DNA of 64,000 nt from the sequence record OR992645.1; one strand, given 5' to 3'. Both the position numbers and the translations under genes were made by a program. This document shows, one piece after another, positions 1-64,000 of the stretch; the stretch's first letter is position 1; each line of letters begins with the position of its first letter. The DNA comes from Escherichia phage EI-SP-GF. The notes beneath the pieces were generated by a model that was not told the origin of the DNA, searched no databases, and saw nothing but the letters and a program-made list of their open reading frames with translations.

Positions 1-92
1 GACATGCAGCTGCCTGAAAATGGCGGGGCAAGACTAGCGACCTTGCCCGAACATGAACGACACAATTCGAATGGGAGCAGATAGACTATCTG

Positions 93-1181
93 ATGTCTCG
101 TCTGCGATCTCAGTCAAAGTATCCATCAAGAATGGTTATCAGCTGTAACCCCGATTCAGAACACATGCTTGCCAAACTGGTTAGATGGTGGTTGGACGAT
201 GAAGGGTATCCAGATCCGGAGAAATGCGGTAAGAAAAGATATTTTATCCGACGCGACGGTGAATTTATCTGGGGAGACTCTAAAGAAGAGTTGATAGAGA
301 AATACACCACGGTTAACGGACTTGGCGTAGAGATCAAGCCAAGACCGTTGTCATTCTCGTTCATAGGCGCAACAATATTCGATAATCCTGTCTGTTTGAG
401 AGACAACCCAGAATACCTTGCTTTCCTCGAAGGTCTACCAGAGCTGGAAAAAGCTCAGCTTCTCCATGGTAACTGGTTTGCAAAGCCTGAGGGTGCAAAC
501 TATTTTCAAAGATCTTTCCTTCGTGATGCCGATAGAGTACCTCTTGGGTCAGTATCTTGCAGGGCATGGGATAAGGCAGGAACCGAGAGAACTTCCGGTA
601 ATAAATTTCCTGACTTTACTGCCAGTATTAAGGTAAGTAAAGATAGCGACGGCTTTTATTACCTGTCCGGTGATTATTGTCCTGAGAACGTGGATGACGG
701 GAGGTATTCCACAGGTCTGGAAGGCAAGTTCTGTAAAAAGGCTGGTGAACGAGATGTGATCATCAGGAAACAGGCGCAGTTCGATGGTGATGATTGCATA
801 ATCGTCTTCTCTGTGGACCCAGGGCAGGCAGGTAAGAGTGAGTTCTTAACCTCCTCCAGATCCTTGCTTGCCGAAGGGTTCAGGGTTGAAGAAGACCCAA
901 TGCCTTCCAACAAGTCTAAACTGACAAGGTTCTCACCTTTTGCCAATCTTGCCCAACAAGGAATGGTGAGGATTGTAAAATCCAGTTTCCATCCTGATAC
1001 TCTGGAAGCATTTCTGACTGAACTTGAAAAATTCAACGGGGAAAGATCAACATTTAACAGAAAAGACGACTGGGCCGACTGTGTAGCTTCTGCGATTAAT
1101 TTCCTAGAGAAAGAGGAGGTAGCACTTCCTTGTGTGATTCCATCAATCTCATCACCTTCTATGTTCAAGCGTTTTATCTAA
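93..1181 (+). CDS. terminase large subunit, C-terminal (nuclease-domain) portion; ATPase N-terminus not contained in this ORF
   Basis: 362-aa ORF directly upstream of the portal gene; product has no Walker A motif; a frame-1 ORF entering from the window start stops at 82-84 while this frame opens at 57, so the gene looks split or frameshifted. Confidence 0.5.
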   Translation: MSRLRSQSKYPSRMVISCNPDSEHMLAKLVRWWLDDEGYPDPEKCGKKRYFIRRDGEFIWGDSKEELIEKYTTVNGLGVEIKPRPLSFSFIGATIFDNPVCLRDNPEYLAFLEGLPELEKAQLLHGNWFAKPEGANYFQRSFLRDADRVPLGSVSCRAWDKAGTERTSGNKFPDFTASIKVSKDSDGFYYLSGDYCPENVDDGRYSTGLEGKFCKKAGERDVIIRKQAQFDGDDCIIVFSVDPGQAGKSEFLTSSRSLLAEGFRVEEDPMPSNKSKLTRFSPFANLAQQGMVRIVKSSFHPDTLEAFLTELEKFNGERSTFNRKDDWADCVASAINFLEKEEVALPCVIPSISSPSMFKRFI

Positions 1182-1184
1182 GTG

Positions 1185-1213
1185 TTGCCAATCTTAATTA
1201 GATGTGGTACAAT
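1185..1213 (+). promoter_or_regulatory. sigma70-like promoter (TTGCCA-N17-TACAAT, TGn extended -10) upstream of portal gene
   Basis: -35 ttgcca 1185-1190, 17-nt spacer ending tgg, -10 tacaat 1208-1213; member of a motif repeated 7 times in the structural block. Confidence 0.4.
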
Positions 1214-1231
1214 AAAGTAATTGGAGATACT

Positions 1232-1257
1232 AGCCCTCTGACGAGGGCTATTTTGTT
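1232..1257 (+). terminator. hairpin plus T-tract after terminase gene (lies in portal 5' leader)
   Basis: agccctc-tgac-gagggct stem-loop followed by attttgtt. Confidence 0.45.
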
Positions 1258-1281
1258 ATACTGTTTTGAGGGGTAAAGCTT

Positions 1282-2838
1282 GTGTCCAAAAAGAACCGCA
1301 GGAAACACAACGCCACAGCCAAAACTGTGAATAAATCTGGGAACGCAGGCGCACCAACTCATAATGTTCGTATGAGTGAGATCGGTTCTGGCGCACTTTC
1401 CCAAATTATGGCAGAATCGCAATCTATGATGGTTGAGGAATTGCGTTGGCCTCAGCTGATTGCCACAGTGGAGACTATGAAATGTGATTCCACAGTTGCT
1501 ACTGCCTTAGATACAAAATATGTTTTCATCACGAAAGCATTCAATGATTTTAAGATCCTTTATAATGTTAAAAGTGAAGACTCTAAGAAAGCTGCCGAGC
1601 TTATAGAGTATTCTTTGCGTAATTTGGCAAACCAACAAACTCTTCGAGATATTGCAAGAAGCGCAGCTACCTTTAACGAGTATGGTTTTTCACTGTTTGA
1701 GAAAGTATACCGCAGAGAGAAAGAAGGTAAATATGCCGGGATGCTTCTTATCGATAAAATTGCATTCCGACCTCAGGCCAGCCTGTCCAGATCAGAGCCG
1801 TTTGTTTTTGATAAGAATAGCAGAACACTGACAGGTATTTATCAGTCACCTAATGCATTTCTAAACACTCAGAATGCACGCTGGGCTGGACCTCTTGCTG
1901 CAATGCCTTCAAAAGGCTTTAATGAGCCTGAAATTTTCATCCCTGCTAAAAAGCTTATGCTCATGACCCTGTCAGGAACAGAATCTAACCCTGCAGGTGT
2001 GTCACCTATGATAGGTTGCTACAGATCTTTCCGTGAGAAAGTTCTGATTGAAAACCTTGAGGTTGTTGGCTGTTCCAAAGACCTTGGTGGTGTGCTTGAG
2101 CTGAAAATTCCTTCCAATATTTTGAACAAGGCCAGCATTGACCCGAATTCAATGGAAGGGAGAATGGTTGCAGACCTTATGCTTGACGCAGCAAACGCCC
2201 ATAGTGGTGAGCAAAGTTTCTTTATACTTCCGTCTGATAGAGATAAGTCTGGTAAAGAGCTTTACTCCATGACCCTGAAGGGGGTTGACGGTATGGGTAA
2301 GCAGTATTCCACTAAAGATTTGATTGATGCCCGTAAAAAGGCGATTCTTGACCGTTTCGGTGCTGGCTTTATTAACCTAGGTAACGATAACGTTGGATCC
2401 TTCTCTCTGTCTGAGTCAAAACAGTCTATCCATGGTCATTTTGTTCAGCGTGATATAGATATTATCACTGAGGCCTTCAATAAGGATCTTATTCCACAGC
2501 TTCTGGCATTGAATGGTATCATCCTTGAAGATGATGATATGCCTAAACTGAAACCTGGTCTGATTGAAGAAGTGGATATGGAGAGCTTCTCCAAGTTTGT
2601 CCAGAGGATCGGTGCTGTAGGTTACTTGCCAAAAACTCCTGCAGTAATTAATAAGATTCTTGAAGTAGGCGGGTTTGATGAAAGATTTGACGAGGACATG
2701 GATCAGGAAGAGCTGATGAAGCTCTTGGGCCAGGACATCAGTAGAGCTGGTGATGGAATGGCTGCAGGATCCACTGGCAACGGTACTTCTAAGATATCAT
2801 CAACCAGAGATAATTCCATATCCAACATGGAAAATTAA
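1282..2838 (+). CDS. portal protein
   Basis: 518-aa ORF, GTG start with gagggg RBS; size and position between terminase and scaffold/capsid genes. Confidence 0.6.
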   Translation: MSKKNRRKHNATAKTVNKSGNAGAPTHNVRMSEIGSGALSQIMAESQSMMVEELRWPQLIATVETMKCDSTVATALDTKYVFITKAFNDFKILYNVKSEDSKKAAELIEYSLRNLANQQTLRDIARSAATFNEYGFSLFEKVYRREKEGKYAGMLLIDKIAFRPQASLSRSEPFVFDKNSRTLTGIYQSPNAFLNTQNARWAGPLAAMPSKGFNEPEIFIPAKKLMLMTLSGTESNPAGVSPMIGCYRSFREKVLIENLEVVGCSKDLGGVLELKIPSNILNKASIDPNSMEGRMVADLMLDAANAHSGEQSFFILPSDRDKSGKELYSMTLKGVDGMGKQYSTKDLIDARKKAILDRFGAGFINLGNDNVGSFSLSESKQSIHGHFVQRDIDIITEAFNKDLIPQLLALNGIILEDDDMPKLKPGLIEEVDMESFSKFVQRIGAVGYLPKTPAVINKILEVGGFDERFDEDMDQEELMKLLGQDISRAGDGMAAGSTGNGTSKISSTRDNSISNMEN

Positions 2839-2905
2839 AAATTATCAACACAGGGGGTTGCAAAACCTCCTTTGGCGTGATAAAATAATCCACATGGGGA
2901 ATAAG

Positions 2906-3325
2906 ATGCCACAGGAAGAAATGATTTCCTACGAAATCATCTACGAGCCTGACACTAAAGATGCTCACGGTGAGTGGATGAGTAAAGACACCATCAAAAA
3001 GGCTAAAGATAACTGGGACGCAGCATACGCTGCAGGCCTAGTTTCTGAAAACCTTTTCCACTTGACCTCTACAGATGCTTTCACTATTGAAAAGACGTGG
3101 ATTCAAGAAGAGTTTGATGTTGTAGTAATTGGCACTGAGCAGGTCATCAAGGCTGGCTCTTGGGTTGCTAAAGTTAAATACAATAATCCTGAATTATGGG
3201 AAGCTAAGAAGGCTGGCATTGTTGGTGGCCTAAGCATTCAGGCAACAGGTAATGTTGATGAAGAAACTGGTGAAATTACCAACGTAAACTTCGGGATCAG
3301 TGTTGTAGAAGAGGGCAATGAATAA
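2906..3325 (+). CDS. head morphogenesis protein (possible prohead protease or scaffold-associated, XkdF-like guess)
   Basis: ORF in track begins 2750 but overlaps portal; in-frame ATG at 2906 (or 2894) after portal stop with GGGGA RBS; function inferred from position only. Confidence 0.35.
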   Translation: MPQEEMISYEIIYEPDTKDAHGEWMSKDTIKKAKDNWDAAYAAGLVSENLFHLTSTDAFTIEKTWIQEEFDVVVIGTEQVIKAGSWVAKVKYNNPELWEAKKAGIVGGLSIQATGNVDEETGEITNVNFGISVVEEGNE

Positions 3326-4302
3326 TGTCTGAAAAAACGATTACTATTAAAGAGAAGGGGATTGCCCTGTGCCATAAGGCGCAAGGCTATAGCGCTAACA
3401 ACAGACCTGTATCTCTTTTGATGAAGAGTGATCTTAAGCCTGAGCAGTTAACAGACGATATTGTTAAGGCACTTCGCCAAGTTACTGTGGAGCTTAGTTT
3501 TGAAGAATACCTGCGTCGTTTCTTCGATATGTGGTATGATGATGCTAAAGCACTTGCACACATGCTTGGTTTTGAGATTGAAGAGGAGGCTTGGGCTAAA
3601 GAGCATCCCGATTGGGAATGGGCGCAAGCTGACGCAGAGTCTTGTATTGCATGGCTGGAAGAGCGTTGTGATAACGTGACCATTCATAAGGCTGCAAAAG
3701 AAGGCAAGCAGCTTAGTGTGGTAGATCAGTACAGCCTGTTAAAAACACAACAGATTTTTGAACAAGTAACCGCTGATCTCTTCGATAAAGAAGGGAACCT
3801 GATCAAGGCGGTACAGGAACCTACTGAGGTAGATAAAACTACCGAGGTGGATGATGTTGCAAAATCCGCAAATACCGAGGAGAATCCGGTGGACGTAACC
3901 AAAACTAAAGAGTATCTGGATCTGCTGAAGCAAGTAGAAGAGCTGAAAGCAACCCAGAGTAAAGCTGAAGAGATCATCAAGGCCCAGGTTGAAGTTGAAA
4001 AAGCTAAAATGCTGACTAAGGCTCAAGCTTTAAGCTTTGTTGGTGAAGAAGATCACGCAACCCTGGTTGACTTCATGCTGGAAAAAGCTAACGAACCTAT
4101 CGTAGCTATGCTGGAGAAAGCTCAAGCAAAAATTGAAGAGCTGGAAGCAGAGGTGCATAAAACTAAAGAAGAGTTTGCCACCACTGAACATGGTAATGAT
4201 GGCGAACCTGTTGTGGATGATATTGCAAAATCCGCAGAAGAAATTCTTGCTGAAAACGTTGCAAAAGCACTTGCTCGTGCACGTGCAGAATCTAACAAAT
4301 AA
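3325..4302 (+). CDS. scaffolding protein
   Basis: 325 aa, very acidic and coiled-coil rich (EELKATQSKAEEIIKAQVEVEKAK...), located immediately upstream of capsid genes, start overlaps previous stop (TAATG). Confidence 0.55.
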   Translation: MSEKTITIKEKGIALCHKAQGYSANNRPVSLLMKSDLKPEQLTDDIVKALRQVTVELSFEEYLRRFFDMWYDDAKALAHMLGFEIEEEAWAKEHPDWEWAQADAESCIAWLEERCDNVTIHKAAKEGKQLSVVDQYSLLKTQQIFEQVTADLFDKEGNLIKAVQEPTEVDKTTEVDDVAKSANTEENPVDVTKTKEYLDLLKQVEELKATQSKAEEIIKAQVEVEKAKMLTKAQALSFVGEEDHATLVDFMLEKANEPIVAMLEKAQAKIEELEAEVHKTKEEFATTEHGNDGEPVVDDIAKSAEEILAENVAKALARARAESNK

Positions 4303-4322
4303 GACATTAACGGGGGAAATAA

Positions 4323-4712
4323 ATGATTACCGCTCAATATTCTGATATCGTGCTCGGCAAAGTTGATTCTAGCGATGCTGGCTACAATTTTAAAGAGATG
4401 GAAATTACACTGACAGAGCACCATCATGCTGGTACTGTTGTAACAAAAACTGGCACTATCGCTAACGATGATGGCTCAGATGTTTATGGTGTTCTTGTAG
4501 ACCGAGCTCTGGTAAAAGATGCAGGAAAAGTTCATCTTGCTGAGCCTCTGCAAACAGGTCAGAAATATAAACTGGTTGTTGCAGTTCACGGTGTTACCTT
4601 TGCAAAAGATAAGCTGCTGGGGTCTAACGGTGAAGCAGCTAAGCAGGCTGTCCTTGAAAAGCTGGAAGCTCTGGGTAACAAAGTCCACGTCCAGACTCTT
4701 GGTGAAGAGTAA
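4323..4712 (+). CDS. small capsid accessory protein (possible decoration protein)
   Basis: 129-aa ORF with GGGGGA RBS between scaffold and major capsid genes; assignment positional. Confidence 0.3.
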   Translation: MITAQYSDIVLGKVDSSDAGYNFKEMEITLTEHHHAGTVVTKTGTIANDDGSDVYGVLVDRALVKDAGKVHLAEPLQTGQKYKLVVAVHGVTFAKDKLLGSNGEAAKQAVLEKLEALGNKVHVQTLGEE

Positions 4713-4759
4713 GCCCTAAATTGTTCGGGAAATATTTAAGTTTTACTTTGGAGAAATAA

Positions 4760-5767
4760 ATGATTACTCGTAAAGATGAATTTGGCATTGTTGATTTAGG
4801 TGCTACTCTGGAACTTGTTCCGCGCCAATTCCGACTGATTACTGGTATGGATCTGTTCGAAACCCGTCTCGGCACCTCAACGATTGCTCAGATCGAGCGT
4901 GTTGATGAAGTTGTAACCGACATTCCGGCACGCCGTCGTGGTGGTGAGCGTAACTACGTTGGTAGTGAACGTGCCCAGGTTAAAAACCTGAACATCCCGT
5001 TCTTCCCTCTGGACAAAGGCATCACTGCCGCAGATGTTCAGAACTTCCGTCGTTACTTCACCCCTGATGCTCCGAAAACTGTTCAGGACGTAGTAACCCG
5101 CGTTGTTCGCCGTATCCGTGTTTCTCATGAAGCACTGCGTGAGAAAGCACTGTTCCAGGCTATTCTGGGTAAATCCTATGCACCTGGTGACACCACCTGT
5201 CAGTATGACTACTACACTCTGTGGGGTGTGTCTCAGAAGTCTGTTGAGATCGACCCTGCAAAAGCAGATCAGGATCCTATGGAGGTTCTGGAAGAAGCTC
5301 GTCTGCACATCGCACTGCAAGCTGGTGATAACGCAGCTGGCTATCGTATTGTAGCTCTGTGCTCACCAGAGTTCTTCAGTGCTATTACCCATCACCCGCT
5401 GGTAGAACTGGCATACACCTATTACGGCTCTGCTCAGGAACCTCTGCGTCGCCGTCTGGGTGCTGGCGGTCAAGACAGCGTATACCGTGTGTTTGAACAT
5501 AAAGGTATCACCTTTATCGAAGATATTTCTGGCAATATTCCTAAGAAAGAGGCTCGCATCCTGCCGATGGGTATTGATCAGATGTTCCAGCTGCACTTTG
5601 CTCCGGCAGACGATGTTAACGAAGCAAACACTCCAGCACAGGAACTGTACATGTGGTACAAACACTCTGCATACCTGCGTGAAGAGAAGATTGAATCTGA
5701 AACTTCCATGCTGGCAGTTAACACCCGTCCAGAGCTGGTTGTTAAAGCAACTCTGAAAGGTGAATAA
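4760..5767 (+). CDS. major capsid protein
   Basis: 335-aa ORF after scaffold, strong RBS, strongly biased codon usage (CGT/CTG/GGT/AAA rich) typical of highly expressed genes, followed by strong terminator. Confidence 0.65.
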   Translation: MITRKDEFGIVDLGATLELVPRQFRLITGMDLFETRLGTSTIAQIERVDEVVTDIPARRRGGERNYVGSERAQVKNLNIPFFPLDKGITAADVQNFRRYFTPDAPKTVQDVVTRVVRRIRVSHEALREKALFQAILGKSYAPGDTTCQYDYYTLWGVSQKSVEIDPAKADQDPMEVLEEARLHIALQAGDNAAGYRIVALCSPEFFSAITHHPLVELAYTYYGSAQEPLRRRLGAGGQDSVYRVFEHKGITFIEDISGNIPKKEARILPMGIDQMFQLHFAPADDVNEANTPAQELYMWYKHSAYLREEKIESETSMLAVNTRPELVVKATLKGE

Positions 5768-5791
5768 TCACTAAGGTGATTCATCCCATAT

Positions 5792-5824
5792 GGGGAGGGG
5801 GTTCTCCCCCTCCCCTTTTTATTT
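5792..5824 (+). terminator. rho-independent terminator after major capsid gene
   Basis: ggggaggggg-ttct-ccccctcccc perfect 10-bp stem followed by tttttattt. Confidence 0.75.
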
Positions 5825-5848
5825 ATTAGGGTTTAACAGGAGTGTCCC

Positions 5849-6676
5849 GTGAATAGAGCCGTGTATCCAGTCGAGTATGATCCTCTATTAAGAGTTTTCA
5901 ACAATCAGTTAAGTTTTTATCAATTTTTAGCACAATACAATCCAGAAATCAATGTTGGTTTATCAGCCCTACTGCCACCAACAGAATTCGTTATTGGCAG
6001 TGTCCACTATCCGTGCAGAACGATTGTAGACTTCTTCGAGAAGATTGCAAAACACACAGGCCTGCCAATTGATACTGGTATTTCAACTATCCGTATGGGT
6101 GTTATTCTTCTGTTCTTCACAGAGAACCTTGATGAAAGCACTTTAACACTGCAAAGCGGTGATGTCAATATCACACTCACCCCGTCAGTGTTTAAAGAGG
6201 TAGATGCGGCTTTCCAAGTTTCCGTGGCAGAGGGCCATCTATGGGACCCTGTAGGGATGCCTAAAAAAGTGACCATAAACGATGAGCAATGCAACATTGT
6301 TTATGAAGAAGATACCCAAACTTTCACCATTGAGTGGCCTAAGAAACGTTCTCAGGTTGTAAATCTTGGACTGGTGTCTACGATAGCTCCACCGCCTGAA
6401 CCAGAGCCGGAGCCGCCTGTAGGTCCTACTGAACCTGGTGGTGACGGTGAAGTTACTGTAGCAGATCCGCAAGATGTGACTGTATCCTCTTCCTCATTTG
6501 TAGCCGTTGAGAATAAGGATGAAATCCTTAAACAGGCCGCAGCTCTTAACAACGAAGATGACAAAAGTGGTTCAAAAGATGCACTCCAAACCTTCGCTAA
6601 AGAGTACGGTGTTACCTTAAGTAAGGCAAAAACTTTCCAAAATATGATGAAAGATTTTGAGGCTGCACTGGCATAA
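5849..6676 (+). CDS. hypothetical virion protein with Pro/Glu-rich linker
   Basis: 275-aa ORF, GTG start with AGGAG RBS; contains PPPEPEPEPPVGPTEPGGDGE linker. Confidence 0.5.
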   Translation: MNRAVYPVEYDPLLRVFNNQLSFYQFLAQYNPEINVGLSALLPPTEFVIGSVHYPCRTIVDFFEKIAKHTGLPIDTGISTIRMGVILLFFTENLDESTLTLQSGDVNITLTPSVFKEVDAAFQVSVAEGHLWDPVGMPKKVTINDEQCNIVYEEDTQTFTIEWPKKRSQVVNLGLVSTIAPPPEPEPEPPVGPTEPGGDGEVTVADPQDVTVSSSSFVAVENKDEILKQAAALNNEDDKSGSKDALQTFAKEYGVTLSKAKTFQNMMKDFEAALA

Positions 6677-6685
6677 TTTTGTTAA

Positions 6686-6720
6686 GGCCCCTTCCAAATC
6701 AGGAATGGGGCTTTATTTTT
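6686..6720 (+). terminator. weak hairpin plus T-tract
   Basis: ccccttcc-aaatca-ggaatgggg followed by ctttattttt. Confidence 0.35.
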
Positions 6721-6735
6721 ACGAGGTATTTTCAA

Positions 6736-7356
6736 ATGGCATGGTATGAAGATGAAGAGATTATCCCGTCACCGCCTAACCATGATGGTGTAGTCGATAC
6801 CCCAGAAGAACCACCAAAAGAAGATCCTGTGCCTCCGGAACCTGATCCAGACCAACCTCTTATTGATATTATGAGGTTATTGCTTGGCAATGTTGATGAG
6901 GAAACTCTCCCTGATGAGGTAATTAAAACATTCCTTGACATGGAGAAGTTGAAACTAAATTATCCGGCAGATCCTGATAAGCTACCTCTGCTTAAGTACA
7001 ATGTGCTTGTGCAACTTGTGCGGTGGCTGATGATGCAGGAAGTGTCCAGTGGTAATGCAAGTATAACTTCCCGTCTGGAAAAAATAGGTGATGAGACCAT
7101 AGAGATTCGTGGTGGATCTTCCTACGCCCAATGGAAGGATTTTCTTGATTGGCTGCTGGCACACCCAGACTATGTAGATTCTGAGTTAGATGCTTACAGC
7201 AGAATGATTATCATTGGTGGTGTTCGTGTAGACGAAGGAATTCGGGTTAAATTTAATGAAAACAGCAACGGACCGTTCGATGTCCAGGGGATTACACCTA
7301 TTAGTGGTCTAAATAATCAACCTCCTCGCCACCCAAGACGCAAACGCAGTTTTTAA
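6736..7356 (+). CDS. hypothetical structural protein (head-tail region)
   Basis: ORF frame opens 6679 but first 57 nt contain the terminator hairpin; in-frame ATG at 6736 (MAWYEDEE...) chosen. Confidence 0.45.
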   Translation: MAWYEDEEIIPSPPNHDGVVDTPEEPPKEDPVPPEPDPDQPLIDIMRLLLGNVDEETLPDEVIKTFLDMEKLKLNYPADPDKLPLLKYNVLVQLVRWLMMQEVSSGNASITSRLEKIGDETIEIRGGSSYAQWKDFLDWLLAHPDYVDSELDAYSRMIIIGGVRVDEGIRVKFNENSNGPFDVQGITPISGLNNQPPRHPRRKRSF

Positions 7357-7362
7357 AAATTG

Positions 7363-7391
7363 TTGCTTTTGATGTATCTTTGTGGTAAAAT
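7363..7391 (+). promoter_or_regulatory. sigma70-like promoter TTGCTT-N17-TAAAAT with TGn extended -10
   Basis: ttgctt 7363-7368, 17-nt spacer ending tgg, taaaat 7386-7391; RBS gaggaa and ATG 7410 follow. Confidence 0.45.
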
Positions 7392-7409
7392 ACATTAGTG
7401 AGGAATATA

Positions 7410-7868
7410 ATGCTAAAGGTTAAATGTCAAACAAGGTTCAACCTAAAGCGTTTAGATCGCTTTTATAAAGACCTTGTGAAACTTGAAAGCAAAACAATAA
7501 CCTACGGCTTTTATGATGAACCTCACCCGTCAGGCTTAAATATGGCAACATTGGCAGCTATTCACAACTTCGGTTGGAACGGGCTGCCTGTTCGCAATTT
7601 CATGGAGACGGCCTTTGCATTTCACAGCACGCAACTACAGACCTTGACAGAAAAATTGTTGAGAGCTATGGCTAGAGGATCAAGTGCAGAGGCTGTTCTT
7701 AGACAGATGGGGGACACAGGGGCCAAAGCTATCCAGTTTGTTATTGAGGCTGGTCAGTTTAGTAACCCTACTGTTAGTGAGCAGTGGGCACAAGAGAAGG
7801 GCTTCAACGAGGCTATGCGGCATTACGATGTGCTGCTTGAATCTGCAACCTTTAAAATTGGACAGTAA
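7410..7868 (+). CDS. head-tail joining / neck protein (hypothetical)
   Basis: ORF in track starts GTG 7398; ATG 7410 has better RBS spacing; position between head and tail genes. Confidence 0.45.
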   Translation: MLKVKCQTRFNLKRLDRFYKDLVKLESKTITYGFYDEPHPSGLNMATLAAIHNFGWNGLPVRNFMETAFAFHSTQLQTLTEKLLRAMARGSSAEAVLRQMGDTGAKAIQFVIEAGQFSNPTVSEQWAQEKGFNEAMRHYDVLLESATFKIGQ

Positions 7869-7882
7869 AATAAGGGGGTTGA

Positions 7883-8308
7883 GTGGCAGCAGGTTATAAG
7901 CTGATAGGAAAGAACAGGCTAATACCTCGTAAAACATTCAAAGGTCGCCACAGAGTGTATAACAAAACAGTTGGTGGTCCTTTTGCTAACGAGGGGTTAG
8001 AACTTGAGTATGAAGAGTTTGATGTCTTAGAGTGTGTTGTGCAGCCGTTGACAGGAAGGGCAGCTAAAGATTACTCCTCTCAAATAAATCCTGAGGGTGA
8101 CAGACAGTACGAGGCTTTTACAGTTTACTCCTCAACCAAGTTGTATAGTCCAGACGAAGGAACATATGCAATGGCTGATCAAATTCAACTGCCTGACATC
8201 CGTGGTGACCTGAAGTGGTTTACCGTTTTAAAATGTGATGCTTATGTCACGTCTGGTGGTGGAAGATATAGATTTTTTGTGGTAGAAGAGCCTGAAGGAG
8301 AAAACTGA
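7883..8308 (+). CDS. head-tail joining protein (hypothetical)
   Basis: 141-aa ORF, GTG start with AAGGGGG RBS. Confidence 0.45.
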   Translation: MAAGYKLIGKNRLIPRKTFKGRHRVYNKTVGGPFANEGLELEYEEFDVLECVVQPLTGRAAKDYSSQINPEGDRQYEAFTVYSSTKLYSPDEGTYAMADQIQLPDIRGDLKWFTVLKCDAYVTSGGGRYRFFVVEEPEGEN

Positions 8309-8859
8309 TGGAAGCTTTCGAAAAAGTTTTTTCTGATCTTGAAACAACCATCGCTAAGCTTGTCAAGGTTGCCACAGGAAGAACTGTAGTTCTGGCAGAA
8401 AGCTCTACCATACCGAAGCCGGAAGGTGAGTTTGTACTTTTGCAAACCCTGGCGATCAATCCCACCACTTGGGAAGATAATGAGTTTCAAGATGCGGAGG
8501 GTAATGCTTACGTCACCCACAGTTATACTGTTACTTATCTGTTAACAGCTTATCGCGGCAGGGCATATGCTGCACTTAGCAGAGTATTGCAAGCAATAAA
8601 CCTTCCAATGTTTTATGACAAGTATTTCCCTCTGGGATCGTGCTTTGCCTACTCTAACAATTCAACAATTTCACCTCAAAGGGTGCCGTTGAATAAGCAG
8701 ACGTATGAAAATAGAGCCACCGTAATGCTGACATTTAACGTAAGGTTTGTTGAGACAGACATTGGGGCTTTTGAGGATCTTCAGGGAATTAAGGCTGAAA
8801 TAACCACACACTTCCCTTCACCCAATTCTGGTAAAGCGGTTACAGACAGTGGTCAGTAA
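8308..8859 (+). CDS. tail completion / neck protein (hypothetical)
   Basis: 183-aa ORF, start overlaps previous stop (TGATGG), immediately upstream of sheath-like gene. Confidence 0.45.
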   Translation: MEAFEKVFSDLETTIAKLVKVATGRTVVLAESSTIPKPEGEFVLLQTLAINPTTWEDNEFQDAEGNAYVTHSYTVTYLLTAYRGRAYAALSRVLQAINLPMFYDKYFPLGSCFAYSNNSTISPQRVPLNKQTYENRATVMLTFNVRFVETDIGAFEDLQGIKAEITTHFPSPNSGKAVTDSGQ

Positions 8860-8874
8860 TCGTTATAATTGTGT

Positions 8875-8891
8875 AGTGTAATGATTACACT
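8875..8891 (+). promoter_or_regulatory. perfect 8-bp inverted repeat AGTGTAAT-g-ATTACACT downstream of a TATAAT box (8864-8869)
   Basis: palindrome read directly in the intergenic region before the sheath-like gene; candidate operator or RNA hairpin. Confidence 0.3.
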
Positions 8892-8931
8892 GCGTGTTTG
8901 ATATCCGTGCACAGATATTAAGAGGAAACAA

Positions 8932-10308
8932 ATGCCATATTTAGATAAAGTGGTAGATGTTACAGTTAACCTCGGAACCCAACCTATTGACACTGTAGGT
9001 TTCGAAACTCCCCTGTTCATCGCTATCCACAACAACTTTACTGAGCGAGCTCGCGTATATGCGGAGCTGGATCAGATGGTGGAAGATGGTTTCGCACAAG
9101 GCTCTGCAGCGTATGAGTTTGCAGCAAAAGCTTTTGGTGGTGTATTCCCTCCACAATATGTTATGATCGGCAGACAGGCCAAAGAAAAAACCACTGTAGA
9201 TTTTAAAGGTATTGCTGCCGCAGCTGATACTGATGTCGTAATGACTATTGCAAAAGGTGGCTACAATACCTCTCTGATAGTGCCTATCTCTGGTGGAACA
9301 GGTGCAACTCAGATTGCAGAGTCAATGAAGACTAAAATCGAAGCAGATGATAATTTGGACGGTATCACTGTAGAGGCTGAAGAAGGTGTTATCACCATCA
9401 CTGGTGACTGCACTGTTGGTTATCATACTGGTAACTATACAATCAAAAATATCGCCAATTCTGAAAAACCTTCTACAATAGTTGATAAGATCAATGCTGA
9501 GCGGGACAATTGGTACTTCCTGTGCCATGAAGACCACACCGACATTGAAGCATGTGCTAAGTGGGCTCAGGCCAACTACAAGCTGCACGTCTACTCTACT
9601 GCAGAAGATGTGACTGGCAAAGACAGTAACATCGCTACCAAACTGAAAGCTGCACAATATGACAGTGTTGGCATGTACGATCCTCGTGCAGATAAGGACT
9701 TCCCGGAGGGTGGTATCATAGGTGCTATGGCATCCAACGATCCGTCCTACGGTGACAGCTTGCACTTAAAACAGATGCCAGGTGTGATTGCACCATCTCT
9801 GACTTTAACTCAGCGTATGGCGATTTGGGAAAACCACGTTAACTTCTACAGAATGATTAACGGTGTTGGCGCTTTCTGGGAAGGTAAGTGTGCTTCAGGT
9901 CAGTATGCAGACGCTATTCGTTTTGCACACTGGATCAAGTTCAGATCTGAAGAATCCATGTTTGGGTACATGCATCGCCGCTCCAACATGGGTTTAAGCA
10001 TGAAGATGTCTGATGATGATCTTCCGGTTATCAAGTCTGTTCTGATGAACAACCCGATCAATACTGGCATTAAGAATGGCGCGATCCTGACAGGTTTTGA
10101 CGAAGACAACAATGTGTTCTACGACCCGATCATCACAGTTCCTAAACGTGCAGAGATCCCAACCAATCAGTTGGCTGCTCGTGTTCTGGAAGGTGTGAAA
10201 GTAGAACTGGTGTATAACAACGCCCTGCACTTCGTTCGTATCCGGATCAACGTCCTTCTGGACAAGGTTGGTTCTAAATCCACCAATGCTGTTGCAATGA
10301 CTGAATAA
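8932..10308 (+). CDS. tail sheath-like major tail protein
   Basis: 458-aa ORF followed by a 157-aa tube-sized protein, chaperones and tape measure; baseplate spike/wedge genes downstream support a contractile tail. Confidence 0.5.
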   Translation: MPYLDKVVDVTVNLGTQPIDTVGFETPLFIAIHNNFTERARVYAELDQMVEDGFAQGSAAYEFAAKAFGGVFPPQYVMIGRQAKEKTTVDFKGIAAAADTDVVMTIAKGGYNTSLIVPISGGTGATQIAESMKTKIEADDNLDGITVEAEEGVITITGDCTVGYHTGNYTIKNIANSEKPSTIVDKINAERDNWYFLCHEDHTDIEACAKWAQANYKLHVYSTAEDVTGKDSNIATKLKAAQYDSVGMYDPRADKDFPEGGIIGAMASNDPSYGDSLHLKQMPGVIAPSLTLTQRMAIWENHVNFYRMINGVGAFWEGKCASGQYADAIRFAHWIKFRSEESMFGYMHRRSNMGLSMKMSDDDLPVIKSVLMNNPINTGIKNGAILTGFDEDNNVFYDPIITVPKRAEIPTNQLAARVLEGVKVELVYNNALHFVRIRINVLLDKVGSKSTNAVAMTE

Positions 10309-10318
10309 GGAAGACTAG

Positions 10319-10792
10319 ATGGAAACTCAAATTTTAACTCCTTATGCTTATGACCCTAAAAAGGTCAAACTGTATCTGATGCAGCAGCGTGTCACTGGCT
10401 TCGCTGCTGACACCAAGATCGTTGTTTCAAGAAATGAAGACAACATCTACCCTCACGTTGGTGTGGATGGCGAAATGTCTGCGGCTCTGTCTCGTAACCA
10501 ATCTGGTGTTATGACTGTATCTTTGCAGAACACTTCTGTATGGAACGCCTACCTTTCCGACTGGCAGAAACAGGCATCAATTACTGGTCTGGTATTCTTC
10601 CCTGTTCTGCTGGAAGGTAGCCAGGGCCCTGGTATTGCCACAATCGGTTGGATCCAGAAACAGCCTGACCTGACTTATGGAACCGAAGTAGGTCAGCTGG
10701 ATTGGGATATCGGTATCCTGGATGCATGGCTCAACCGTGACAACATCACTGGTGCTCTCACTGGCCTCGCAGGTCTTGCAGGTATTATCTAA
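10319..10792 (+). CDS. tail tube protein
   Basis: 157-aa ORF between sheath-like gene and tail assembly chaperones, AAGGA RBS. Confidence 0.55.
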   Translation: METQILTPYAYDPKKVKLYLMQQRVTGFAADTKIVVSRNEDNIYPHVGVDGEMSAALSRNQSGVMTVSLQNTSVWNAYLSDWQKQASITGLVFFPVLLEGSQGPGIATIGWIQKQPDLTYGTEVGQLDWDIGILDAWLNRDNITGALTGLAGLAGII

Positions 10793-10810
10793 GAGCACAC
10801 TTCAGCATAA

Positions 10811-10841
10811 GCCTCACCTTCTGGTGGGGCTTTTTGCTTTT
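10811..10841 (+). terminator. rho-independent terminator after tube gene
   Basis: gcctcacc-ttct-ggtggggc stem-loop followed by tttttgctttt. Confidence 0.65.
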
Positions 10842-10882
10842 ATGGTTCTGACACACGTTCTTGAATTGCTTGAAAGGTTAAA

Positions 10883-10911
10883 TTGACAATGCACCATAAT
10901 CATGGTAAAAT
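10883..10911 (+). promoter_or_regulatory. sigma70-like promoter TTGACA-N17-TAAAAT with TGn
   Basis: ttgaca 10883-10888, spacer 17 nt ending tgg, taaaat 10906-10911. Confidence 0.5.
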
Positions 10912-10954
10912 ACACAAATATGGTGCACAACATGACTAATAAGGATGCTATAAA

Positions 10955-11428
10955 ATGGCTATAAACTTTAGACCTACAACAGAGATTGACTTAGCAGGGC
11001 ACAACTTCGTGATCACCCACTGGGGGCCGATGAAGGCAATGAAAAATATGCCTAAGATTGGCAAGATTGTGGCTGTCCCGTTAGGTGCTATCGGTGGATC
11101 TATTATCTCAGGTGGTCAGAATATGGCTGAGGTTCTTCCTACTGCTCTGGCCTACCTGTTCCAGGAGCTTGATGACAACTCTATTGAAGAGTTGTTTAAA
11201 ATCTTGTTCGAAGATATTACTGTAGACGGTGTGGATAGGCTTAATCCAGATGTTGTGTTTGCAGGGCATCTGCTGGAGATGATTAAACTGGCAGGTAAGG
11301 TTCTGGAGGTTAACTACGGCTGTTTTTTCACACAAGACGGTTTAGGAAGCCTTCTGGAGATGTTACAGCAGATGGGTATGATTCAGCAGGTGAACAATCT
11401 GGATCAGACTCCGGAAGAGCAGGAATAA
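10955..11428 (+). CDS. tail assembly chaperone (short form)
   Basis: 157-aa acidic ORF between tube and tape measure genes. Confidence 0.6.
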   Translation: MAINFRPTTEIDLAGHNFVITHWGPMKAMKNMPKIGKIVAVPLGAIGGSIISGGQNMAEVLPTALAYLFQELDDNSIEELFKILFEDITVDGVDRLNPDVVFAGHLLEMIKLAGKVLEVNYGCFFTQDGLGSLLEMLQQMGMIQQVNNLDQTPEEQE

Positions 11429-11688
11429 GCAAAGTTGTTGTGAGAGCCAGTGAGTGGGCAGCTAAGAACAGCTCACTTAACTGGTTCGACTTTCTTTGGT
11501 GTAGGGTGCTCAAGAACTTTAAAGGGGAAAATTTTGAATCGCTTAATCTTGCAGATATGGCGTATTTCCTCAAGCTGTGTGAGTATCTTGATATCGAAGA
11601 ATTCCTAGATACCGTCCAAAACAGGGAAATGGAGCGGGAGCAGAAGGCTGCCGCAGCTGCTGCGAAAGCTAAGCGCAGGAGAGGATAA
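10955..11688 (+). CDS. tail assembly chaperone, predicted -1 frameshift fusion product
   Basis: overlapping -1 frame ORF (track ORF 11440-11688 extends upstream to 11287) ends with a Lys/Arg/Ala-rich tail; classic G/GT-like arrangement upstream of tape measure. Confidence 0.4.
11323..11329 (+). other. candidate -1 programmed ribosomal frameshift slippery heptamer T_TTT_TTC
   Basis: 0-frame codons tgT TTT TTC in the chaperone ORF; the -1 frame is open from 11287 to 11688. Confidence 0.45.
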
Positions 11689-11693
11689 TCTAA

Positions 11694-11730
11694 GGGCCGG
11701 ATTCCTTTTCTGGGATCTGGCCCTTTTTAT
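11694..11730 (+). terminator. imperfect hairpin plus T-tract
   Basis: gggccggattcc ... gggatctggccc followed by tttttatt. Confidence 0.4.
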
Positions 11731-11742
11731 TATGAGGAAAAC

Positions 11743-14082
11743 ATGGCTACAAATAAGATAGTTGCCACAACAGTCAACAAGATTGGCTTTGAGATAGAGA
11801 ACTCCTCCTACAAAAAAGCTGTAGAGAAAATTCGCAGTATCGGGAAGGAGTTCAGGAAACTGGGCGAGGATTTTAACTCAGCCAACCCTATGAGCAGATG
11901 GCAGGCAGTGGCTGTTAAAACTCAGCAGACAATGCAACGTGTTGCCAGACAGCAATCCCAAGCAAATGCTAAACTGCACAGGGAGAGCGTTGCTCAGGCC
12001 AAGAAAGAGGCTGCAGTAAAGGCTGCAATAGAGCGCAGGGAGAATGCAAGACGTAAGCAAGCTGTAGGCAATATTACCGCCAAAAACCCAGAGATGGCTA
12101 GGATGCGTAAGTTCTACCAGCAGCAAGCTAAAGAGGCCAAAAAAGCTGCCAAATCTGCACCAGTATCCTATGGTGGTTATAAGGCACCTAAGGCAAGAGT
12201 TCTTGCTAACGCCAAGTCTTTCAGATATATCCCAGGCAACCCTAACATGGGTGGGGTGGCTTCAGATCCTAATCTTGTGAAAGCCCAGACTGCTGCCATG
12301 AACCGTTATCACAGACAGTTAAGAAGGGACAGCAAAGCTGGGATGGATAATAGGCTTATGGCAGATCGTGAGGCAAGGAGAACCCACCTCTACAACTCTG
12401 CGATAAGACTTTCTGCCAAATATGGTGCCGGATTCCGTGGTAGTCTGTCTGGATATTCGGAGTTGGAGTCCAGATTTGCTCGCGGGGAAATGAGTAAGTC
12501 AACCTTTAACGCCCACCTGTCTGCGTTGCAGTCTGGGTTTAAAAGTGCCACCAGCCAAACTCTGACCCTCGGTGATGCTATGAGGGATTTGCGTAGATCT
12601 GTAATCAACGCTACAGCTGCGTATACCGCTTTTTCTGGATTTGCTGCAGTTAACAGATCCGGTCATATGATGGAGGGGGCAAGTGCTGCTCTTACTGCTG
12701 TTACTGGAGATCCAAACAAAGCCAACAGTGAAGTTGCGTTTGTCCAGCAGGAGGCTATGCGTCTTGGTTTTGACCTCAAGTCTGGTCTTCAGGGTTATTC
12801 TCAGATGGCGGTGAACGCCAAAAATCAGATGACAAACCAAGAGGTGCATGAGCTATTCTCTGCATACTCGCAGTATGCTGCTGCTTACGGTGCCGATGAG
12901 GTAAAATACCAGCGCGGTATTATGGCAATCCAGCAAATGCTCGGTAAAGGGCAAGTAATGTCCGAAGAACTGAAGCAACAACTTGCTGAAGCATTACCTG
13001 GTGCATACGAACCTTTTATCAAAGCTACCCAAGAGGCTTTTGGTCTTGCTGAGCTCTCCATGGATCAGTTCATGGATATGATGAAAAAAGGTGAAGTTAA
13101 AACAGCCAAGATCATGAAGTATGTGGCTAAGTACATGAATGAGGCATCTGCAGCTGGTTATGAAAGAATGCAGAAGTCTAACGTACTGGCAGAAAACAGA
13201 CTGAAAACCTTTATTGAACTGTCCCGTCAGAAACTGTTCACACGTTGGGCAGATGAGCTGACAGAGTTCTACTACACCTTAATCCGCACAGGTGAGACCC
13301 TGCAATTTGTGTGGGATGCCGCTGGTGATTTTGTTAGCGGGTTTGTGAGAGGTTTGAACTGGGTTGTTGGTGAACTAAACAACACTATAGTTAAGATCCG
13401 TTTGTTTTTCCTTGAATGGGGAATTAAATGGGGTATCATAACTGCTAAGACGAAGGAATATTCCGAAGAGATACATGACACCTTTAGCATGGCTAAATGG
13501 GCAGGGTATGCTGCTGCAATCATGCTGGTAGTGAACGCCCTTACCAAAGGGTTTGTTATGGCATCCATGCTTGTAAAAACATTTAAGTTCCTCAGCAACC
13601 TGAGAGGTGCAGCTGGAGCTGCAGGTGCTGGTGCAGTAACCGCAGACGGCTCTGGAGGAGGAGCAGCCGGAAAAGGTGGTGGAGGCATTAAGACGCCTGG
13701 CGGTAAAGTTGGCATTCTTGGCAAACTAGGTATCATTGGCACAATACTGAGTGCCGGAGAACTATTTAATGACCGTTTCAACCCGCTGAGTGAAAGAAAT
13801 CAACAGCTGGATACCATCAGCGATATGATTCGTAAAGACATCATATCTGGAGGTAACGGGTTTGTTGATCCTCTAAGCACCTTGCCGGGAGGTACTCTTC
13901 CGTTACCAGGTGGTCCTGGTTTTGCTTCTCAATTAAGAACCATGGAAATGCTACCTTTAGAGATCAGTGATGGTAAAATCACGATTTCAATAGATGAGGG
14001 TGAGTTTAGCAAAATATTTGATGCAAAACTTGAGTGGGAGAACAGTAAAGATATCAACTTTATGTCCACAGACCTTTGGTAA
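11743..14082 (+). CDS. tail tape measure protein
   Basis: 779 aa, long alpha-helical N-terminal half, Gly-rich segment GAAGAAGAGAVTADGSGGGAAGKGGGG, position after chaperone pair. Confidence 0.8.
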   Translation: MATNKIVATTVNKIGFEIENSSYKKAVEKIRSIGKEFRKLGEDFNSANPMSRWQAVAVKTQQTMQRVARQQSQANAKLHRESVAQAKKEAAVKAAIERRENARRKQAVGNITAKNPEMARMRKFYQQQAKEAKKAAKSAPVSYGGYKAPKARVLANAKSFRYIPGNPNMGGVASDPNLVKAQTAAMNRYHRQLRRDSKAGMDNRLMADREARRTHLYNSAIRLSAKYGAGFRGSLSGYSELESRFARGEMSKSTFNAHLSALQSGFKSATSQTLTLGDAMRDLRRSVINATAAYTAFSGFAAVNRSGHMMEGASAALTAVTGDPNKANSEVAFVQQEAMRLGFDLKSGLQGYSQMAVNAKNQMTNQEVHELFSAYSQYAAAYGADEVKYQRGIMAIQQMLGKGQVMSEELKQQLAEALPGAYEPFIKATQEAFGLAELSMDQFMDMMKKGEVKTAKIMKYVAKYMNEASAAGYERMQKSNVLAENRLKTFIELSRQKLFTRWADELTEFYYTLIRTGETLQFVWDAAGDFVSGFVRGLNWVVGELNNTIVKIRLFFLEWGIKWGIITAKTKEYSEEIHDTFSMAKWAGYAAAIMLVVNALTKGFVMASMLVKTFKFLSNLRGAAGAAGAGAVTADGSGGGAAGKGGGGIKTPGGKVGILGKLGIIGTILSAGELFNDRFNPLSERNQQLDTISDMIRKDIISGGNGFVDPLSTLPGGTLPLPGGPGFASQLRTMEMLPLEISDGKITISIDEGEFSKIFDAKLEWENSKDINFMSTDLW

Positions 14083-14091
14083 TTAAACTAT

Positions 14092-14120
14092 GTGGGGGCT
14101 TCTGGCCCCCTTTATTTTAT
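14092..14120 (+). terminator. rho-independent terminator after tape measure gene
   Basis: gggggc-ttctg-gccccc followed by tttatttta. Confidence 0.65.
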
Positions 14121-14125
14121 CAGTG

Positions 14126-14154
14126 TTGTAAAAACGGCTATTTTATGATACAAT
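14126..14154 (+). promoter_or_regulatory. sigma70-like promoter TTGTAA-N17-TACAAT with TGn
   Basis: ttgtaa 14126-14131, 17-nt spacer ending tga, tacaat 14149-14154. Confidence 0.4.
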
Positions 14155-14187
14155 ATCTAAATGGTATCGGAGTGTCCTGGAGAGGTT

Positions 14188-15072
14188 ATGCCAAGTAATA
14201 TAGTTGATGAAAAAGACCTGTACAAGCCTCAAGAGGTTAAATCTCCAAAGGCTGAAAAGGCAGAGCAGCAAACTGAAAGTGATGTAAAGTATACTATGTT
14301 TGTCAGCGGTCTTAACTACGGCGGTCGCAATATAGAGATGAAGGGTAAAAACTTCACTAACGACCTTGCCATTATCTTCGATCAGGTTGAGAATTATTCT
14401 TTTAAACAAACGGTCGATAAGTCAGATTTTGCAGTAGAAGATAAGTCTACCCTGTCAGACCATGCGGTGGTTAAGGATGGGGTATTTTCTTTCACTGGTC
14501 GGGTAAATACATCTCCTCATATAATTTATGAGCAAAACTACATTGATAGAAATACTGACTCCAAAAACCCTGCAGCGTCTATGCGACCTGGTGCGGCATT
14601 AGAAGCTTTGACAGAGATCATTAATAAGCGACAGTTGGTTTCTTTAGTTACCGAGGAGAGACTCCTTGAAAACTACATTATAACCAGTCTTTCTGCCAAC
14701 AAGTCTGTTGGTGAAGGTGCTGCAATGGTGTTTGATGTGGAACTTACAGAATTCCGCACATTCTACTTGAACAAGGTTGTTAATGCAACTGTATACAGCA
14801 ATCCTAAGAAGGTCGGTAAGACTCAACAAAAAGGTGCTGTCAACGATTGCAAGAATGGTAGTAACGTAGGTAACAAGAGAGACACAGGGGCATTTGCAGA
14901 CACCGCGTCCACAAATGCTGCAGAAGAGTGGCAGCCATACAAATCCATGATGTGGACAGATGAAAACGGTGTTACCCAATCAGCTGCAGATTGGTACTAT
15001 CAGGAATATGGAAGACCTTCCACCATAGTCCCATCTGAGCAGGGGAACTACAACAAAGTTAACGGAAAATAA
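14188..15072 (+). CDS. tail/baseplate assembly protein (post-tape-measure), function unknown
   Basis: ORF frame opens at 14161 but promoter -10 sits 6 nt upstream of that ATG; ATG 14188 has GGAG RBS. Confidence 0.45.
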   Translation: MPSNIVDEKDLYKPQEVKSPKAEKAEQQTESDVKYTMFVSGLNYGGRNIEMKGKNFTNDLAIIFDQVENYSFKQTVDKSDFAVEDKSTLSDHAVVKDGVFSFTGRVNTSPHIIYEQNYIDRNTDSKNPAASMRPGAALEALTEIINKRQLVSLVTEERLLENYIITSLSANKSVGEGAAMVFDVELTEFRTFYLNKVVNATVYSNPKKVGKTQQKGAVNDCKNGSNVGNKRDTGAFADTASTNAAEEWQPYKSMMWTDENGVTQSAADWYYQEYGRPSTIVPSEQGNYNKVNGK

Positions 15073-15084
15073 GGGGAGCGTGTA

Positions 15085-15465
15085 ATGGAGCTTAAAGATT
15101 GGTGCATAATCACCTTTGTGTGGGACATTGACGGCTTTCCTGATCAGACCATGCGTGTGGTTTTAGATAATGAAACCTATGAAATGCGTATGCAATGGAA
15201 CGAGAGGGATGAGTCCTGGTGGTTATCTCTTGGTCCAGTAGGCGACAGTCCTTTAGTAACCAGAAAAGTAACAGCTTGTCAAGACATTTTAGACGGACTG
15301 CATTACAGAGACGATTTACCGAAGGGTAGGCTGATGGCCCTGTCGTTTAAAGACGATCAATATTGGGGCAGGGTTGGAAGATACAACCTTGGGGCCAGAT
15401 CTGAGCTACAACTTGTATACGGCACCCCAGTTGATCTTTACAAGGAACAGCAAGGGTTAGCATAA
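15085..15465 (+). CDS. small tail/baseplate protein
   Basis: 126-aa ORF with RBS, in baseplate gene run. Confidence 0.45.
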   Translation: MELKDWCIITFVWDIDGFPDQTMRVVLDNETYEMRMQWNERDESWWLSLGPVGDSPLVTRKVTACQDILDGLHYRDDLPKGRLMALSFKDDQYWGRVGRYNLGARSELQLVYGTPVDLYKEQQGLA

Positions 15466-16469
15466 TGGCAGAGTATAGACGTAGAACATGGCGATTATTG
15501 TTTGGTCGCCCTGTAGAACATGGCGGAAAATCAAAAACCAATATCCCAAAATCTGTTGAAAAGAAAGGAGAAAGTGATTCTGGCGTTTATGAGATTAGCT
15601 CAGACACAGGTGCTGCCAATATAGAGTTCGACATACAAAAGGATAACACCAAAGAGCCAAACAAAGGCTATGTGATAGTTTACAACCTGTCTGACGATAC
15701 GGTTAACTATCTGGACATGCACCAGGCTGATGCTCTTGCGGTGATGTTTGAGGCTGGCTATGATAATGAGAACCAGTTGATATTCTCCGGAACTGTAGAG
15801 TTTGTTGAAGACAGGTGGGAAGGTCCGACTAGGAAAACTAAGTTCATCTTTGGAGATGGCACTGAGAACATCATTAAGTGCCAAAGCACCAGATCTTATC
15901 AGAAAGGTACACCTCTGGACTCTGTGCTTAATGACCTCCTGAAGGATATGAACTTACCAAAAGGTAGGGTTGTTGGTTTTGGAAACCAAACTTTGCAATA
16001 CTCCATGGCTTTCTCGGGGAATACTGCAGAGAACCTCCGCAGATTTGCAAGACTGACCAACTCAACATTTAGCGTTCAGGATGGGGCTTTATATTGGACC
16101 AAGGTTGGAAAAAGGTTCAAGGACTCTGTGTTTGAAATTAGTGCAGAGTCTGGGATGCACGGATCGCCCACCCCTAAAAACCCAGAGCCTGCGAGAAAAC
16201 GGAAAGCTAAAGCTGCTGCAAAAGGCGGTTCAACATCTAAAAAGAAAAAGAAAAACCCGAAAGAGGACGTTGGTCTTACCGTGACCACATGCCTTAACGG
16301 GGCTATCCTCCCAGAGTCAACCATCTATCTTAAGAGCAGACAATATACAGGCTTCTACAAGGTGATCACAGTGCACCACAAAGGCACCATCGAAGGAGGT
16401 GATTACATTACAGAGCTTGGACTTGGGGAAGCTGTTGGTGGGATTGTTGACAAAACTGAGGAGGTATAA
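15465..16469 (+). CDS. baseplate hub-like protein (P2 gpD / XkdQ-like, tentative)
   Basis: 334 aa, start overlaps upstream stop, immediately upstream of gpV-like spike; internal Lys-rich segment. Confidence 0.4.
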   Translation: MAEYRRRTWRLLFGRPVEHGGKSKTNIPKSVEKKGESDSGVYEISSDTGAANIEFDIQKDNTKEPNKGYVIVYNLSDDTVNYLDMHQADALAVMFEAGYDNENQLIFSGTVEFVEDRWEGPTRKTKFIFGDGTENIIKCQSTRSYQKGTPLDSVLNDLLKDMNLPKGRVVGFGNQTLQYSMAFSGNTAENLRRFARLTNSTFSVQDGALYWTKVGKRFKDSVFEISAESGMHGSPTPKNPEPARKRKAKAAAKGGSTSKKKKKNPKEDVGLTVTTCLNGAILPESTIYLKSRQYTGFYKVITVHHKGTIEGGDYITELGLGEAVGGIVDKTEEV

Positions 16470-17146
16470 TGGCAATAAACAGGAAAGATGCTGCTGTAAG
16501 ATCCTTTATAGAAAAAATAATGAGGGACTACCACACCAGTATTAGAGCCAGAGTTGTCAGTGTAGATTACAGTATCCCCTCTGCAGCCGTGCAGCCAATA
16601 GCCGAAACCATGTTTGACGATGGGGATGTAGAAAGGTACCCTCTTATCTATGATGTTCCAATCCAGGTGATGTCTGCAAACGGTGGGAAGGCAAGGTTAA
16701 CGCTTCCTATTAAAGCTGGTGATGTTGTAGGGCTGCAATTTTCAGAGAGAAATGAAAACAATAACGATGACCAGCAAACCCACGGCCTGTTTCCAGGATG
16801 GGCTATCACCTCTGTTCATTCAGACTCGAATGCTTTGCAGATCGATCCTGATAATGTAGAGTTATGGAATGATAGGGTTTATTTTAAGCTAACACCTTCT
16901 GGTGATTTTGAGCTTCAAACACCTGGTGGGACATTACGGTGCGACAGTAGCGGGGAGTTTTCTTTCACCAACGGGGCTGCCAATTTACGAGCTGCTGTGG
17001 ATGGAAATATCAGAATGAATGGTGCCACAATAGACCCATCAGGTAGAATTATAACGGCTGCTGGTGTGGATTTGGACTCATTCTATGCAGAATATAAAGG
17101 TCATACCCACTCTTGCCCTGATGGCGAGACAAGTGGACCGCACTAA
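16469..17146 (+). CDS. baseplate central spike protein (P2 gpV-like)
   Basis: 225 aa ending ...YKGHTHSCPDGETSGPH, resembling the His-containing apex motif (HTH..PGD.GGTTG.P) of gpV-type spikes. Confidence 0.65.
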   Translation: MAINRKDAAVRSFIEKIMRDYHTSIRARVVSVDYSIPSAAVQPIAETMFDDGDVERYPLIYDVPIQVMSANGGKARLTLPIKAGDVVGLQFSERNENNNDDQQTHGLFPGWAITSVHSDSNALQIDPDNVELWNDRVYFKLTPSGDFELQTPGGTLRCDSSGEFSFTNGAANLRAAVDGNIRMNGATIDPSGRIITAAGVDLDSFYAEYKGHTHSCPDGETSGPH

Positions 17147-17158
17147 TAGAGGGCTTGA

Positions 17159-17875
17159 ATGGCTACGCTTTATAGTGATATATTGATGGACCCACAGACA
17201 GGTGATTTGGCGATAGACAAAGGTCTTGAGTTGATAGATTCAAACCAAGTAAGTCTGCGCCAGCGCCTGTGGATGAGGTTTAATACATGGAAGGGGAGCT
17301 GGTACTTTGATGAGTTGTTTGGCTTCCCTTATATGGACTTTCTCAGTAAGAAGGTCATGAAGACTGTTCTTGATAACAAGATTATGGAAGTGGCAAGACA
17401 AGAGCCAGATGTGCTAAACATCATAAACTTCCAGTCTACTATGGATCGAAGATCGAGAACATACCAAGCGTTCTTTGAGGTTGTTACCAAGGAGAACGAG
17501 ATTGTAAGGCTGGCTTTCGTAGGTCTTGATCAGTTTACCTACCCACAGCCTGATGACGGGGCAACCTCTCTTTGTGATGATGAAGGTTGGATTAAGTGGG
17601 CTAATAAACTGTACTACCTGATCAACTTCAGATTGCCTAGAACTGGAGATGCTACGTGGTGGAACCAGTATGCTGGTCCTGAGATGGAAAACCCGATTCC
17701 TGTAGGTTCTCTGTTGACTCAGAATAAAGATCTGTTGATGACTGATGCAGAACAAACCATTAACCGCAATACCTGGACGCTTGCTCCAGATGAGCGCGAA
17801 TATTCTGGTGTTATTGCTACCTCTAATGATGAGGCTATTGCCAACCAGTCTGGTCGTGCTATCGATGTTAACTAA
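17159..17875 (+). CDS. baseplate wedge protein (gpW/gp25-like N-terminal domain)
   Basis: N-terminal region GDLAIDKGLELIDSNQVSLRQRLWMRFNTWKGSWYFDELFGFPY...EPDVLNI fits gpW/gp25 pattern. Confidence 0.5.
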   Translation: MATLYSDILMDPQTGDLAIDKGLELIDSNQVSLRQRLWMRFNTWKGSWYFDELFGFPYMDFLSKKVMKTVLDNKIMEVARQEPDVLNIINFQSTMDRRSRTYQAFFEVVTKENEIVRLAFVGLDQFTYPQPDDGATSLCDDEGWIKWANKLYYLINFRLPRTGDATWWNQYAGPEMENPIPVGSLLTQNKDLLMTDAEQTINRNTWTLAPDEREYSGVIATSNDEAIANQSGRAIDVN

Positions 17876-17884
17876 GGAGAAATC

Positions 17885-18553
17885 ATGGCTGTAGCTTATC
17901 CTACAATACCAATCCCAGATCTTGAAGATGCAGAAACAGTCTTGAGTGATGACTTCTTGGTTGTCAACCAGACTGACGGGACAAGAAAGGCTAAGATTGA
18001 TGATGTTGTCAATGATCTTAGCATTACTAAAATAGTTTATTTCACAGAGGGCGGTTATCTTAAGAGCAAGAAGGATTTTGCTTATGATCCGGAAACTAAG
18101 CGCTACTACACATGGAATGGAGATTATCCTAAAATAATCCTCCCAGATTCTACTGTAGAGGGTGCCGGAGGTGTGTCTGCAAAAGCATGGTCTGTTTTTG
18201 GAGAGCTTGCTGCAACTTCTTCAGGTAGGATAGTTGATTACGGCTCTATTGGTGGTCAACTTGACATGGATCTTGACGTTGCAGACACGTTTAAAGTTCG
18301 GCTCACTTCAAACACTACAATCTCTTTTGAAAATCAAACAGAAGGGCTCGACGGAGTGGCAAGAACTATAACTGTATGCATAACGCAGACCTCGGGTGGT
18401 AACAAAGTTTATTGGCCTGACAATGTTAAATGGGCCTACGGGAGAGATCCTATCCTAACATTTACAGCTGGTGCAACAGACATTTTCAAGTTGGAAACAT
18501 ATGATAATGGACTAACTTGGTACGGGGCACTGATCATCGCAGGAGCTATCTAA
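17885..18553 (+). CDS. tail fibre/tailspike N-terminal anchor-domain protein
   Basis: 222 aa; N-terminus (DDFLVVNQTDGTRKAKIDDVV...FTEGGYL...DFAYDPE) is paralogous to the N-terminus of the 1268-aa fibre at 21188. Confidence 0.55.
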   Translation: MAVAYPTIPIPDLEDAETVLSDDFLVVNQTDGTRKAKIDDVVNDLSITKIVYFTEGGYLKSKKDFAYDPETKRYYTWNGDYPKIILPDSTVEGAGGVSAKAWSVFGELAATSSGRIVDYGSIGGQLDMDLDVADTFKVRLTSNTTISFENQTEGLDGVARTITVCITQTSGGNKVYWPDNVKWAYGRDPILTFTAGATDIFKLETYDNGLTWYGALIIAGAI

Positions 18554-18554
18554 G

Positions 18555-21152
18555 ATGCGTATTCAACACAACATTGATAACGTATTTCAGATGATCGAGG
18601 GGCACAGGAAGTGCCTCGATAACAACACAGGTATTACCAATCTCCCTACACAGAACAAACTGGTAAACCAGGATGGACTTATAGCGTCAGGTTGGTCAGG
18701 AAGTAAGATAAATAATGATTGGGCAATGCATGAGTCCCAAGCCGTGTTGATTCTGGGATACATTGAGGCATACAGGGCATCAAAAAGCGATTTTTATCTA
18801 GACAGGGCCAAAGAGGCTTGGGAAGCCTACAACAGTCATCTTCTGGGAGTATATGCAGTAGAAAGTAAAATGCAAAGATTGTCCCACTACCCGTTATCCA
18901 CAGATGGAGTTCCATCACATGGTGGGTTTAAAGATGTGGTTGTGTCTTTTAACAAAGGTAGAGGAAAAATCCCAGCAGGATCCCCGACATGGGGAGAATA
19001 CTTGGACAAGGCTTTTCAGGCGTATAACGGTGTTTTAGGAAGAAACACTGTAGACTCTGATGTTTACGGCGGCACAGATGCTAATCCTAATTGGACAACT
19101 TCCGGATTAAGTTGGTGGGTTGAGTGGTATATAGCATGGGATGGTAACCGCTATTGGGCCAACGGTAGCATAGCCGACAGTGGTCATACGTCTGCAGAGT
19201 TCGGCACAATCCAACTGCAAGATAAGGGTGTTACAGGCAACCACAAGGTTACCTATTGTGTGAGATTGCCTAAAGAGCAGGGAGGATCGGTGATACCTGC
19301 TGGATCCCCTGTAATTGTAAATCCTATAAACGTGGTTGCAGACAATCAAGCCCCAGAGTTAGACGGGGAAGAGATGTGGTGTGACGCTTGTTATCAACTC
19401 TACACCTTGACAGGTGAGGAAAAGTATTACACCGCGTTTAAGCAGTCTTACAATAAGTTGCTTAATTTTAGTGATATAAATGCCTACGACAAGCTGTTCA
19501 GAAAGACCACGTTGATTAAGGCCCCGTTCACAGATGGCACTTGTCTAGTTGCAGGAACAGTACCTGTCATGAGTAGGGATAGTGACGGATATATCAATTT
19601 TAGAATGAACGCACGCCAGCCTTGCGAAATAATCCAAAAAGGGACTACATACAAAATAGGCAGAGATGCTGAAATTGTTATGAATTTCGGAGGAGAAGGG
19701 GTTCTGTTCCAGCCACATTTCATCCTTAATGATGGCAACAATAACAAAAAACAGTACAGAATAGGTGTACCTTTTGGAGGGGCAGAGGTAACAGAAACAG
19801 TTGCCAAGGTTACTGATTTTGTAGAGGTGGTTGGTAAAGACGGTAACCCGTATCTCTTGCCAAAAGAGGAAAACATTGCCGTAAGCGGTGGCGCTAGTGT
19901 TAGTATGCAGTATGATACCGACATTTACAACCACTCTGACAACTTCACCCGTTGCAACATAGTAAGAGGCAAGGTAACTTTCAATTTTGGAAGAGAGATT
20001 TCTTTAAACTCAGTGACTTATCGGTCAGATGATGAGATGGTAAGGGTCAAATTTCTTGACAAAGACCGTTGGTTATGGTATGCTGATCTATATGCTACTA
20101 ACGGGCAATGGATAACAGAAACTCTTACCCTGGGCGATTTTAAACTAGACCCAACACAACCTCATCACACAGAAGATGAGATTAAACCTTTCTTTGCTAA
20201 CCCTAAAGGAATTACCTCTGTAGATTTCAGTCTGAGCGACAGGCAGATAGGCAATGGCTTGTTCGATCTGTATTGCGTCAACACGCTGCCGCAATTTTAT
20301 GTTGCAGATAGGGATGCTTATCTGATCTGGTTTAGTGTATGGATGGCAAGCAAGACAGAATCAACCGCCAAGGTTGGTGATTGCTATGTCAGAAACTACA
20401 AGCAAGGAGCATACAGACACACTCCTGGTGTGTTCCCTGCTGGGAAGGTGATAGATAAGGAAAACTATCTCTTAGAGGAAAAGCCAAATTGGCCCTATCC
20501 TGGCATGCAATACCCAGCAGTCTACTGCATGGGTGCAGAAAACATAGATCGCCATAGATTGTCAAATACAATAGGCTTTCTGTACGACTCTCAAGTCTGG
20601 TATAATAATACATTTAAGACAGAGGGTCCAGTTGCCTCACGTTATGTATGGCAAAGAGGTAATGAAGGGTTGACTGGTTGGTGGGAGATGGTAGATAACT
20701 CTAAGCTCCAGTCAAGATCTTTTGTTGCTGCGTGCCGCACAATATATGAGCTCAAGAAACATAAAGAACCTGTTGATGAAAGACTGTTCCTGTTCTGCCA
20801 GAAATGGGCATGGTTCCTCAACAGATTCCAGTCATCTCATTCAGGAAATCTACCTACAGACTTTAACACCTCTGGAGGATACTCTTATCAGGACAGAGGA
20901 GACAGGATGTGGGTGGTAGGTGAATGGCTTGCAGGTTGCTGCTGGCTAGGTCTTTGCGGGTATTCAGAGACAATACCTCAAATAGATATTGTTGTAGAGG
21001 CCTGTATGAAGTTACTGCAAAAGCACCACTTCATTAACGGGGATAATGTTTTAAACGGCTGCTGGGCAGTTTCTGATCCGGTAGGCTATCACTCTGGCGA
21101 AATCCTTCGCGGTCTGGGACTTTATGCTCAATACCGTGGATTGTACCTTTAA
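18555..21152 (+). CDS. large tail-associated protein, putative carbohydrate-active enzyme (depolymerase candidate)
   Basis: 865-aa ORF starting 1 nt after the anchor-protein stop with AGGAGC RBS; Trp/Tyr-rich, no fibre repeats; enzymatic role is inference. Confidence 0.4.
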   Translation: MRIQHNIDNVFQMIEGHRKCLDNNTGITNLPTQNKLVNQDGLIASGWSGSKINNDWAMHESQAVLILGYIEAYRASKSDFYLDRAKEAWEAYNSHLLGVYAVESKMQRLSHYPLSTDGVPSHGGFKDVVVSFNKGRGKIPAGSPTWGEYLDKAFQAYNGVLGRNTVDSDVYGGTDANPNWTTSGLSWWVEWYIAWDGNRYWANGSIADSGHTSAEFGTIQLQDKGVTGNHKVTYCVRLPKEQGGSVIPAGSPVIVNPINVVADNQAPELDGEEMWCDACYQLYTLTGEEKYYTAFKQSYNKLLNFSDINAYDKLFRKTTLIKAPFTDGTCLVAGTVPVMSRDSDGYINFRMNARQPCEIIQKGTTYKIGRDAEIVMNFGGEGVLFQPHFILNDGNNNKKQYRIGVPFGGAEVTETVAKVTDFVEVVGKDGNPYLLPKEENIAVSGGASVSMQYDTDIYNHSDNFTRCNIVRGKVTFNFGREISLNSVTYRSDDEMVRVKFLDKDRWLWYADLYATNGQWITETLTLGDFKLDPTQPHHTEDEIKPFFANPKGITSVDFSLSDRQIGNGLFDLYCVNTLPQFYVADRDAYLIWFSVWMASKTESTAKVGDCYVRNYKQGAYRHTPGVFPAGKVIDKENYLLEEKPNWPYPGMQYPAVYCMGAENIDRHRLSNTIGFLYDSQVWYNNTFKTEGPVASRYVWQRGNEGLTGWWEMVDNSKLQSRSFVAACRTIYELKKHKEPVDERLFLFCQKWAWFLNRFQSSHSGNLPTDFNTSGGYSYQDRGDRMWVVGEWLAGCCWLGLCGYSETIPQIDIVVEACMKLLQKHHFINGDNVLNGCWAVSDPVGYHSGEILRGLGLYAQYRGLYL

Positions 21153-21187
21153 CATAGGGGGCTGTTTGCCCCCTTTCAGGAGAAAGA

Positions 21188-24100
21188 ATGGCTGATATTA
21201 AAGTTGTCAGAATTGAATCTCTTCCTGCCACTACCGCAGTGACAGAGGATGATTACCTGGTTGTTCAACAACCAGACCTGACCCGTCGTGTAAAAATTGG
21301 CGATGTTGTCCATGTGGATGGGACTGTTTCTCATGTAATCTCCTTTAAGGAAGGTGGTAAGTTAAACGGCCCAATGGATTTTGCCTACTTCGAAGAGGAA
21401 GATCTATACCTGCGTTGGAAAGGCGAATTTCCACACACTGTCCCTGCACTGTCTTCACCATATTCTGACGGTGGTATTACTGACGCTGCGTGGATGGTAT
21501 ATACAGATCCGTCCTTAAGGGAGGAGCTGGAGTCTACCATTGGCGCATCTATGATCATGACAGCCGAAGGGCAGTCTGTCCAAGATGTAATGGATGTTAC
21601 TGTTCAGACAGCCAACGATGCTAAAGCACTTGCACAGCGGGTAGATTTTGGCACAGTGCATACTGTAGGCGATGTTATTCACCTTGTCAACTTTGTTGGT
21701 CCTGCAGTTATTGAAGAGGGAAGAACTACTAACTACCCTTCTGAAGCGGCGGGTGAAAAATTTCTGAACGGTGTGGTATCTCGTCGTGATACTACAACTG
21801 TTGATGGCATTTTCCGTGGCGCTACCTCCGGAGCCATGTATACCATTGCAGTAACCAACGGTGTAGCAACAACAAAAAGAATAGCACTTCGTGACGAATT
21901 TAAACGCCTGGAGGCAAACAACCCAACAAGAACAGTTATCCGTGCCGGAGATGATTTAAACACAGCAGGGTACTTGCAGCTTGATGCAACAGGCCGTTGG
22001 GGTATGTGGAACCAACAAACAGCTTCGTGGCAACCTCTTGCTATAGAGCAAGGCGGCACAGGGGCCAGAGATGCCGCAGGTGCACGCATTAATTTAGGGG
22101 CTTTCTATAAGCAACGTGCAGCCCTTGAGTCAAATTTTAATATCAATAACTTGACTGGTAATCAGGATGGTATATACTACCAGCCGATGACTGCTTATGC
22201 AACTGAGGCAAATGGTTACCCTGCAGGTTCTGGTGCTGGTCACTTGATTGTCTGGCAGAACAATGCTAACGGCGGTACAGGTTGTCGTCAGGAATACTAT
22301 CCATTCTCTAACGTAGATGTTTGGTATTTGAGAACCTATCAGGCCAACACAAATCAGTGGACTGCATGGCAGCCAATGGTCAGACCCCGTAACGATGAGA
22401 CCTTTAGATCGCACATCGGTCTTGGGTCTAGGAATTCTCCTACCTTCGGGCACCTTTACCTGTCTCAAAGCTCGGCTGATGTTAAGTCGGCATCAGGTAT
22501 TGTTAACGGGGACAAATACAGCGCTGACGGTGTCCTTGAGCATGGGTATAGGATCTACTCTGAGGTAAGAAACGACAATAAGGCTTGGTTGACAATCCAC
22601 CTGCACAAAGGCGCAAAAGGATCTGAAACTCATAGATATTTAGGCTTCCGCGAGGATGGGGTCTTAGATTGTCCTAAATATATGCAGGTTGGTGATCTGA
22701 ACGGTCAGCTGGCAAACTGGGGACTTGGAGAATGGATCCGCAGTTCAGGAGCAGAAAGAGGTTTCTGGGGATCTAAGAAAGCCGCCAAGATGGTTATCTG
22801 GGATGGCGGTATGGACGAGCAAGGTGAAGGAACGCTTGAGTGGGGTGTTTATAACAACCGGAAAGCCAAATGGGAACCACTACCGATAGCTTGTGGTGGT
22901 ACCAGTGCCAGGACTGTAGGGGATGCTCAAGCACAATTCAGAATCCCTCTGGCATCAGGCGCTAGACCATATGTAAACCTGCCTAGAACTGCAGCTATGC
23001 AGGACGGTAAGTATTATCCTATTATCGTCAGAACTGACCCCAACTTTGCAGCAACTATCGGGACAGATTTAACCATTGTCACCAGATCTTCTTCTGGCGG
23101 CGACCCAATGAACTGTGCTACACTACAGTGTCACTACAGAACTGGTGGCTGGACAGACAGAGGTGATTCTTTCCAAGGGGTTATTAATTTCTACCAAAAC
23201 GAGAGAGCAATCCTCGGATGTGTATCTCCAACCAGAGGTAAGCAGGAGTATGTTGCATTCTATGTAGAGGCACGTGCATTCCCTGTTACAGTATATGCTG
23301 GCGCTACTGTAATAGAAGTGTCAACCAGGGAGGCTGATTGGCAAGTAGGCAACGTGACAGGTAACCAAGATGGTGTCAAGTTCTGTGCTCCTCTGGAATC
23401 TGCAGATTTGAGTCTTGCAATCAAAGGTGATGATGTAACAAACACCAGACCTCTGGTTGAGTTCAAAGGAACATCAGGTTTCTACACTGGTGGTGGAACT
23501 ATGTGGCACTACCTGGGGACTCCTGAACGCTATGCAGTGATGAGCAAAACGAACATGCCTAAAGTCGAGCTGTGGGCAGACGGTCTTGACTATTTGTGCT
23601 ACGGCGGTCCTAGAAAGGCATTATTCTCTAACGCGGGATTCCAGTGTGCATCTGACGGAACAGAGGATCTAACTAACGGCACGTTTACCTCTAAATGTGG
23701 TAATGGTGCTGGCCTTAAAGGCCAAGCAGAGTTCAGGTCTACTCCAGAAGCTGGTCAAGTTATTGTTCGAGATGTTGTGGGAACAGCTCATAGATTCTAC
23801 AACTTCAACAAAGATGGTACTTTCTCAGCCCCAGGTGGTTTTGTATGTCATACTGGTGGAGACTGGAACAACCAGTTCGGGCCTAATAACCCGTCAAAAA
23901 TAATGGCTGGCAACGTCAACGGACCAGAAGGTTCGATGGTTGTTGGTGGGTTGTCTGTGGCGTTTTCTGGAAACTATGCCTTCCAAATGGCTGGTCGCCT
24001 TGATCAGTTATACACCAGATCTATTGAGGGTGGTAACCACAGGGCGTGGAACAAAGTTATTCAGCACCGTGGTCAAGGTCTGGGGACAGAAGACCTTAAT

Positions 24101-24994
24101 GCCTACGATGGTAGCCGTGAAGGTTTCTATCACCAAGGTTCAAACGCTGACGCACTTGTAATAGATCGCCACTACCCTGCTCCGTACGCTGGTACACTGC
24201 TTGTTTACAAAAACACAGCTAACAGACCTCAAGGTTGTGTGCAGGAATATATCACCTATTTTGGTGACAGATATACTCGTGCTGGTAACTACGTTGGCGA
24301 TGTCTTTACTTGGGAAGAATGGAGACACGATGCTGGTAAAGGCATTCAGTTAAGACCTAATTACACTTTTGGTGAAACCAGTAATCAACTGGAAATTCAT
24401 GTCGGTGCTAATAGTCTTTCTAGCAACGCCGATAACTTACCTACCAATACAGGTAGAATGTTCTATTGGGGTAACGCAGACAGGAAGAACGTGCTTGAGT
24501 TTCAGGTAAACGACAACGCTGCATCTGCTAGCTGGGTATTCCACTGTGGCACTAGGTCAGACGAGGCTAAGTCAAGATATTTTGCTGTCAACGGTGTAGT
24601 AGAGTGCACCACTGTGAGCCAGAGCTCTGATAGAGACCTGAAGGACAATATAGAGGTTATTCCTAACGCGCTGGAAGCTATCCGTAAGATGAAGGGCTAT
24701 ACCTACACTTTAAAAGAGAATGGTATGCCTCACGCGGGGGTAATTGCTCAAGAGGTCATGGAAGCATTGCCAGAGGCAGTAGGGTCTTTCGTGAAAAGGA
24801 AGGAAATCCCAAACCCTGATCAAGATGGAACTCCTTTGATAACAGAAGAAAGGTTCTATAACGTTGACTACGCAGCTGTAACAGGCTTGCTTGTCCAGGT
24901 TTGCAGGGAACAGGACGATAAAATAACCGCCCTTGAGGAGCAGGTTAAAAAATTGACAGAGGTTGTTACTGGGTTGCAAGAGAAACTGAAGTAA
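21188..24994 (+). CDS. tail fibre/tailspike with C-terminal intramolecular chaperone (peptidase S74-like)
   Basis: 1268 aa; N-terminal anchor domain; GGTGARDAAGARINLG and GGTSARTVGD fibre motifs; C-terminus SDRDLKDNIEVIPNALEAIRKMKGYTYTL...GVIAQEVMEALPEAV matches S74 autoproteolytic chaperone signature. Confidence 0.75.
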   Translation: MADIKVVRIESLPATTAVTEDDYLVVQQPDLTRRVKIGDVVHVDGTVSHVISFKEGGKLNGPMDFAYFEEEDLYLRWKGEFPHTVPALSSPYSDGGITDAAWMVYTDPSLREELESTIGASMIMTAEGQSVQDVMDVTVQTANDAKALAQRVDFGTVHTVGDVIHLVNFVGPAVIEEGRTTNYPSEAAGEKFLNGVVSRRDTTTVDGIFRGATSGAMYTIAVTNGVATTKRIALRDEFKRLEANNPTRTVIRAGDDLNTAGYLQLDATGRWGMWNQQTASWQPLAIEQGGTGARDAAGARINLGAFYKQRAALESNFNINNLTGNQDGIYYQPMTAYATEANGYPAGSGAGHLIVWQNNANGGTGCRQEYYPFSNVDVWYLRTYQANTNQWTAWQPMVRPRNDETFRSHIGLGSRNSPTFGHLYLSQSSADVKSASGIVNGDKYSADGVLEHGYRIYSEVRNDNKAWLTIHLHKGAKGSETHRYLGFREDGVLDCPKYMQVGDLNGQLANWGLGEWIRSSGAERGFWGSKKAAKMVIWDGGMDEQGEGTLEWGVYNNRKAKWEPLPIACGGTSARTVGDAQAQFRIPLASGARPYVNLPRTAAMQDGKYYPIIVRTDPNFAATIGTDLTIVTRSSSGGDPMNCATLQCHYRTGGWTDRGDSFQGVINFYQNERAILGCVSPTRGKQEYVAFYVEARAFPVTVYAGATVIEVSTREADWQVGNVTGNQDGVKFCAPLESADLSLAIKGDDVTNTRPLVEFKGTSGFYTGGGTMWHYLGTPERYAVMSKTNMPKVELWADGLDYLCYGGPRKALFSNAGFQCASDGTEDLTNGTFTSKCGNGAGLKGQAEFRSTPEAGQVIVRDVVGTAHRFYNFNKDGTFSAPGGFVCHTGGDWNNQFGPNNPSKIMAGNVNGPEGSMVVGGLSVAFSGNYAFQMAGRLDQLYTRSIEGGNHRAWNKVIQHRGQGLGTEDLNAYDGSREGFYHQGSNADALVIDRHYPAPYAGTLLVYKNTANRPQGCVQEYITYFGDRYTRAGNYVGDVFTWEEWRHDAGKGIQLRPNYTFGETSNQLEIHVGANSLSSNADNLPTNTGRMFYWGNADRKNVLEFQVNDNAASASWVFHCGTRSDEAKSRYFAVNGVVECTTVSQSSDRDLKDNIEVIPNALEAIRKMKGYTYTLKENGMPHAGVIAQEVMEALPEAVGSFVKRKEIPNPDQDGTPLITEERFYNVDYAAVTGLLVQVCREQDDKITALEEQVKKLTEVVTGLQEKLK

Positions 24995-25001
24995 CTGTTT
25001 T

Positions 25002-25030
25002 GCCCTCGCTTCGGCGGGGGCTTTTTGTTT
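25002..25030 (+). terminator. rho-independent terminator (UUCG-loop hairpin)
   Basis: gccctcgc-ttcg-gcgggggc followed by tttttgttt. Confidence 0.7.
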
Positions 25031-25033
25031 GTA

Positions 25034-25062
25034 TTGCGTATTAACTCAAAATCTGGTAAAAT
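25034..25062 (+). promoter_or_regulatory. sigma70-like promoter TTGCGT-N17-TAAAAT with TGn
   Basis: ttgcgt 25034-25039, 17-nt spacer ending tgg, taaaat 25057-25062. Confidence 0.45.
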
Positions 25063-25093
25063 AACTATCATGATTGTTTAACCTGGAGGCACA

Positions 25094-25684
25094 ATGTTTT
25101 TATGGGAAAGGCCTAGATACCTTCCAGATATTAGATTGGAGCTGCTGGCAGATATTGTTACGTTTAAAAGTCCGTTTACAGGTAAAACGCAAAAAGTGAC
25201 CTATGCCACACCTAACTGGAAAGGCACTTTGACGGTTTCCAATATCAGCGAGTCACAGTTGCTAGAGCTTAAGAGCTTTGTTGATCAGGTGTATAAAGAC
25301 GGGAACATTTTTCTTATTAAAACGTACGGTCACTCAGTAACAGCTAATGAGCCAATCGCCCTTGGGCCTACCGGTAACGACGATTTTTTGAAGACGGTCG
25401 GATGGGAGCCAAACAGAGACATAGCCAGAGCTGGGGATAAAATATCTGTTAACGATGAATTGAAAGTGGTAACAGCTCCAGTGCGCAGCGATGGTGTTGG
25501 GTCTGCTGTTATAAGCATATCTCCAAGACTTAGAAAACCTATTGCCGCAGGGGACACTATGAAGATAATAACTCAATCCCCAAAGGGTAGGTTTCATATC
25601 AGAGATATTTATAAAATTAAGCAAAAAGTCGATGCTATGCAAAAAGGTGATAATATAGTTATCAACTTCTTTGAGGATTTCTAA
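25094..25684 (+). CDS. tail tip assembly protein (lambda gpM / GTA g12 position, tentative)
   Basis: 196-aa ORF with GGAGG RBS, first gene of a four-gene run ending in the lambda J-like protein. Confidence 0.4.
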   Translation: MFLWERPRYLPDIRLELLADIVTFKSPFTGKTQKVTYATPNWKGTLTVSNISESQLLELKSFVDQVYKDGNIFLIKTYGHSVTANEPIALGPTGNDDFLKTVGWEPNRDIARAGDKISVNDELKVVTAPVRSDGVGSAVISISPRLRKPIAAGDTMKIITQSPKGRFHIRDIYKIKQKVDAMQKGDNIVINFFEDF

Positions 25685-25685
25685 G

Positions 25686-26237
25686 ATGATTAGAGCGCCA
25701 TTAGATAATTTATTTCTTGAAAAGCTGGAGCTTGATAGTGTTGAGATCTTAATTGCTGCAAAGCTAGAGCTACCAACAGGGACTGTCAGGGTGTGCTCAG
25801 GAACTGGTGTTGTGGTGATTGAGGGGCAACATTTTATAGGGATAGGTGGATCAGCAACATTGACTGCTGTGTCTGAGAAAGATGCTACCAACTTCGGATC
25901 TGTGGTAGCAACATTGAACGGATTTGATCCCAAGTATGTAGGTGATCTGCTGAAGACAGAGTATTCGGGTTGTCGTGCCACGTTGTATATCACAGCTATG
26001 GAGAATGGTTTACCTGTTACAACCAATGGCTTGTTTGACGGCCTTATAACAGACATGGCTATTCAGACAGGGGAGAATAGTGCTTTGTCCATATCCATAT
26101 CTTCCATCTTCAACAGCTGGTTAAGAGGTTTTCCTTATCGATACACAGAGGAGAGCCATAGCTCAAGAAACGATAATGACAGATTTTTTAAATATGTGGA
26201 TCAGGTGGCAAGCCGCCCGATCATTTGGGAGGTTTAA
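25686..26237 (+). CDS. tail tip protein (lambda gpL / GTA g13 position, tentative)
   Basis: ORF frame opens 25671; ATG 25686 follows upstream stop; position-based call. Confidence 0.4.
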   Translation: MIRAPLDNLFLEKLELDSVEILIAAKLELPTGTVRVCSGTGVVVIEGQHFIGIGGSATLTAVSEKDATNFGSVVATLNGFDPKYVGDLLKTEYSGCRATLYITAMENGLPVTTNGLFDGLITDMAIQTGENSALSISISSIFNSWLRGFPYRYTEESHSSRNDNDRFFKYVDQVASRPIIWEV

Positions 26238-26662
26238 TGAGCACACACCCTCGTTTAGTAGACTGGCAAGAAAGATTGTGGAAAGTGTTTGACGAAGAAG
26301 CTACCGTCCAGTTTGAATGGGGATTCCACGATTGTTGCACTTTTGCGGCTAAATGTGTTGATGCCCAATATGGAACAGATTTTCTTTCTAACTTTGAAGG
26401 AACGTATAAAACAGAGTTGGAAAGCAAGAGATGGTGCATGCTCCGTTTCAAAACCACCCACCTGCCTACTATTTTTGATCTCTTTTTGACTCGACTGGAT
26501 ACTCCTAAACAGGTTCAGCGTGGCGATATTGTTATTTTCGAAGGTCTGAACGGGCTCACCGCTGGTGTGTTCTGGAACAACCAGATTTGGGCGAAAGGTG
26601 ATAAGGGGATCTTTATGTTCGACATGAAAGATTCTATCGTTGTTGATGTCTGGAGGTATTAA
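26237..26662 (+). CDS. NlpC/P60-like tail tip protein (lambda gpK C-domain / GTA g14-like)
   Basis: EWGFHDCCTFAAKCV (Cys-containing motif) and RGDIVIFEG; catalytic His not evident; located directly upstream of J-like gene. Confidence 0.4.
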   Translation: MSTHPRLVDWQERLWKVFDEEATVQFEWGFHDCCTFAAKCVDAQYGTDFLSNFEGTYKTELESKRWCMLRFKTTHLPTIFDLFLTRLDTPKQVQRGDIVIFEGLNGLTAGVFWNNQIWAKGDKGIFMFDMKDSIVVDVWRY

Positions 26663-29600
26663 TGCCAATTGCAATGATTGATAACATCGTTGCTTCTGCA
26701 AGATCTTCGAGCTATGACTGGAACGCATCCAAGGCAGCTCTGGCTGACAGCCTGAACACTGTTACCACCAGAACCCTGGATAAGATTTTCGAAGGTAACA
26801 AATCTTACAGAAGTCAGCAAGATAGACAAAAGCTTCTCAGATCTTCTGCTGCACCTTGCTCTGTAGTGTATGGGAAGACACGCACATCTGGATTGCTTGC
26901 GTTTTTGGAGCAGGACAGGGACAGAACCCTTCATTGTGCTATTGTTCTTGCCAATCATCCCTTGGAAGGTATAGAAGATATACTTATCGACGGTAATCCT
27001 ATTTCCTCGTATGGGGATTTGGTATCGTGGGAGTTACATAACGACAGGAAAACCTCTGATCCTTTCATGGGTACACACTGCCCTTCGTGGTCACCAGACA
27101 TGATAGGTAGAGGGATCAGTTGGCTACGTGCCAGCTTTAAGTTTGACCCTAACAAGTTTCCTTTTGGGTTGCCAAACGTTACACTCGTCAAGGTTGGTAA
27201 AAAATGTTATGATCCTCGTATCAGTAAAGAGGTGTATACCAATAACGCTGCCTTGGTGATTCTGGACTACCTAAGAACGTACCTTAAATGTCCTGACGAA
27301 ACCATCAACTGGGAGTCCTTCAAGGAAGCTGCCAACATATGCGATGAGGCTGTAAAAAACGCGGACGGAACCAGTGAGCGCCGTTACACCATTAATGGCG
27401 AGTTCGACATGGATGAAGCACCAGCAAGCATTATGGCAGAGATGCTGAAAGCTTGTGGTGCAGACCTTAGCTATGTAGCTGGCAAATATGGTCTGCTGGT
27501 AGGTGCATACTATGGCCCGGCAACAATGACACTTAGCGAGAACTGTGTTTGCGGTGAGGTTAAGATCTATCCTGAAGCCTCCTTCGACAAAAGATCCAAC
27601 ACAATAACTGGCAGATTCACTAGTCCGGCCAAAGGGTATTCTGAAACAGATTTTCCATCAGTGTTTGTCCCAGAGTGGGTAGAGAAGGATGGAGAAAGAA
27701 AGATAATCGATATAGATTATCGCTTTGTTACCAGTCCTTATCAAGCTCAGCGTGTTTCTGCAATCTTCTTAAGACGTGCCAGAGCTGGTAGGATTATTGA
27801 AGTAACCTGCAATATGCGGGGTTTTAAATTTAAGCCTGGGCGTTACGTTACGATGGACCTCCCAAGTATTGGTATAGTGGGCCAAGAAATGAGGGTTCTT
27901 GAATGGGAGTTCACCAAAAAGGGCGGTGTCAAGGTAAAACTCCGTCAAGATGCTAAAGAGTGGAATGATGCCACAGGGCAACTTCCGGATTCTGGAGATG
28001 TGGATATTCCGATATCCCCGTCCGGCGTAGCTCAACCGCAAAACTTCAGATACTCTGTTCTTCAAGCTGGGGAAGTAACTCATGGTGTTTTGGCTTGGGA
28101 CAACGTTGGAACTTATGCTCAAAATATTGTGCAGGTAAGAAAGAACGGAGAGATTATTTGGACAGCACAGACAGTTGAGCAGTTTGTCCGCGTAGAAGGA
28201 TTGACCAAAGGGTCATACACAGCAACCGTGGTTGCAACATCTTATAAAGGTGGTGTATCTCCAGAAGCTTACTGCGAGTTTAACATTCAAGCACCTGAAG
28301 CTCCTGTTTCTGTAGAAGTTAAGCAGGGATACTTTGCTATCACCTTGATTCCGCACAGCAGGGACTTAGCAAGTGTAAGCACCCAGTATGATTTTTGGAC
28401 ATCTGGTATGACAAGGTTGCCGGACACAAGTGATGCAACCGTTACTTCAAAAGCCACCCGTATGGGTGTTGGTTCAACTTGGACATCTGAAGGTCTGCAG
28501 AACGATAAGATTTATTATTGGTATATTCGAACCACAAACGCTTTTGGTAGTTCTCAGTTTGTAGAATGCGCTGCACGCTGCTACACCTCTATTGAAGATT
28601 TGATGCCTCAGATAGATGCTGAATTTAAAAAGACAGAAACTTATAAAGAGTTGATGAGCACTTTAGATTCCTCTATCGAGGAGGTTGAAAATCGTGTCAC
28701 AGAGCTTAACAAGTACATGGACGGAAGGGTAGATGAGGCATTCCAACAACTTGGAGATAGGATAGGTGCGGTAGTTGCAGAGACAACTCAGAAGTTTGAG
28801 GATGTCAATGGTAATATCACAGCTCTGGATAGGAAACTTGTTGCTGCACAGAACAAGTTCACCAACGATCTGAACACTGAAAGTGGAAGACTGGCATCCC
28901 TGATCGAGACAACCAATAAAGCAACCACTGATCTTCTGAACAAAAAGACAGAGGCTTTAGACGAGAAATTGGTTGCAGCCAAAGGGGAGTTGGTAGAACA
29001 AATAAGTGGTGTGGAGAGCGGATACCTTGCCGGAGATAAAACTCTAGATGGCAAGATCAATACCCAGAGAACGGAACTTGATGCAAGCATCTTAAGCACC
29101 AACCAGGCGACAGTGGATCTTCTCAACAGGACATCTGAAACTTTGGATCAAAAGATCAGTCAGACAAACGCGACGGTATCTAAGAACTATACCACCCTTG
29201 ATGGTAAGATAACTACCGCAAAAACTGATCTCAATACCTTGATTGCCAATACCAACAAGGCCACCACAGATTTGTTGAATCAGAAAACCTCTGCACTGTC
29301 GGAGCAGATAACTTCTGCACGTGGAGAAATTTCTACCAACAAACAGGCGATTAAGGATTTGGATGGTAAGCTGACCTCCACAAAAACAGCACTGGACGCT
29401 ACAATCTCCGATACCAACAAAGCAACCGTGGATCTTATTAACGGCACAGCGTCAGCTATTCGTCAAGAACTTGCTGTTGCTAAGCAGGAGATCATTGATG
29501 ATGTCGGTGATGTGTCAGAGCTTAGAGCTGCAGTAGCTACAACATCTAAGGCTGTGACAGACTTAGAGGGCAAAGTAACTGCTCAATGGGGCACAAAAAT

Positions 29601-30501
29601 ACAGGTAGACTCCGCAGGGAATAAGTATGTGGCAGGTATCCAATTGGGCATGGAAGGCTCTGGAGGCCAAGTTCAATCATACTTCATGGTTAGTGCAAAC
29701 AACTTTGCGGTATACAACCCCGGAAATGGAACAGCAACCCTTGCTTTCGCAATCAAGAACAACCAAGCATTCTTGAAAGATGCTTTTATAGAGAACGGGA
29801 CGATCTCTTCTGCCAAGATTGCACAAGAAATTTCGTCTAACAACTACGATGGCAACGGGTACCATAAATACGGTTGGTATATTAACAAGAACGGACACGC
29901 CCAGTTTATGGATGTGTGGGTGAAAGGTAACATCAACGCTAGTGCAGGTAACTTCACAGGGGCAGTTAACGCTACCAGTGGCACTTTCCGTGGGGATGTT
30001 TATGCCAATAATGGTAGCTTTAGAGGCACCATAGATGCAACAGGAGGTACATTCCGTGGACGTGTAGAAGCTTCCGTTATCCGTGCTAACCAGTTCGAAG
30101 GTGCAATCGTTGCACATAGGACCTATGGTGACTGTCCTCCGGTATATAACTCGCAGCAGAGGGTTTGCCGTTGGAGGTGGAGATATGTGGACAACGTTTC
30201 AGGGCAAGGTAAGAACGTAACATTCTTCTTTAAACTAAACGGAACCTTGTCTGGCTCCCAGCTCAACGTTTGGATAGCCGGACATCAAATCCTTGCAGGT
30301 AAGAAGTACGGAAACGACAACAACGGCATGTGTGCGGTAGGGATAACTGGTCTCGGTGAACAAACCATAGACATTATCGTCGAGATATACACACCATGGT
30401 CAACGTCAAGCGTGACAGGAGTTACAATATCTTGTCCAACCGTAATAGTTAGTCGTTCAAACTCTAGCTTCCAGGGACCTTGGAACGAGTCTCATGACTA
30501 A
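26662..30501 (+). CDS. lambda gpJ-like host specificity / central tail fibre protein
   Basis: 1279 aa; FN3-region motifs PEAPVSVEVKQGYFAITLIPH...FW...YYWYIRTTNAFGSSQFVE and VQSYFMVSANNFAVYNPGNG...NNQAFLKDAFI closely parallel lambda J ([21 protein letters not shown]...YYFYIRSVNTVGKSAFVE; LSQFLVAANRIAFIDPANG). Confidence 0.8.
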   Translation: MPIAMIDNIVASARSSSYDWNASKAALADSLNTVTTRTLDKIFEGNKSYRSQQDRQKLLRSSAAPCSVVYGKTRTSGLLAFLEQDRDRTLHCAIVLANHPLEGIEDILIDGNPISSYGDLVSWELHNDRKTSDPFMGTHCPSWSPDMIGRGISWLRASFKFDPNKFPFGLPNVTLVKVGKKCYDPRISKEVYTNNAALVILDYLRTYLKCPDETINWESFKEAANICDEAVKNADGTSERRYTINGEFDMDEAPASIMAEMLKACGADLSYVAGKYGLLVGAYYGPATMTLSENCVCGEVKIYPEASFDKRSNTITGRFTSPAKGYSETDFPSVFVPEWVEKDGERKIIDIDYRFVTSPYQAQRVSAIFLRRARAGRIIEVTCNMRGFKFKPGRYVTMDLPSIGIVGQEMRVLEWEFTKKGGVKVKLRQDAKEWNDATGQLPDSGDVDIPISPSGVAQPQNFRYSVLQAGEVTHGVLAWDNVGTYAQNIVQVRKNGEIIWTAQTVEQFVRVEGLTKGSYTATVVATSYKGGVSPEAYCEFNIQAPEAPVSVEVKQGYFAITLIPHSRDLASVSTQYDFWTSGMTRLPDTSDATVTSKATRMGVGSTWTSEGLQNDKIYYWYIRTTNAFGSSQFVECAARCYTSIEDLMPQIDAEFKKTETYKELMSTLDSSIEEVENRVTELNKYMDGRVDEAFQQLGDRIGAVVAETTQKFEDVNGNITALDRKLVAAQNKFTNDLNTESGRLASLIETTNKATTDLLNKKTEALDEKLVAAKGELVEQISGVESGYLAGDKTLDGKINTQRTELDASILSTNQATVDLLNRTSETLDQKISQTNATVSKNYTTLDGKITTAKTDLNTLIANTNKATTDLLNQKTSALSEQITSARGEISTNKQAIKDLDGKLTSTKTALDATISDTNKATVDLINGTASAIRQELAVAKQEIIDDVGDVSELRAAVATTSKAVTDLEGKVTAQWGTKIQVDSAGNKYVAGIQLGMEGSGGQVQSYFMVSANNFAVYNPGNGTATLAFAIKNNQAFLKDAFIENGTISSAKIAQEISSNNYDGNGYHKYGWYINKNGHAQFMDVWVKGNINASAGNFTGAVNATSGTFRGDVYANNGSFRGTIDATGGTFRGRVEASVIRANQFEGAIVAHRTYGDCPPVYNSQQRVCRWRWRYVDNVSGQGKNVTFFFKLNGTLSGSQLNVWIAGHQILAGKKYGNDNNGMCAVGITGLGEQTIDIIVEIYTPWSTSSVTGVTISCPTVIVSRSNSSFQGPWNESHD
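28860..29480 (+). repeat. in-frame tandem repeat region encoding repeated T-x-NKATTDLLN-x-KT/ TLDGKI coiled-coil units inside the J-like gene
   Basis: protein segments TNKATTDLLNKKTEALDEK / TNQATVDLLNRTSETLDQK / TNKATTDLLNQKTSALSEQ / TNKATVDLINGTASAIRQE recur about every 40 aa. Confidence 0.5.
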
Positions 30502-30507
30502 CAGTAA

Positions 30508-30536
30508 AGCCCCGCTTCGGCGGGGTTTATTTTTAT
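30508..30536 (+). terminator. rho-independent terminator (UUCG-loop hairpin)
   Basis: gccccgc-ttcg-gcggggt followed by ttatttttat. Confidence 0.7.
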
Positions 30537-30543
30537 GCTCAGA

Positions 30544-30572
30544 TTGACTATTGTTACAAAATTTGGTAAAAT
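30544..30572 (+). promoter_or_regulatory. sigma70-like promoter TTGACT-N17-TAAAAT with TGn
   Basis: ttgact 30544-30549, spacer 17 nt ending tgg, taaaat 30567-30572. Confidence 0.5.
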
Positions 30573-30605
30573 ACCTTGTAGAGATTTTCATACCGGAGGA
30601 GTGAC

Positions 30606-32096
30606 GTGGCTAAGTATGGATTGACAGAGGCTGGTTTCGTTATACCAACCCTAAATGACCTAATCGTTGAAACTAAGCAAAGCCTGATCCGTGCTTTTGG
30701 CGAAAACTTCAACGTACAGAGTAACTCCGTTGCAGATAAGCTGACCACTATCTTCAACGAGCGAGAGTATCAACTTATTCTTATGGCAGCATCTGTATAC
30801 GCATCGCAGACGCTGTATGGGGCAGAAGGTATTTACCTGGATGAGCTTCTTGGAAGACAGGGTATTTACCGAAGAGGCCGTTCTAAATCATCAGGTACCT
30901 GCCAGTTGACAATCAACACAACTGTGCCGTACAATATGATTTATGATTCCAAAACTTATACGCTGGACAGTGGCAACTTTGTTCTTAGCAACGATGTGCA
31001 GGTGGCGGGAAATCTTATTGCTCACAGAATAAACGCTCCAGACCTAAGAATTGGGAAATACAACTTTCAAATTACCAACCAGACAGACGGAAGTATCAAA
31101 ACAAAAAGTCTGGTTTTAACAGATAAGGCTCTGGACTCTTCTGATTTGCCAAGCTTTTACGGCGAGATTAAGCAATTCATTGTCGATAATACAACCCTGC
31201 TGAATGATGATTTAATTCAGATAGATATGTTGACAGGGACGTTGTGGATAGGGTACAATTCGAATCTTGATCAAGTTGGACTTAATAGCAGGGTAGATTT
31301 CAGAGTATCCCCGATTGTAGGGGAAAGAACTATCACCCTAGATGTTATCGCTAACGAGGCTGGTGAGCTGTCAAGAGAGGCAGAAACCGTGACAACAATG
31401 TCACCTACTCCCAGTGGATTTATCAAGCTTACCAACCGAGAAAGATTCAATGAGGGTAGGGATGTTGAGAAAGACTCTGAGTATCGCTTAAGAGCTTCCA
31501 GCACTAAACAGCTGACATCTAAAGCTACCCGTCCTGCAATCCTTAGCGCTGTAAGCGAGGTGAAAGGTGTTGAGAAAGTAAGAGTGTTCTCCAACAACAC
31601 CGATAAAACGGATGCGAAAGGTATACCACCTTATAAGTTTCAAGTGGTGGTGTTTGGTGGTGCAACAGAGGATATCTGTCAGGCGCTGTATCAAACCATA
31701 GCTTGCACAAACAGAACTTATGGGAATATCTTCTACGATATTACCACATCAGACGGTCAGACTGAAAGGATTTATTACTCCAAGGCAAATACCTACCGCC
31801 TAGATGTAAGAATTACCTACTCAGGTGCTGCGCTTTCCACAACCGAAAAAGATGCCATTGTAGAGGCTCTTTTACAGGTTGTTAACGGACTGGATGTTGC
31901 AGATACGTTGTACAATATCCAATTGGTTGGTGCTGCATCAGCTGCTGTGTCAATAGGCAGATTTAACAGACTTGTGATTCAAGTAAAACCTGTGGGAGCC
32001 TCTGATGAAGCTTACACTACAAACGATATTGTTGCAAACATGACTGAGGTGTTTGACCTAGACGAAAGTAATATAACTTTCCAACAAACTATTTAA
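30606..32096 (+). CDS. baseplate J-like wedge protein (P2 gpJ / T4 gp6 family, tentative)
   Basis: 496 aa, GTG start with GGAGG RBS; C-terminal half shows the same pattern as P2 gpJ (alternating hydrophobic strands, ...YNIQLVGAA...); followed by gpI-like gene. Confidence 0.45.
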   Translation: MAKYGLTEAGFVIPTLNDLIVETKQSLIRAFGENFNVQSNSVADKLTTIFNEREYQLILMAASVYASQTLYGAEGIYLDELLGRQGIYRRGRSKSSGTCQLTINTTVPYNMIYDSKTYTLDSGNFVLSNDVQVAGNLIAHRINAPDLRIGKYNFQITNQTDGSIKTKSLVLTDKALDSSDLPSFYGEIKQFIVDNTTLLNDDLIQIDMLTGTLWIGYNSNLDQVGLNSRVDFRVSPIVGERTITLDVIANEAGELSREAETVTTMSPTPSGFIKLTNRERFNEGRDVEKDSEYRLRASSTKQLTSKATRPAILSAVSEVKGVEKVRVFSNNTDKTDAKGIPPYKFQVVVFGGATEDICQALYQTIACTNRTYGNIFYDITTSDGQTERIYYSKANTYRLDVRITYSGAALSTTEKDAIVEALLQVVNGLDVADTLYNIQLVGAASAAVSIGRFNRLVIQVKPVGASDEAYTTNDIVANMTEVFDLDESNITFQQTI

Positions 32097-32107
32097 GGCG
32101 GTGAGAT

Positions 32108-32794
32108 ATGGCAGAGATTAAGTCGGATGTCAACCACATCCACACTCTGCCAGATTTTGTTCAGGGAGGTCTTGATTACCTGCCTGGAGATTTTCTGGCT
32201 GAGAAGGTTAATTTAGTCACATTCTTAACCGTGTACCTTAAAAGGTTGGAGGATGTTGATAAAATGCTGGTAGGCTTGGCTGAAGGAAGATTGCTTAACA
32301 ATGCCAGCGGGAGATACCTTGACGAAGTTGGTAATCAACTCGGTATTCTTCGGAATGGGCTTTCAGATGCGGATTTTCGTGCTACCCTGGTTATTCAGCA
32401 AGCAGCAGCATCAAGGGGTGGGACTCGCGAAGATGTCATCTCCACCTTGCGACAATTGTTCGGAAGAGACAATTTCGATACGTGGAAAGGTGACAATTTC
32501 AGGTTTGACATAAACATTAGAAAAACTTGCTTTGACATATTGCAGTCTATCGACCAGATCTTAGATATGCTGCCATTGCCTTGTCATTTGCGTCTTACGG
32601 AGTCGCAAGGGCAAGCTTTTGGTTTTGAAGGGGACTCTACAGCTCTCGGCTTCGGATCAGTGTGGGAAGAAAACCAGTTCGGGGTTGGTGGGCTGGCTAC
32701 TTTGTTATATGTTCCTGACGTAAGACCTGATTGGGATACCACAACTATTTATTGTGAAAGTATTACAGTAAACGCAACTAGACAGGAGGGTTAA
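32108..32794 (+). CDS. baseplate wedge protein (P2 gpI-like, tentative)
   Basis: 228-aa ORF immediately after baseplate J-like gene. Confidence 0.4.
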   Translation: MAEIKSDVNHIHTLPDFVQGGLDYLPGDFLAEKVNLVTFLTVYLKRLEDVDKMLVGLAEGRLLNNASGRYLDEVGNQLGILRNGLSDADFRATLVIQQAAASRGGTREDVISTLRQLFGRDNFDTWKGDNFRFDINIRKTCFDILQSIDQILDMLPLPCHLRLTESQGQAFGFEGDSTALGFGSVWEENQFGVGGLATLLYVPDVRPDWDTTTIYCESITVNATRQEG

Positions 32795-34866
32795 TGGCAA
32801 CAGCTGTTTTTAAACCTTACCGTGATTACTCTACAATGGCTGCACGGTTTCATTACCGCACAGTTCAGGATACTGCAGTTCCGGGTAGGGATTATGATCA
32901 TGTTGAGGGCGATGTAACTATCCCGGTTGGGGCAACCAGTATTGAGATCCCTGTAGAAATTGTTGACAAATTGCCAAACAGGTTGCCAAGAAGCTTCTTT
33001 ATGGAGTTTTCATCAAACTCCCAAGGGGTTATGATTGGAACACAAAGAGCGAAATGTACAATAGTTTCAGATGAGAATCTTGACAGAATATCTTGGGATA
33101 CCGTTGAGGAGAGAATGTTTCACCCAAGATACTGGGTTACAACCACACAGCAGACTGAAAGCACCTGTATTGTTGCGGATAATAACTGCTGTATTAACCG
33201 TTTAGTGTCAAGAACATATGGGGGCATGGCTGGGTGCATTTGGGAAACAGTTGACAAGTATGACCATTTCGGCATTGGATTTGATGATCACTACGAGATG
33301 AGAAACACCAAGCTTTGGTTCAGAATGTCAATAACCAATGCCAGCAACTTCTCCACCCCTGAAAAGATGATTATGACTGTAGACCTTGTTGATGGTACAA
33401 TCATCTATGTTCCTTTAGCTCAATATGCTGTCAGCATCTCAGAGGATAAGAATGTTGCAGAAATTCATATTGATTTCGAGGACTGCGTCGGGATGGACCA
33501 GAACAACAACATGATGGGTGTTGATCCTCGGCAGGTGAGAAGGATTCTAATACCACTTATGCCTAAAGATTGGGTAGGTAATAGCACAGACCCGAGAACG
33601 GAAAATGTAGAGTGTGAGTTGCGTCTAGATCTTCTTCAGCCGGACACAGGCTGGAAAATGATGCAACTTAACAATATTCAGGTGAAAGAACACGATGTTG
33701 GGATCTGCACAGCATATGACGATATGTGGAACGTATCCCCTTTAAGGGTGTTGAGCAATATCAAGCGTCTGGGCTATACAGGAACCATAAACCATTATGT
33801 TGGTATGAGCCATTATTATGACTACACATGGTCAGGAACCCAATGGTCTATAAACAAAACAGGAGCTCTAAACGCTGCAGCTTATAAATGGCATGATGAT
33901 TTTATGTACAATGCCAAACGACATGACTTCGACGTTATGCAGTCTGTAAGCTTTGAGCTTTATAGCGATGCCTGTCCGTTGGAATGGACCCAGAGAGACT
34001 GGAACGATAACTATGCTAAAACAGGCTATACGCCTTGTAGTTACCTCCTGTCTCCAACCATTGAAGAGGGCATGAATTTCCTTACTGCAGTATTTAAGAA
34101 TTTTGCATCAGCCGCTATGAGAAACAACCTGCCAGTGATTATGCAGATTGGTGAACCGTGGTGGTGGTTCAATACCGATACTCGTAAGCCTTGTATTTAT
34201 GACTACCCTACAAAGCAGGCGTTTTATGATGAGACTGGTGAATATGCACTAGACATTGGGACTATTGACGATCCTAAAACTGGCGGTGTTTATGACAAGT
34301 ATGTAGCATTTTGTCGTGGTAAGCTTGGCGCTCGTATTGCAGCCATTTCAAAGGCAATAAAAGCACACGCTGCATCGGCTCAGATGACAGCTTTACTGTT
34401 TTTCCCCACTATTATGGAAACCGAGCTTACGCAAAAACTGAACCTTGCTGACCAATATAAAAAGGAAGCAGGTGCTCTTGATTTCTTCTGCACTGAGTGC
34501 TACGATTGGGTGATGCAGGGAGGTATTGAAAAGGCAAAAGAGTCTGTAAACATACCTATCGTTAAGTTAGGTTGGAAACCGTCTGAAATACAATACCTTG
34601 CAGGGTTCGTTCCTAGCAAAGAGCTTGCTCCGGTATATGGCTACGACCCAACCAGGAATTACCAAGAATTTTTATGGAGATGTATTTGCGGAAACATGGC
34701 AACCATAGAGTATAGATACCCTGAGGTAAAACAGTATGTGTGGGCATACCCGCAAGTAATGTCTGACAGCATCACTGTTACCGCCAGAGATTCTACTGTT
34801 CTGCATATGGGGCAGGTTGCTCTGAAAGGGTATGTAGAAGATGTTGTTCCGCCAGACTTCTCATAA
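32794..34866 (+). CDS. tail-associated protein with N-terminal Calx-beta-like domain and large C-terminal domain (possible glycoside hydrolase / TIM-barrel)
   Basis: N-terminus VPGRDYDHVEGDVTIPVGATSIEIPVEIVD resembles Calx-beta motif; C-terminal region Trp-rich (GEPWWWF); enzymatic role is inference. Confidence 0.45.
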   Translation: MATAVFKPYRDYSTMAARFHYRTVQDTAVPGRDYDHVEGDVTIPVGATSIEIPVEIVDKLPNRLPRSFFMEFSSNSQGVMIGTQRAKCTIVSDENLDRISWDTVEERMFHPRYWVTTTQQTESTCIVADNNCCINRLVSRTYGGMAGCIWETVDKYDHFGIGFDDHYEMRNTKLWFRMSITNASNFSTPEKMIMTVDLVDGTIIYVPLAQYAVSISEDKNVAEIHIDFEDCVGMDQNNNMMGVDPRQVRRILIPLMPKDWVGNSTDPRTENVECELRLDLLQPDTGWKMMQLNNIQVKEHDVGICTAYDDMWNVSPLRVLSNIKRLGYTGTINHYVGMSHYYDYTWSGTQWSINKTGALNAAAYKWHDDFMYNAKRHDFDVMQSVSFELYSDACPLEWTQRDWNDNYAKTGYTPCSYLLSPTIEEGMNFLTAVFKNFASAAMRNNLPVIMQIGEPWWWFNTDTRKPCIYDYPTKQAFYDETGEYALDIGTIDDPKTGGVYDKYVAFCRGKLGARIAAISKAIKAHAASAQMTALLFFPTIMETELTQKLNLADQYKKEAGALDFFCTECYDWVMQGGIEKAKESVNIPIVKLGWKPSEIQYLAGFVPSKELAPVYGYDPTRNYQEFLWRCICGNMATIEYRYPEVKQYVWAYPQVMSDSITVTARDSTVLHMGQVALKGYVEDVVPPDFS

Positions 34867-34878
34867 TCAGGAGATAAA

Positions 34879-35919
34879 ATGTCAAAACCTAGTTTTCCAT
34901 TAGAGATTTGGGCAGAGGAGGATCAGGTTCTGCCTAACACCCACAGACAGAACAGGCTACGCCCGATTGATGATTTGTGGAGAAAAGGTTGGGATCTTGG
35001 TCAAAAGCCGTCATGTGAAGAACTTAACTATATTTTCAATATGCTCGGGACTTGGGCAAAATATATTGCTGACGAGCAGATCCCCGCCCAAGAGGGCCGT
35101 TATCTGGTACGTGATAATAACCTGAGCGATCTTCTGAACATTCCTGTCGCCCGTAGAAACCTTGGGATTATTACTAAGGAAGAGGCAGACGCCAGGTATG
35201 TAAAAGTTACAGGAGATACAATGACAGGCCCCTTAGGTTTGCAGCGTATCAACTTTAAAGCTGCCGAGACAGATAAGGCTTGGATAGAGACAACTATTGG
35301 TCCAGATAAGACAACTCTCGACTTTGGGTTAAGTGATAACACTGGGGCGTTTGATGATGGTGGCACATCTACAGTAGATGCGTTTCGTTGGAGATTCCAG
35401 CCAACTCAGCCAGACATTAATCCAGAGTTCACTTTGATGTACCTGAACGCGATCACGGCTAACCGTGCGCTGTTGAAAGTGGTAGGTAATGTTGAAGTTG
35501 TCGATAACATGCGGTGTAACAACCTTACCATCAGCAGCACAGCAACATTCACCAACTGTAATGTGGCTAGTCAGTTGACAGCTGGGTCCGTATATGTTAA
35601 TGGCGGCGCAAGTTGTGACAGTATGGTTGTAAGAAGCCAGCATTGTGTTGTCGGTAACAGAAATGTGGTGCGCTCTGTGAATGGAGTGACGGCTAACGGT
35701 AACGGCGATGTAACGATCACCATCCCGCAGACAGGGGTACAGGATATCAGAATCGGTGCAAGACTTGTTGATGGTGTTTCTGAATCTCCAGTTCGCAACG
35801 GCTACGTTGTCACAGGTTGGCATTTTGGTGATAAAAAAGAGATGCGTGGTTCAACCTACTGGGCAGGACCTTTACAAAAACTTGTAAATGGTCAATGGAT
35901 CACTGTTAATTATGCGTAG
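34879..35919 (+). CDS. tail fibre protein (short fibre, copy 1)
   Basis: 346 aa; TGDTMTGPL fibre motif; paralogous to 36935-37978; followed by Tfa chaperone. Confidence 0.7.
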   Translation: MSKPSFPLEIWAEEDQVLPNTHRQNRLRPIDDLWRKGWDLGQKPSCEELNYIFNMLGTWAKYIADEQIPAQEGRYLVRDNNLSDLLNIPVARRNLGIITKEEADARYVKVTGDTMTGPLGLQRINFKAAETDKAWIETTIGPDKTTLDFGLSDNTGAFDDGGTSTVDAFRWRFQPTQPDINPEFTLMYLNAITANRALLKVVGNVEVVDNMRCNNLTISSTATFTNCNVASQLTAGSVYVNGGASCDSMVVRSQHCVVGNRNVVRSVNGVTANGNGDVTITIPQTGVQDIRIGARLVDGVSESPVRNGYVVTGWHFGDKKEMRGSTYWAGPLQKLVNGQWITVNYA

Positions 35920-35933
35920 ATCGGAGGACTAGC

Positions 35934-36518
35934 ATGAAAATACTTCAAGAGTTTAAACTTTACCAACCGGGATCTGGCGAATACTACACCAACAAGGAGA
36001 CCAAGGAGCTGACTCCTCAGGAGGTTGAGGATTACACAGCATACACTGGATATTTTTTACGTAATGATGATGGCGATTGGTATGTGCAATCACGAACACT
36101 GCGACAAGAAAATCCCGGCTGTATCTTCTTACTTGTTGACGAGAAGGGTATTCTTAAGACATCTACAGAAGAACCTGATGCCTTGTGGCCTGCTCCAGGT
36201 CTTCGTGTGGTTATCGCCAAAAAAGAAGAGGTACCAGAAAACATTATGCTCCACCACGACGCTTTGCGTTTAGTTGGTGATGAATTTGTCACAGACAATG
36301 AATTCTTTGTTCAACAGGCAGAGGGTGTCATAGAGACAGAACTTGCTTGGGCTACTGCTAGAATTGGTGCCTATCAAGACATGATTGACCTTGAATACGA
36401 TCTTACTGATGACCAAAAACGCAACATCAGAGATTTGAAAATGTACAGGGTAAAACTTCTTGAAATAGATACATCTAAAGCCCCTGACATTTTCTTCCCG
36501 GAACGACCTACCCTCTAA
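35934..36518 (+). CDS. tail fibre assembly protein (Tfa / P2 gpG-like chaperone)
   Basis: C-terminal motif QKRNIRDLKMYRVKLLEIDTSKAPDIFFPERP matches the conserved Tfa C-terminal signature (..YR..L..vDts.APdI.WP..P). Confidence 0.75.
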   Translation: MKILQEFKLYQPGSGEYYTNKETKELTPQEVEDYTAYTGYFLRNDDGDWYVQSRTLRQENPGCIFLLVDEKGILKTSTEEPDALWPAPGLRVVIAKKEEVPENIMLHHDALRLVGDEFVTDNEFFVQQAEGVIETELAWATARIGAYQDMIDLEYDLTDDQKRNIRDLKMYRVKLLEIDTSKAPDIFFPERPTL

Positions 36519-36529
36519 GAGGAGGTGTT

Positions 36530-36844
36530 GTGGAGTTGGATTTGGCGGCATTGTACGGTATCTGCATGGGTACCGTTGTCCCGATCTGTGTATGGGCTTT
36601 CAACCAGTGGCACACCAAATGGAAAGGTATTTCCAAGAGGTTGGATGAGCTGGAGAAAGACCTCATTTTAGTGAAAAATAGCATGGTTACAAAAGATAGA
36701 CTTGATTCCATTATCGAGACCCGGTTAAGTAAGCTAGAGGCCGATATTAACGACCTTAAGCAAGATGTCAGGACAGATGTCTCCGGTATCCGAGCTGATG
36801 TACAAAAGATTTTGCACATGCTTGTAGAGCATAGTAAAAGGTAA
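36530..36844 (+). CDS. small membrane protein with N-terminal TM helix and coiled coil (holin/spanin-like candidate)
   Basis: 104 aa, GTG start with AAGAGGAGG RBS; hydrophobic LAALYGICMGTVVPICVWAF then charged coiled-coil. Confidence 0.4.
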   Translation: MELDLAALYGICMGTVVPICVWAFNQWHTKWKGISKRLDELEKDLILVKNSMVTKDRLDSIIETRLSKLEADINDLKQDVRTDVSGIRADVQKILHMLVEHSKR

Positions 36845-36874
36845 ACAAAGGTAAGAACGGTAAGGATGCCGTTC

Positions 36875-36903
36875 TTGCATTTTGTTCTCTAAAGTGTTAA
36901 AAT
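36875..36903 (+). promoter_or_regulatory. sigma70-like promoter TTGCAT-N17-TAAAAT with TGn, overlapping a weak upstream hairpin (36855-36874)
   Basis: ttgcat 36875-36880, 17-nt spacer ending tgt, taaaat 36898-36903. Confidence 0.45.
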
Positions 36904-36934
36904 AGTCCTTAAGGAATTTTCTCAGGAGAATGTG

Positions 36935-37978
36935 ATGACTAAACCAGTTATCCCTCTCGATATTTGGGCCAATCAGGATGTTGTGCTTGAAAATACAGGA
37001 GAGTTGAACAAGTCTCAACCGAACAAAGAAGAGAGATTGAAAGGTTGGGATATGACACAAAGGATAGCATGTGAAGTTGTTAACTTTGAACTCCACATGC
37101 TCTCTGCGTGGCTAAAGCATTTAACAGAAGATGTTGTCCCTGGATGGGATAATAGATTCTTAAGGGTCACTAATAATCTGGCAGACGTTCCAGACAAAGC
37201 TGCTGCACGTAAAGTCCTCAATGTATACTCGCCTGAAGAAATGGATGACCTGTATGTTGACAAGACTGGGGACACAATGACCCAGACTCAAACTTTGGGT
37301 CTTCAAAGAATCGAGTTTGCATCCGCGTCAACAGACAATGCAGCGATATACACCACCATAACTCCAGACAAAACGATGATGGATTTCTGGATTATGGACA
37401 ACATCGGCGGCGCTGACGGCACAGACCTTGATGATCCTTCTCACCAAATAGACGGTTTCCGTTGGAGATTTCAACCTTCTGGTGGGCAGCCTGTGTTTTC
37501 GGCTATGAAGCTTAATGCTATAACTGCCAACCGTGCAAGACTGGCTATCCAAGGGAATCTTGAATGCAATGATGCAAAAAGCTCCTCTGCAAATGCTAAT
37601 GCGGTAACGATACCAAGAGCCACTGTTAATGGACAACAATCCTGCGGCAGCGCTCAAATAGGTGGAAGAGTGGATTGTAACGATAACACCGCCAGGGGTC
37701 AATATGCAACAGTTGGTGGGAGAAACGTGGTCCGCAGGGTAAATGGTAGTAGCGCAGATAGCAGTGGTAACCTTACTATTCCTATGCCTAGTAGGGGTGT
37801 TGAAGATGTAAGGATAGCAAACCGTTTCAGAACCACCTACAGAGAATCAAGAGTATACCCTGGGCATGTAATGTGCTCCGGCAATTACGCCTATAAACAC
37901 CCGTATCAAGGCGACTATTGGACTGGTGCCATTCAAAAATTTGTAAACGGTCAATGGATCACTATATCTTATGCTTAA
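36935..37978 (+). CDS. tail fibre protein (short fibre, copy 2, paralog of 34879-35919)
   Basis: N-terminus PLDIWANQDVVLEN / KTGDTMTQTQTLGLQRIEF and C-terminus ...FVNGQWITISYA align with copy 1 (...LVNGQWITVNYA); ATG 36935 preferred over GTG 36932. Confidence 0.7.
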   Translation: MTKPVIPLDIWANQDVVLENTGELNKSQPNKEERLKGWDMTQRIACEVVNFELHMLSAWLKHLTEDVVPGWDNRFLRVTNNLADVPDKAAARKVLNVYSPEEMDDLYVDKTGDTMTQTQTLGLQRIEFASASTDNAAIYTTITPDKTMMDFWIMDNIGGADGTDLDDPSHQIDGFRWRFQPSGGQPVFSAMKLNAITANRARLAIQGNLECNDAKSSSANANAVTIPRATVNGQQSCGSAQIGGRVDCNDNTARGQYATVGGRNVVRRVNGSSADSSGNLTIPMPSRGVEDVRIANRFRTTYRESRVYPGHVMCSGNYAYKHPYQGDYWTGAIQKFVNGQWITISYA

Positions 37979-37987
37979 AGAGGGTAA

Positions 37988-38254
37988 ATGAAATTAACTC
38001 AGTTTTTATGGGGGTTGGTTGCGGCATCGGATGACCCTACGAAAGTGTCCCAATCTAAGCTATGGTCAAACATAGGCATGGCAGTGATGACTGGGGTGTT
38101 TATTCATATGGGGTACAATGATACGCTTCCTGAATGGTATGCGTGGATATACGCACCTTCAGTAGCCTGCCCCCAGCTTATTAGCAAATTCATCTCGCTC
38201 CGGTGGGGTTGCCAGCACCCTGACCACGTTAAAAACGAAGAGCAAAAAGCTTAA
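37988..38254 (+). CDS. small hydrophobic membrane protein (possible holin-like)
   Basis: 88 aa with at least two hydrophobic segments (FLWGLVAAS; NIGMAVMTGVFIHMGY; WYAWIYAPSVA). Confidence 0.4.
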   Translation: MKLTQFLWGLVAASDDPTKVSQSKLWSNIGMAVMTGVFIHMGYNDTLPEWYAWIYAPSVACPQLISKFISLRWGCQHPDHVKNEEQKA

Positions 38255-38263
38255 GGAGAAATC

Positions 38264-40009
38264 ATGGCGCAAGACATGACAAGCTTCGAGCAGGCGGTAG
38301 ATCAAGTAATTGTTGATTCTGAACGTTTGCACTTGGTTGTCAACGGTAACGCTGTGGATGAAGTTGTCGTAGAGGATGGGACCACTATCCCTACGGTACG
38401 AAAAGCCATGCTTGACAACCTTTATTTTAAAACGCCACCGATCCCTTGGGCGTATGGTGCATCCACAACAGTTTTTAACCAGCTGTATGAGTTTAAAGGA
38501 GATACAGGCCCTCAGTGGTGGTACGCTCCAGCAGCGTCAAAATCTAACCCGGTTAGGATGCCAGCAGATCCTTCACAATCTCCGAACTGGAGATTATACA
38601 CCGACTCTGCAGTAATGGCAAAATACTACGCAAAACTTAACAGCCCAAGGTTCGAAGGTGACCCGAGAGTACCTACACCTCCAATGGATGATAAGTCCGA
38701 GTCTATAGCAAACACAGAGTTTGTTGTTGACTATGTGGATAGCATATTTAAAGCCATGGAGGGGATGAAAGTTACTGTAGGATCTTTGGTGGTAAAAGGT
38801 CTTACAGAACTTGCTAACACTATAGTTGGGGGTACCCTTACCTTACACGGACCTGTTAATGGAGCAGATTCTACTGCACGCTTCAGGAACCTAATCCTTA
38901 CGGCAAATACTTCTACACTGACTTTTGCGTGGAGCGATCCTAAGCATGCAGACTGGAGAAGCACAGAGCTGCAACCTCATGAAGTATCAACTCACAGAGT
39001 TATAGCTGACACTATAACTTCTGGGAAACCAGTGGCTAATAACAACGATGTGCATTTTGATGGTCTAGGTAATAACTTTTTTGACTACGTGTACATTCGC
39101 GGTAATGCCATGAAGGCAGCCACCGAACCGACATTGCAGGTTGATGGGACCACCAGGGTTAAGAACCTTGAGGTGACAGGCACCGTTACAGGGATAACCT
39201 ACTCTGTAGATGGCACCATGATCTACCCTAGCTATATTGAAAGCACGGGAGATGCACTGATCAATGGAGATTTAGAGGTTGGCGGATCTATAGTCATTCG
39301 TGGCACAGCATCTGTCCAGAACATATCTTTAAATACTCTGAGGGTGAATGAGCGTGCCACTTTTGAAGGAGAAGGGCTTACAGCCAACAAAGGTGTAATT
39401 ACCGAGCTGACAACCACCACTTTAACTGCAACAACTGCAAACTCTGAAAACTGCAACGTTACCAGAAACTTGCAGGTAAATGGAGATGTTAGTTTAAACG
39501 CAGCAGGGACTGGCACCACCTACCTTCACAACCTTGAAATATCAGGTACAGTGACTGGGTGGCTGCCAGACTTCTCTAATGTCAACTTTGTCTGTAATGG
39601 CATTAACTCCAGTGGCAAGATAACCACCTCTCAAGAAATTGAAGCTGGTAAAACTATTACTGCCCCTGCTTTCCATGCAGGGAAGGTGGAGTTTGACTTA
39701 GAGGAGGCTGACGCATCTAGTGGGACATGGACACCTAACGGGCAGGCCAATATGTATGTTGTCCACGCGAAAGGGGACTTTACAATAGGGCAATGGCCTG
39801 GAACATCGGCTGAAGATAAACCTTACCCGTTCACTGCAATCATCTATGTCATTCAGGATGCTGTAGGCCACAACGTGACTTTACACGATAAATATGCCAT
39901 ACTGTCGGCTACTCCTGTTATTAACAACAAAGCCAACAGTGTCACCTTGCTACAATTGACATATTGTGGTGTTGGTGATATTGTGGATGTGGTTATTGCA
40001 CAACGTTAA
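38264..40009 (+). CDS. tail fibre protein with beta-helix-like repeats
   Basis: 581 aa; N-terminus MAQDMTSFEQAVDQVIVDSERLHLVVNG typical of fibre N-termini; repetitive T/G/N-rich beta-strand segments. Confidence 0.6.
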   Translation: MAQDMTSFEQAVDQVIVDSERLHLVVNGNAVDEVVVEDGTTIPTVRKAMLDNLYFKTPPIPWAYGASTTVFNQLYEFKGDTGPQWWYAPAASKSNPVRMPADPSQSPNWRLYTDSAVMAKYYAKLNSPRFEGDPRVPTPPMDDKSESIANTEFVVDYVDSIFKAMEGMKVTVGSLVVKGLTELANTIVGGTLTLHGPVNGADSTARFRNLILTANTSTLTFAWSDPKHADWRSTELQPHEVSTHRVIADTITSGKPVANNNDVHFDGLGNNFFDYVYIRGNAMKAATEPTLQVDGTTRVKNLEVTGTVTGITYSVDGTMIYPSYIESTGDALINGDLEVGGSIVIRGTASVQNISLNTLRVNERATFEGEGLTANKGVITELTTTTLTATTANSENCNVTRNLQVNGDVSLNAAGTGTTYLHNLEISGTVTGWLPDFSNVNFVCNGINSSGKITTSQEIEAGKTITAPAFHAGKVEFDLEEADASSGTWTPNGQANMYVVHAKGDFTIGQWPGTSAEDKPYPFTAIIYVIQDAVGHNVTLHDKYAILSATPVINNKANSVTLLQLTYCGVGDIVDVVIAQR

Positions 40010-40018
40010 TATATCTGA

Positions 40019-40043
40019 CCGCTCCTGACGGGGCGGTTTTCTT
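40019..40043 (+). terminator. rho-independent terminator
   Basis: ccgctcc-tgac-ggggcgg followed by ttttctt. Confidence 0.65.
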
Positions 40044-40057
40044 ATCTGGAGAACACA

Positions 40058-40834
40058 ATGCTTCCAATCCCTTTGCTAAAACTTGGTCGTCATTTCCTCG
40101 ATAAGAGGGGTGGAGTTAAGGAACTTGCTGTTCTGTCATACCCAATAGACAACAGTGACGGTACAAGCACTACAGTAGCCTATGTAAATAGCTTAGCTAT
40201 ACTTTTTGACGATGGTCAGCTTAATATTACTGGCTATAACAAGTTCGGGGAGTGTCGCACTGGGGATCGTAACCCTATAAACTACCCGAGCGAGACGGCC
40301 TGGAATGTTGATCATGTGTGGAGAGCAGACCGTGCGTTTGTGATCCGGACTTTTGATAACCAGTTTTTCTACATCGGCTGCACTGCAGGTCTTATCGGAT
40401 CCACTGCGGCAGGTGGTAACGATGTTTGCGTAAACGAGTGGACACCTCTTCCGGAACAGATTGTTAAAGGATTGCACCTTGACACCCACCCAGAGCGCCT
40501 TATTGAGGTAATGGGAGGTATTAACAACACTGTCTGGGTTATTGCAGAGGCAGAAGGTACTGGCATACTGAACCTGTATGGGTCTGGTAACAACACCTAC
40601 GGATCTTTACATGTAGATAAAAACCAGCATGCAACTCCTGTAAAGATTGGTGAAACATCAGAAAATCCTGAAACAGGCCCTTGGAAAAACCCAAGTATCA
40701 ACTGCGAGGTGCATGACAACTCTGTTATTTTCGGTGGGCCTAGAGGTTTTTGGATTGCTGGATACGACTTTCTGAGAAACAACAGTAGAAACGACCTTGT
40801 TTGGCCCCTGCTCAGATTACTCGCAACGATTTGA
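40058..40834 (+). CDS. RCC1-like beta-propeller repeat protein (possible N-terminal part of the following giant protein)
   Basis: 258 aa with GxNxxGxLG-like repeats (YGSGNNTYGSLHVD); ORF ends inside the start region of the 1626-aa ORF in another frame. Confidence 0.5.
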   Translation: MLPIPLLKLGRHFLDKRGGVKELAVLSYPIDNSDGTSTTVAYVNSLAILFDDGQLNITGYNKFGECRTGDRNPINYPSETAWNVDHVWRADRAFVIRTFDNQFFYIGCTAGLIGSTAAGGNDVCVNEWTPLPEQIVKGLHLDTHPERLIEVMGGINNTVWVIAEAEGTGILNLYGSGNNTYGSLHVDKNQHATPVKIGETSENPETGPWKNPSINCEVHDNSVIFGGPRGFWIAGYDFLRNNSRNDLVWPLLRLLATI

Positions 40835-40869
40835 AAGGCATTCCTGCAGATGAGGAGTGGAAAGGATTC

Positions 40870-43800
40870 ATGTGTGGTCCGAACGGGGCGATAATTGCAA
40901 CGCAGAGGATGCACAAGCCTAATGATCAGCAACTTGTTAACGTATTCTACGGGCAAGATGTCTGGGGAGATGATACATGGCGTTCCTTAAATATTACCTA
41001 CACCCATGAAGTAATAATGGCTCGTGGGTACGGAACAAGTGGCATTTTCTTCAATAATGGTACTAAGCAGTATCGCGGATTCTCTCGCAACCTGTGCAAC
41101 GATATTGGAGCACAATCTGCAAACAATAATCCTCGCGCCAATTTTATCCATTATCAAGCTCTTGCTACAGCCAAGTATGTTGAGCAACGACTGCCAGTTA
41201 GCTGGACAGAGAGTGTTTACTTCCAGGGTATTCATAGAGAAGGTTTTTTAGGGACCTTTACCGTTGTTAATGGCAAACTTTGGTGGTCAGGCATCCCAAG
41301 GGGAAGTTTTGCAGGATCTAATAACCTGTTTGGCGGCAGACTTAACAGCCAGGGGTTCACAGAGGTTCCTGAGAATTGGTATAAAAATGTCCCAGTAGAT
41401 AGTTGGGATATTGATGATATTTTTGACGTTAACGGTGTTAGCAGTGTTAGCAATATTTACATCGGTGACACGGTCAAGATGAAATTGAAGCCTCAACCAG
41501 AGGGGGCCACGTTCATTATTGACAAGATTGAACTGGTAAATGCTGCAGGCACGGTTGTTACAGATGCAAATTACCAATTCTCCACCAACTGGAACCACGG
41601 CGGGGCCAACGAGGTTGTTGTTACTCAGTATAACAGAAATGTTAACAGACGCGGTCTGTACTCTGTAAAAATAACCTATCATGACAAGCATGGCACGGGC
41701 AGAACTCACACAACAAGGACTTTGAACTGGAACACTATAGTTCCTGCGTATCCGTCTGATGGTAAATGGCACACTGTAGGCAGAAACAAACAGTTCCATG
41801 TTAACGATACTGTGTACTTTGGGCTTAACGCTGCTCAGCCAGCTCCAGAAAGCGATACAGCGTATATGGTTCGGCTGCACAGGCAAGATGCTGGGTCTGT
41901 TACCTACGATGTGACCCAAGAGATCTACAATCAGAGACGCTCCACGTATGACAATATTGTGAAAACACAAGCCTTGTGGGAGTTCAACCCTAACGGCAAA
42001 GGTGGTAAAATGTTGCAGGTTAACGAGCAAAACGGAACATCGTTAACTGTCCACGAACACCCAGACCCTTGGCCTGACCCTGGTAAACCTAACTCAGGTG
42101 CTCGCACACTGCAAGTTGTCAGTCATGATGTAGGCTATTTTGGGATACGTTGGGAGGCCACAGTAAAATATGCCGATGGGACAACAAACAACATAGGGAT
42201 TACGCTTGGTGGCACTAGTGAGAGTAACTCGCTGAAAATTGCCTACACTCCTAGAGGTATCTCTATTGACAACATGGATATAGTCCGTAACGGTTACGGA
42301 GATGTAAACATCAAAGTTACTCTTGGTGAGCATCTTGGCGGAGAAAGGATCATTATGTATGCCTTTGATCATGACCCTCGAACCAACGGAACTTATGCAA
42401 ATCAGGCCTGGAGTTACCTGATAAGTGCACCTGAGCCGAATACTAAAGAATTCTACTACGGTATGAAGCGAGATGTGTGCAAGAAAACAGGAACACACGA
42501 CTGGATTGCTATCTGTGTTAAAGATGAGAGAACAGCTTGGGATGAGCCTGTTAACCGCTGGTTCATAGGTATTCCCACCAGAAGTGATAAATACGTTGAA
42601 GAATATATTGTATGTATGGGCGGCACCAACCTCAACATGTGTTGGAACGAGGACGCAAACAAATATTCTGATTATGACTATATGAGGGACTACTCTTGTA
42701 ATCAATGGTTCAACCAATCCGGGTATGCTAATAGACAGTCAAGGGTAAACCCTGCAATCTTCACAGATACGCAGGTTTTCTTGACAAAACAGGCCAACGA
42801 GGTTCAGACCTTCAAGAACAACTATGATCCTAACAAGTGGTTCTACAACTGTTCCGGAGCAATATTCTGGGGGCCTGGTGAACTGCCTGATAGTGGTTCT
42901 TGCTTCGAGGCTGCAACCTATGGCAGTGACTATATTATGGGGCAGGTCAAGAAGTACAAGATGATTCCAGGACCTGAAACTTTAGGTAATGCTGTTGACC
43001 CGTACATAAATTTCGCAGCTATACATGCTAATATGGATGGAGAGAGATATCCGTTTGTTGTTCCGTTAACTTGGGGGTACAAACGTGTCGTGATGATTAT
43101 TAAATGCGATCTGATCGGGAAGCAAGTTCTTGCAGAAAATGGAACATCCACACACCCTTTTGAAGTTGCTCTGCACTACCAGTTTGCAGACTCACCATAT
43201 GCAGGGGATAAAAGAATATCCGACACAGACTCTAAGCGCTGTAAGAAAGTTTTACTTGGAGCCGGGTGGTGGTGGTACGAGTTTGATTTGACAGATAAGT
43301 TCACAGATGATACCAAAACTCTCACAGGTATCCGTCTGGACCTTGGTGAGAACATGCATAAAAGTGTTTGTGATGGTACCTACGGTGACCCTACGGTATA
43401 TCTAAAGTATGTTTCTCTTGAGCATCGCGAAGAGGATGTTTACGGTCCAAAACTGAGATTGTTTGGCGCATGGATTGCCAAAGACAGAGTAGGTATGGGT
43501 AAGAAGGTGAGAGGCTTCTTGATAGATGTAGGGACAGAGGACATGCTGGTTAATGCAGTATGGCCTGAATTACCCGGAACTCAGTGGAACAACTCTGCCA
43601 AATCTATAAACTGGTACAATATTCACAGAGCTATGTGGACCACTAACTGCTACTTGTGGAGAGAGCTTAACGATCAGGCCTTTGGCTTTAGTAACGGCAG
43701 AAGGATGGCGATCATTTGCTGGACAACATTGCAAAGATGTTATGACCATGACTATGAGATTGGTGGTAGGGCATGGAAAGATATCAGGGACAGAGTTATA

Positions 43801-45681
43801 TACAATTTTGCAGACGATAATGGTGGCGGGGCATATAACTTTGGCACAAGCCGACTTATCCATTTGAACGGATCCTCAGCCTACAAGAAAGAGGGTTACT
43901 CTGGGTCTATGATTGAGTGGGGTCTGGTGAAAGATGCTCGCGTATTGATGGGTCAACAACTTGCTGCTGCAATAGGACCTAGCGCAGTGCAGTCGGTTAA
44001 ACCAGCGTGGTTCGATATCCCAATATGGTCATCTGGAACACCAGGAACTGCGGCAATTAACCCTACCACCGGAGATTTGGAAATCTCTTGGGAGGACTTA
44101 AAGCAGGTCGGTGGCTGGGATAAGACTGGGTACCAGGTGCAATGGTGGAGATCTGACGGATCGTTAGCGGCTGATGAGTTTGTTAAGGACAATTTCTACA
44201 CCATGTCCTCTGCAAAAGCACAACAATTGTTTGGTCAGGCCACCCCGTCAACGATCACTATGTCCATGTGCTGTAAAGACAACAGGACGGGAGCTCTGGG
44301 ACCAAGGGTTGCTAAAGTTTTCTCAGGTATTAAATGGAATCTCCCTGTTCAAAGTGTTTCATGGAAGCAAATAGGTGATAACAAGCTGCTGGTTACTCCT
44401 GCCTGTCAGTTCAACGCAACTCTTAACGTTGATCCTGCTGTTGCGGCAAACTCAGCTAAAGCTTCTGACTTCTCTGTGTCTAACACTGCTATGGCAGATG
44501 TGAGGAAGATTGACACACTGAACGCCAGAATTACCTGTAAAAACACTTATGGCACATTCCAGATCATCAACAACTTCACAGATGCTGATTCTAAGGTAGT
44601 AAGGACAGCAAGCCAGACTATGCAGTTGGGCACTCTGGCATACTCTGCCCTGATCACTGAACAATCTCCTACTCTTCAGGGTGGGGGTGTTGGTAAGTTG
44701 ATCACAACACCTGTGTGGAAGCCAAATGAGTGGGTTGTGTTTGATTTGACTGTAGACTTCTCCAGTGACAATAACTGGACATGGGTAAGGAATTGCTTGC
44801 CACAGTTGATGGGCGGTCCAAATTCCGTTAGTGATAGCCACGACTCTACCGATCCGAGCGTGTTCCAGGTGGGGAAAACTCACCCAGAGACTGGGGAAAC
44901 GTTGCCTGACAGGAAGTATGCTTTAGTTTGCATCTCCAACGGCAAGGCAGATATAACCTTCTCGGGGATACACTCGTATAACGGCACTTACAACTTCTCT
45001 AAAAAGTACAGCCTCAAGGCAGGTAACATTATAGACGAAGTTGGTCCGTTATATAACCCAGGTAACGGTATTGGGATTGTAACTGGTATTCTTCCTATGC
45101 AGGAGCCTTCTATAACCCCAGCCAACGTGCCTGGTATCAGAAAAACTTGGGAAAGTAGCAATACCAATATTGCAACAGTGGATGCTACCACAGGACTGGT
45201 AACATTTAAGGCTACCGGGAATGTCACCATAAGGTTTGTAGTTACAGATGATGCAGGCCGCAAAACGTCTTCAACATCGTTTACTGTCAAACAGATGGCA
45301 CCTCAGTGGTTTATTTGGGAAGGAAATCCTCTTGACGGGGCTTACCCTAGACCTGCAGGAACGTCTAATATGAGGGTCTTTACCGGTCCAGTCATGGACA
45401 ATCCAACCACAACCACCAACCCTGCATTTTTTGGTGCTTACATACCTGAAATTATTGGCCTACCAAGGAACCAAATACAATTGCTTTTCGGGGCAGGCGT
45501 TGATGGTCTAGCCACTTTCGGGTACAGTGACAACATTGATGCAGCCAGAAGCTCGGGTTGGATTGGATTTAAGTTCCAGTGGAACCCTGGTGGTAGAACA
45601 TTAGGTCTTGCAAGTGTAGGTGTTATGCTGCCTGGCAACCAGCAATACCATCTCGAAGCTTATACAAACTTCCCTAGTTAA
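40870..45681 (+). CDS. giant virion-associated protein with propeller-like repeats and C-terminal Ig-like (BIG2-like) domain
   Basis: frame open from 40789; track start is TTG 40801 without RBS, first ATG 40870; BIG2-like segment NVPGIRKTWESSNTNIATVDATTGLVTFKATGNVTIRFVVTDDAGRKT near C-terminus. Confidence 0.6.
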   Translation: MCGPNGAIIATQRMHKPNDQQLVNVFYGQDVWGDDTWRSLNITYTHEVIMARGYGTSGIFFNNGTKQYRGFSRNLCNDIGAQSANNNPRANFIHYQALATAKYVEQRLPVSWTESVYFQGIHREGFLGTFTVVNGKLWWSGIPRGSFAGSNNLFGGRLNSQGFTEVPENWYKNVPVDSWDIDDIFDVNGVSSVSNIYIGDTVKMKLKPQPEGATFIIDKIELVNAAGTVVTDANYQFSTNWNHGGANEVVVTQYNRNVNRRGLYSVKITYHDKHGTGRTHTTRTLNWNTIVPAYPSDGKWHTVGRNKQFHVNDTVYFGLNAAQPAPESDTAYMVRLHRQDAGSVTYDVTQEIYNQRRSTYDNIVKTQALWEFNPNGKGGKMLQVNEQNGTSLTVHEHPDPWPDPGKPNSGARTLQVVSHDVGYFGIRWEATVKYADGTTNNIGITLGGTSESNSLKIAYTPRGISIDNMDIVRNGYGDVNIKVTLGEHLGGERIIMYAFDHDPRTNGTYANQAWSYLISAPEPNTKEFYYGMKRDVCKKTGTHDWIAICVKDERTAWDEPVNRWFIGIPTRSDKYVEEYIVCMGGTNLNMCWNEDANKYSDYDYMRDYSCNQWFNQSGYANRQSRVNPAIFTDTQVFLTKQANEVQTFKNNYDPNKWFYNCSGAIFWGPGELPDSGSCFEAATYGSDYIMGQVKKYKMIPGPETLGNAVDPYINFAAIHANMDGERYPFVVPLTWGYKRVVMIIKCDLIGKQVLAENGTSTHPFEVALHYQFADSPYAGDKRISDTDSKRCKKVLLGAGWWWYEFDLTDKFTDDTKTLTGIRLDLGENMHKSVCDGTYGDPTVYLKYVSLEHREEDVYGPKLRLFGAWIAKDRVGMGKKVRGFLIDVGTEDMLVNAVWPELPGTQWNNSAKSINWYNIHRAMWTTNCYLWRELNDQAFGFSNGRRMAIICWTTLQRCYDHDYEIGGRAWKDIRDRVIYNFADDNGGGAYNFGTSRLIHLNGSSAYKKEGYSGSMIEWGLVKDARVLMGQQLAAAIGPSAVQSVKPAWFDIPIWSSGTPGTAAINPTTGDLEISWEDLKQVGGWDKTGYQVQWWRSDGSLAADEFVKDNFYTMSSAKAQQLFGQATPSTITMSMCCKDNRTGALGPRVAKVFSGIKWNLPVQSVSWKQIGDNKLLVTPACQFNATLNVDPAVAANSAKASDFSVSNTAMADVRKIDTLNARITCKNTYGTFQIINNFTDADSKVVRTASQTMQLGTLAYSALITEQSPTLQGGGVGKLITTPVWKPNEWVVFDLTVDFSSDNNWTWVRNCLPQLMGGPNSVSDSHDSTDPSVFQVGKTHPETGETLPDRKYALVCISNGKADITFSGIHSYNGTYNFSKKYSLKAGNIIDEVGPLYNPGNGIGIVTGILPMQEPSITPANVPGIRKTWESSNTNIATVDATTGLVTFKATGNVTIRFVVTDDAGRKTSSTSFTVKQMAPQWFIWEGNPLDGAYPRPAGTSNMRVFTGPVMDNPTTTTNPAFFGAYIPEIIGLPRNQIQLLFGAGVDGLATFGYSDNIDAARSSGWIGFKFQWNPGGRTLGLASVGVMLPGNQQYHLEAYTNFPS

Positions 45682-45690
45682 CAGGAGACA

Positions 45691-45724
45691 AATAAAAAGG
45701 GGCCAAACGGCCCCTTTCTTTTTA
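45691..45724. terminator. bidirectional rho-independent terminator between convergent blocks
   Basis: A-tract aataaaaa, ggggcc-aaac-ggcccc hairpin, T-tract tttcttttta. Confidence 0.75.
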
Positions 45725-45727
45725 TAG

Positions 45728-45928
45728 TTAGTAATACTCCCAACATGCCCCATCTTCAGACGGCTTGACTCGCTTACCCTTGTGGTCCACATAAGTGTAA
45801 CCGCAACCTTCGCAGATAACAGGTGCCGCATAACCTTCCTTCCACTGATCTTCTGTGATCAGTCCTTCCAGATCTCTGCAGTCAAAACCAAACAACTCTT
45901 CAGAACAATTTTTGCAAAAATCAGCCAT
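45728..45928 (-). CDS. small zinc-ribbon protein
   Basis: 66 aa with CKNC ... CEGC pairs. Confidence 0.5.
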   Translation of the reverse strand: MADFCKNCSEELFGFDCRDLEGLITEDQWKEGYAAPVICEGCGYTYVDHKGKRVKPSEDGACWEYY

Positions 45929-45931
45929 TTC

Positions 45932-46339
45932 TCAGTCCTCGCATTTAACAAATTTTTCTACAGATCCACCAAGCACAGCTTGTTGTTTGATGGCACTTTC
46001 TTCATCATAGTGGATAGACTTATGTTCCGTACCTCCGAACTTACCTGTGTGGAAGGTGTGCACCCAAATCTCTTTGGGAAGGGATTTATTCTCTTCTTCC
46101 ACCAATTCCCACATACCCCACAAGTGATCTGTGATATCTTTGATGAAATATCCCTCGCCGAGGTTTGTATTCACACTATAGGCCGATTCGTGATCTCCGT
46201 GAATATAACGGAAGGCAGTATACTCTTTCCCTGGCGTGAAGTGGGTATCCATCAGTATAGCTGTTAGAGAATTAGGGTCTCGAAAGCCCAAGAACTTTAG
46301 TTTAACAATTTCGACGTTCACACTTGCAAGATTATCCAT
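45932..46339 (-). CDS. hypothetical His-rich protein
   Basis: ORF in track begins at TTG 46414; ATG 46339 (MDNLASV...) has GAGGAG RBS; contains HGDHE and HTFHTGKFGGTEH. Confidence 0.45.
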   Translation of the reverse strand: MDNLASVNVEIVKLKFLGFRDPNSLTAILMDTHFTPGKEYTAFRYIHGDHESAYSVNTNLGEGYFIKDITDHLWGMWELVEEENKSLPKEIWVHTFHTGKFGGTEHKSIHYDEESAIKQQAVLGGSVEKFVKCED

Positions 46340-46502
46340 GACAATCTCCTCTGCTTGGTTGATGAGATAATCATATATAAATCTGGTGTTGATGTCAAGC
46401 TTAATTTTAAGCAATTTGAGAGGGTATTTTATTTAGAGAGGTAATCACACAGAGGTAGGCAGTTTATGAAGGCACAGGCCTCGTTTGAGGCCTTAAAACA
46501 GA

Positions 46503-46883
46503 TTATGACGATTTGACGTAGCGCTCTGACAAAGCTGGGAAGCCAAAAGCAGCACCTACACTACCGTACGCTATCCACCATTGAAGTTCATCGTGACACC
46601 ATTTTCCGATCAGAAAGGTGCTGGGGTAGCGAGTCAGTATTTTGGCATAAGCTTTAGGGTCTGCATCCTCTGGGATAATGATGCTTGGAACATCTTTGTT
46701 ATGACCACAGCAGCAGTTTAGAGTTTTCAATCCTGCCGCCCATAGACTCATGATAGGTTTAGCCATGCACTTATCAAGGCACACACGTTTTTTGCCGTCA
46801 CGGAGCTTTTTAGGCACATCAACGATAACATTTGGATGCTTGGCACCTTTCACTTTCCAATTATAAGATTTACACTTGCACAT
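46503..46883 (-). CDS. Cys-rich putative zinc-binding protein
   Basis: 126 aa with CKCK, CLDKC and CCCGH clusters; GGAGA RBS. Confidence 0.5.
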   Translation of the reverse strand: MCKCKSYNWKVKGAKHPNVIVDVPKKLRDGKKRVCLDKCMAKPIMSLWAAGLKTLNCCCGHNKDVPSIIIPEDADPKAYAKILTRYPSTFLIGKWCHDELQWWIAYGSVGAAFGFPALSERYVKSS

Positions 46884-46913
46884 TTAGTCAGTCTCCATCT
46901 AGAAAGCCATACT

Positions 46914-47084
46914 TTACTTAAAGTCTTTGTCACCTATTACGATTGCACGAATCCACTCATTGTGATGCTCAATGGATGTAAGGTGTAACATAATGCAGTG
47001 ATTGTCATTACCGAACACGGCTCGATAAGCCTTAGCAGCACCATGATATAACTTCCACATCACGTAATGGTATCTTCGTTTCAT
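46914..47084 (-). CDS. small hypothetical protein (56 aa, below ORF-track cutoff)
   Basis: ATG at 47084 overlaps the TGA stop of the HAD gene (ATGA coupling); translated by hand. Confidence 0.3.
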   Translation of the reverse strand: MKRRYHYVMWKLYHGAAKAYRAVFGNDNHCIMLHLTSIEHHNEWIRAIVIGDKDFK

Positions 47085-47554
47085 GGTTCTTTCTCCGGTT
47101 CAGGATCTGGGTAATCTTCAATAATAAAGGGCCATCCGTTACGCTTAGCGTCAGACTTATACTCAATCTCCTTCATTGCAAACTCTAACTGATTCTTAGC
47201 CGGAATGCAAGCTGGAGAGTCATCAACCCAGATGTCTGGGTAGATATCAAACTGCGCCAGATAAGCGGCCTTCTGAACGCCTCCAGTATAAAACACTCCA
47301 ACATCGAGCTCCTTGCGCCAGTATTCGATGTCCACGTTGTCTTGAGTGATGAATCGGGAAGTCACAAGATAGACTGTCCACCCTTCCTTCTTCAGGTCCT
47401 TAATAAGGCGGGAGAAGATGAAAGGGCTCGCATTAAACGTTCCATCAAAGTCAATAGCAATGATGTGTGTGCCGTGACGAGTCTCATATGGATTACTCGT
47501 GGTGAGATTGCTGTAGTTAAAAGGTACTTCTTCTCCGCAGTAGCTGTAGTCCAT
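47081..47554 (-). CDS. HAD-superfamily phosphatase (nucleotidase-like)
   Basis: motif I IIAIDFDGTF (DxDGT), motif II VYLVTSR, motif IV DIWVDDSP; ATG 47554 preferred over GTG 47560. Confidence 0.65.
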   Translation of the reverse strand: MDYSYCGEEVPFNYSNLTTSNPYETRHGTHIIAIDFDGTFNASPFIFSRLIKDLKKEGWTVYLVTSRFITQDNVDIEYWRKELDVGVFYTGGVQKAAYLAQFDIYPDIWVDDSPACIPAKNQLEFAMKEIEYKSDAKRNGWPFIIEDYPDPEPEKEP

Positions 47555-47556
47555 AT

Positions 47557-47832
47557 TCACACCTTCTCGTTGATAAATTTACGGGCGGTTTGGTGAGTTG
47601 TTTCTGCTGTCTTCAGAATGATATTAATTTTATTGTCAAGATCATTCATCTCAGCAGTTAATTCAGGAATCTCTCCAGCATGCATGGTGAAATCATACAT
47701 AGACATACCCAGGATCTCATTGATGCGGCGGTTGCATTCTGCAGCACGCTGGTTCATTTTCCAAGCTAACACCAAAGCCTCCTGCGTAGCCTCCAGTGCA
47801 AAGTCTAATACGTCAGCTTCTTCTTTCGTCAT
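47557..47832 (-). CDS. hypothetical protein
   Basis: 91-aa ORF, tightly packed in leftward block. Confidence 0.45.
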   Translation of the reverse strand: MTKEEADVLDFALEATQEALVLAWKMNQRAAECNRRINEILGMSMYDFTMHAGEIPELTAEMNDLDNKINIILKTAETTHQTARKFINEKV

Positions 47833-47888
47833 CTCAGTCTCTCTTGTTGTATTGTTGATAGGTGTATGAATGCTTTATAACTCACCTT

Positions 47889-48455
47889 TTATTCAAACTG
47901 CAATAGCAAATCCACTACCGCGCTAGGTCTGTCAACAAATTCCCCAGGCCCACATGCCCACAGAGGGTATCCGTCTACATACCGCCAAATCCAACCTGCA
48001 GTGTGGAGTTCTAGCAGGGCAGTACCGTCTTTACTGTCAACCACTCTTTCCCACAGTGTTGGGCAGCGAAGCTTGAGGATCGGATCCCCTCCCTTATACC
48101 CATCCATGTAGATACCCATCGCAAAGTTTAACATCATCTTTTTGTGCACTGACCTCTTACTGAGGGTGCTCATCACTTCCTCTTTGTGAATGTTTGTAAG
48201 CTTCTCCTTGGCTACCCGCAGATCGTTGCAGCCATTGTTCAGAAGATCTTCCAGACACTTGATCCGAAGGTCGTGAATATCTTTGTCGTGCACCGTTGGT
48301 ACAGGGTCGTAGCGATAGAGCACCGTTGATACAAGGTTGCTCGGGTGTGGGTCTGACAGCAACCCATAACCCCAATACTCCTCTGTATCTGAAAGGACAA
48401 GACACCCAATGTCTCTGTCAAGCTTTCCTGTGTTGTAAGCCACATTGACCGCCAT
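47889..48455 (-). CDS. hypothetical protein
   Basis: 188-aa ORF with GGAG RBS. Confidence 0.5.
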   Translation of the reverse strand: MAVNVAYNTGKLDRDIGCLVLSDTEEYWGYGLLSDPHPSNLVSTVLYRYDPVPTVHDKDIHDLRIKCLEDLLNNGCNDLRVAKEKLTNIHKEEVMSTLSKRSVHKKMMLNFAMGIYMDGYKGGDPILKLRCPTLWERVVDSKDGTALLELHTAGWIWRYVDGYPLWACGPGEFVDRPSAVVDLLLQFE

Positions 48456-48457
48456 GA

Positions 48458-48703
48458 TTATAGCTCCACTAGCAAAGTGCTCTCAAAATGCCTCTCATGC
48501 AGACCGTTATAAGGAACCACTTCCACAACACCGTCGCGGATGTATGGAGCCATCATGGTGACATAATCACCGAACGGGTTGACATTATCACTAACCACGA
48601 CCACATGCTGGCCCTCCTTGGCAGAGTGCCAGATAGATCTGCACTTCATCATGTGTTCGAGAGCGCCAGGTAAAATCTTGTTACGTTCTTTACGGGTCTT
48701 CAT
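48458..48703 (-). CDS. hypothetical protein
   Basis: 81-aa ORF; start overlaps upstream stop (ATGA). Confidence 0.45.
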   Translation of the reverse strand: MKTRKERNKILPGALEHMMKCRSIWHSAKEGQHVVVVSDNVNPFGDYVTMMAPYIRDGVVEVVPYNGLHERHFESTLLVEL

Positions 48704-49149
48704 AACAGATATAGCTCCTTATGAAAGTGGGCTTTCAATTTCTCACCGAGAAACTTCTTGATACCTTCCTCTAAAGTGTTTTCGATGTAGTCCAACTTAA
48801 CTGCTTCGATGGACATATCATAGATCGCCAGCTCTAAGCTGTCAAGTCCCATCATAGCATGAACCATAAGATTTTCATCTTCAGATACATTCAGGGGACT
48901 TCCTATAACATCTGGAGGTAGAATAGTTTCCCAATTATTCTGGGCGGTAGATCTCCCGCCATCCACCTTACGTCTCAGCTCGAATGTATTCTTAGTGTAG
49001 AACACTTCATAAGAAACGATACGACTGTCACTCTCATAATGGACGAAGTTCAAGTAGGAGCCCAGCCGTAGTCGGCAAACTTCTACCCCAAACCATTGTT
49101 TCTTATAAGAATTCAGGCTAATGCTGTCGCATTCACGTTTGCTCAACAC
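48700..49149 (-). CDS. hypothetical protein
   Basis: 149-aa ORF, GTG start with AAGGAGAG RBS. Confidence 0.5.
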   Translation of the reverse strand: MLSKRECDSISLNSYKKQWFGVEVCRLRLGSYLNFVHYESDSRIVSYEVFYTKNTFELRRKVDGGRSTAQNNWETILPPDVIGSPLNVSEDENLMVHAMMGLDSLELAIYDMSIEAVKLDYIENTLEEGIKKFLGEKLKAHFHKELYLL

Positions 49150-49165
49150 GGCTCTCTCCTTCTTG

Positions 49166-49399
49166 TTAATCTTCGTAAATAATGATTTCTGCTTTAGGTT
49201 TTCGTGCTTTCAGGTCCAGCTCTATCCAGTGCACCATCGCTGTTTCAAGAAAAACAGCCTGGATGCATCCGTCTTCAGCGTGCCCTACCAGCATAACAAG
49301 ATCTTCACATTCATCATCTGCATCACGGACATACAAGATCTCTCCAGATTCAAAGTCTTTCACAACCTGATTGCTGGATAATTTACGAATTTTTGCCAT
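49166..49399 (-). CDS. hypothetical acidic protein
   Basis: 77-aa ORF with RBS. Confidence 0.45.
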   Translation of the reverse strand: MAKIRKLSSNQVVKDFESGEILYVRDADDECEDLVMLVGHAEDGCIQAVFLETAMVHWIELDLKARKPKAEIIIYED

Positions 49400-49400
49400 A

Positions 49401-49664
49401 TCAGAAACCCTCTAAAAAGCTCTTGTAGAAAATAATCTCAGTATCCACACCAGTCACGATCTTGTCGTTCCTGATTTCATCTGTAAGATAGGTGTCAAAA
49501 CGCAGCACCTGTGTGGTATTGTCACACATCCACTCGGCTGTGACCATGGCAAAAATCTTGGCATCTTCATTATCTGGTGTGAATGTTACCACCTCACCGC
49601 ATTTAAACTTTTCGATAGGTTGCGTGTTAGCTTTTGGTTCTGCAATGGTGATTTTTGTAGTCAT
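49401..49664 (-). CDS. hypothetical protein
   Basis: 87-aa ORF with GGAGGA RBS; start overlaps upstream stop. Confidence 0.45.
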   Translation of the reverse strand: MTTKITIAEPKANTQPIEKFKCGEVVTFTPDNEDAKIFAMVTAEWMCDNTTQVLRFDTYLTDEIRNDKIVTGVDTEIIFYKSFLEGF

Positions 49665-49930
49665 TACTCTTCCTCCATAGTTTCACCAAATACTTCGATA
49701 CGAGCGTCAAGCTCTGTTGCTTTCAGCTCCCCGACAAAATCTTTCAGTTCTTTCTCGTCAAGATCGTATGCCCACACACAAGATGAGCATGCAGATTTCA
49801 CGATTAGCAGTGTAGATACACGGCCTGACTCTGTAATCATGCTCACAATGGTTCCTACAGGGAACGTGTTGATAGCTTTTTTAACTGGGCGTTCAGCTTT
49901 AATTACTACCTCTGTTGCCATAAATACCAT
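49664..49930 (-). CDS. hypothetical protein
   Basis: 88-aa ORF. Confidence 0.45.
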   Translation of the reverse strand: MVFMATEVVIKAERPVKKAINTFPVGTIVSMITESGRVSTLLIVKSACSSCVWAYDLDEKELKDFVGELKATELDARIEVFGETMEEE

Positions 49931-49936
49931 CCTCTC

Positions 49937-51397
49937 TTACTTAGCATACTCGATTAATTCCACAGTTTTCCCAAAGCTCGGGATATAATTTTTATTATAC
50001 CCTTCAGTGAGAACCCATAAAGTATCGTACTTTTTCCACTTGTTGTCAACAGCCTTTTGTTCAAAGTTATGCTCAAAGTAGAGGTCGGTAAGGACGATGA
50101 CATCTTTTGCATTCGGTATGTTAGCATCCAGATACTCGAACACGCAGGCGGCTGTTGTGCCCCATGTTGAGTGGACCTCATAGTTGATCATCTCATCGAT
50201 GTTACCGCGAGTGTATACTTTAACCTCTCCAACCTCGGTTGACCAACAGAACATCGTAACCTTAAACTCTTTATACAAATTGCACAACCCGGTGATCTCA
50301 TTGAACATTTTCTTTAAAGTTCTTTGCGAGATCGATCCAGAAACGTCCAAAGCCACTACAATATCTATGGTGTTTTCCGGATTACGACCAGGAACAATAA
50401 TGTGTTGATTCTTGTTTATAGCTCTAACTTTTCGCATTGTGGTGGTCAAAGACCCAGATCGGCGACCAGGTTTTCTGTAGGTTAGCTCGGCCTTTCGTTT
50501 AGACAACATACGTTGCTTAATAATATCTATATAGTTGATTACAGGCTTGCCTCTGTTTTTGACAAACTCGCGCACCGCCTCAGGGCAACGACCTCCTGAA
50601 GCTTGCATTGCTGCTTCCAACATGTCACCAGAGTCCTGCATGGCCTGATCTTTATCAGATTGACTGATTACTGGTTGCGGCTGATCATACCCCATAGCCT
50701 TTCCAAGATCATCACTAGTGCCACCGTTCCCGCTCATGTGATCATCGGTTTGTCGTTTATCTCCTTGGGAGTTCTCGCCTTTACCATTCTTACTTTTACC
50801 GCTATTCTGATCTCTTTGTTTATCAAGAACTGCATAGACGTTCTCAGCAATCCATCCATGAAACTTCATGTCGCAGTAGCAATTAGCTAAGAAGCCAAAA
50901 GGCTTACCTTTTACGAACTCAGTGCTTTTCCCCTTCGGGAAGAAAACACAAGGAGGCTTGCTAAAGTCAACCACAAGACCTGTGTTGATAACGTGATCAC
51001 AAGCAATATTGAACAGTTCCGGCTCAAAGCTTTTACCACGGACCAGATGATCACAGATAATATGCCCCACCTCATGTGACAGAAGGAAGGCCACCTCTTT
51101 CACAGATTTTGGGGAATAGAAAACCTCAGCCATCTCAAACTGCTTGTCAGTCAGAGATGCTTTAAGAATGGTTTTACGCTCATCTGCCAACCCCATAATG
51201 AACTCAGGGCTGTAGTAGATGCGTTTATGGTCTGTTGCCATAGTGGAGCACCATGTGTGGTTTTCTACGAACTGCAACCCTGACAACAGTGTGCCATAAA
51301 ACGGCAGCTTTTCAAGAAGGTACATGCGAGCGGCCTGCAGCATTCGCAAGGCATCATCTTTTTGTGCGGTAATGATTTCTGAACTTCTGCTATCCAT
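49937..51397 (-). CDS. VWA-domain protein with N-terminal HExxH metallopeptidase-like domain (DUF2201-type)
   Basis: HExxH motif in LLSHEVGHIICDH; MIDAS motif DxSxS in VVALDVSGSIS; ATG 51397 with GGAG RBS preferred over 51418. Confidence 0.7.
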   Translation of the reverse strand: MDSRSSEIITAQKDDALRMLQAARMYLLEKLPFYGTLLSGLQFVENHTWCSTMATDHKRIYYSPEFIMGLADERKTILKASLTDKQFEMAEVFYSPKSVKEVAFLLSHEVGHIICDHLVRGKSFEPELFNIACDHVINTGLVVDFSKPPCVFFPKGKSTEFVKGKPFGFLANCYCDMKFHGWIAENVYAVLDKQRDQNSGKSKNGKGENSQGDKRQTDDHMSGNGGTSDDLGKAMGYDQPQPVISQSDKDQAMQDSGDMLEAAMQASGGRCPEAVREFVKNRGKPVINYIDIIKQRMLSKRKAELTYRKPGRRSGSLTTTMRKVRAINKNQHIIVPGRNPENTIDIVVALDVSGSISQRTLKKMFNEITGLCNLYKEFKVTMFCWSTEVGEVKVYTRGNIDEMINYEVHSTWGTTAACVFEYLDANIPNAKDVIVLTDLYFEHNFEQKAVDNKWKKYDTLWVLTEGYNKNYIPSFGKTVELIEYAK

Positions 51398-51430
51398 TAA
51401 AACTCCAGAAGGGGCCATTGGCCCCTGTCA

Positions 51431-52420
51431 TTATTTAACGTGCTTGAAAATACCAGCCAACTCGGTCATTGTCATGCGAGTGGTCTTCATAAGGTCTGTC
51501 ATAGCCTTCTCCATGATTGGAGATACTACCATGAAGTTACCTTTGGTGAAACCTTTGTTCCAGTCGGTAACTAATAGGGGTTTAAGTCCGGCACCGAGAC
51601 GTTCACCAGTTAAAGCACAACATTTTCGAATGTATGTGCTCTTAAACTGGCTGAATGACAGATCAACTTTCATACCTGCATCGTAGAACGTCTGGCAATA
51701 GAAAGTGTAAGCTTTGGCAATCTCAACATCGTCAGGCAGTGCAGGAACCTCTTCTGTAAGCTCTTCTTCGACCCCTTGAGGCTCTTTTTCCTCTTCGTAA
51801 GCCTGTTGCGTCATCTCTTCAATCTCCTCTACTACAGGCTCGTTTACAATGTCAGAAATGTGCTTGTTGGCTCCACGATTAGCCATGAAGTTTTTAAAAT
51901 CCTGCATTGGTGACATATCTTCCTCCCATTCTTCGTCAAAGAGTGCTAGTTTATCCTCTTCCGTTCCATATTGCAAGATGAAATCTTCAAAAGTGTAATC
52001 ACCTTTCAATTTCTCCATACGCTCTTCGCTCAGGTGGAGCATCATCTGCTGGACAATTTTTCGATCAGTTTTATCTTTAATCAGGACTGCGGTCTTTTTA
52101 TCTACCAGACAATCCTTTAGAGAGTTGCATCTCAATCCCACCACACAACAGTTATCAACCGCATAAGGACCTTCATCATCTATCCGCTCTAGAGATGGGT
52201 AGAAAGGATTTCCCAGTCCGTTTTCATCTGTGTGCATGTCGAAAGGTATAAGGGTATAGTCGCATACCCCCTCTCCTAAAAGTTTTTTACCAAATAGGAG
52301 ATATTCTTCCCATGACAGGTTGAACTCTATATCTCGTTTCCGTGCATTATTCTGTTTGCGTCTGTATTTTTTGAGCAAGCGCTCTAACTCTTCTGGTGTA
52401 TAATATTTTTCAAGATTCAT
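51431..52420 (-). CDS. HNH_3-like domain protein (degenerate HNH/AP2-type, two related modules)
   Basis: SLERIDDEGPYAVDNCCVVGLRCNSLKD and LVTDWNKGFTKGNFMVVSPIMEKAM both fit the ..ID..G.Y...N..VV.....N..K pattern; ATG 52420 with AAGAGA RBS preferred over TTG 52486; central acidic linker. Confidence 0.4.
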   Translation of the reverse strand: MNLEKYYTPEELERLLKKYRRKQNNARKRDIEFNLSWEEYLLFGKKLLGEGVCDYTLIPFDMHTDENGLGNPFYPSLERIDDEGPYAVDNCCVVGLRCNSLKDCLVDKKTAVLIKDKTDRKIVQQMMLHLSEERMEKLKGDYTFEDFILQYGTEEDKLALFDEEWEEDMSPMQDFKNFMANRGANKHISDIVNEPVVEEIEEMTQQAYEEEKEPQGVEEELTEEVPALPDDVEIAKAYTFYCQTFYDAGMKVDLSFSQFKSTYIRKCCALTGERLGAGLKPLLVTDWNKGFTKGNFMVVSPIMEKAMTDLMKTTRMTMTELAGIFKHVK

Positions 52421-52451
52421 GAGTTGTCTCTTGTTCTCTGTGGGTGGAGAA

Positions 52452-52480
52452 ATCTTACCAAGCGCCTGGGGAGATGTCAA
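52452..52480 (-). promoter_or_regulatory. leftward early promoter TTGACA-N17-TAAGAT
   Basis: on minus strand: -35 ttgaca (52480-52475), 17-nt spacer, -10 taagat (52457-52452). Confidence 0.5.
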
Positions 52481-52493
52481 CCTCAAAAACGTG

Positions 52494-52522
52494 TTGACTT
52501 TACTCTAAATCTCCGATATAGT
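52494..52522 (+). promoter_or_regulatory. rightward early promoter TTGACT-N17-TATAGT
   Basis: ttgact 52494-52499, 17-nt spacer, tatagt 52517-52522; AGGAG RBS and ATG 52563 downstream. Confidence 0.5.
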
Positions 52523-52562
52523 GCACCCATTCGAAAGAAAACTAACATAGGAGCACTTATTC

Positions 52563-53462
52563 ATGGCAAATCTTAACAGTTTTAGCACCAGGTGGCAACA
52601 GGATATAACAACCAATCTTTCAGCTGGAGATATCCTTTCTGCAATTTACGAGGCTTTGGATGATAAAGCTACTTCAAGATCGGTTTGTACTAATCCGCTA
52701 ATTCCTATGGTGATGAAGGTAATTGAGCGGAGGTTGGTATCTGGGTCCGATAAGTGGACATACCTTGATAATGGAGGGCATACTTACTCCAACGGATATG
52801 TTGATATAAAAGTGGAATACGCAGTATCATACCGCCGGAGCGGTTCTGTAACTTTCAACTTCTCTGGAGGTTTCCGATCTCTGGCAACTTCACCTTTTGT
52901 TTCCTCAGAGGAGAAGTATGAGCTGCCATTTCTTTGGATGATGGCTAACGCGACAGGAAAAACCCCCGTTAGCATCCGAGTAAAATACAACTACAACGGA
53001 TCTAGTAAGATCTATGCCGAGAGTGTCTCAGCAAGTTTTTATTTTGTGATGGGGGATGGAATCCTCAAACATATAAAGATGTGCGATATGCATGATGTTA
53101 TAAATGAAGTGACTGATAAGAATGTCCTAGTGAAAGACCTCAATAATTTTTATACACCTGGAGACTATTACGTCAACCGCCCACTGTGCATCTTTAATGC
53201 CGCACACCCTTTAGGTGAGTATTTGATCGCCAATAGCGATATTGCCAATAATCGCTTCGAGGTAGCAAGAGTACAGAATGAGGTGTTGACATCTTGCAAG
53301 AGCGGTGATAAGTTTACCGAAGAAGAGATGGGTGTTTTAGAGATGATGGGATATAAGTGTAGCCTTTGGGTAGATGAGGTGTTTAATGACGGCATCTATG
53401 GACAGGATATTTACCCACTAAAGAAGTATACTGATTCCAGTTTAATTTACGCGGAGATTTGA
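52563..53462 (+). CDS. hypothetical protein (first gene of rightward block)
   Basis: 299-aa ORF with AGGAG RBS. Confidence 0.5.
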   Translation: MANLNSFSTRWQQDITTNLSAGDILSAIYEALDDKATSRSVCTNPLIPMVMKVIERRLVSGSDKWTYLDNGGHTYSNGYVDIKVEYAVSYRRSGSVTFNFSGGFRSLATSPFVSSEEKYELPFLWMMANATGKTPVSIRVKYNYNGSSKIYAESVSASFYFVMGDGILKHIKMCDMHDVINEVTDKNVLVKDLNNFYTPGDYYVNRPLCIFNAAHPLGEYLIANSDIANNRFEVARVQNEVLTSCKSGDKFTEEEMGVLEMMGYKCSLWVDEVFNDGIYGQDIYPLKKYTDSSLIYAEI

Positions 53463-53464
53463 CT

Positions 53465-53737
53465 ATGATGAAGTCATGTGGTAGTGTATATTATGTTGGT
53501 GAGAATGTTCAGGCAGATAGTGTGTGGAAATCCATTAAGTCCACCACCGATGATGCCTTCTTGAGCGGGTTATGTTTCCCCAATCCTGGGGACATTCTCC
53601 CTCACCCTGGGGATTTTGTTGTCAACAAGACAGACGGTTATACCGTGTGCCTGATGGTTGAAAAAATCTTTTTAGACACTAGACACAATCACCGTCTTGT
53701 GCTAAAATTTCAAGAATGTAAAATGACAGTTGCCTAA
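53465..53737 (+). CDS. hypothetical protein
   Basis: ORF in track starts TTG 53459; ATG 53465 with GGAG RBS. Confidence 0.45.
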   Translation: MMKSCGSVYYVGENVQADSVWKSIKSTTDDAFLSGLCFPNPGDILPHPGDFVVNKTDGYTVCLMVEKIFLDTRHNHRLVLKFQECKMTVA

Positions 53738-53749
53738 GGAGGCCTATCA

Positions 53750-54106
53750 ATGTCTAAAGTTACTTATCGTGCAGCTATTTACTGCAATGAGCAACCAATC
53801 AATAGTGATGGTCACTGCTTTTTTAAAGAAAATCAGTTGGGCTGTATTGCCCTCCCTGATGAAGGGGAAGGTTATATGATTGCATTGACAGGGTTTGAGC
53901 CTGAAGCCTTGGAAGCCAATCTGGACTACCTAGTAGAGAAGGGTGCTGCAGACTTGGTTGCCAATGGCCTCTCCATAAGCCTTGAAGAAGTGGAGCGCTT
54001 CATGGGCAATTACCGTGTAGTGCGTGAGTTCACTATCGAGGTGGAAACTCCAGAGTGGGGTAGCACTGAAACTAATGCTGAAGAAAAAGAAGAGGGGGTA
54101 GAATAA
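53750..54106 (+). CDS. hypothetical acidic protein
   Basis: 118 aa, AGGAGG RBS. Confidence 0.5.
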   Translation: MSKVTYRAAIYCNEQPINSDGHCFFKENQLGCIALPDEGEGYMIALTGFEPEALEANLDYLVEKGAADLVANGLSISLEEVERFMGNYRVVREFTIEVETPEWGSTETNAEEKEEGVE

Positions 54107-54363
54107 TGAAAGTGCAGATCTTGACTAATGCCGAGAAGATGTTTATCGAAGATACGCCTTTTGAAACTGGTGAGCTACAGTTTGTATATTTTGTTGACTT
54201 AGATAAGGTTTTTCCTGCGCTGAATCTGGGTTTGGAGAAAGTACCTTATAAAACTCTATGCCAGGTTGTCCGTGCCTTAGCAGCAGATGGAGAGTTCCAC
54301 ACCCTTGAAGATATCCAGACCTATGGGTATCTTGAACTGCAACGAGAAGAAGAGGTAGACTGA
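54106..54363 (+). CDS. hypothetical acidic protein
   Basis: 85 aa, start overlaps previous stop. Confidence 0.45.
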   Translation: MKVQILTNAEKMFIEDTPFETGELQFVYFVDLDKVFPALNLGLEKVPYKTLCQVVRALAADGEFHTLEDIQTYGYLELQREEEVD

Positions 54364-54365
54364 TA

Positions 54366-54746
54366 ATGGCCCAGTGGAAGACAACAGTTGACCTTCATGA
54401 TCAGTGGTTAGGACGCATAACTGAAGACGGGAAACTGGTAGAGTGGGACAACAAGCATGTTAGCGAGTTGGCAAGTATTGTGGCTGGCAAGTTACGCTCC
54501 AAGTTCCCTGAACAACTGGATCCTGATAATTCAAAGTTCGATCCTGAGTTGGAGGATGTTGTATACTACTTCGATACCGTGGATGACTACGATGCGTGGC
54601 TTGCAGCACGGAATCTTTACCCGCAAGGCTCTGCTATGCGCCAGATGGAAGAAGATTATCCTCCGTGTGAGCAATTCAATAGCGCAATGACTTGCCTCTA
54701 TGATTGGGCAGATAAGAACCTTGTCTGGATTCGAACTGCATTCTAG
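54366..54746 (+). CDS. hypothetical protein
   Basis: 126 aa. Confidence 0.5.
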   Translation: MAQWKTTVDLHDQWLGRITEDGKLVEWDNKHVSELASIVAGKLRSKFPEQLDPDNSKFDPELEDVVYYFDTVDDYDAWLAARNLYPQGSAMRQMEEDYPPCEQFNSAMTCLYDWADKNLVWIRTAF

Positions 54747-54761
54747 TAGGTGGTGGCAGGG

Positions 54762-55055
54762 ATGCCGCTTAGAAGAGTAATAAACATGTTATACCAGAAA
54801 CACGAACTTTGTGCAGAAAAAGAGTTAAATTTTGACAAAGTTATCCACAGATATTGTTACGGGAAAACCGGAAGATACCTAAAAAGGTGGACTCCAGCAT
54901 TCTTTCACCCCAGCAGGAGACTAAGCCCTGAAGAAGCAACAGCAGAAAGGGTTGCATACAACTGGGAAGTTGTGTACGATATTGACAGATCCGATGTGAC
55001 ATCTGTTTTGGAAAACTTTGAAAACACTTACACACAAGTAGAGGACTTTTACTAA
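54762..55055 (+). CDS. hypothetical protein
   Basis: ORF in track starts GTG 54750; ATG 54762 with GGTGG RBS. Confidence 0.45.
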   Translation: MPLRRVINMLYQKHELCAEKELNFDKVIHRYCYGKTGRYLKRWTPAFFHPSRRLSPEEATAERVAYNWEVVYDIDRSDVTSVLENFENTYTQVEDFY

Positions 55056-56239
55056 TGTCAAGAAACGTATTTGAAAGTGGTCAAATCACTGTCCGTGAGT
55101 TGCCAGCTATTATTCAGTTTGCCCAGCGTCATAACCGATCTGTCCTGATTTTAGGACCAATGGGCGTGGGTAAGAGCCAGGTGATGAAGCAGATTGCCGA
55201 TAATATGTTCGGTGAGCGAGATGACAACCTGGTTGACGTGCGACTGTCAGATAAAGATCCTGCCGACTTATCTGGGCTACCTATCCCTGTAGAAGCGGAT
55301 GGAACTACACGTACAGTGTTTGCAATTCCAGAATTTTGGCCTTCGGATCCGGACTGGAGCGGAATTATCTTTCTGGATGAGCTTACTCATGCAGATAATT
55401 ACCTGCAAAAGGTTGCAATGCAGATTATGCTCGACCACAAGTGCGGCACCTATGCATTCCCTAAAGGCTCTGTTTTTGTGGCTGCGGGTAACCGTTCTAC
55501 AGATGGTGCGGTTCTTTCGGCGCTCGAAGCTCCTCTGGCTAACCGCTTTATCATTGTAGAGGTTACAAGCAATGCAGAGGTGTTTATTGAGGACTACGCA
55601 TTCCTTAATGGGGTGCATTCCTCTGTAATTGGATATCTGAAAAGAGTTCCATCAGCTATCGATAATTATGAGGCTATGGCTGAGATTAATTGTCCATCTT
55701 TTGCCACACCGCGATCTTGGGTTGCTGCATCTGATATCTTGCACGATTTTGACAGCGGTATTATTTCTGACGCTATGGCCCGTGTTCTTCTGCAAGGTGC
55801 TATTGGTCACACTGCAGCGGTAGAGATCTGGACCTACCACACCAAGAAACGCAACTTACCGGAAATCGGTCGGATTATGGCAGGTGGTTGCAAAGAATAC
55901 GTAGGTCCTAAGCAGCCAGACATCTTGTGGATTCTTGGATCTGAAGGTTGTATCGCTATTCGTAATATGATGGAAAATGCAAGTATCTCTGACGAAGATC
56001 TTGTCAGCTGCGTGGCAAACTTCCTCGATTTCCTTTGGGAAAACTTCAAGGACGAGAACCGAGATTTTGTATTCTCAGTCTTTATGGCGATGATGAAACC
56101 TAACGCCTTAGGAAATGCCTTGCTTATCGGTAAAGGGCGTGACAAGATCGTTGCTCAACTGATCAAAGCGTACCCAAACCTGATGAAGATTGTAAAAGAG
56201 TTTGGTGAAGAGTTTAGCGCCATTTTAGCTAAAGCTTGA
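55055..56239 (+). CDS. MoxR-type AAA+ ATPase
   Basis: Walker A GPMGVGKS, Walker B IIFLDEL, sensor-1 AAGN and Arg-finger-like ANRF. Confidence 0.75.
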   Translation: MSRNVFESGQITVRELPAIIQFAQRHNRSVLILGPMGVGKSQVMKQIADNMFGERDDNLVDVRLSDKDPADLSGLPIPVEADGTTRTVFAIPEFWPSDPDWSGIIFLDELTHADNYLQKVAMQIMLDHKCGTYAFPKGSVFVAAGNRSTDGAVLSALEAPLANRFIIVEVTSNAEVFIEDYAFLNGVHSSVIGYLKRVPSAIDNYEAMAEINCPSFATPRSWVAASDILHDFDSGIISDAMARVLLQGAIGHTAAVEIWTYHTKKRNLPEIGRIMAGGCKEYVGPKQPDILWILGSEGCIAIRNMMENASISDEDLVSCVANFLDFLWENFKDENRDFVFSVFMAMMKPNALGNALLIGKGRDKIVAQLIKAYPNLMKIVKEFGEEFSAILAKA

Positions 56240-56248
56240 GGAGGTTGT

Positions 56249-56629
56249 ATGGCTAAAGTAGGTAAGCGGGGAAACTACTTGGTGGTATTGACCGAGGAGC
56301 CGGAGAAGGAGTACGAATGCAGCTCCACTTGTGTGATCGATATCCGAGAAAAAGATGTGGATGAAATCTGGTTTAAAATACTGGACGCTTGCGACAGCAG
56401 TGACTATTTCTTCATCTATGTCAACGATAAAGCTGGGTTCTTCCATGACGATGGGGAATTACCGTATGAAATTTATGAACTTGTAGAGGCTTGCCATCGT
56501 GGAGATGCGGAGTTGTTTGGTCTACGGCTGAAAAGCGGTAAATTCTTCTATCAAGATGAATGCATGAATCTTCACAACTTCGTAGAGGGGACTTGCAACG
56601 ATGGAGAGATTTTGGCACACTACGATTAA
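56249..56629 (+). CDS. hypothetical protein
   Basis: 126 aa, GAGGAGG RBS. Confidence 0.5.
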   Translation: MAKVGKRGNYLVVLTEEPEKEYECSSTCVIDIREKDVDEIWFKILDACDSSDYFFIYVNDKAGFFHDDGELPYEIYELVEACHRGDAELFGLRLKSGKFFYQDECMNLHNFVEGTCNDGEILAHYD

Positions 56630-56643
56630 TTTCTAAGACACAC

Positions 56644-56671
56644 CCCCGCTTCGGCGGGGATTTTCTATTTG
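56644..56671 (+). terminator. rho-independent terminator (UUCG-loop hairpin)
   Basis: ccccgc-ttcg-gcgggg followed by attttctattt. Confidence 0.6.
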
Positions 56672-56679
56672 GAGCTATT

Positions 56680-57180
56680 GTGAAAATTAAAATCTTTGCT
56701 ATTATTTTGAGCGCATTTTTATCGCTGCCTGTTGTTGCAGCACCAAAACAAAAAGTATATCACACTTGCAAGCCGTCGGATACTAAGGAAAACATTCTAG
56801 CATGCAATATCTACAGGGAGGCTAGAGGGGATGGCACGATGGGTATGCTGGCATCCGGATTTGCCACACTAAACAGGAAATCCCACCCCAAATACCCAGA
56901 CACTATAAGAAAGATTGTCTACCAACCTAACCAGTTTTCGTGGACAAACCACGGCAAAACTTTTAAGGTGACAGAAAAAGATTCATGGGATCACGCTAAA
57001 AGTCTTGCAAAGATGCTTCTAAAGGTCTATAATAACAACCATGTTGCATACATGGCTATGGATATAACAGGTGGAGCAACACACTACCATACAACAAAAG
57101 TACGACCGAAATGGGCAAAAAAGATGCAGAGGACAGCTCAATTCGGGAGTCATATCTACTACAAGGAGCGCAATAAATGA
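56680..57180 (+). CDS. endolysin, SleB-like cell wall hydrolase (Hydrolase_2) with N-terminal signal peptide
   Basis: GTG 56680 with GGAG RBS (upstream part of track ORF contains terminator hairpin); signal-like MKIKIFAIILSAFLSLPVVAAP; CNIYREARGDG...NQFSW motifs of SleB-type hydrolases. Confidence 0.65.
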   Translation: MKIKIFAIILSAFLSLPVVAAPKQKVYHTCKPSDTKENILACNIYREARGDGTMGMLASGFATLNRKSHPKYPDTIRKIVYQPNQFSWTNHGKTFKVTEKDSWDHAKSLAKMLLKVYNNNHVAYMAMDITGGATHYHTTKVRPKWAKKMQRTAQFGSHIYYKERNK

Positions 57181-59159
57181 TTGTAAACAGCAATGAAACT
57201 AAAGCGGTGCTAACTGGGAATATGGAGGTAACCCGGGGATCAATTTCTCTGAACAAAGAGACTTTTGGGCTAATCATCAAAGGGATTTATGAAGATAAGG
57301 TACTGGCAAGCTGCCGTGAACCGATCTTCAATGCTGTGGACTCCCATGTTGAGTCTGGACGGGGTGATGTTCCGATCATCATTCACTCTCCTACAGACCT
57401 TGAACCATACTTCTTTGTGCAGGACGTTGGATTAGGCATGTCAGAAGAGATGGTCCGCAACACCTTCATGAACCTCGGAGAGTCAACCAAGCGCAACAGC
57501 AACGCTCTGGTAGGCAATAAAGGTGTTGGTTCAAAGGCCCCGTTCAGTATGGTGGACACTTTCGATGTAATCAGTGTGCACAACGGTGTGGAAAGCACAT
57601 ACCTATTGTTCTTAGACCAGGGTATCCCAAATGTCACCAAGATCCGTGAGCGGAAGACTGAAGAGCACAATGGGGTAAAAGTTCAGTTTCATGTTAAGAA
57701 AGAGCATGTTCTGAAATATCGTACCGCTATTGCATCATGCCTGCGCTATGCAAAATTTCCGTTCACTGTCACCGATCCGATGACGAGCAAGATGCTGGAG
57801 GGGGACAAAGTAGAGGCGCAGTATCGCTACGAGAAAGATGGTTGGAAAATGACTATCCTGAAAGGTTATACCAGCTCTGATGAGAGCCGTGTTGTGATGG
57901 GTCACCAACCTTACCGCTCTAAGTTCCTGGAGACATTGACCGATTACCCTGCAATCTGCGTGGAAATTCCTATTGGGGATTGCAATATTAACCCTGGGCG
58001 TGAATGGACCATAGAGGGCCATGACGACGGTGGATTCCAGGATCGCCTGGAGGCCTTTGTCAAAGAAGGTATACGTCTTCGCGGGGCAGAAGTTGTTGCA
58101 GAACTGGAGACGGCAAAAACCTCCGCAGAAGCACGTGAAATGATGAAGAATAGTGGGGTGTTCGGACACATCTTCGGTAAAAACTTTATGTGGAACCGTT
58201 GGGAAGAAACAGGACTTGGAGACTTAGGCGATTGTGAAATTTTCGCTGGCGGCTTAAATAAAGGCCGCATAGGCTATGCTCGTTATGGAAAGTCAGAGTT
58301 CTTACGGGGAGTCTATTTAGTATTTAACGACGGAGACGGCAAATATAACCGAAATAAGTGTAACTACTTAAGCGAGATCACCGGACGCAACGTTTTCTAT
58401 TGCCGTAACACGGATCTGGTGGAAGAGTTTAAAGAAGCGGCACACCACCCGTTCTTTGCAGATACGGTCAAATTGTTATCAGAGCTCCCTCGCCGACCTG
58501 TCAAGAAAGGTGAAACAAAAACTCGTTATGAGCCAGGCTATTGGGTTAAAAAACTTGAGAAGGATGGTTACTTCCGCCGTGAACGTATTACTAAGGCAGA
58601 GTTCCGGAAGATTAAACACTGCATCCCTTATGAGGGTGATATCCAACGTGGAAGTTGTTGGCTGGGGCAGATGAGTAACATCTACCAGCAAGATTATGAC
58701 CGTGTACGTGCGGCACTTCAGATTCCTGAAGGTGAAGATCTGTATCTGGTATCTGAATCTCGTCTGCTTTGGACTGATCCTGATTGCCAGTATGTTACAG
58801 AGAAGAATGTGGAGCACCTGTTGAAAGAGGATGCTTGGAAATTCTTACTGACCCGTGCAGCAAATGAGACTTCTTATGACAGCCTGTATAGACAATTAGG
58901 GAAAATTATTCCCATGCAAGATTTTGGAAATTATCGGCCACATTTCCACAAGTGGGAAGGTAACACCACGTGGAAGCACAGTGAGCTAAATCATCGTGCC
59001 AAAATCTTAATCGCCAACCGAGTTAAATGCGGGAAGGCCTATATTGCAAGATTGGAAAAGAAATACCCACTTTTGAAGCATGTAGGCTTGAAATATTGGG
59101 ACACCCCTGCTATGATTGAATACCGTGAGCTGATTGATACAAAGAATAACACCAAATAA
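57177..59159 (+). CDS. rIIA-like protein with N-terminal GHKL (histidine-kinase-like) ATPase fold
   Basis: N box EPIFNAVDS, G1 box VQDVGLGMS, G2 box GNKGVGSKAPF; 660 aa; ATGA overlap with endolysin stop. Confidence 0.5.
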   Translation: MIVNSNETKAVLTGNMEVTRGSISLNKETFGLIIKGIYEDKVLASCREPIFNAVDSHVESGRGDVPIIIHSPTDLEPYFFVQDVGLGMSEEMVRNTFMNLGESTKRNSNALVGNKGVGSKAPFSMVDTFDVISVHNGVESTYLLFLDQGIPNVTKIRERKTEEHNGVKVQFHVKKEHVLKYRTAIASCLRYAKFPFTVTDPMTSKMLEGDKVEAQYRYEKDGWKMTILKGYTSSDESRVVMGHQPYRSKFLETLTDYPAICVEIPIGDCNINPGREWTIEGHDDGGFQDRLEAFVKEGIRLRGAEVVAELETAKTSAEAREMMKNSGVFGHIFGKNFMWNRWEETGLGDLGDCEIFAGGLNKGRIGYARYGKSEFLRGVYLVFNDGDGKYNRNKCNYLSEITGRNVFYCRNTDLVEEFKEAAHHPFFADTVKLLSELPRRPVKKGETKTRYEPGYWVKKLEKDGYFRRERITKAEFRKIKHCIPYEGDIQRGSCWLGQMSNIYQQDYDRVRAALQIPEGEDLYLVSESRLLWTDPDCQYVTEKNVEHLLKEDAWKFLLTRAANETSYDSLYRQLGKIIPMQDFGNYRPHFHKWEGNTTWKHSELNHRAKILIANRVKCGKAYIARLEKKYPLLKHVGLKYWDTPAMIEYRELIDTKNNTK

Positions 59160-59169
59160 GGAGACAGTT

Positions 59170-60375
59170 ATGATTTTCATCTACGAACACTTCAAAACTC
59201 GTAAAGAAGCACGCGACCGCCGTGCAGAACTTGAGAAGAAGGGTTTCACATGTGCCATTGAGAAAGGTGACACAACCTGGACACTGGCAGTTGGTGCCCC
59301 AGAGTTGTTCGATCCTGACCGTGACAGCGTCTGCTACACCCGTGAGGATTTTGAAACCCGCGAAGAGGCCCGTTTATTTCGATACGGTCTGGAAGATAAC
59401 GGTAAGTACGCTATGATCTTAGATTTAGGCGAAGGTTCCGTTAAACGTTGGGGCGTGGTATACCCACTGTGTGTTGTTCACGGTGTGGGGTTCACTGGGG
59501 TAGCAATCAAGTCAGAAGAACCTTTAGTAGAAGTCAAAGATCCGGTGCTGGAGGTGGTGAGCAGTGTGTCTCAGCAACAGACTCGAAGCATCGAGCCTTT
59601 GGTGGTTATTTGCGGGGAACTCCTCCAGATCACCTGCAACGAAGGCATTTTTGAAATTCGCCGCAGTGAAAGTGAGGAAGTTTACCAGAAAGTCTTCGAC
59701 CATATCTCTGTTCAGGAATATGACGAGGCAATTGGTGAAATCCTTGTCTGGCTGGAACGCAAGAATGAGTTCACCACACTTGCAGACAACCTGATCATGA
59801 AAGATGGTAAGCTCTACTACTACGGTGTAGAGATGCGATCCACCATTGCAAAGAAAATTGAGAAAGATTATGCAGACGGAACACTGGATGACCGCTATGT
59901 GAAATTCCTCGTTCGCCTGCTACGCAATCCTTCTGCAAAATCTGTAAACATGCTCTACGATTTTATGCAGGCAAACGACATTCAGATTGCAGAAGATGGT
60001 CGAATCATTTGCTACAAAGGGGTTCAGTTTAACGGCGACAAGTGGGTGGATTGGCACAGTGGTAAAGTCCCACAATACCAGGGGGCTTTTGTATCCATGC
60101 CTCGTAACTTTGTAGAGGATGATCCGGAAGCTGCATGCTCTTATGGCCTGCACTGTGCCAGCAAAGAGTATGCAAAGAGCTACGGAACTGTGATGACGGT
60201 TATGGTTGACCCTGCCGATGTAGTTAGTGTACCTTACCAACACAACAGCGCCAAGTGTCGTGCATGCCGCTACGAAATCGTAGTAGCTCCAGAATCACGC
60301 AAAGATGGCGACCCAATTGAGTACGTGGTTGACCGCGACGGTAATACTATCGACATTATCTACGAGGAGGCGTAA
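59170..60375 (+). CDS. hypothetical protein (possible rIIB-like partner)
   Basis: ATG 59170 with TAAGGAGA RBS; adjacency to rIIA-like gene is the only basis for rIIB suggestion. Confidence 0.3.
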   Translation: MIFIYEHFKTRKEARDRRAELEKKGFTCAIEKGDTTWTLAVGAPELFDPDRDSVCYTREDFETREEARLFRYGLEDNGKYAMILDLGEGSVKRWGVVYPLCVVHGVGFTGVAIKSEEPLVEVKDPVLEVVSSVSQQQTRSIEPLVVICGELLQITCNEGIFEIRRSESEEVYQKVFDHISVQEYDEAIGEILVWLERKNEFTTLADNLIMKDGKLYYYGVEMRSTIAKKIEKDYADGTLDDRYVKFLVRLLRNPSAKSVNMLYDFMQANDIQIAEDGRIICYKGVQFNGDKWVDWHSGKVPQYQGAFVSMPRNFVEDDPEAACSYGLHCASKEYAKSYGTVMTVMVDPADVVSVPYQHNSAKCRACRYEIVVAPESRKDGDPIEYVVDRDGNTIDIIYEEA

Positions 60376-61745
60376 TGGAAAAAGGGCAGTACGATGTAGG
60401 CACAGATGCTGCCCTTGTTGCAATCATGAGTGGTGAGAATGTCTTCGTAAGTGGACCTGGTGGAACCGGGAAGACATATCTTATCAACATGATCCAGTCC
60501 ATGTATGGAGACTCTTGCATAACGGTTGCCCCGACAGGGGTAGCCGCTTTAAACGTTAATGGAGCAACAGCGCACCGAACTTTCGATCTTGCCGCAGGTG
60601 TGAGCATGGAGTCAGACTGGACAGCAATAAGGGCAAAAACAGCAAAGCCTCTGAAAAGCAAGGCATTTACCATCCTAATTATCGATGAAATTTCTATGAT
60701 CCGTGCTGACAAGTTCATAGAGATGGATAGAAAACTCCGCTTTCTTCGGAAAAATGACAAACCTTTCGGGGGCATTCAGGTGTTATTGTTTGGAGATTTC
60801 TACCAAGCACCTCCGGTTGTCTCTTCTATGGAGAAGGAAGCCTACTTCAACTTCTACCACACAGATCTGTGTTGCTATACAGAGTCTTGGGAGGATCTTA
60901 ATCTTCACAATATAGCTTTAGTAGACCAGTTCCGTCAGGAATCTGTTCGCTTCGCCACAATGTTGAACTGTGTTCGTGAAGGTCGTCGCATAAAAGAGGT
61001 TGTAGCAGAGCTTAACACTCGTTGCTATCATGGTGGTGTCCCAACCGATGCCTTGACCATCTGTGCCACCAATAAGCAAGCAGAAGAGGTGAACAGACGT
61101 TTCTATGATGCCATCAAGGCCCCAGAGAAGACCTACATTGGTAAAATGAAAGGTAAGTTCCCCTCCACACTACCTGTGGAGCAGGAAATGAGGCTGAAGA
61201 TAGGGATGAAGGTTATGATAACCTCAAACGATGTTGACCCGACACACAAAGTTCCGTACTATGTCAACGGGACACGCGCCACAGTGGTAAAATTCAAGAC
61301 CAAGTCTGTGGTGGTTGAGCTGGAAGACGGGACACAGGTTGAAATCGAGCCGAGATTGTGGGAGAATAACGAGTACAAACCTTCCCAGAGGTACAATATT
61401 GCCGAAAGGAAGATGGAGAAGTTCATAGAGAGGGTTGTGATCGGGTCTTATGAGCAACTTCCTTTGAAATCTGGGTACGCAGTAACATCGCATAAAAGTC
61501 AAGGACTTACGTTAGATTGTTACAACCTAGACCTCGGAAAGAACGGAGCTTTCTCTCCCGGAATGACGTATGTTGCCTTGAGTCGGGTTAAGACGATACA
61601 AGGAATAAACTTGTTGCGTCCATTAAGAGAGGTGGATATTATTGTTGACCCGAGAGTCGTAGAGTTTTATAATACAACTTTCCCTGGCTTAGACGAGAAA
61701 GTCAGGAAAGATTTTGAAACTAGAGCAGAAAAGGGGGACGTATGA
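60375..61745 (+). CDS. SF1B DNA helicase (Dda / PIF1 / RecD-like)
   Basis: Walker A VSGPGGTGKT, Walker B ILIIDEISM, C-terminal YAVTSHKSQGLTLD motif. Confidence 0.75.
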   Translation: MEKGQYDVGTDAALVAIMSGENVFVSGPGGTGKTYLINMIQSMYGDSCITVAPTGVAALNVNGATAHRTFDLAAGVSMESDWTAIRAKTAKPLKSKAFTILIIDEISMIRADKFIEMDRKLRFLRKNDKPFGGIQVLLFGDFYQAPPVVSSMEKEAYFNFYHTDLCCYTESWEDLNLHNIALVDQFRQESVRFATMLNCVREGRRIKEVVAELNTRCYHGGVPTDALTICATNKQAEEVNRRFYDAIKAPEKTYIGKMKGKFPSTLPVEQEMRLKIGMKVMITSNDVDPTHKVPYYVNGTRATVVKFKTKSVVVELEDGTQVEIEPRLWENNEYKPSQRYNIAERKMEKFIERVVIGSYEQLPLKSGYAVTSHKSQGLTLDCYNLDLGKNGAFSPGMTYVALSRVKTIQGINLLRPLREVDIIVDPRVVEFYNTTFPGLDEKVRKDFETRAEKGDV

Positions 61746-62083
61746 GTTTGTGGAGAAATATAGTTAACTACGTGTGCGGTAATCCAAATCCTGAAGAGAA
61801 GGATGTTGTGATTCACGATTTTACTAAAAGATCTCGTGAAAAAGACCTCCTGCTAACAAAGGTGATCGATAAAGACCCTGCAGTAGGAGATTGGGCAGGT
61901 TTTGCGTTTACATCTGACAAATACACCTTTAACAAAGGTGACTACCTTGTTGTGGATTTTAACGAAGACATCGAGGGTGCTGAACCTTACTATCAGACCC
62001 TTATCGTTGCAGAGTGTGTTGAGCTCTCTGCAAACATGCACAGTTTGATTCTTTTTGAGCTTGACTCTGAAGACCTTCAGTAG
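61742..62083 (+). CDS. hypothetical protein
   Basis: 113 aa, ATGA overlap with helicase gene. Confidence 0.5.
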   Translation: MSLWRNIVNYVCGNPNPEEKDVVIHDFTKRSREKDLLLTKVIDKDPAVGDWAGFAFTSDKYTFNKGDYLVVDFNEDIEGAEPYYQTLIVAECVELSANMHSLILFELDSEDLQ

Positions 62084-62143
62084 TAAGATGTGAGTCTAAA
62101 GGGGAGGCACTCCTCCCCACAAAAACTAAGGAAGCACTAAACG

Positions 62144-62446
62144 ATGAAACGTTATAAACCATACACTTTTGAAATCGATTTCGAACTTGACGATATGTTT
62201 ACTGTGGAAGCTCAGGCAGTTGTCCAGTTGCCAGACCCGGAGTGCCGTGATTCTGATGTTGACTATTACGGATTTAGACAAATTACCGATGTGCATGTTT
62301 ACCACAACGGTGAAGAGGTGAACTTCCACCAACTGCCAAACGATATGCGCCACTCAATTTACAAACGTGCAGCCCGTGAACTAGAGTCCTATCTGGATGC
62401 AGCGACGACAGCAGCTGCGTTTGCGGAAGAAGTAGGAGGTTTCTGA
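62144..62446 (+). CDS. hypothetical protein
   Basis: 100 aa, AAGGA RBS. Confidence 0.5.
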   Translation: MKRYKPYTFEIDFELDDMFTVEAQAVVQLPDPECRDSDVDYYGFRQITDVHVYHNGEEVNFHQLPNDMRHSIYKRAARELESYLDAATTAAAFAEEVGGF

Positions 62447-62841
62447 TGATTACAGGTGTGAAGATTATCCAATACCACTTAACCAAATTGGAGGATGCTG
62501 AAAAAGAGCTTGCAGAAGTTCTGAATAGTGGATATACTTTGCTATCATGCGCCTGCTCAGACACCTACGCTGTGTGGACACTTATCCGGAAGGAAGAGCC
62601 TGCGGGGATCTTGGTGCCAAACCCTAAGATCATTAGTGAGGTGGATGACTACGCTCAGGACGGCCTTCCAGAAGGCTGGGAAGTATGGGAAGGTGGTGAA
62701 AACCCTGCGCCAGGTAAGTGGGTAAAATACAAACTACGTAGCGGTGCACAGCACGCTGGATACTCTGATAACCTGGACTGGAGTCATTCTTCACCGGAAT
62801 CATTGGTAAGTGCATATGATATCATAGCTTTTAAGGAATAA
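62446..62841 (+). CDS. hypothetical protein
   Basis: 131 aa, start overlaps previous stop. Confidence 0.5.
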   Translation: MITGVKIIQYHLTKLEDAEKELAEVLNSGYTLLSCACSDTYAVWTLIRKEEPAGILVPNPKIISEVDDYAQDGLPEGWEVWEGGENPAPGKWVKYKLRSGAQHAGYSDNLDWSHSSPESLVSAYDIIAFKE

Positions 62842-62853
62842 GGAGAAGGCGGT

Positions 62854-63336
62854 ATGTCAGATTTTATGTGGAAAGTGGGTTATGCCTCTCCTGAAATGTG
62901 CGAGGCTTGCTTTGTAAAAATAGGCCGCGAGGATATTGACAAAGTAATCTTTAAGTTTCGTGATGTATCTGTGATCGGCAACCGAGTGCTTAAGCACTTA
63001 AAGAATCTGAAGCTCACCAAAAAGAAGTTCTTCGGACTTTTCGAAGAGAAAGTTGATGCTTGGACCCATTGCATTCAGGAAGCTAAATCTCACTACAGTG
63101 CTATCGTTACCCCAGAACGGGTAGCCAAGATGGAAGGATTCATCAACAGCACAGAGTTTGAGTGCCTAAAGGCTGCCCTTGATAGCTATCCAAAGTGCCT
63201 CAAACACCTTGACAAGTATGTAGAAAAGGATGGTGAAATGTATCTCACTCTGGACGCATACTATGAGATGCAAGAAATTTTAAATTTAGATTTGACATTG
63301 GTATCCACCGAGTATACAATAGGTATCCGGGTTTAA
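62854..63336 (+). CDS. hypothetical protein
   Basis: 160 aa, AAGGAGAAGG RBS. Confidence 0.5.
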   Translation: MSDFMWKVGYASPEMCEACFVKIGREDIDKVIFKFRDVSVIGNRVLKHLKNLKLTKKKFFGLFEEKVDAWTHCIQEAKSHYSAIVTPERVAKMEGFINSTEFECLKAALDSYPKCLKHLDKYVEKDGEMYLTLDAYYEMQEILNLDLTLVSTEYTIGIRV

Positions 63337-63342
63337 CACTAG

Positions 63343-63369
63343 GCCCTGCCCGAAAGGGTGGGGCTTTTT
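63343..63369 (+). terminator. hairpin with GNRA (GAAA) loop plus T-tract
   Basis: ccctgccc-gaaa-gggtgggg (with G-U pairs) followed by ctttttg. Confidence 0.45.
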
Positions 63370-63387
63370 GCATTAGGAGACAGCAAA

Positions 63388-64000
63388 TTGAAATTTATCT
63401 ACAAAGACCACTACCACAAAGGTGTTGTGTGGAGTCTATTTGACGGGTCTGGTGGTGCAGTTATTGACTGGGCAAAAGCTGGGTACCTGTGCCTGTGCTT
63501 TAATGCAGAAGGTGCTGACCACGGTAGTTATGCAGAGGTGATAACCGATCATCCCAATATTCACTATGTGGATTATTGGATTGACCCATGGTTCCCTCAG
63601 GAAACTTTTTGCATGTACCCAGCTCCAGACTTTATTCTTGCATTTCCTCCGTGCACGCATTTAGCGGTGTCGGGTGCTGCACATTTTAAGAAAAAGCTGG
63701 CTAAGGACCCCCTGATCCAAATTAATGCTGTAAAGGATGCTCGGGTTGCGGAAGAGCTGGGAGAGATTTACGATTGCCCGTGGCATGTAGAGAATCCTGT
63801 TGGTGTTATGTCCACACTGTGGCGCAAACCTGATTACCGTTTTCATCCTTCTGACTATGGCGGGTATTTACCGGAGGATGATGTAAACCCCTGGTTTCCT
63901 GAATTTATAGCTCCACGTGATGCCTATCCAAAAATAACTTGCGGCTGGATAGGTAATGGATTTATAATCCCGGCCACAAAACCTGTCCCGCAAATAGTTG
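63388..64000 (+). CDS. DNA cytosine-C5 methyltransferase-like protein (5' partial, continues past window end)
   Basis: hand-translated from TTG 63388 after AGGAGA RBS: motif I SLFDGSGGAV (FxGxGG), motif IV AFPPCTHLAVSGA (PC catalytic Cys), motif VI HVENPVGV (ENV); no stop before window end. Confidence 0.5.
   Translation, partial: MKFIYKDHYHKGVVWSLFDGSGGAVIDWAKAGYLCLCFNAEGADHGSYAEVITDHPNIHYVDYWIDPWFPQETFCMYPAPDFILAFPPCTHLAVSGAAHFKKKLAKDPLIQINAVKDARVAEELGEIYDCPWHVENPVGVMSTLWRKPDYRFHPSDYGGYLPEDDVNPWFPEFIAPRDAYPKITCGWIGNGFIIPATKPVPQIV

Follow-up and report, generated by a model that had tools for sequence, protein, structure and literature searches.

A candidate holin and a possible tethered accessory factor in the tail-fibre operon of rV5-like phages

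Two small genes situated among the tail-fibre genes of Escherichia phage EI-SP-GF (sequence record OR992645.1), here termed orfA and orfB, are proposed to act in host lysis, with orfB encoding a holin and orfA its releasin- or XhlA-like accessory. We assign this reading, which derives from sequence comparison and gene order, a probability of roughly 50%. A preliminary description of the same DNA had raised the possibility of dispersed holin components, and comparative genomics supports that idea for orfB: members of its family, PHROG 1322, lie between endolysin and spanin in the lysis cassettes of Mu-like phages. orfA appears accessory-like.

The gene pair in the rV5-like genome

The window (the whole 64,000-nucleotide stretch that was analysed) derives from an rV5-like Vequintavirus, with a 99.6% match to phage ECP26, and annotations of both genes appear in over 100 near-identical phages. 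orfB is placed within the structural operon, between the predicted late promoter P030 and terminator t028 (Table 1). The putative promoter sequence, ttgttctctaaagtgttaaaatagtcct, is near-identical to rV5 P030 (PMC3606486, Table S4), and confirmed holins are typically expressed late (PMC9239132). A long minus-strand ORF at 25334–26056, which runs antisense to conserved genes of the plus strand, was dismissed as an artefact of greedy ORF picking.

Table 1. Features of the window discussed in the text, with proposed or predicted roles
Feature	Position	Strand	Remarks
Tail-fibre assembly chaperone (Caudo_TAP, Tfa)	35934..36518	+	PF02413, E 1e-11; PHROG 136; conserved 5′ neighbour of orfA
orfA, proposed membrane-tethered accessory lysis factor	36530..36844	+	rV5 gp31, LL12 gp30; PHROG 5345
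Terminator-like hairpin, directly 3′ of orfA	36851..36878	+	12-pair stem, then ATTTTGTTCT
Putative late promoter (rV5 'P030')	36880..36916	+	Motif TGTTAAAATA; 5′ of STF2-orfB-fibre gene
STF2, second short-tail-fibre paralogue	36932..37978	+	PHROG 4465
orfB, 88-aa small inner-membrane protein, proposed holin	37988..38254	+	rV5 gp29, LL12 gp28; PHROG 1322
Terminator, counterpart of rV5 t028	40017-40038		Ends STF2-orfB-fibre gene unit
Sec-signal SleB-like cell-wall hydrolase	56680..57180	+	rV5 gp2; PF07486, E 2e-19; overlaps rIIA start

Known lysis genes and the missing holin

Phages of the rV5 type encode paired spanins and a soluble lysozyme, with no holin identified (PMC6658697, PMC7471380, PMC9862379, PMC3606486). 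The canonical lysozyme (rV5 Gp89, LL12 gp90) is encoded outside the window, and the i-/o-spanin pair adjoins TerL, approximately 690 nt before the first position of the window. Likewise, no holin is annotated in 45.7 kb of the BASEL phage Bas51, a stretch that includes the endolysin gene.

Within the window, the gene that the preliminary description took for the endolysin does encode a hydrolase with a signal peptide, but it is neither the sole nor the canonical endolysin. Its product belongs to the Hydrolase_2/SleB-like family and bears a strongly hydrophobic, Sec-type signal (MKIKIFAIILSAFLSLPVVAA) with no obvious SAR domain; RefSeq labels the rV5 homologue 'endolysin'. Expression of its CB7 homologue is toxic and its CR3 homologue has been implicated in lysis (PMC7344957); the enzyme is possibly a second muralytic component of the lysis system. 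No holin-like ORF was found beside it on the coding strand. A search for an overlooked frame returned only an antisense TTG ORF with hydrophobic stretches (57056–57280), judged spurious. The 19-kb contrast drawn between endolysin and membrane genes rests on an incomplete picture, because the canonical lysozyme and spanins are both encoded beyond the window. orfB lies about 18 kb from the nearest muralytic gene.

The orfB family and its membrane character

Both small ORFs exist as first described and are conserved, and orfA has a clear transmembrane domain (TMD), but 'hydrophobic' was a generous term for orfB. The orfB product, translated from an ATG start, is weakly hydrophobic, with no 19-residue KD window above 1.2; a moderate segment spans residues 25–41 and a weaker one, interrupted by Pro and Lys, residues 50–71. 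This scale is crude, and lambda S105, S21-68, and T4 Imm, against which it was calibrated, serve as a rough yardstick only. For the rV5 counterpart, gp29, the rV5 authors found no TMD with TMHMM or Phobius, and the PVP-SE1 annotators recorded one in theirs; the second helix is more hydrophobic in the Mu-like homologues. The sequence thus gives a weak call of a small integral protein of the inner membrane, with one TMD or more. AF2 modelled it poorly (pLDDT 58), and the result was unfit for a structure search.

Family membership is clearer. orfB matches PHROG 1322 ('membrane protein') with an E-value of 2.7e-32 over positions 1–87 of the 87 in the profile, and the Mu-like members in loci L056 and L057 match it at 4.8e-20 and 6.6e-14, respectively. 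The rV5-like and Mu-like proteins align collinearly over their full length, share a conserved core with invariant S21, K24, W26, and F38, and find one another reciprocally by tblastn (E 1e-3 in 2.3 Gb). On these sequence grounds, they are one family. Pfam and NCBIfam returned no match for orfB, including none to a Pfam holin family, and word-indexed homologue searches retrieved close relatives only. A source label of 'DUF2644' on one relative was not reproduced with Pfam. In PHROG, family 1322 is classed as 'moron/host takeover'.

Mu-like lysis cassettes

In Mu-like phages, the order is endolysin, orfB homologue, and Rz-like spanin, right after Mor/C and with nothing between, as seen in RS138, Bise, L056, and the MAG prophages L062 and L063. 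A genome-contig scan with a strict search pattern gave three loci. Among the IMG/VR loci, the homologue is directly 3′ of an endolysin and 5′ of an Rz-like spanin in approximately 45 of 53; this count comprises 29 with a BLAST-labelled endolysin directly upstream, nine confirmed with Pfam, and around seven that are near-identical to those. The endolysins fall into at least seven families, with types including M15_4, M15_3, Amidase_2, GH108, CHAP, lambda-R, Mu gp22, and RS138. None of the 30 BLAST-labelled endolysins scanned has an N-terminal hydrophobic stretch or TMD, and a true holin is therefore required. Because this family is paired with soluble rather than SAR endolysins, the holes would be large ones, not pinholes.

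A membrane-tethered coiled coil is also encoded in at least 28 of the 53 IMG/VR cassettes, at the place where Mu encodes its releasin, gp25. In L085, this is a bona fide DUF2730 protein (E 1e-14), and RS138-type cassettes encode a coil with a C-terminal TMD. Across the whole Bise genome, the late-cassette membrane proteins are limited to the orfB-like, spanin-like, and TMD-coil proteins; a 96-aa ORF with two TMDs on the opposite strand nevertheless weighs against the holin reading.

The Mu-like gene follows, rather than precedes, its endolysin, and this position suits another reading, in which the orfB family would comprise antiholins or timing factors and the true holin would lie elsewhere, such as rV5 gp129. 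P2 LysA, encoded between endolysin K and the spanin gene lysB, occupies the same cassette position. LysA, an antiholin-like timing factor, is larger and has several TMDs, and the holin of P2, Y, is encoded separately, 5′ of K, whereas no gene lies 5′ of the endolysin in the RS138 and Bise cassettes. The weak hydrophobicity and non-basic tail of orfB would also fit a regulator, and gp129 of rV5 and LL12 (78 aa, two strong TMDs, charged C-terminus) is more classically holin-like than orfB. Its gene, however, sits in the 82–163 transcription unit, apart from the late structural genes, and between Mor and the terminase genes of Bise and RS138, the only other candidates are spanin-like and tethered coiled-coil proteins. 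We consider a purely regulatory role for orfB rather unlikely.

As a candidate holin, orfB resembles in outline the class II holins and pinholins such as phage 21 S68, which share with it a length of 70–90 aa, two helices, a predicted N-in/C-in topology, and a hydrophilic C-terminal tail; its first helix is class II-like in being rich in Gly, Ala, Ser, Thr, and Met. There is, however, no sequence relation, and the tail is not basic as is typical of holins but variable, and acidic or mixed.

orfA as a candidate tethered coiled coil

orfA begins with GTG behind an AGGAGG RBS and encodes 104 residues. A clear hydrophobic helix occupies residues ~3–24 (KD 1.9), with acidic MELD on its N-terminal side and HTKWKGISKR after it. 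This acidic-TMD-basic pattern recurs in the relatives from PVP-SE1, CB7, Aeromonas phages, and phi92. The AF2 model is confident (pLDDT 87.6) and comprises a hairpin of two long helices, 5–50 and 55–103. Topology prediction, proposed in the preliminary description for both proteins, thus gave an N-terminal TMD for orfA, probably N-out/C-in by the positive-inside rule, and for orfB only the weak segments described above.

That orientation is opposite to the topology of an i-spanin, and a spanning role across the periplasm, which the TMD and coiled-coil architecture might otherwise suggest, is very improbable. A conserved spanin pair is already located beside TerL, orfA contains no lipobox ORF and has none beside it, and hhalign comparisons with five i-spanins, run as controls, gave probabilities of no more than 3%. 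In favour, the phi92 relative, gp149, has a weak match to PHROG 739 'Rz-like spanin' (E 9e-4). The earlier suggestion that the pair might be spanin components is accordingly abandoned.

A closer parallel is the Mu releasin gp25 (DUF2730, PF10805; Chamblee et al. 2022, PMC9239132), which, like orfA, has around 100 residues, an N-terminal TMD predicted to be N-out/C-in, basic residues at the membrane–cytoplasm junction, and a helical cytoplasmic domain, and whose gene forms part of the late lysis region. DUF2730 proteins (as in L085) or analogous tethered coiled coils accompany orfB-family genes at the gp25 position. Against the TMD-coil family found at this position in Mu-like phages, orfA gave an hhalign probability of 47% (E 2e-4), a type of score that coiled coils inflate, and PHROG cross-matches provide a further likeness. 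The relation does not extend to DUF2730 itself, reported so far in transposable phages only: the PF10805 profile matched neither orfA (E ≤ 1) nor five of its relatives (E ≤ 10), although it recovered the controls Mu gp25 (2.5e-13) and L085 (1.1e-14), and hhalign of orfA with Mu gp25 gave only 2%. In gene position, too, orfA differs in following the fibre chaperone, whereas the TMD-coil family of Bise, L056, and L063 is found where a releasin gene is expected.

An analogous pairing of a holin with a small single-TMD coiled-coil protein is known from XhlA/XhlB of Bacillus subtilis PBSX. The coil and C-terminal TMD of the RS138-type protein reproduce the XhlA-type architecture; orfA has its TMD at the N terminus instead, and its weak match to XhlA (PF10779, E 0.014) is sub-threshold and driven by the coiled coil. 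For orfA, Pfam and NCBIfam otherwise returned coiled-coil noise below threshold, and Foldseek searches of the model against BFVD and PDB found no match below E 0.5. Profiles run against PDB sequences matched nothing beyond coiled-coil or P450 noise. An exhaustive HMMER search with an orfA profile collected 13 proteins and no bridge to the Mu-like families. Homology to the T4 holin T was rejected (hhalign probability 0.14%).

Conservation in rV5 relatives

orfA and orfB are always located in the late baseplate/fibre operon of rV5 relatives and co-occur in 39 of 42 IMG/VR loci of the rV5 supergroup, and orfA always follows the fibre chaperone gene. In locus L047, the two are directly adjacent and overlap. 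In PVP-SE1, CB7, and most of the IMG/VR loci, a gene for a protein with four TMDs (PHROG 7451) lies between them; a search for it showed that the window lacks it and has STF2 in its place. Both genes are conserved in phages of Escherichia, Salmonella, Klebsiella, Cronobacter, Pectobacterium, Aeromonas, and Pseudomonas, the fibres of which differ.

This constancy across distant genera could instead reflect a morphogenetic role, and orfA, orfB, and the four-TMD protein of the relatives might be non-virion membrane factors that assist baseplate assembly or fibre attachment alongside Tfa. In phi92 and PsgM04F, moreover, the orfB-like gene overlaps the start of the Baseplate_J gene. Mass spectrometry of CB7 virions detected every neighbour (CB7_24–31, 36, and 37), whereas the chaperone went undetected, as did all three membrane proteins, which include the orfA and orfB counterparts; the pair thus shares its absence from virions with Tfa, an absence that also counts in favour of the holin reading. 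The labels in some sequence records ('tail fiber protein' for orfA, 'structural protein' for the phi92-like orfB) point the same way, but the 'structural' ones stem from BLAST transfer rather than data. In Mu-like phages, by contrast, the orfB family belongs to lysis cassettes far from the tail genes, and we know of no membrane step in fibre assembly. We regard a morphogenetic role as unlikely.

Superinfection exclusion, the other function suggested at the outset, found no positive evidence. Small membrane proteins of this kind would prevent incoming related phages from using the receptor or delivering their DNA, as do T4 Imm and Sp, T5 Llp, and Cor, and there are precedents for their genes lying beside those for receptor binding: T5 llp adjoins pb5, and cor is near fibre genes. 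The PHROG category noted above would also be compatible with such a role. PADLOC, however, detected no defence model and only coiled-coil noise, the genes belong to a late operon that a predicted late promoter precedes, both are conserved across hosts and fibre repertoires, and the Mu-like context is a lysis cassette. Exclusion is thus quite improbable.

A proposed lysis pathway

Under the holin reading, orfB would be a late-expressed, small inner-membrane protein forming a two-helix hairpin with both termini in the cytoplasm. It would gather in the cytoplasmic membrane and open it at a set time, whereupon the soluble lambda-R-type lysozyme could reach the cell wall, and the TerL-side spanins would then break the outer membrane. 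orfA, anchored by its N-terminal TMD with a predicted helical coiled-coil domain facing the cytoplasm, may tune holin timing or aid release of the membrane-targeted SleB-like hydrolase.

The pair would have left the endolysin and spanin neighbourhood to reside in the late tail-fibre operon, for which T4 gene t offers a precedent. This gene (order g37-g38-t) likewise places a small or bitopic membrane lysis protein at the end of a late tail-fibre/chaperone block, far from endolysin e and the spanins pseT.2/3, and the rV5 authors themselves likened the dispersed lysis genes of rV5 to those of T4. The products differ, T being a 218-aa protein with a large periplasmic domain and orfB, here the candidate hole-former, a two-helix protein; gene t also directly follows g38, whereas orfA and STF2 separate orfB from the chaperone gene. 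T4 gp38 shows no pairwise similarity to the Tfa of the window and has no Pfam match, and the parallel is therefore positional only.

A more far-reaching scheme, which we hold to be doubtful, would make orfA and orfB a two-part lysis module consisting of a new holin family and a new, non-DUF2730, releasin-like tethered coiled coil. This module would be common to Mu-like transposable phages and to the rV5, PVP-SE1, phi92, and Plateaulake myophages and would have moved into the tail-fibre operon of the latter, coupling lysis timing to fibre and baseplate expression, with orfA also controlling the release or activation of the SleB-like hydrolase.

Significance

Few coliphages are isolated as frequently as those of the rV5 type and its relatives (Vequintavirinae, Stephanstirmvirinae), several of which have been described as potentially therapeutic or have found use in commercial products. 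Correct annotation of their lysis genes matters for the engineering of lysis timing and for lysis-deficient therapeutic phages. The link between PHROG 1322 and lysis cassettes provides a concrete candidate for the missing holin of the rV5-like group, and the same family may supply the holin of many Mu-like phages whose endolysins are soluble, a point on which the Mu releasin study left a gap. Also indicated is a second family of cytoplasmic coiled coils, tethered to the membrane and encoded where a releasin would be. If the two-part module scheme is true, the releasin concept would extend beyond transposable phages.

The locus and its two small membrane proteins

Both small open reading frames (ORFs) singled out in the preliminary description, orfA and orfB, exist exactly where it had placed them. 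It had called both products hydrophobic, which holds for orfA, with a single clear hydrophobic helix at its N terminus; orfB is weakly so, with a moderate segment at residues 25–41 and a second, Pro/Lys-interrupted one at 50–71. The AF2 model of orfA is confident (pLDDT 87.6) and comprises two long helices (5–50 and 55–103), and that of orfB is poor (pLDDT 58). A role in superinfection exclusion is improbable for these proteins.

Features of the window and of compared genomes
Feature	Position	Description	Counterpart
STF1	34879-35919	short-tail-fibre paralogue	
orfA	36530-36844 (+)	GTG start, AGGAGG RBS, 104 aa	rV5 gp31, LL12 gp30
Hairpin	36851-36878	terminator-like	
STF2	36932-37978	short-tail-fibre paralogue	
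orfB	37988-38254 (+)	88 aa	rV5 gp29, LL12 gp28
Lateral fibre ORF, first part	40058-40834	258 aa	
Lateral fibre ORF, second part	40801-45681	1626 aa	
SleB-like gene	56680-57180 (+)	cell wall hydrolase	rV5 gp2
rIIA	57177-59159		
LL12 (L004) gp91	22121-22327	68 aa, outside the window	
Bise (L065) ORF	23024-23314 (-)	96 aa	
Myovirus contig (L057, IMG/VR) gene	20-253	PHROG 1322, E 6.6e-14	
Aeromonas 2L372X (L008, NC_048770) ORF	4480-4975	~150 aa, multi-TMD	

Position 1 of the window, at LL12 coordinate 60161, falls within the gene for the large terminase, and the window carries head, tail, baseplate, and fibre genes, followed by the rIIA region. Region 34800–40100 matches Escherichia phage vB_EcoM-ECP26 at 99.6% identity and over 100 rV5/FV3-like Vequintavirus genomes at 94%–98%. 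Sixteen GenBank records named 'Campylobacter phage' (MG0656xx) are 94%–99% identical to E. coli rV5-like phages at the locus, and their host labels look doubtful, through contamination or mis-assignment. Genes run in the order fibre (690 aa), STF1, Caudo_TAP chaperone, orfA, STF2, orfB, and fibre (581 aa). The slot of a conserved 4-TMD protein (PHROG 7451) of Seunavirus, Certrevirus, and Plateaulakevirus is filled here by the hairpin, by a match to P030 (a putative late promoter of rV5), and by STF2, which thereby has a putative late promoter of its own; the 4-TMD gene is absent from the window. Farther downstream, the large Big_2/intimin-like lateral fibre gene, one 1878-aa ORF in rV5 and LL12, is split in two by a 1-nt deletion near 40807 (GGCC-CCTG in the window, GGCCTCCTG in LL12), a split that may stem from a sequencing error or mark a pseudogene or a frameshift site.

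Lysis inventory

The preliminary description contrasted the two small genes with an endolysin some 19 kb away. The product of that gene is a muralytic Hydrolase_2/SleB-like enzyme and does bear the signal peptide ascribed to it, of classical Sec type, with K2 and K4 preceding the strongly hydrophobic signal; a check of overlooked frames likewise found no holin-like gene beside it on the coding strand. The canonical rV5 lysin, however, is the soluble Gp89 (PF00959; LL12 gp90), encoded outside the window, as is an i-/o-spanin pair that adjoins TerL and begins ~690 nt before the window does; the contrast was therefore built on an incomplete inventory.

SleB-like hydrolases are widespread (1265 phage records, T5-like phages among them), and the CB7 counterpart is toxic to E. 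coli (PMC7344957). In the window, at 56640–57180, ~10 nt separate a strong terminator (t003 in rV5) from the gene, which shares 4 nt with the start of rIIA, an arrangement that suggests tight limits on the expression of this secreted wall hydrolase; the enzyme may be a second endolysin or have another role. Any link between it and orfA is speculation. In LL12, gp91 lies directly 3′ of the canonical endolysin gene; its very hydrophobic, signal- or lipobox-like N terminus (FLLAILFMAACLACG) marks it as a further envelope protein encoded close to the lysis genes.

Papers on LL12 (PMC6658697), Gotham (PMC7471380), KPP-1 (PMC9862379), and, a local candidate excepted, Certrevirus (PMC7344957) report that no holin could be identified, and BASEL phage Bas51 has no holin annotated in the 45.7 kb examined, which takes in its endolysin gene. 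The rV5 authors put forward gp129 (78 aa, two TMDs, transcription unit 82–163) as holin (PMC3606486). No assignment of rV5 gp29/gp31 or PHROG 1322 to lysis was found in the literature.

Conservation beside fibre and baseplate genes

Relatives of orfB and orfA occur in 373 and 223 phage records, respectively (tblastn), with hosts including Escherichia, Klebsiella, Salmonella, Cronobacter, Pectobacterium, Erwinia, Aeromonas, and Pseudomonas. PVP-SE1 (gp45-44-43-42), CB7 (CB7_32-33-34-35), and Aeromonas phage 2L372X share the order chaperone, orfA-like, 4-TMD, orfB-like, fibre; in 2L372X, an unannotated ORF between orfA-like 075 and orfB-like 074 is likely a missed call for the 4-TMD gene. The phages phi92 and Pseudomonas PsgM04F also keep the orfA-like gene 3′ of the chaperone; their orfB-like gene overlaps the Baseplate_J wedge gene at its start. 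Both genes occur together in a fibre/baseplate module at 39 of 42 IMG/VR loci, and at locus L047 they are adjacent and overlapping.

Such a lasting association with baseplate genes could point to a role in assembly, although this is unlikely. Virion mass spectrometry of CB7 detected the products of all flanking genes but neither the chaperone nor any of the three membrane proteins, which are therefore probably non-virion. A lysis gene after fibre genes has a precedent in T4 (g37-g38-t); the likeness is positional, no sequence relationship having been found.

The orfB family in Mu-like lysis cassettes

One of the IMG/VR matches, L056, is a GC-rich Mu-like contig with GemA, Mu Gp27 TerS, and TerL. 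Its cassette comprises, in order, an M15 endolysin, a PHROG 1322 member (E 4.8e-20) that overlaps the stop codon of the endolysin gene, an Rz-like spanin, a 145-aa TMD-plus-coiled-coil protein (PHROG 462), a Mu gp26 homologue, and TerS. Cassettes of this type recur in the GenBank phages RS138 (endolysin ORF26, membrane protein ORF27, Rz ORF28) and Bise and in MAG prophages of Azonexus and Accumulibacter. When Mu-like members served as queries in a second IMG/VR scan, 53 loci were returned: a BLAST-recognised endolysin lies directly 5′ of the orfB-like gene in 29, nine further upstream endolysins were Pfam-confirmed (Peptidase_M15_3, CHAP, GH108+PG_binding_3, Amidase_2, or M15_4), and ~7 more loci are near-identical to confirmed ones (~45/53 in total). 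The enzymes span at least seven families, and a hydrophobic N terminus was absent from all 30 labelled endolysins; a true holin is therefore required in these phages. RS138 and Bise have no gene between late activator and endolysin, and in the complete genome of Bise the late lysis transcript encodes no membrane proteins other than the orfB-like, spanin-like, and TMD-coil proteins. Bise also carries an antisense ORF, placed between its tail chaperone and tape-measure genes, for a protein with two strongly hydrophobic TMDs; it is a moron-like insertion and alternative membrane-protein candidate.

rV5-type and Mu-type orfB proteins align collinearly, with S21, K24, W26, and F38 invariant, and tblastn retrieves either type from the other. 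PHROG 1322 also appears in a third genomic context, upstream of tail-sheath genes on an unrelated myovirus contig (L057).

In P2, the timing factor LysA is encoded after the endolysin gene, a position that the orfB family shares; neither the hydrophobicity of orfB nor its acidic or mixed tail is typical of a holin, and gp129 is still a rival candidate. That orfB regulates lysis rather than forming the hole is rather doubtful.

orfA and the gp25 position

Mu, which has no holin, requires the 'releasin' gp25, a membrane-tethered cytoplasmic DUF2730 protein (N-out/C-in), for release of its SAR endolysin (PMC9239132). Of the 53 cassettes with an orfB-family gene, at least 28 have one of three types of protein at the gp25 position: a true DUF2730 protein (locus L085, E 1.1e-14), an N-terminal-TMD coiled-coil family (13 loci), or a coil with a C-terminal TMD and XhlA-like architecture (14 loci). 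orfA resembles gp25-type proteins in size, acidic N-flank, basic junction, and helical domain. By hhalign, its family aligns with the Mu-like TMD-coil family over 78 columns (Prob 47%, E 2e-4), a link with which PHROG cross-hits agree in direction, and with the phi92 gp149 family (Prob 77%, E 2e-5); against Mu gp25 alone the probability is 2%, and orfA does not match the PF10805 profile. orfA is a relative in architecture, and possibly a remote one, rather than a demonstrated member of the family.

Five i-spanin controls gave 3% or less against both the orfA and TMD-coil families. Of the 'dispersed holin or spanin components' first proposed, the spanin reading is thus very improbable, and the Mu-like cassettes favour the holin.

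A candidate holin and its putative partner

As both families occur together in a clear-cut lysis cassette of Mu-like phages and, with overlap in some cases, in the late fibre operon of a phage type with no assigned holin, lysis proteins are the most economical reading. With a probability of about one half, judged from sequence comparison, orfB would act as the holin and orfA as its tethered cytoplasmic accessory, releasin-, XhlA-, or antiholin-like. If true, this would be an unusual genomic placement of a holin and its partner rather than a new kind of system; the holin family would be new, and the pair would be a fresh variation on the theme of a holin with a tethered partner.

What the first reader, a model, noticed from the sequence alone, without database searches (positions are those of the whole stretch)
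40058..45681. Possible frameshift joining a 258-aa propeller protein to a 1626-aa giant protein
The 258-aa ORF (frame 2) stops at 40834 inside the opening of the 1626-aa ORF (frame 1, open from 40789). The giant ORF has only a TTG start without RBS at 40801, or an ATG at 40870. RCC1-like propeller repeats appear on both sides of the junction (YGSGNNTYGSLHVD upstream; GSNNLFGGRLNSQG downstream). This suggests a single roughly 1880-aa protein interrupted by a -1 frame change, whether programmed, mutational or a sequencing error. No canonical slippery heptamer is visible in 40789-40834.
Basis: partly seen in the sequence, partly recalled or inferred. Interest (0 to 1): 0.6.

Follow-up and report, generated by a model that had tools for sequence, protein, structure and literature searches.

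The report
Tail-fibre gene split by one-base deletion
The two open reading frames are the halves of one known giant lateral tail-fibre gene of an rV5-like E. coli phage, broken by the loss of a single C in a run of Cs. This is an ordinary knock-out mutation or a sequencing slip, not programmed frameshifting.

Summary
A 258-codon ORF (40058-40834, frame 2) overlaps a 1626-codon ORF (frame 1, open from 40789, ending 45681). Together they are one gene, the orthologue of rV5 gp27 / BASEL bas54_0041, annotated "lateral tail fiber protein with intimin domain". Most Vequintavirus relatives carry it as an uninterrupted CDS of about 1875 codons. The break is a single-base deletion in a C tract: the window has GGCCCCTG at 40805-40808, and the closest allele (ECP26) has GGCCCCCTG. 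Adding one C restores a 1874-aa ORF that is 94.4% identical end to end to Phage 203. Every relative examined keeps the extra base. There is no slippery heptamer and no unusual downstream RNA structure, so programmed frameshifting is rejected. About 70 other genes in the window are intact. The same gene is broken by other lesions at other sites in 11 of 96 listed GenBank relatives, and a transposon screen found its orthologue dispensable on E. coli K-12. I therefore favour a genuine recent loss-of-function mutation (about 0.6) over a consensus sequencing error (about 0.33); only read data can decide. RCC1-like repeats downstream of the junction could not be demonstrated. Low novelty.

The parts
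40017..40038 (+). Terminator-like hairpin followed by a T-run, between the preceding 581-aa tail-fibre gene and the giant gene
   Evidence: 9-bp stem, 6 GC pairs. Phage Alma annotates a terminator at the equivalent place.
40048..40051 (+). Shine-Dalgarno GGAG, 6 nt upstream of the ATG at 40058
   Evidence: Read directly from the sequence.
40058..40834 (+). 5' fragment of the giant lateral tail-fibre gene: native residues 1-250, then 8 out-of-frame residues (LLRLLATI), then a premature TGA
   Evidence: Matches phrog_15684 positions 1-252. tblastn of the repaired protein aligns residues 1-254 in frame 2.
40187..40654 (+). Weak RCC1-like region (residues 44-199)
   Evidence: Pfam PF25390 E=3.4e-5, 23.8 bits against a cutoff of 150. 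phrog_4219 E=1.9e-8 and phrog_11922 'tail protein' E=6e-24.
40805..40808 (+). C4 tract, the site of the one-base deletion. ECP26 and FV3 have C5 here; most other relatives have CCTCC.
   Evidence: The 68-nt junction segment of ECP26 is identical to the window except for the extra C.
40807..45681 (+). 3' remainder of the same gene in frame 1: codons 251-1874 plus the stop
   Evidence: 100% self-match in frame 1 from 40807. phrog_15684 positions 251-1877. dN/dS 0.045-0.057 against five relatives over gene nt 751-2598.
40870..40872 (+). In-frame ATG (Met272 of the intact protein), 35 nt after the premature stop. It is a possible but fortuitous re-initiation site that would give a 1603-aa N-terminally truncated product.
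   Evidence: Sequence. That it is used is inference only.
45142..45252 (+). Bacterial Ig-like (Big_2, intimin-like) domain
   Evidence: Pfam PF02368 E=1.2e-6, 28.8 bits against a cutoff of 22.8. Weak PDB intimin matches at the corresponding place in the Phage 203 orthologue, E=0.004-0.008.
45694..45719 (.). Bidirectional terminator-like hairpin between the giant gene and the convergent 66-aa gene
   Evidence: hairpins on both strands.

Best explanation
The window comes from a Vequintavirus, an rV5-like E. coli myophage. Positions 40058-45681 are a single gene, the orthologue of rV5 gp27 / bas54_0041. It encodes a giant lateral tail fibre of about 1875 aa with a C-terminal intimin-like Ig domain. 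One C has been lost from a C5 tract, most plausibly by replication slippage. Translation from ATG 40058 therefore leaves the native frame after Pro250, reads 8 wrong codons and stops at 40832-40834. The product keeps only the first 13% of the protein. The remaining 1624 codons would be translated, if at all, only by fortuitous re-initiation (for example at ATG 40870), giving a protein without its N-terminal 271 residues. The expected result is a virion lacking this one of several lateral fibre sets. Such a virion should still be viable on hosts that do not need the fibre. Shown: the orthology, the exact lesion, its uniqueness to this window, and the absence of frameshift signals. Inferred: that the deletion exists in the phage DNA rather than only in the assembly, and that the fibre is lost.
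For: One gene: phrog_15684 is covered contiguously by the two ORFs. A single CDS of 5628-5637 nt occupies the same syntenic slot in Phage 203, EduardKellenberger, FV3, ECP32, BP9, MaxBurger and JeffSchatz. Lesion: the alignments show one missing base in the C tract. Inserting one C gives 1874 aa with no internal stop and 94.4% identity to Phage 203 over residues 1-1874. All 60 listed relatives span one base more than the 401-nt query, and all 19 junction segments extracted are 68 nt against 67 in the window. Recent event: dN/dS is 0.04-0.09 on both sides of the junction in the repaired frame, measured over gene nt 1-2598, and the downstream 1624 codons carry no further lesion. Not programmed: no slippery heptamer and RNA fold z=-0.15. 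Genuine mutation is plausible. All roughly 70 other genes of the window align full length in one frame with EduardKellenberger proteins, although the window holds 220 homopolymer runs of 5 or more. The orthologue bas54_0041 tolerates transposon insertions on E. coli K-12 (bioRxiv 10.1101/2025.11.20.689424; orthology checked). The gene is independently broken in 11 of 96 listed GenBank relatives and in one SRA-derived contig, 12 further broken copies in all. Eight of these copies carry lesions that sequencing errors rarely produce: five copies with nonsense codons (at four sites, since ECP26 and magaca share Y617amber) and three with deletions of 2, 10 and 11 nt.
Against: A one-base deletion in a homopolymer is also the classic consensus error of 454, Ion Torrent and nanopore assemblies. 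No reads, no second copy of this genome and no exact protein match could be found. The total absence of secondary decay fits an artefact as well as a very recent mutation. Frameshift-like breaks in deposited genomes are not significantly rarer in essential controls. The tape measure gene shows 1 in 58 and the 689-aa fibre gene 0 in 28, against 7 in 96 for this gene and 5 in 58 for another dispensable fibre gene.
Confidence: 0.6

Rival explanations
1. Sequencing or assembly error: the phage really has C5 and an intact 1874-aa gene, and the consensus dropped one C.
For: The lesion is a 1-nt deletion in a homopolymer. It is unique to this sequence. The rest of the gene is perfectly intact and under purifying selection. 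Two-piece (frameshift-like) breaks also occur in other genes of deposited Vequintavirus genomes, including the essential tape measure gene of V18.
Against: The tract is short (4-5 nt). No other gene of about 70 in 64 kb is frame-broken, although the window has 882 runs of 4 or more and 220 of 5 or more, so the assembly is not error-prone at homopolymers. The one hit falls in a gene that is dispensable and often genuinely mutated.
Confidence: 0.33
2. Recoding: programmed -1 ribosomal frameshifting or transcriptional slippage at the C tract produces the full-length fibre from the two frames.
For: A ribosome slipping -1 at CCC (40805-40807) would recreate exactly the ancestral ...VWPPAQ... sequence. 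The 43-nt overlap 40789-40831 would permit it.
Against: There is no X XXY YYZ heptamer in the overlap. The P-site slip from CCC to GCC pairs poorly (inference). No downstream structure stands out from shuffles (z=-0.15). C4 is too short for efficient transcriptional slippage (general knowledge). The arrangement is not conserved, since every relative has the in-frame version.
Confidence: 0.02
3. The split gene still works, or switches on and off. Either the N-terminal fragment and a re-initiated C-terminal fragment assemble non-covalently, or the short tract reverts at a useful rate as a phase-variation-like switch for this fibre.
For: An in-frame ATG lies 35 nt after the premature stop. Independent 1-nt indels in homonucleotide runs of 2-7 nt occur in the same gene in Alma, YP-6, naswa and DrSchubert. 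Some Bas54 lateral fibre genes are conditionally essential on particular hosts.
Against: The tract is only 4-5 nt and is CCTCC in most relatives, so it is not a conserved contingency tract. The other breaks are scattered and include nonsense codons and 10-11-nt deletions, which are not reversible switches. ATG 40870 has a poor Shine-Dalgarno context. There is no evidence of complementation.
Confidence: 0.05

Closest known systems
rV5 gp27 / BASEL bas54_0041, bas59_0040 ('lateral tail fiber protein with intimin domain'); PHROG 15684
   Same: Same gene. It has full-length collinear homology (92-94% aa identity to the three relatives compared end to end). It sits in the same position after the 581-aa fibre gene and before a convergent 66-aa gene. 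It has the same Big_2/intimin-like domain.
   Different: In the window it is interrupted by a 1-nt deletion after codon 250. In most relatives it is one ORF.
Lambda PaPa stf frameshift (orf401/orf314), and frameshifts in stf selected during plaque growth
   Same: A side or lateral tail-fibre gene is split into two ORFs by an indel, in a phage that remains viable. Gallet et al. 2009 (PMC2762979) found stf mutated in 19 of 21 isolates. Fifteen were frameshifts, and nearly all of those lay in short homonucleotide runs. This is the same class of lesion as here. The same paper cites Hendrix and Duda 1992 for the lambda PaPa mutation.
   Different: Different phage family and an unrelated protein. 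Here neither the fibre-less phenotype nor any selective advantage has been shown, and the lesion itself is not confirmed by reads.
Programmed -1 frameshift in dsDNA phage tail genes (lambda gpG/gpGT type)
   Same: Two overlapping ORFs in a tail gene cluster, related by a -1 frame change.
   Different: Those have a conserved slippery heptamer, and the two-frame layout is conserved across relatives (general knowledge). Here both features were tested and not met.
Other broken copies of the same gene in deposited Vequintavirus genomes (ECP26, magaca, nomine, phita32, naswa, ime, Alma, YP-6, EPFV3-03/2025, ECO111 5-P, DrSchubert)
   Same: The orthologous gene is split or truncated. Alma breaks only 125 nt upstream of the window's break.
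   Different: Every lesion is at a different site or of a different type from the window's, so they are independent events rather than a shared feature.

Membership tests
rV5 gp27-like giant lateral tail fibre (PHROG 15684) | End-to-end collinear homology to the family profile or to orthologues | tested here: met
   Profile positions 1-252 and 251-1877 are covered by the two ORFs. The repaired protein aligns over residues 1-1874 at 94.4% identity to Phage 203.
rV5 gp27-like giant lateral tail fibre (PHROG 15684) | Conserved position at the end of the tail-fibre cluster | tested here: met
   The neighbours are the same as in Phage 203, EduardKellenberger and FV3.
rV5 gp27-like giant lateral tail fibre (PHROG 15684) | Single uninterrupted ORF of about 1875 codons | tested here: not met
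   The window has two ORFs in different frames. The feature is met only after inserting one C. This is a disrupted allele of the family.
rV5 gp27-like giant lateral tail fibre (PHROG 15684) | C-terminal Big_2 / intimin-like Ig domain | tested here: met
   PF02368 at 28.8 bits, above its 22.8 cutoff. Weak intimin PDB matches in the Phage 203 orthologue.
Programmed -1 ribosomal frameshift site | Slippery heptamer X XXY YYZ in the overlap | tested here: not met
   The frame-2 codons AAC GAC CTT GTT TGG CCC CTG CTC AGA TTA CTC GCA ACG ATT contain none.
Programmed -1 ribosomal frameshift site | Stimulatory downstream RNA structure | tested here: not met
   Folding 40796-40920 gives -34.9 kcal/mol against a shuffle mean of -34.3 (z=-0.15).
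Programmed -1 ribosomal frameshift site | Two-frame arrangement conserved in relatives | tested here: not met
   All 60 listed relatives and all 19 extracted junctions carry the in-frame version.
Homopolymer contingency (phase-variable) locus | Long tract (roughly 8 nt or more, from general knowledge) conserved among relatives, with ON and OFF lengths segregating | tested here: not met
   The tract is C4 here, C5 in ECP26 and FV3, and CCTCC in most others. Only the window is OFF at this tract.
Loss-of-function indel in a dispensable side or lateral tail fibre (lambda stf type) | Indel in a short homonucleotide run relative to intact relatives | tested here: met
   C5 to C4. Same lesion class as in PMC2762979.
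Loss-of-function indel in a dispensable side or lateral tail fibre (lambda stf type) | The fibre is dispensable for growth on laboratory hosts | not testable with these tools
   Literature evidence exists only for the orthologue bas54_0041 (orthology checked). It was not tested for this phage.
Loss-of-function indel in a dispensable side or lateral tail fibre (lambda stf type) | The lesion is present in the phage DNA and the fibre is absent from virions | not testable with these tools
   No reads and no proteomics are available. The exact protein and the junction sequence are absent from the public collections searched.
RCC1-like seven-bladed beta-propeller | Repeats reaching family thresholds across the whole N-terminal 450 residues, on both sides of the junction | tested here: inconclusive
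   Upstream there are only sub-threshold hits. Downstream there are none. Comparing the two halves by hhalign gives E=0.34. Blade HMMs score no better than shuffles. AlphaFold2 single-sequence models have pLDDT 32 and 40 and are unusable.

The most novel reading that the evidence does not exclude
The deletion is genuine and is one instance of a recurrent, selected switching-off of the gp27-like giant lateral fibre in Vequintaviruses. About one in nine deposited genomes carries an independent knock-out. Slippage at short homonucleotide runs would act as a crude and occasionally reversible switch, trading host range against diffusion and adsorption cost, as shown for lambda Stf in plaques.
Probability: 0.1. 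Interest if true: 0.45.

Novelty: already known. Interest (0 to 1): 0.18.

Why it matters
For annotation, the two ORFs should be recorded as one disrupted (pseudo)gene, or corrected after checking the reads. They should not be listed as a 'propeller protein' plus a separate giant protein, and not as a recoding site. For biology, if the deletion is real this phage probably lacks one of its lateral fibre sets, which could narrow its host range. That matters if the phage is considered for typing or therapy. The side observation that this gene is broken in 11 of 96 listed relatives suggests that isolation and propagation on permissive laboratory hosts erode the fibre repertoire of rV5-like phages. 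The survey controls do not prove this.

Tried and rejected
1. Structure test of the propeller. Single-sequence AlphaFold2 models of the 258-aa ORF and of P0003, a 254-aa junction-spanning fragment, gave pLDDT 40 and 32 and are useless. No fold search was attempted.

2. Sequence tests for repeats on both sides of the junction. I ran Pfam on the repaired N-terminus, a PDB profile search, an hhalign comparison of the two halves (E=0.34), blade HMMs against shuffles, and phmmer of residues 253-474 against 1.84 billion representatives, which found only one family member. All were negative or uninformative.

3. Finding the same genome or independent reads. An exact look-up of the 258-aa protein and junction k-mers in IMG/VR, metagenome and GTDB contigs found nothing. 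The search for homologous proteins returned only three fragments. One of them led to another broken copy in SRA run ERR5729294.

4. Error versus mutation by survey. I compared two-piece tblastn matches in this gene with those in another dispensable fibre gene and in two genes taken as essential controls. The trend favours real mutations but is not significant: about 1 event observed against about 2.6-3.3 expected.

5. Programmed frameshift and phase variation were both considered and rejected on comparative grounds.

6. Literature search. No paper in the library reports recurrent truncation of this gene.
Full report
**Observation**

- A 258-codon ORF runs from ATG 40058 to TGA 40832-40834 in frame 2. 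It has a GGAG Shine-Dalgarno sequence 6 nt upstream.
- Frame 1 has its last stop at 40786-40788. It is then open for 1630 codons to the stop at 45679-45681.
- The first candidate starts in frame 1 are TTG 40801, which has no Shine-Dalgarno sequence, and ATG 40870.
- The two frames overlap over 40789-40831. The 14 frame-2 codons from 40790 to 40831 contain no X XXY YYZ heptamer.

**What the locus is**

The window is a Vequintavirus, an rV5-like E. coli myophage. Its first 25 kb is up to 95.9% identical to phage ECP32. The 6-kb region matches 123 phage records at 80-95% identity.

The 1878-position profile phrog_15684 is matched at positions 1-252 by the 258-aa ORF (E=9e-169) and at positions 251-1877 by the 1626-aa ORF. 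The two ORFs are therefore contiguous pieces of one family member.

In Phage 203, EduardKellenberger, FV3, ECP32, BP9, MaxBurger and JeffSchatz, the same syntenic slot holds one CDS of 5628-5637 nt. The BASEL authors annotate it 'lateral tail fiber protein with intimin domain'. [quoted passage not shown] The slot lies after the 581-aa fibre gene and before a convergent 66-aa gene.

Pfam finds a Big_2 Ig-like domain near the C-terminus. The PDB sequence search, run on the Phage 203 orthologue, finds only weak intimin matches at the corresponding place.

**The lesion**

A DNA alignment of the junction shows that the window lacks exactly one base. It has GGCCCCTG where FV3 has GGCCCCCTG and Phage 203 and EduardKellenberger have GGCCTCCTG.
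- The closest allele at the junction is ECP26, 98.5% identical over 401 nt. Its 68-nt junction segment is identical to the window's except for a fifth C.
- All 19 junction segments I extracted are 68 nt long, against 67 in the window.
- All 60 relatives listed for the 401-nt query span one base more than the query.
- Inserting one C after 40808 gives an ORF of 1874 codons with no internal stop. It aligns in a single frame over residues 1-1874 to Phage 203 at 94.4% identity, and over residues 1-1872 or 1-1874 to the other Vequintavirus relatives compared, except phage naswa, which carries its own frameshift.
- As the sequence stands, translation leaves the native frame after Pro250, adds LLRLLATI and stops.

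**Not programmed**

Four results argue against recoding.
- There is no slippery heptamer in the overlap.
- The 125 nt from the tract onward fold no better than shuffled sequence (z=-0.15).
- A C4 tract is too short for efficient transcriptional slippage (general knowledge).
- The two-frame layout is absent from every relative examined.

A conserved recoding signal would be conserved, and this one is unique to the window. I put recoding at about 2%.

**Age of the lesion**

In the repaired frame, dN/dS against five relatives is 0.04-0.09 upstream of the junction and 0.045-0.057 downstream, measured over gene nt 751-2598. The 1624 downstream codons carry no second lesion. Both halves evolved as one coding sequence until very recently. 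The deletion is therefore either very young or not real.

**Mutation or sequencing error**

This cannot be settled without reads. I found no second copy of this genome, of the exact protein, or of the junction sequence in any collection. The indirect evidence is as follows.
- I compared 71 annotated EduardKellenberger proteins with the window. Every other gene present in the window aligns full length in a single frame without stops. Only the giant gene is split.
- The window contains 882 homopolymer runs of 4 or more and 220 of 5 or more. The assembly is therefore not generally error-prone at homopolymers.
- The gene is experimentally dispensable. In the HIDEN-SEQ transposon screen of Bas54, bas54_0041 'tolerated disruptive insertions' on E. 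coli K-12 (bioRxiv 10.1101/2025.11.20.689424). I verified that bas54_0041 is MaxBurger's orthologue of this gene.
- The gene is broken independently in many relatives. Two tblastn rankings together list 96 GenBank records, and 11 of them carry a disrupted copy.

The lesions in those relatives, and in one further contig, are listed below.

| Genome | Lesion |
|---|---|
| Alma | 1-nt deletion at nt 625 |
| YP-6 | T6 to T7 at nt 1192 |
| naswa | G4 to G3 at nt 2284 |
| DrSchubert | T6 to T5 at nt 5374 |
| ime | 2-nt deletion |
| EPFV3-03/2025 | 10-nt deletion |
| ECO111 5-P | 11-nt deletion |
| ECP26 and magaca | Y617 to TAG |
| nomine | W82 to TAG |
| phita32 | Q1439 to TAA |
| Contig assembled from SRA run ERR5729294 | W232 to TAG |

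Nonsense substitutions and deletions of 2, 10 and 11 nt are unlikely to be consensus errors. Genuine inactivation of this gene is therefore common.

Two points cut the other way. A 1-nt homopolymer deletion is the textbook consensus error. The survey controls are also not decisive.
- Another dispensable fibre gene (1279 aa) shows 5 two-piece matches among 58 full-length rows.
- The tape measure gene shows 1 in 58 (phage V18). The 689-aa deacetylase fibre gene shows 0 in 28 Vequintavirus rows.
- This trend favours real mutations but is not statistically significant.

I estimate about 0.6 for a genuine mutation and about 0.33 for an error.

**Mechanism and consequence (inference)**

Slippage at the C5 tract removed one C. 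The C5 tract is itself a derived state, because most relatives have CCTCC at this place. The phage then makes a 258-aa fragment and probably little or none of the remaining 1624 residues.

ATG 40870 (Met272) lies 35 nt after the premature stop and could allow some re-initiation, but its Shine-Dalgarno context is poor. Any such product would lack the N-terminal 271 residues. The virion would lack this fibre set while keeping the others encoded at 18555-40006. Growth on K-12-like hosts should be unaffected, and host range may be narrower on particular strains.

The closest precedent is lambda. The laboratory strain PaPa carries a mutation in stf, a gene originally read as two ORFs, orf401 and orf314. 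Plaque growth selects stf frameshifts, nearly all of them in short homonucleotide runs (PMC2762979).

**The propeller claim**

Residues 44-199 give weak RCC1-like matches: PF25390 at 23.8 bits against a cutoff of 150, and phrog_4219 at E=1.9e-8. By eye, seven motifs resembling 'G-x-N-x-x-G' blades can be laid out, four before and three after residue 250. None of the tests supports this statistically.
- Pfam and PDB searches find nothing in the downstream half.
- An hhalign comparison of the two halves gives E=0.34.
- Blade HMMs score no better than shuffles.
- An exhaustive phmmer search with residues 253-474 finds only one family member.

The idea remains plausible but untested. It is not needed for the main conclusion.

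**Verdict**

The feature is a disrupted allele of a known, annotated tail-fibre gene, so its novelty is low. The only mildly interesting by-product is that 11 of 96 listed Vequintavirus records carry independent knock-outs of this same gene. I found no paper in the library that reports this.

Noticed in passing
Related loci L004, L013, L018-L022, L025-L029 (orthologues of window 40058-45681): The giant fibre gene is independently disrupted in 11 of 96 listed GenBank Vequintavirus records and in one SRA-derived contig. Lesions comprise nonsense codons in five copies (four of them amber), five 1-nt indels in short runs, and deletions of 2, 10 and 11 nt. No paper in the library mentions this.
   Followed up: partly
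L004 (ECP26) and L018 (magaca), codon 617 of the gene: Two phages from Korea and Denmark carry the same Tyr617-to-TAG amber codon, with differing flanking synonymous sites. This could be recurrent mutation or an allele spread by recombination.
   Followed up: no
L025 (Logan contig from SRA run ERR5729294), positions 1277-1279: An uncurated assembly holds a copy of the gene with W232 changed to TAG. It carries the common CCTCC sequence at the place where the window has C4.
   Followed up: partly
GenBank MG0656xx records: Fifteen to twenty-one records named 'Campylobacter phage', with host given as Campylobacter jejuni, are 87-95% identical to rV5-like coliphages across the structural region. 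The host label looks doubtful.
   Followed up: no
window 26662-30498 orthologues; window 11743-14076 orthologue in V18: Two-piece (frameshift-like) matches also occur in the 1279-aa FN3 fibre gene of ECO111 5-P, Campylobacter phages D# and D1, bov22_2 and Alma, and in the tape measure gene of V18. Some deposited genomes carry several frame breaks.
   Followed up: partly
window 40058-42655: The gene is mosaic. Its first 900 nt are 94-99.7% identical to ECP26, identity falls to 84-90% further on, and over the whole gene Phage 203 is the closest relative.
   Followed up: partly
window 49667-49921: EduardKellenberger has three tandem 87-aa paralogues here (bas59_0051-0053). Two of them (bas59_0052 and bas59_0053) map only at about 40% identity to a single window ORF, so paralogue copy number or content differs.
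   Followed up: no
window 40017-40038 and 45694-45719: Terminator-like hairpins sit immediately before and after the giant gene, the second one bidirectional. The gene may be a transcription unit of its own or may depend on read-through.
   Followed up: no

Follow-up and report, generated by a model that had tools for sequence, protein, structure and literature searches.

Twelve small conserved genes in the leftward operon of the rV5-like Escherichia phage EI-SP-GF, a probable accessory block

The window analysed, a 64,000-nucleotide stretch of Escherichia phage EI-SP-GF (OR992645.1), belongs to a Vequintavirus (rV5-like E. coli myovirus) and is 98% identical to ECP32. Positions 45,728–49,930 had been described in an initial annotation as a leftward cassette of nine small ORFs with the layout of early host-takeover or anti-defence genes, which raises the question of what this block encodes and when it is of use to the phage.

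Gene content, conservation and origin of the block

The minus strand of the region is filled exactly by a leftward run of small ORFs, in agreement with the proposed limits. The count of nine had to be corrected to twelve genes (g1–g12, Table 1), the same twelve being annotated in relatives, all as hypothetical, and the size range first given (56–188 aa) holds for the full set. GC skew is negative over 44–52 kb, as expected where a block is coded on the minus strand. The tight coupling initially described was found in part. Successive gaps were −1, +1, 16, −4 and +2 nt from g1 to g6, and 56, −4 (+2 from the ATG), −4, 30, 163 and 3 nt from g6 to g12, with the 163-nt g10–g11 gap counted from the g11 ATG used in relatives. 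Seven of the eleven junctions thus overlap or are separated by at most 3 nt, and the other four span 16, 30, 56 and 163 nt. A conserved sigma-70 promoter lies within the longest gap, so that the block does not form a single, uniformly coupled cassette.

Table 1. Features of the leftward operon and its surroundings, with counterparts in rV5 (sizes from PMC3606486) and Bas54.
Feature	Position	Strand	Size (aa)	rV5 (aa)	Bas54	Remarks
MoxR ATPase gene	55055–56239					Validated anti-DS-28 (anti-defence) gene of the window
Operon promoter	52452–52480	−		P011		TTGACA, 17 nt, TAAGAT; TG upstream of −10
gA	51431–52408	−		gp11	bas54_0056	First operon gene, Srd-like; annotated 'anti-sigma factor'
gB	49937–51397	−		gp12/13	bas54_0055	DUF2201_N metallopeptidase + VWA-like domain (Pfam)
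g1	49664–49930	−	88	gp14 (85)	bas54_0054	Orphan; PHROG 10698, function not annotated
g2	49401–49664	−	87	gp15 (87)	bas54_0053	Orphan; PHROG 12861; dN/dS 0–0.04
g3	49166–49399	−	77	gp16 (77)	bas54_0052	Orphan; PHROG 12046; dN/dS about 0.14
g4	48700–49149	−	149	gp17 (149)	bas54_0051	GTG start; soluble; PHROG 6790
g5	48458–48703	−	81	gp18 (81)	bas54_0050	PHROG 4868; dN/dS 0.07–0.19
g6	47889–48455	−	188	gp19 (188)	bas54_0049	Most constrained gene, dN/dS about 0.01
g7	47557–47832	−	91	gp20 (91)	bas54_0048	Orphan; dN/dS 0–0.05
g8	47081–47554	−	157	gp21 (154)	bas54_0047	Predicted capless (C0) HAD-superfamily phosphatase-like enzyme
g9	46914–47084	−	56	gp22 (56)	bas54_0046	Orphan; 6 His; PHROG 12006
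g10	46503–46883	−	126	gp24 (126)	bas54_0045	Cys/His-rich, CxC...H...C...CCCGH
Hairpin	46476–46493	−				7 bp, GC-rich; directly 3' of g10 stop codon; without U tract
Internal promoter	46370–46398	−		P025		Sigma-70-type; TTGACA, 17 nt, TATGAT; 11/12 match
g11	45932–46339	−	135	gp25 (135)		Two-module protein in variable slot
g12	45728–45928	−	66	gp26 (66)	bas54_0042	Four-Cys zinc-ribbon-like, CxxC...CxxC
Terminator	45694–45719	both		t026/t027		Bidirectional, intrinsic; between g12 and convergent tail-fibre gene

The counterpart in rV5 is genes 14–26 of the transcription unit 'genes 11–26', with the same gene order and similar sizes, and with the bidirectional promoter pair, P025 and the t026/t027 terminator as found here. 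It differs in that rV5 lists one more ORF, of 49 aa and overlapping (gene 23), and in that its metallopeptidase gene is divided between genes 12 and 13; no function was given to genes 14–26 by Kropinski et al. 2013 (PMC3606486). In Bas54 (MaxBurger), bas54_0042–0054 comprise 11 orthologues with 88–100% identity in the same operon layout, and differ at the g11 slot, which is occupied by two ORFs, one of 109 aa and one of 62 aa limited to the N-terminal module.

Among 120 matching phage records, 111 span 80% or more of the region at 90–98% identity, and the reading frames are unbroken in more than 100 genomes. Comparisons with six Vequintavirus relatives, which included tens of synonymous changes per gene, gave dN/dS values of 0.00–0.25 except for 0.30 (g1 against L003; elsewhere 0.02–0.04 where informative) and 0.45 (g9 against L001; mostly 0.08–0.17), which rest on two and three substitutions, respectively, in comparisons with nearest relatives. 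Each ORF matched a PHROG family (E 1e-32 to 1e-135), and most starts are preceded by a purine-rich, Shine-Dalgarno-like stretch. All 12 ORFs are real genes under purifying selection. That they are spurious, or the region a non-coding spacer, could be argued from several being shorter than 90 aa and from the lack of a database function; set against the constraint, the intact frames, the start-codon context and the PHROG matches, this reading has practically no probability.

The complete block was found in Vequintavirus only, where it is conserved rather than variable, with the exception of the g11 slot. About 900 phage records match part of it only, and g8 and g12 account for nearly all of these. 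At the sensitivity used, g1, g2, g3, g5, g7 and g9 appear restricted to the genus. The last of these, with its six histidines in 56 residues, is the His-rich protein that had been pointed out. For g7, only sub-threshold matches to helical-repeat and alanine-zipper models were obtained. An exhaustive HMMER search with g6 returned seven hits only, including two full-length remote homologues of about 200 aa without a Pfam domain. The N- and C-terminal halves of g11 match different PHROGs, and its modules are common to other phages; in PDX, bov22_2 and Bas54 a 109-aa ORF takes the place of the gene, together with an ORF restricted to the N-terminal module. For nine of the twelve genes, the assignment is one of class and not of mechanism, and no activity is assignable.

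Transcription signals and upstream genes

The leftward promoter reported upstream of the block was recovered in a consensus scan as a conserved sigma-70-type match (10/12 positions plus TG), equivalent to P011 predicted in rV5 Table S4 (PMC3606486). Across eight genomes its −35 hexamer is invariant and TGn-TA(A/C)GAT is kept, while the spacer varies. The internal promoter corresponds to P025 of the same table; TTGAC of its −35 element is invariant in seven of seven genomes, with the sixth base deviating in V18, and the promoter is kept even in genomes with the downstream gene replaced. The terminator was detected on both strands by a terminator scan, and its sequence is identical to the entry in rV5 Table S4. 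The hairpin downstream of g10 is identical in all six genomes whose aligned stretch covers it, and its folding energy is unremarkable (z −1.5).

The first operon gene, gA, matched PHROG families of HNH / endonuclease VII-like, 'decoy of host sigma70' and Srd anti-sigma proteins, with no match in Pfam, and rV5 gp11 has been called a probable Srd homologue (PMC3606486). The second, gB, matched PF13203 (1.8e-28) and PF09967 (3.5e-11). Host sigma-70 RNA polymerase would initiate at the extended −10 operon promoter, and transcription would pass the Srd-like and VWA/metallopeptidase genes before the 12 small genes, with the internal promoter presumably boosting the last two, and would end at the bidirectional terminator.

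The rV5 late motif TGGTAAAATA yielded 21 matches against 5.9 expected, 19 of them on the plus strand, and a motif scan placed none of the 21 in the cassette. Early expression is suggested by promoter type only. As consensus sigma-70 promoters occur throughout the rV5 genome, late region included (PMC3606486), promoter type is a weak clock; no time-resolved transcript data for any Vequintavirus were found in the searched literature.

Dispensability and possible roles in infection

HIDEN-SEQ transposon sequencing of Bas54 (bioRxiv 10.1101/2025.11.20.689424) found every cassette orthologue non-essential on K-12, with 79–100% of TA sites hit (17/17 for g1, 30/33 for g4 and 9/9 for g12); the orthologues of g2, g3, g5, g6, g7 and g9 were all in this category, and one variant-slot gene was called "reduced fitness". 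The gA orthologue was likewise non-essential, and that of gB was dispensable on K-12. These essentiality data pertain to Bas54, not to EI-SP-GF. The region is probably a dispensable, conserved accessory block that makes up the distal two-thirds of the rV5 unit 'genes 11–26' and is driven by a host-type promoter. Its products would be soluble non-virion accessory proteins, unneeded on the laboratory host, as shown for the Bas54 orthologues. Because the genes are dispensable in the laboratory yet under strong purifying selection, the proteins most likely give a conditional benefit, which they would exert through an early modification of the infected cell. Strong conservation of laboratory-dispensable genes is compatible with many functions, and the block represents ordinary phage dark matter that is already annotated.

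In line with the initial view that no product carries a structural motif, none of gp14–26 is labelled "MS evidence" in the rV5 gene table, and no membrane-spanning segment was found in the cassette products (maximum Kyte-Doolittle 19-residue window ≤1.17). Structural or lysis genes would be suggested by database labels on g4, namely 'tail protein' (PHROG 6790, V18 and 4MG records) and 'holin' (SYGMH1). Both labels proved unsupported. A holin is excluded by the lack of a hydrophobic segment, and g4 lies on the strand opposite the structural module, with the late motif missing; moreover, its orthologue is not needed for plaques, whereas true tail genes are essential in the same screen. We consider a structural or lytic role very improbable.

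A further possibility is that one or several of the 12 proteins inhibit host immune systems. The genes are small, dispensable, mostly genus-restricted and promoter-proximal to an Srd-like host-takeover gene. The slot that follows the Srd-like and metallopeptidase genes is filled by other small genes in the sister genera (Mydovirus KB57, Seunavirus 4MG), with g8 and g4 the only genes in common; in 4MG, the g4 homologue lies directly 3' of the metallopeptidase gene (hhalign 92%, E 6e-7). Furthermore, the g11 position is swapped among close relatives with the promoter retained, unrelated virulent enterobacterial phages share g12 horizontally, and the MoxR ATPase gene nearby has been validated as anti-DS-28. 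Phage accessory regions and counter-defence clusters (bioRxiv 10.1101/2023.04.06.535777) likewise consist of short genes that are dispensable and occupy a fixed slot, with cargo varying among related genera; rV5-like phages are not mentioned in the main text of that study by Silas et al. Unlike in those clusters, the cargo here is almost fixed within the genus and strongly constrained, 11 of the 12 genes being near-universal, whereas typical anti-defence loci turn over fast. An exceptional sensitivity to restriction-modification has also been reported for Vequintavirinae (PMC8594841), a CBASS operon provides defence against these phages (PMC12991175), and no cassette gene showed similarity to annotated counter-defence PHROGs.

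The sole conditional screen published, on the single clinical isolate CFE311, covered 11 of the 12 genes through Bas54 orthologues, g11 falling outside as Bas54 carries only the variant at its slot (bioRxiv 10.1101/2025.11.20.689424). No cassette orthologue was significantly required, none reaching q < 0.05. That of g4 was depleted (log2FC −2.28, p 0.028, q 0.195) to the same extent as the adjacent VWA/metallopeptidase gene, which is conditionally required there (−2.20, q 0.009), and those other than g4 and g3 lay between −0.09 and +0.47. The significant hits from the window were the MoxR ATPase and VWA/metallopeptidase genes, and the proposal of the cassette as the most likely site of inhibitors in the window found no support. 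Inhibition of host immunity is accordingly a doubtful, though not negligible, explanation. From the proposed early host-takeover or anti-defence layout, the dispensable, promoter-led genes without late motif are retained, and the anti-defence part is unsupported in CFE311.

The phosphatase-like and Cys-rich proteins

The HAD phosphatase initially noted was confirmed as g8, with a real HAD motif, an assignment absent for gp21 from the rV5 paper (PMC3606486). No curated HAD model passes its threshold (TIGR01484 scored 14.8 bits where 41.8 are required; PF06189 at E 0.18), and Foldseek gave weak E-values, the lowest being 4.8e-3. Among the structural neighbours are the 3'-phosphatase domain of T4 polynucleotide kinase, KDO-8-P phosphatase and a 5'(3')-deoxyribonucleotidase-like protein. 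Compared with capless (C0) HADs (T4 PNK 3'-phosphatase domain, KdsC/YrbI KDO-8-P phosphatase and MDP-1), g8 shows 13–21% identity and has a core of about 105 residues only, plus a genus-specific 30-residue N-terminal extension. The protein is predicted to be a catalytically intact capless phosphatase, with Asp35 as the nucleophile, Asp37 as the acid/base, Thr65 and Lys95 as putative phosphate-binding residues, and Asp111/Asp112 as putative Mg2+ ligands.

To judge from gene neighbourhoods in other phages, its substrate would most likely be a nucleotide or a phosphorylated nucleic-acid end: in an N4-like phage and in Vibrio phage CHOED, homologues are found close to genes for DNA polymerase or exonuclease, and the 4MG homologue adjoins a weak MazG-like gene (19.5 against 22 bits, below threshold). 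The block could accordingly be an auxiliary nucleotide or nucleic-acid metabolism module, with g8 and the zinc proteins tuning pools or processing ends; homologues of g10 on phage contigs of about 120–140 kb also share a region with DNA polymerase and NT5C-like genes. This adjacency is, however, inconsistent between contigs, and g8 and NT5C are not homologues. An enzyme signature is present in g8 alone, all cassette genes are dispensable, and in rV5 a separate set of kinase, metallophosphoesterase and RNA ligase genes lies outside the block. Such a module is rather unlikely.

Within the preferred accessory block, the two Cys-rich proteins first reported, g10 and g12, are both present. The former has eight cysteines; its conserved positions are C2, C4, H16, C39 and H61, and most homologues retain the CCC of CCCGH. 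Its structure model is poor. Zinc binding by both is plausible from their conserved Cys and His residues, and the two are probably small proteins stabilised by zinc, with a host or phage macromolecule as binding partner. The four cysteines and one histidine of g12 (C5, C8, C39, C42 and H49) are invariant in rV5-like, T5-like and FelixO1-like homologues of 56–67% identity, which include small ORFs of the T5-like tRNA region (T5 p060 orthologue) and VOG1507 of FelixO1, labelled 'phage conserved protein'. Their contexts are unrelated, namely a tRNA cluster in T5-like phages and a position adjoining a putative phosphatase in FelixO1-like phages.

Gene content of the cassette and its relatives

The cassette on the minus strand at 45728-49930 was recognised as the distal part of a host-promoter-driven operon encoding dispensable, soluble, non-structural accessory proteins. 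It carries twelve genes for proteins of 56-188 aa, numbered g1 to g12 in transcription order, rather than the nine counted in the initial annotation. The tight coupling ascribed to them there holds for seven of the eleven junctions, which overlap or nearly abut, whereas the other four do not (-1, +1, 16, -4, +2, 56, -4, -4, 30, 163 and 3 nt from g1 to g12). Both Cys-rich proteins were confirmed as g12 and g10, the His-rich protein corresponds to g9, with six His in 56 residues, and the proposed HAD phosphatase is g8, in which the DxDGT motif was found. The ORFs are real protein-coding genes. Comparison with six relatives gave dN/dS values of 0.00-0.25 in almost all cases, g6 being the most constrained gene of the cassette (~0.01), and the exceptions, 0.30 (g1) and 0.45 (g9), derive from comparisons with two or three substitutions. 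GC skew was negative at 44-52 kb and positive elsewhere in the window, as expected from a leftward-coded block, and Rfam and tRNA scans of the cassette region were empty.

Features of the operon and its surroundings, with positions in the window
Feature	Coordinates	Strand	Description
MoxR orthologue	55055-56239	plus	MoxR-annotated AAA+ ATPase
gA	51431-52408	minus	PHROG matches to Srd anti-sigma and endonuclease VII-like families; co-directional with cassette
gB	49937-51397	minus	Pfam DUF2201_N metallopeptidase and VWA-like domain; co-directional with cassette
g1	49664-49930	minus	
g2	49401-49664	minus	
g3	49166-49399	minus	
g4	48700-49149	minus	
g5	48458-48703	minus	
g6	47889-48455	minus	
g7	47557-47832	minus	
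g8	47081-47554	minus	predicted HAD-type phosphatase
g9	46914-47084	minus	His-rich
g10	46503-46883	minus	probable zinc protein
Hairpin	46476-46493	minus	AGGCCTC-AAAC-GAGGCCT
g11	45932-46339	minus	two modules
g12	45728-45928	minus	probable zinc protein
Bidirectional intrinsic terminator	45694-45719	both	separates g12 from convergent tail-fibre gene
Tail-fibre ORF	40801-45681	plus	1626 aa
Tail-fibre ORF	40058-40834	plus	258 aa

The 4.2-kb cassette was matched by 120 phage records, of which 111 aligned over 80% or more of its length with 90-98% identity; all were Vequintavirus (rV5-like) myoviruses, with Escherichia phage ECP32 as the closest (98.3%). Annotated relatives list about twelve "hypothetical protein" genes in this stretch (11 to 14 by record), flanked on one side by a large lateral tail-fibre gene and on the other by a gene pair for a metallopeptidase and an anti-sigma factor. 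The complete block was restricted to Vequintavirus in a tblastn search with the twelve proteins concatenated, and nearly all of the ~900 phage records with partial matches are explained by g12 and g8. The corresponding operon of Mydovirus KB57 and Seunavirus 4MG has the Srd-like and metallopeptidase genes at its start and different small genes after them; the cassette shares only g8 and g4 with these two phages. The slot is thus conserved, with a cargo that is genus-specific yet stable inside the genus.

Several records warrant separate mention. Sixteen GenBank entries named "Campylobacter phage" (MG065644, MG065662 and others) match the full-length cassette at ~93% identity; Campylobacter jejuni is the listed host in 15 of the 16, and these host labels look doubtful. 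In SYGMH1 (locus L002, 4804-5185) a frameshift interrupts the g10 orthologue, and the V18 record (locus L012, 4268-4734 and 5878-6349) has disrupted orthologues of g4 and g8; these lesions are sequencing errors or else reflect the natural loss of genes that are dispensable. An origin of g1, g2 and g3 (49166-49930) as old tandem duplicates was considered on account of their similar size (77-88 aa) and residue pattern, yet BLASTP returned nothing, and the best hhalign pair, g2-g3, with P 0.005 over 67 columns, was not significant among 66 comparisons.

Transcription unit and expected timing

Upstream of the cassette, the operon begins with gA, an Srd-like gene, and gB, a VWA/metallopeptidase gene. 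The promoter preceding gA reads TTGACA-17-TAAGAT with a TG extension, and across eight genomes its hexamers are conserved and its spacer is variable. An internal, near-consensus promoter (11/12) lies inside the 163-nt gap preceding g11; the TTGAC of its -35 element did not vary among the seven genomes compared, two of which have the downstream gene replaced. Identical elements were described for phage rV5 as the transcription unit "genes 11-26", with promoters P010/P011 and P025 and terminators t026/t027 (PMC3606486), the product of the first gene, gp11, being regarded as a probable Srd homologue (PMC3606486). Gene sizes and gene order assign g1-g12 to rV5 genes 14-22 and 24-26. The equivalent of a further rV5 promoter, P020, which falls within the 3' end of g6, was not counted, its spacer here being ~21 nt and its -10 hexamer degraded.

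The late-promoter motif of rV5, TGGTAAAATA, searched with at most one mismatch, matched 21 times in the window versus 5.9 expected. Nineteen of these matches lie on the plus strand ahead of or among structural genes (e.g. 7383, 10903, 25054 and 30564), and none of the 21 falls in the cassette. The latter combines a conserved sigma-70-type promoter upstream with the absence of the late-promoter element, the two promoter features expected of early phage genes read by host RNA polymerase. The literature searched yielded no transcriptome of any Vequintavirus, and early expression of the cassette is inferred from these promoter sequences.

Two further features of the unit were recorded. The mechanically called ORF of gA extends over 51431-52486, so that its TTG start precedes the operon promoter; relatives use the ATG at 52408, which is the plausible start. 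In addition, a 7-bp GC-rich hairpin begins 9 nt past the stop codon of g10; it lacks a U tract, is identical in the six relatives whose alignment covers it, and may act as a processing site, as a stabiliser or, ahead of the internal promoter, as a weak terminator.

Protein assignments

Scans of all twelve proteins with Pfam, with NCBIfam and with PADLOC, a library of defence rather than anti-defence models, returned nothing above threshold, and each protein matches a PHROG family labelled "unknown function", except for g4 (PHROG 6790, "tail protein"). The clearest assignment was obtained for g8. Its motif I, DxDx(T/V), is present at the end of strand 1 as D35-F-D37-G-T39, and motifs II (Ser/Thr, T65), III (Lys, K95) and IV (DD, D111 and D112) follow in order. 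A first alignment of seven sequences, with homologues from Mydovirus, an N4-like phage and a Vibrio phage, showed D35, D37, T39, T65, K95, D111 and D112 to be invariant; among 57 diverse homologues, D35, D37, T39, T65, K95 and D111 remained so, and D112 was found in at least 90%. The AlphaFold2 model (mean pLDDT 89.4) displays a Rossmann-like α/β HAD core fold. Curated HAD sequence models stayed below threshold (TIGR01484 at E 0.022 and 14.8 bits against a cut-off of 41.8; PF06189 at E 0.18), as did PDB searches with the single sequence and with the 7- and 57-sequence profiles, AphA and BT_0820 appearing at E 0.7-0.8 in the profile searches. From the invariant residues and the predicted fold, g8 is assigned as a putative capless HAD-type phosphatase with its catalytic residues intact, despite no curated model reaching threshold.

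A profile search with g8 retrieved 521 small proteins, of ~100-190 aa among the matches listed, and none of the 120 members listed of these 521 contains a Pfam domain. The present work newly places g8, gp21 of rV5, among more than 500 small HAD phosphatases of phages, a family whose examined members lack Pfam coverage. Elsewhere, g8 homologues neighbour a weakly matching MazG-like gene (4MG) and polymerase or exonuclease genes (other phages), which hints at nucleotides or nucleic-acid ends as candidate substrates.

The two Cys-rich proteins are probably zinc proteins. In g12, the knuckles C5-x2-C8 and C39-x2-C42 and residue H49 are invariant across rV5-, T5- and FelixO1-like homologues sharing 56-67% identity; neither Pfam nor the PDB, the latter also searched by profile, gave a match, and in a T5-like phage the homologue sits among tRNA genes. 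For g10, C2, C4, H16, C39 and H61 are conserved and C57-C59 is retained in most of 12 sequences. Its model is too poor to judge ligand geometry (pLDDT 58.9, below 50 around residues 57-64), its homologues form only 11 clusters, and neither a fold match nor a profile match in the PDB was obtained. One metagenomic contig suggested that g10 is functionally linked to an NT5C nucleotidase; this was rejected because a second contig does not reproduce the adjacency.

Several database labels attached to this operon, namely "tail protein", "holin" and "HNH endonuclease", were found to be misleading. No hydrophobic segment was detected in any of the twelve proteins, and g4 has no transmembrane helix (top 19-residue Kyte-Doolittle mean of 0.99), so the "holin" label of its orthologue in SYGMH1 was ruled out. 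The reading of g4 as a virion tail protein, which rests on PHROG 6790, was also rejected: the "MS evidence" label of the rV5 gene table is absent for gp14-26, including gp17 (g4), and bas54_0051 of phage Bas54 carries insertions at 30 of 33 TA sites. In 4MG, the g4 homologue directly follows the metallopeptidase gene (hhalign 92%, E 6e-7). Databases label gA and gB variously as "anti-sigma factor", "HNH endonuclease" or "anti-termination", and these labels are unreliable.

An exhaustive HMMER search with g6 gave seven matches, of which only two were remote full-length homologues, both domain-free. Residues 135-179 match segments that recur six to eight times in each of three proteins (871-2365 aa), two with Tectonin domains; these short matches were set aside, the stretch being absent from the full-length homologues.

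The g11 protein consists of two modules, and PDX, bov22_2 and Bas54 carry instead another ORF together with one that holds the N-terminal module only. At this swap site (45932-46339, minus, in the window; 7193-7742 and 396-915 in the compared loci L011 and L018), some Vequintaviruses encode the 135-aa two-module protein, and the alternative slot contains a 109-aa Cys/His-containing ORF and a 62-72-aa ORF matching only the N-terminal module. Both arrangements lie downstream of the same retained promoter.

Dispensability and anti-defence

A 2025 preprint reports transposon-insertion sequencing (HIDEN-SEQ) of Bas54, phage MaxBurger, MZ501093 (bioRxiv 10.1101/2025.11.20.689424), which shares 88-100% identity with eleven of the cassette proteins. 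On K-12, its thirteen cassette genes, bas54_0042-0054, and the metallopeptidase and anti-sigma genes were non-essential, with insertions at 79-100% of TA sites, the exception being the variant-slot gene bas54_0043 with "reduced fitness" (bioRxiv 10.1101/2025.11.20.689424). Of the eleven conserved orthologues, ten had log2FC values of -0.09 to +0.47, or -1.32 (not significant) in the case of g3, in the clinical isolate CFE311, and that of g4 had -2.28 (p 0.028, q 0.195); q was at least 0.195 for all cassette orthologues in this single reported isolate (bioRxiv 10.1101/2025.11.20.689424). Depletion reached -2.20 (q 0.009) for the metallopeptidase gene and was strong, -7.23, for that of the MoxR ATPase, and MoxR (bas54_0063) and bas54_0140 were validated as needed against the predicted defence system DS-28 (bioRxiv 10.1101/2025.11.20.689424). 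The MoxR orthologue of the window is identical to bas54_0063 at 393 of 395 aligned positions, with Pfam AAA matches that are sub-threshold only; its presumed partner gB lies on the divergent operon.

Within the window, the anti-defence locus with experimental support is the pair of MoxR and gB. The proposal that the cassette is the window's best site for new inhibitors is not supported, as the sole functional data favour this pair, and the anti-defence expectation moves there from the small genes. Viewing the latter as early accessory genes is reasonable and partly supported, the accessory part by the dispensability of the orthologues and the early part by the promoters. Genes, operon, promoters and terminator were already published for rV5 in 2013, and orthologue dispensability in 2025; the HAD assignment and the corrected labels are small additions. 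As it stands, the cassette is routine phage "dark matter".

Because only one wild host was reported, an anti-defence role of single genes, above all g4 and g12, was kept in consideration. It seems unlikely that at least one cassette protein, with these two as candidates, founds a new counter-defence family. The candidacy of g4 derives from its homologue directly following a gB-type gene in a sister genus, its CFE311 depletion, similar to that of gB, and the role of MoxR against DS-28; g4 could belong to a MoxR-VWA anti-defence machine, as its third component or as a substrate adaptor. The 66-aa, zinc-ribbon-like g12, kept across three phage groups, might target a conserved enterobacterial factor. 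If g4 or g12 were inhibitors, they would provide useful handles on the defence systems of pathogenic E. coli, and Vequintaviruses are common therapeutic and biocontrol candidates.

As regards known defences, Vequintavirinae are exceptionally sensitive to restriction-modification according to the BASEL study (PMC8594841), and a CBASS operon defends against Bas48-59 (PMC12991175). The trigger of a retron is a methyltransferase and that of DRT10 is Bas52_0087, and no escape mutation mapping to the cassette was found in the searched literature.

Finally, relatives encode the lateral tail fibre, which has a Big_2 (intimin-like) domain, as one ORF of 1875-1878 aa. In the window the gene is split into two overlapping ORFs by a 1-nt indel near 40807 (GGCC-CC) relative to Bas54, which is either a frameshift or allelic difference or the result of a sequencing error. 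On K-12, its Bas54 orthologue was called non-essential (bioRxiv 10.1101/2025.11.20.689424).
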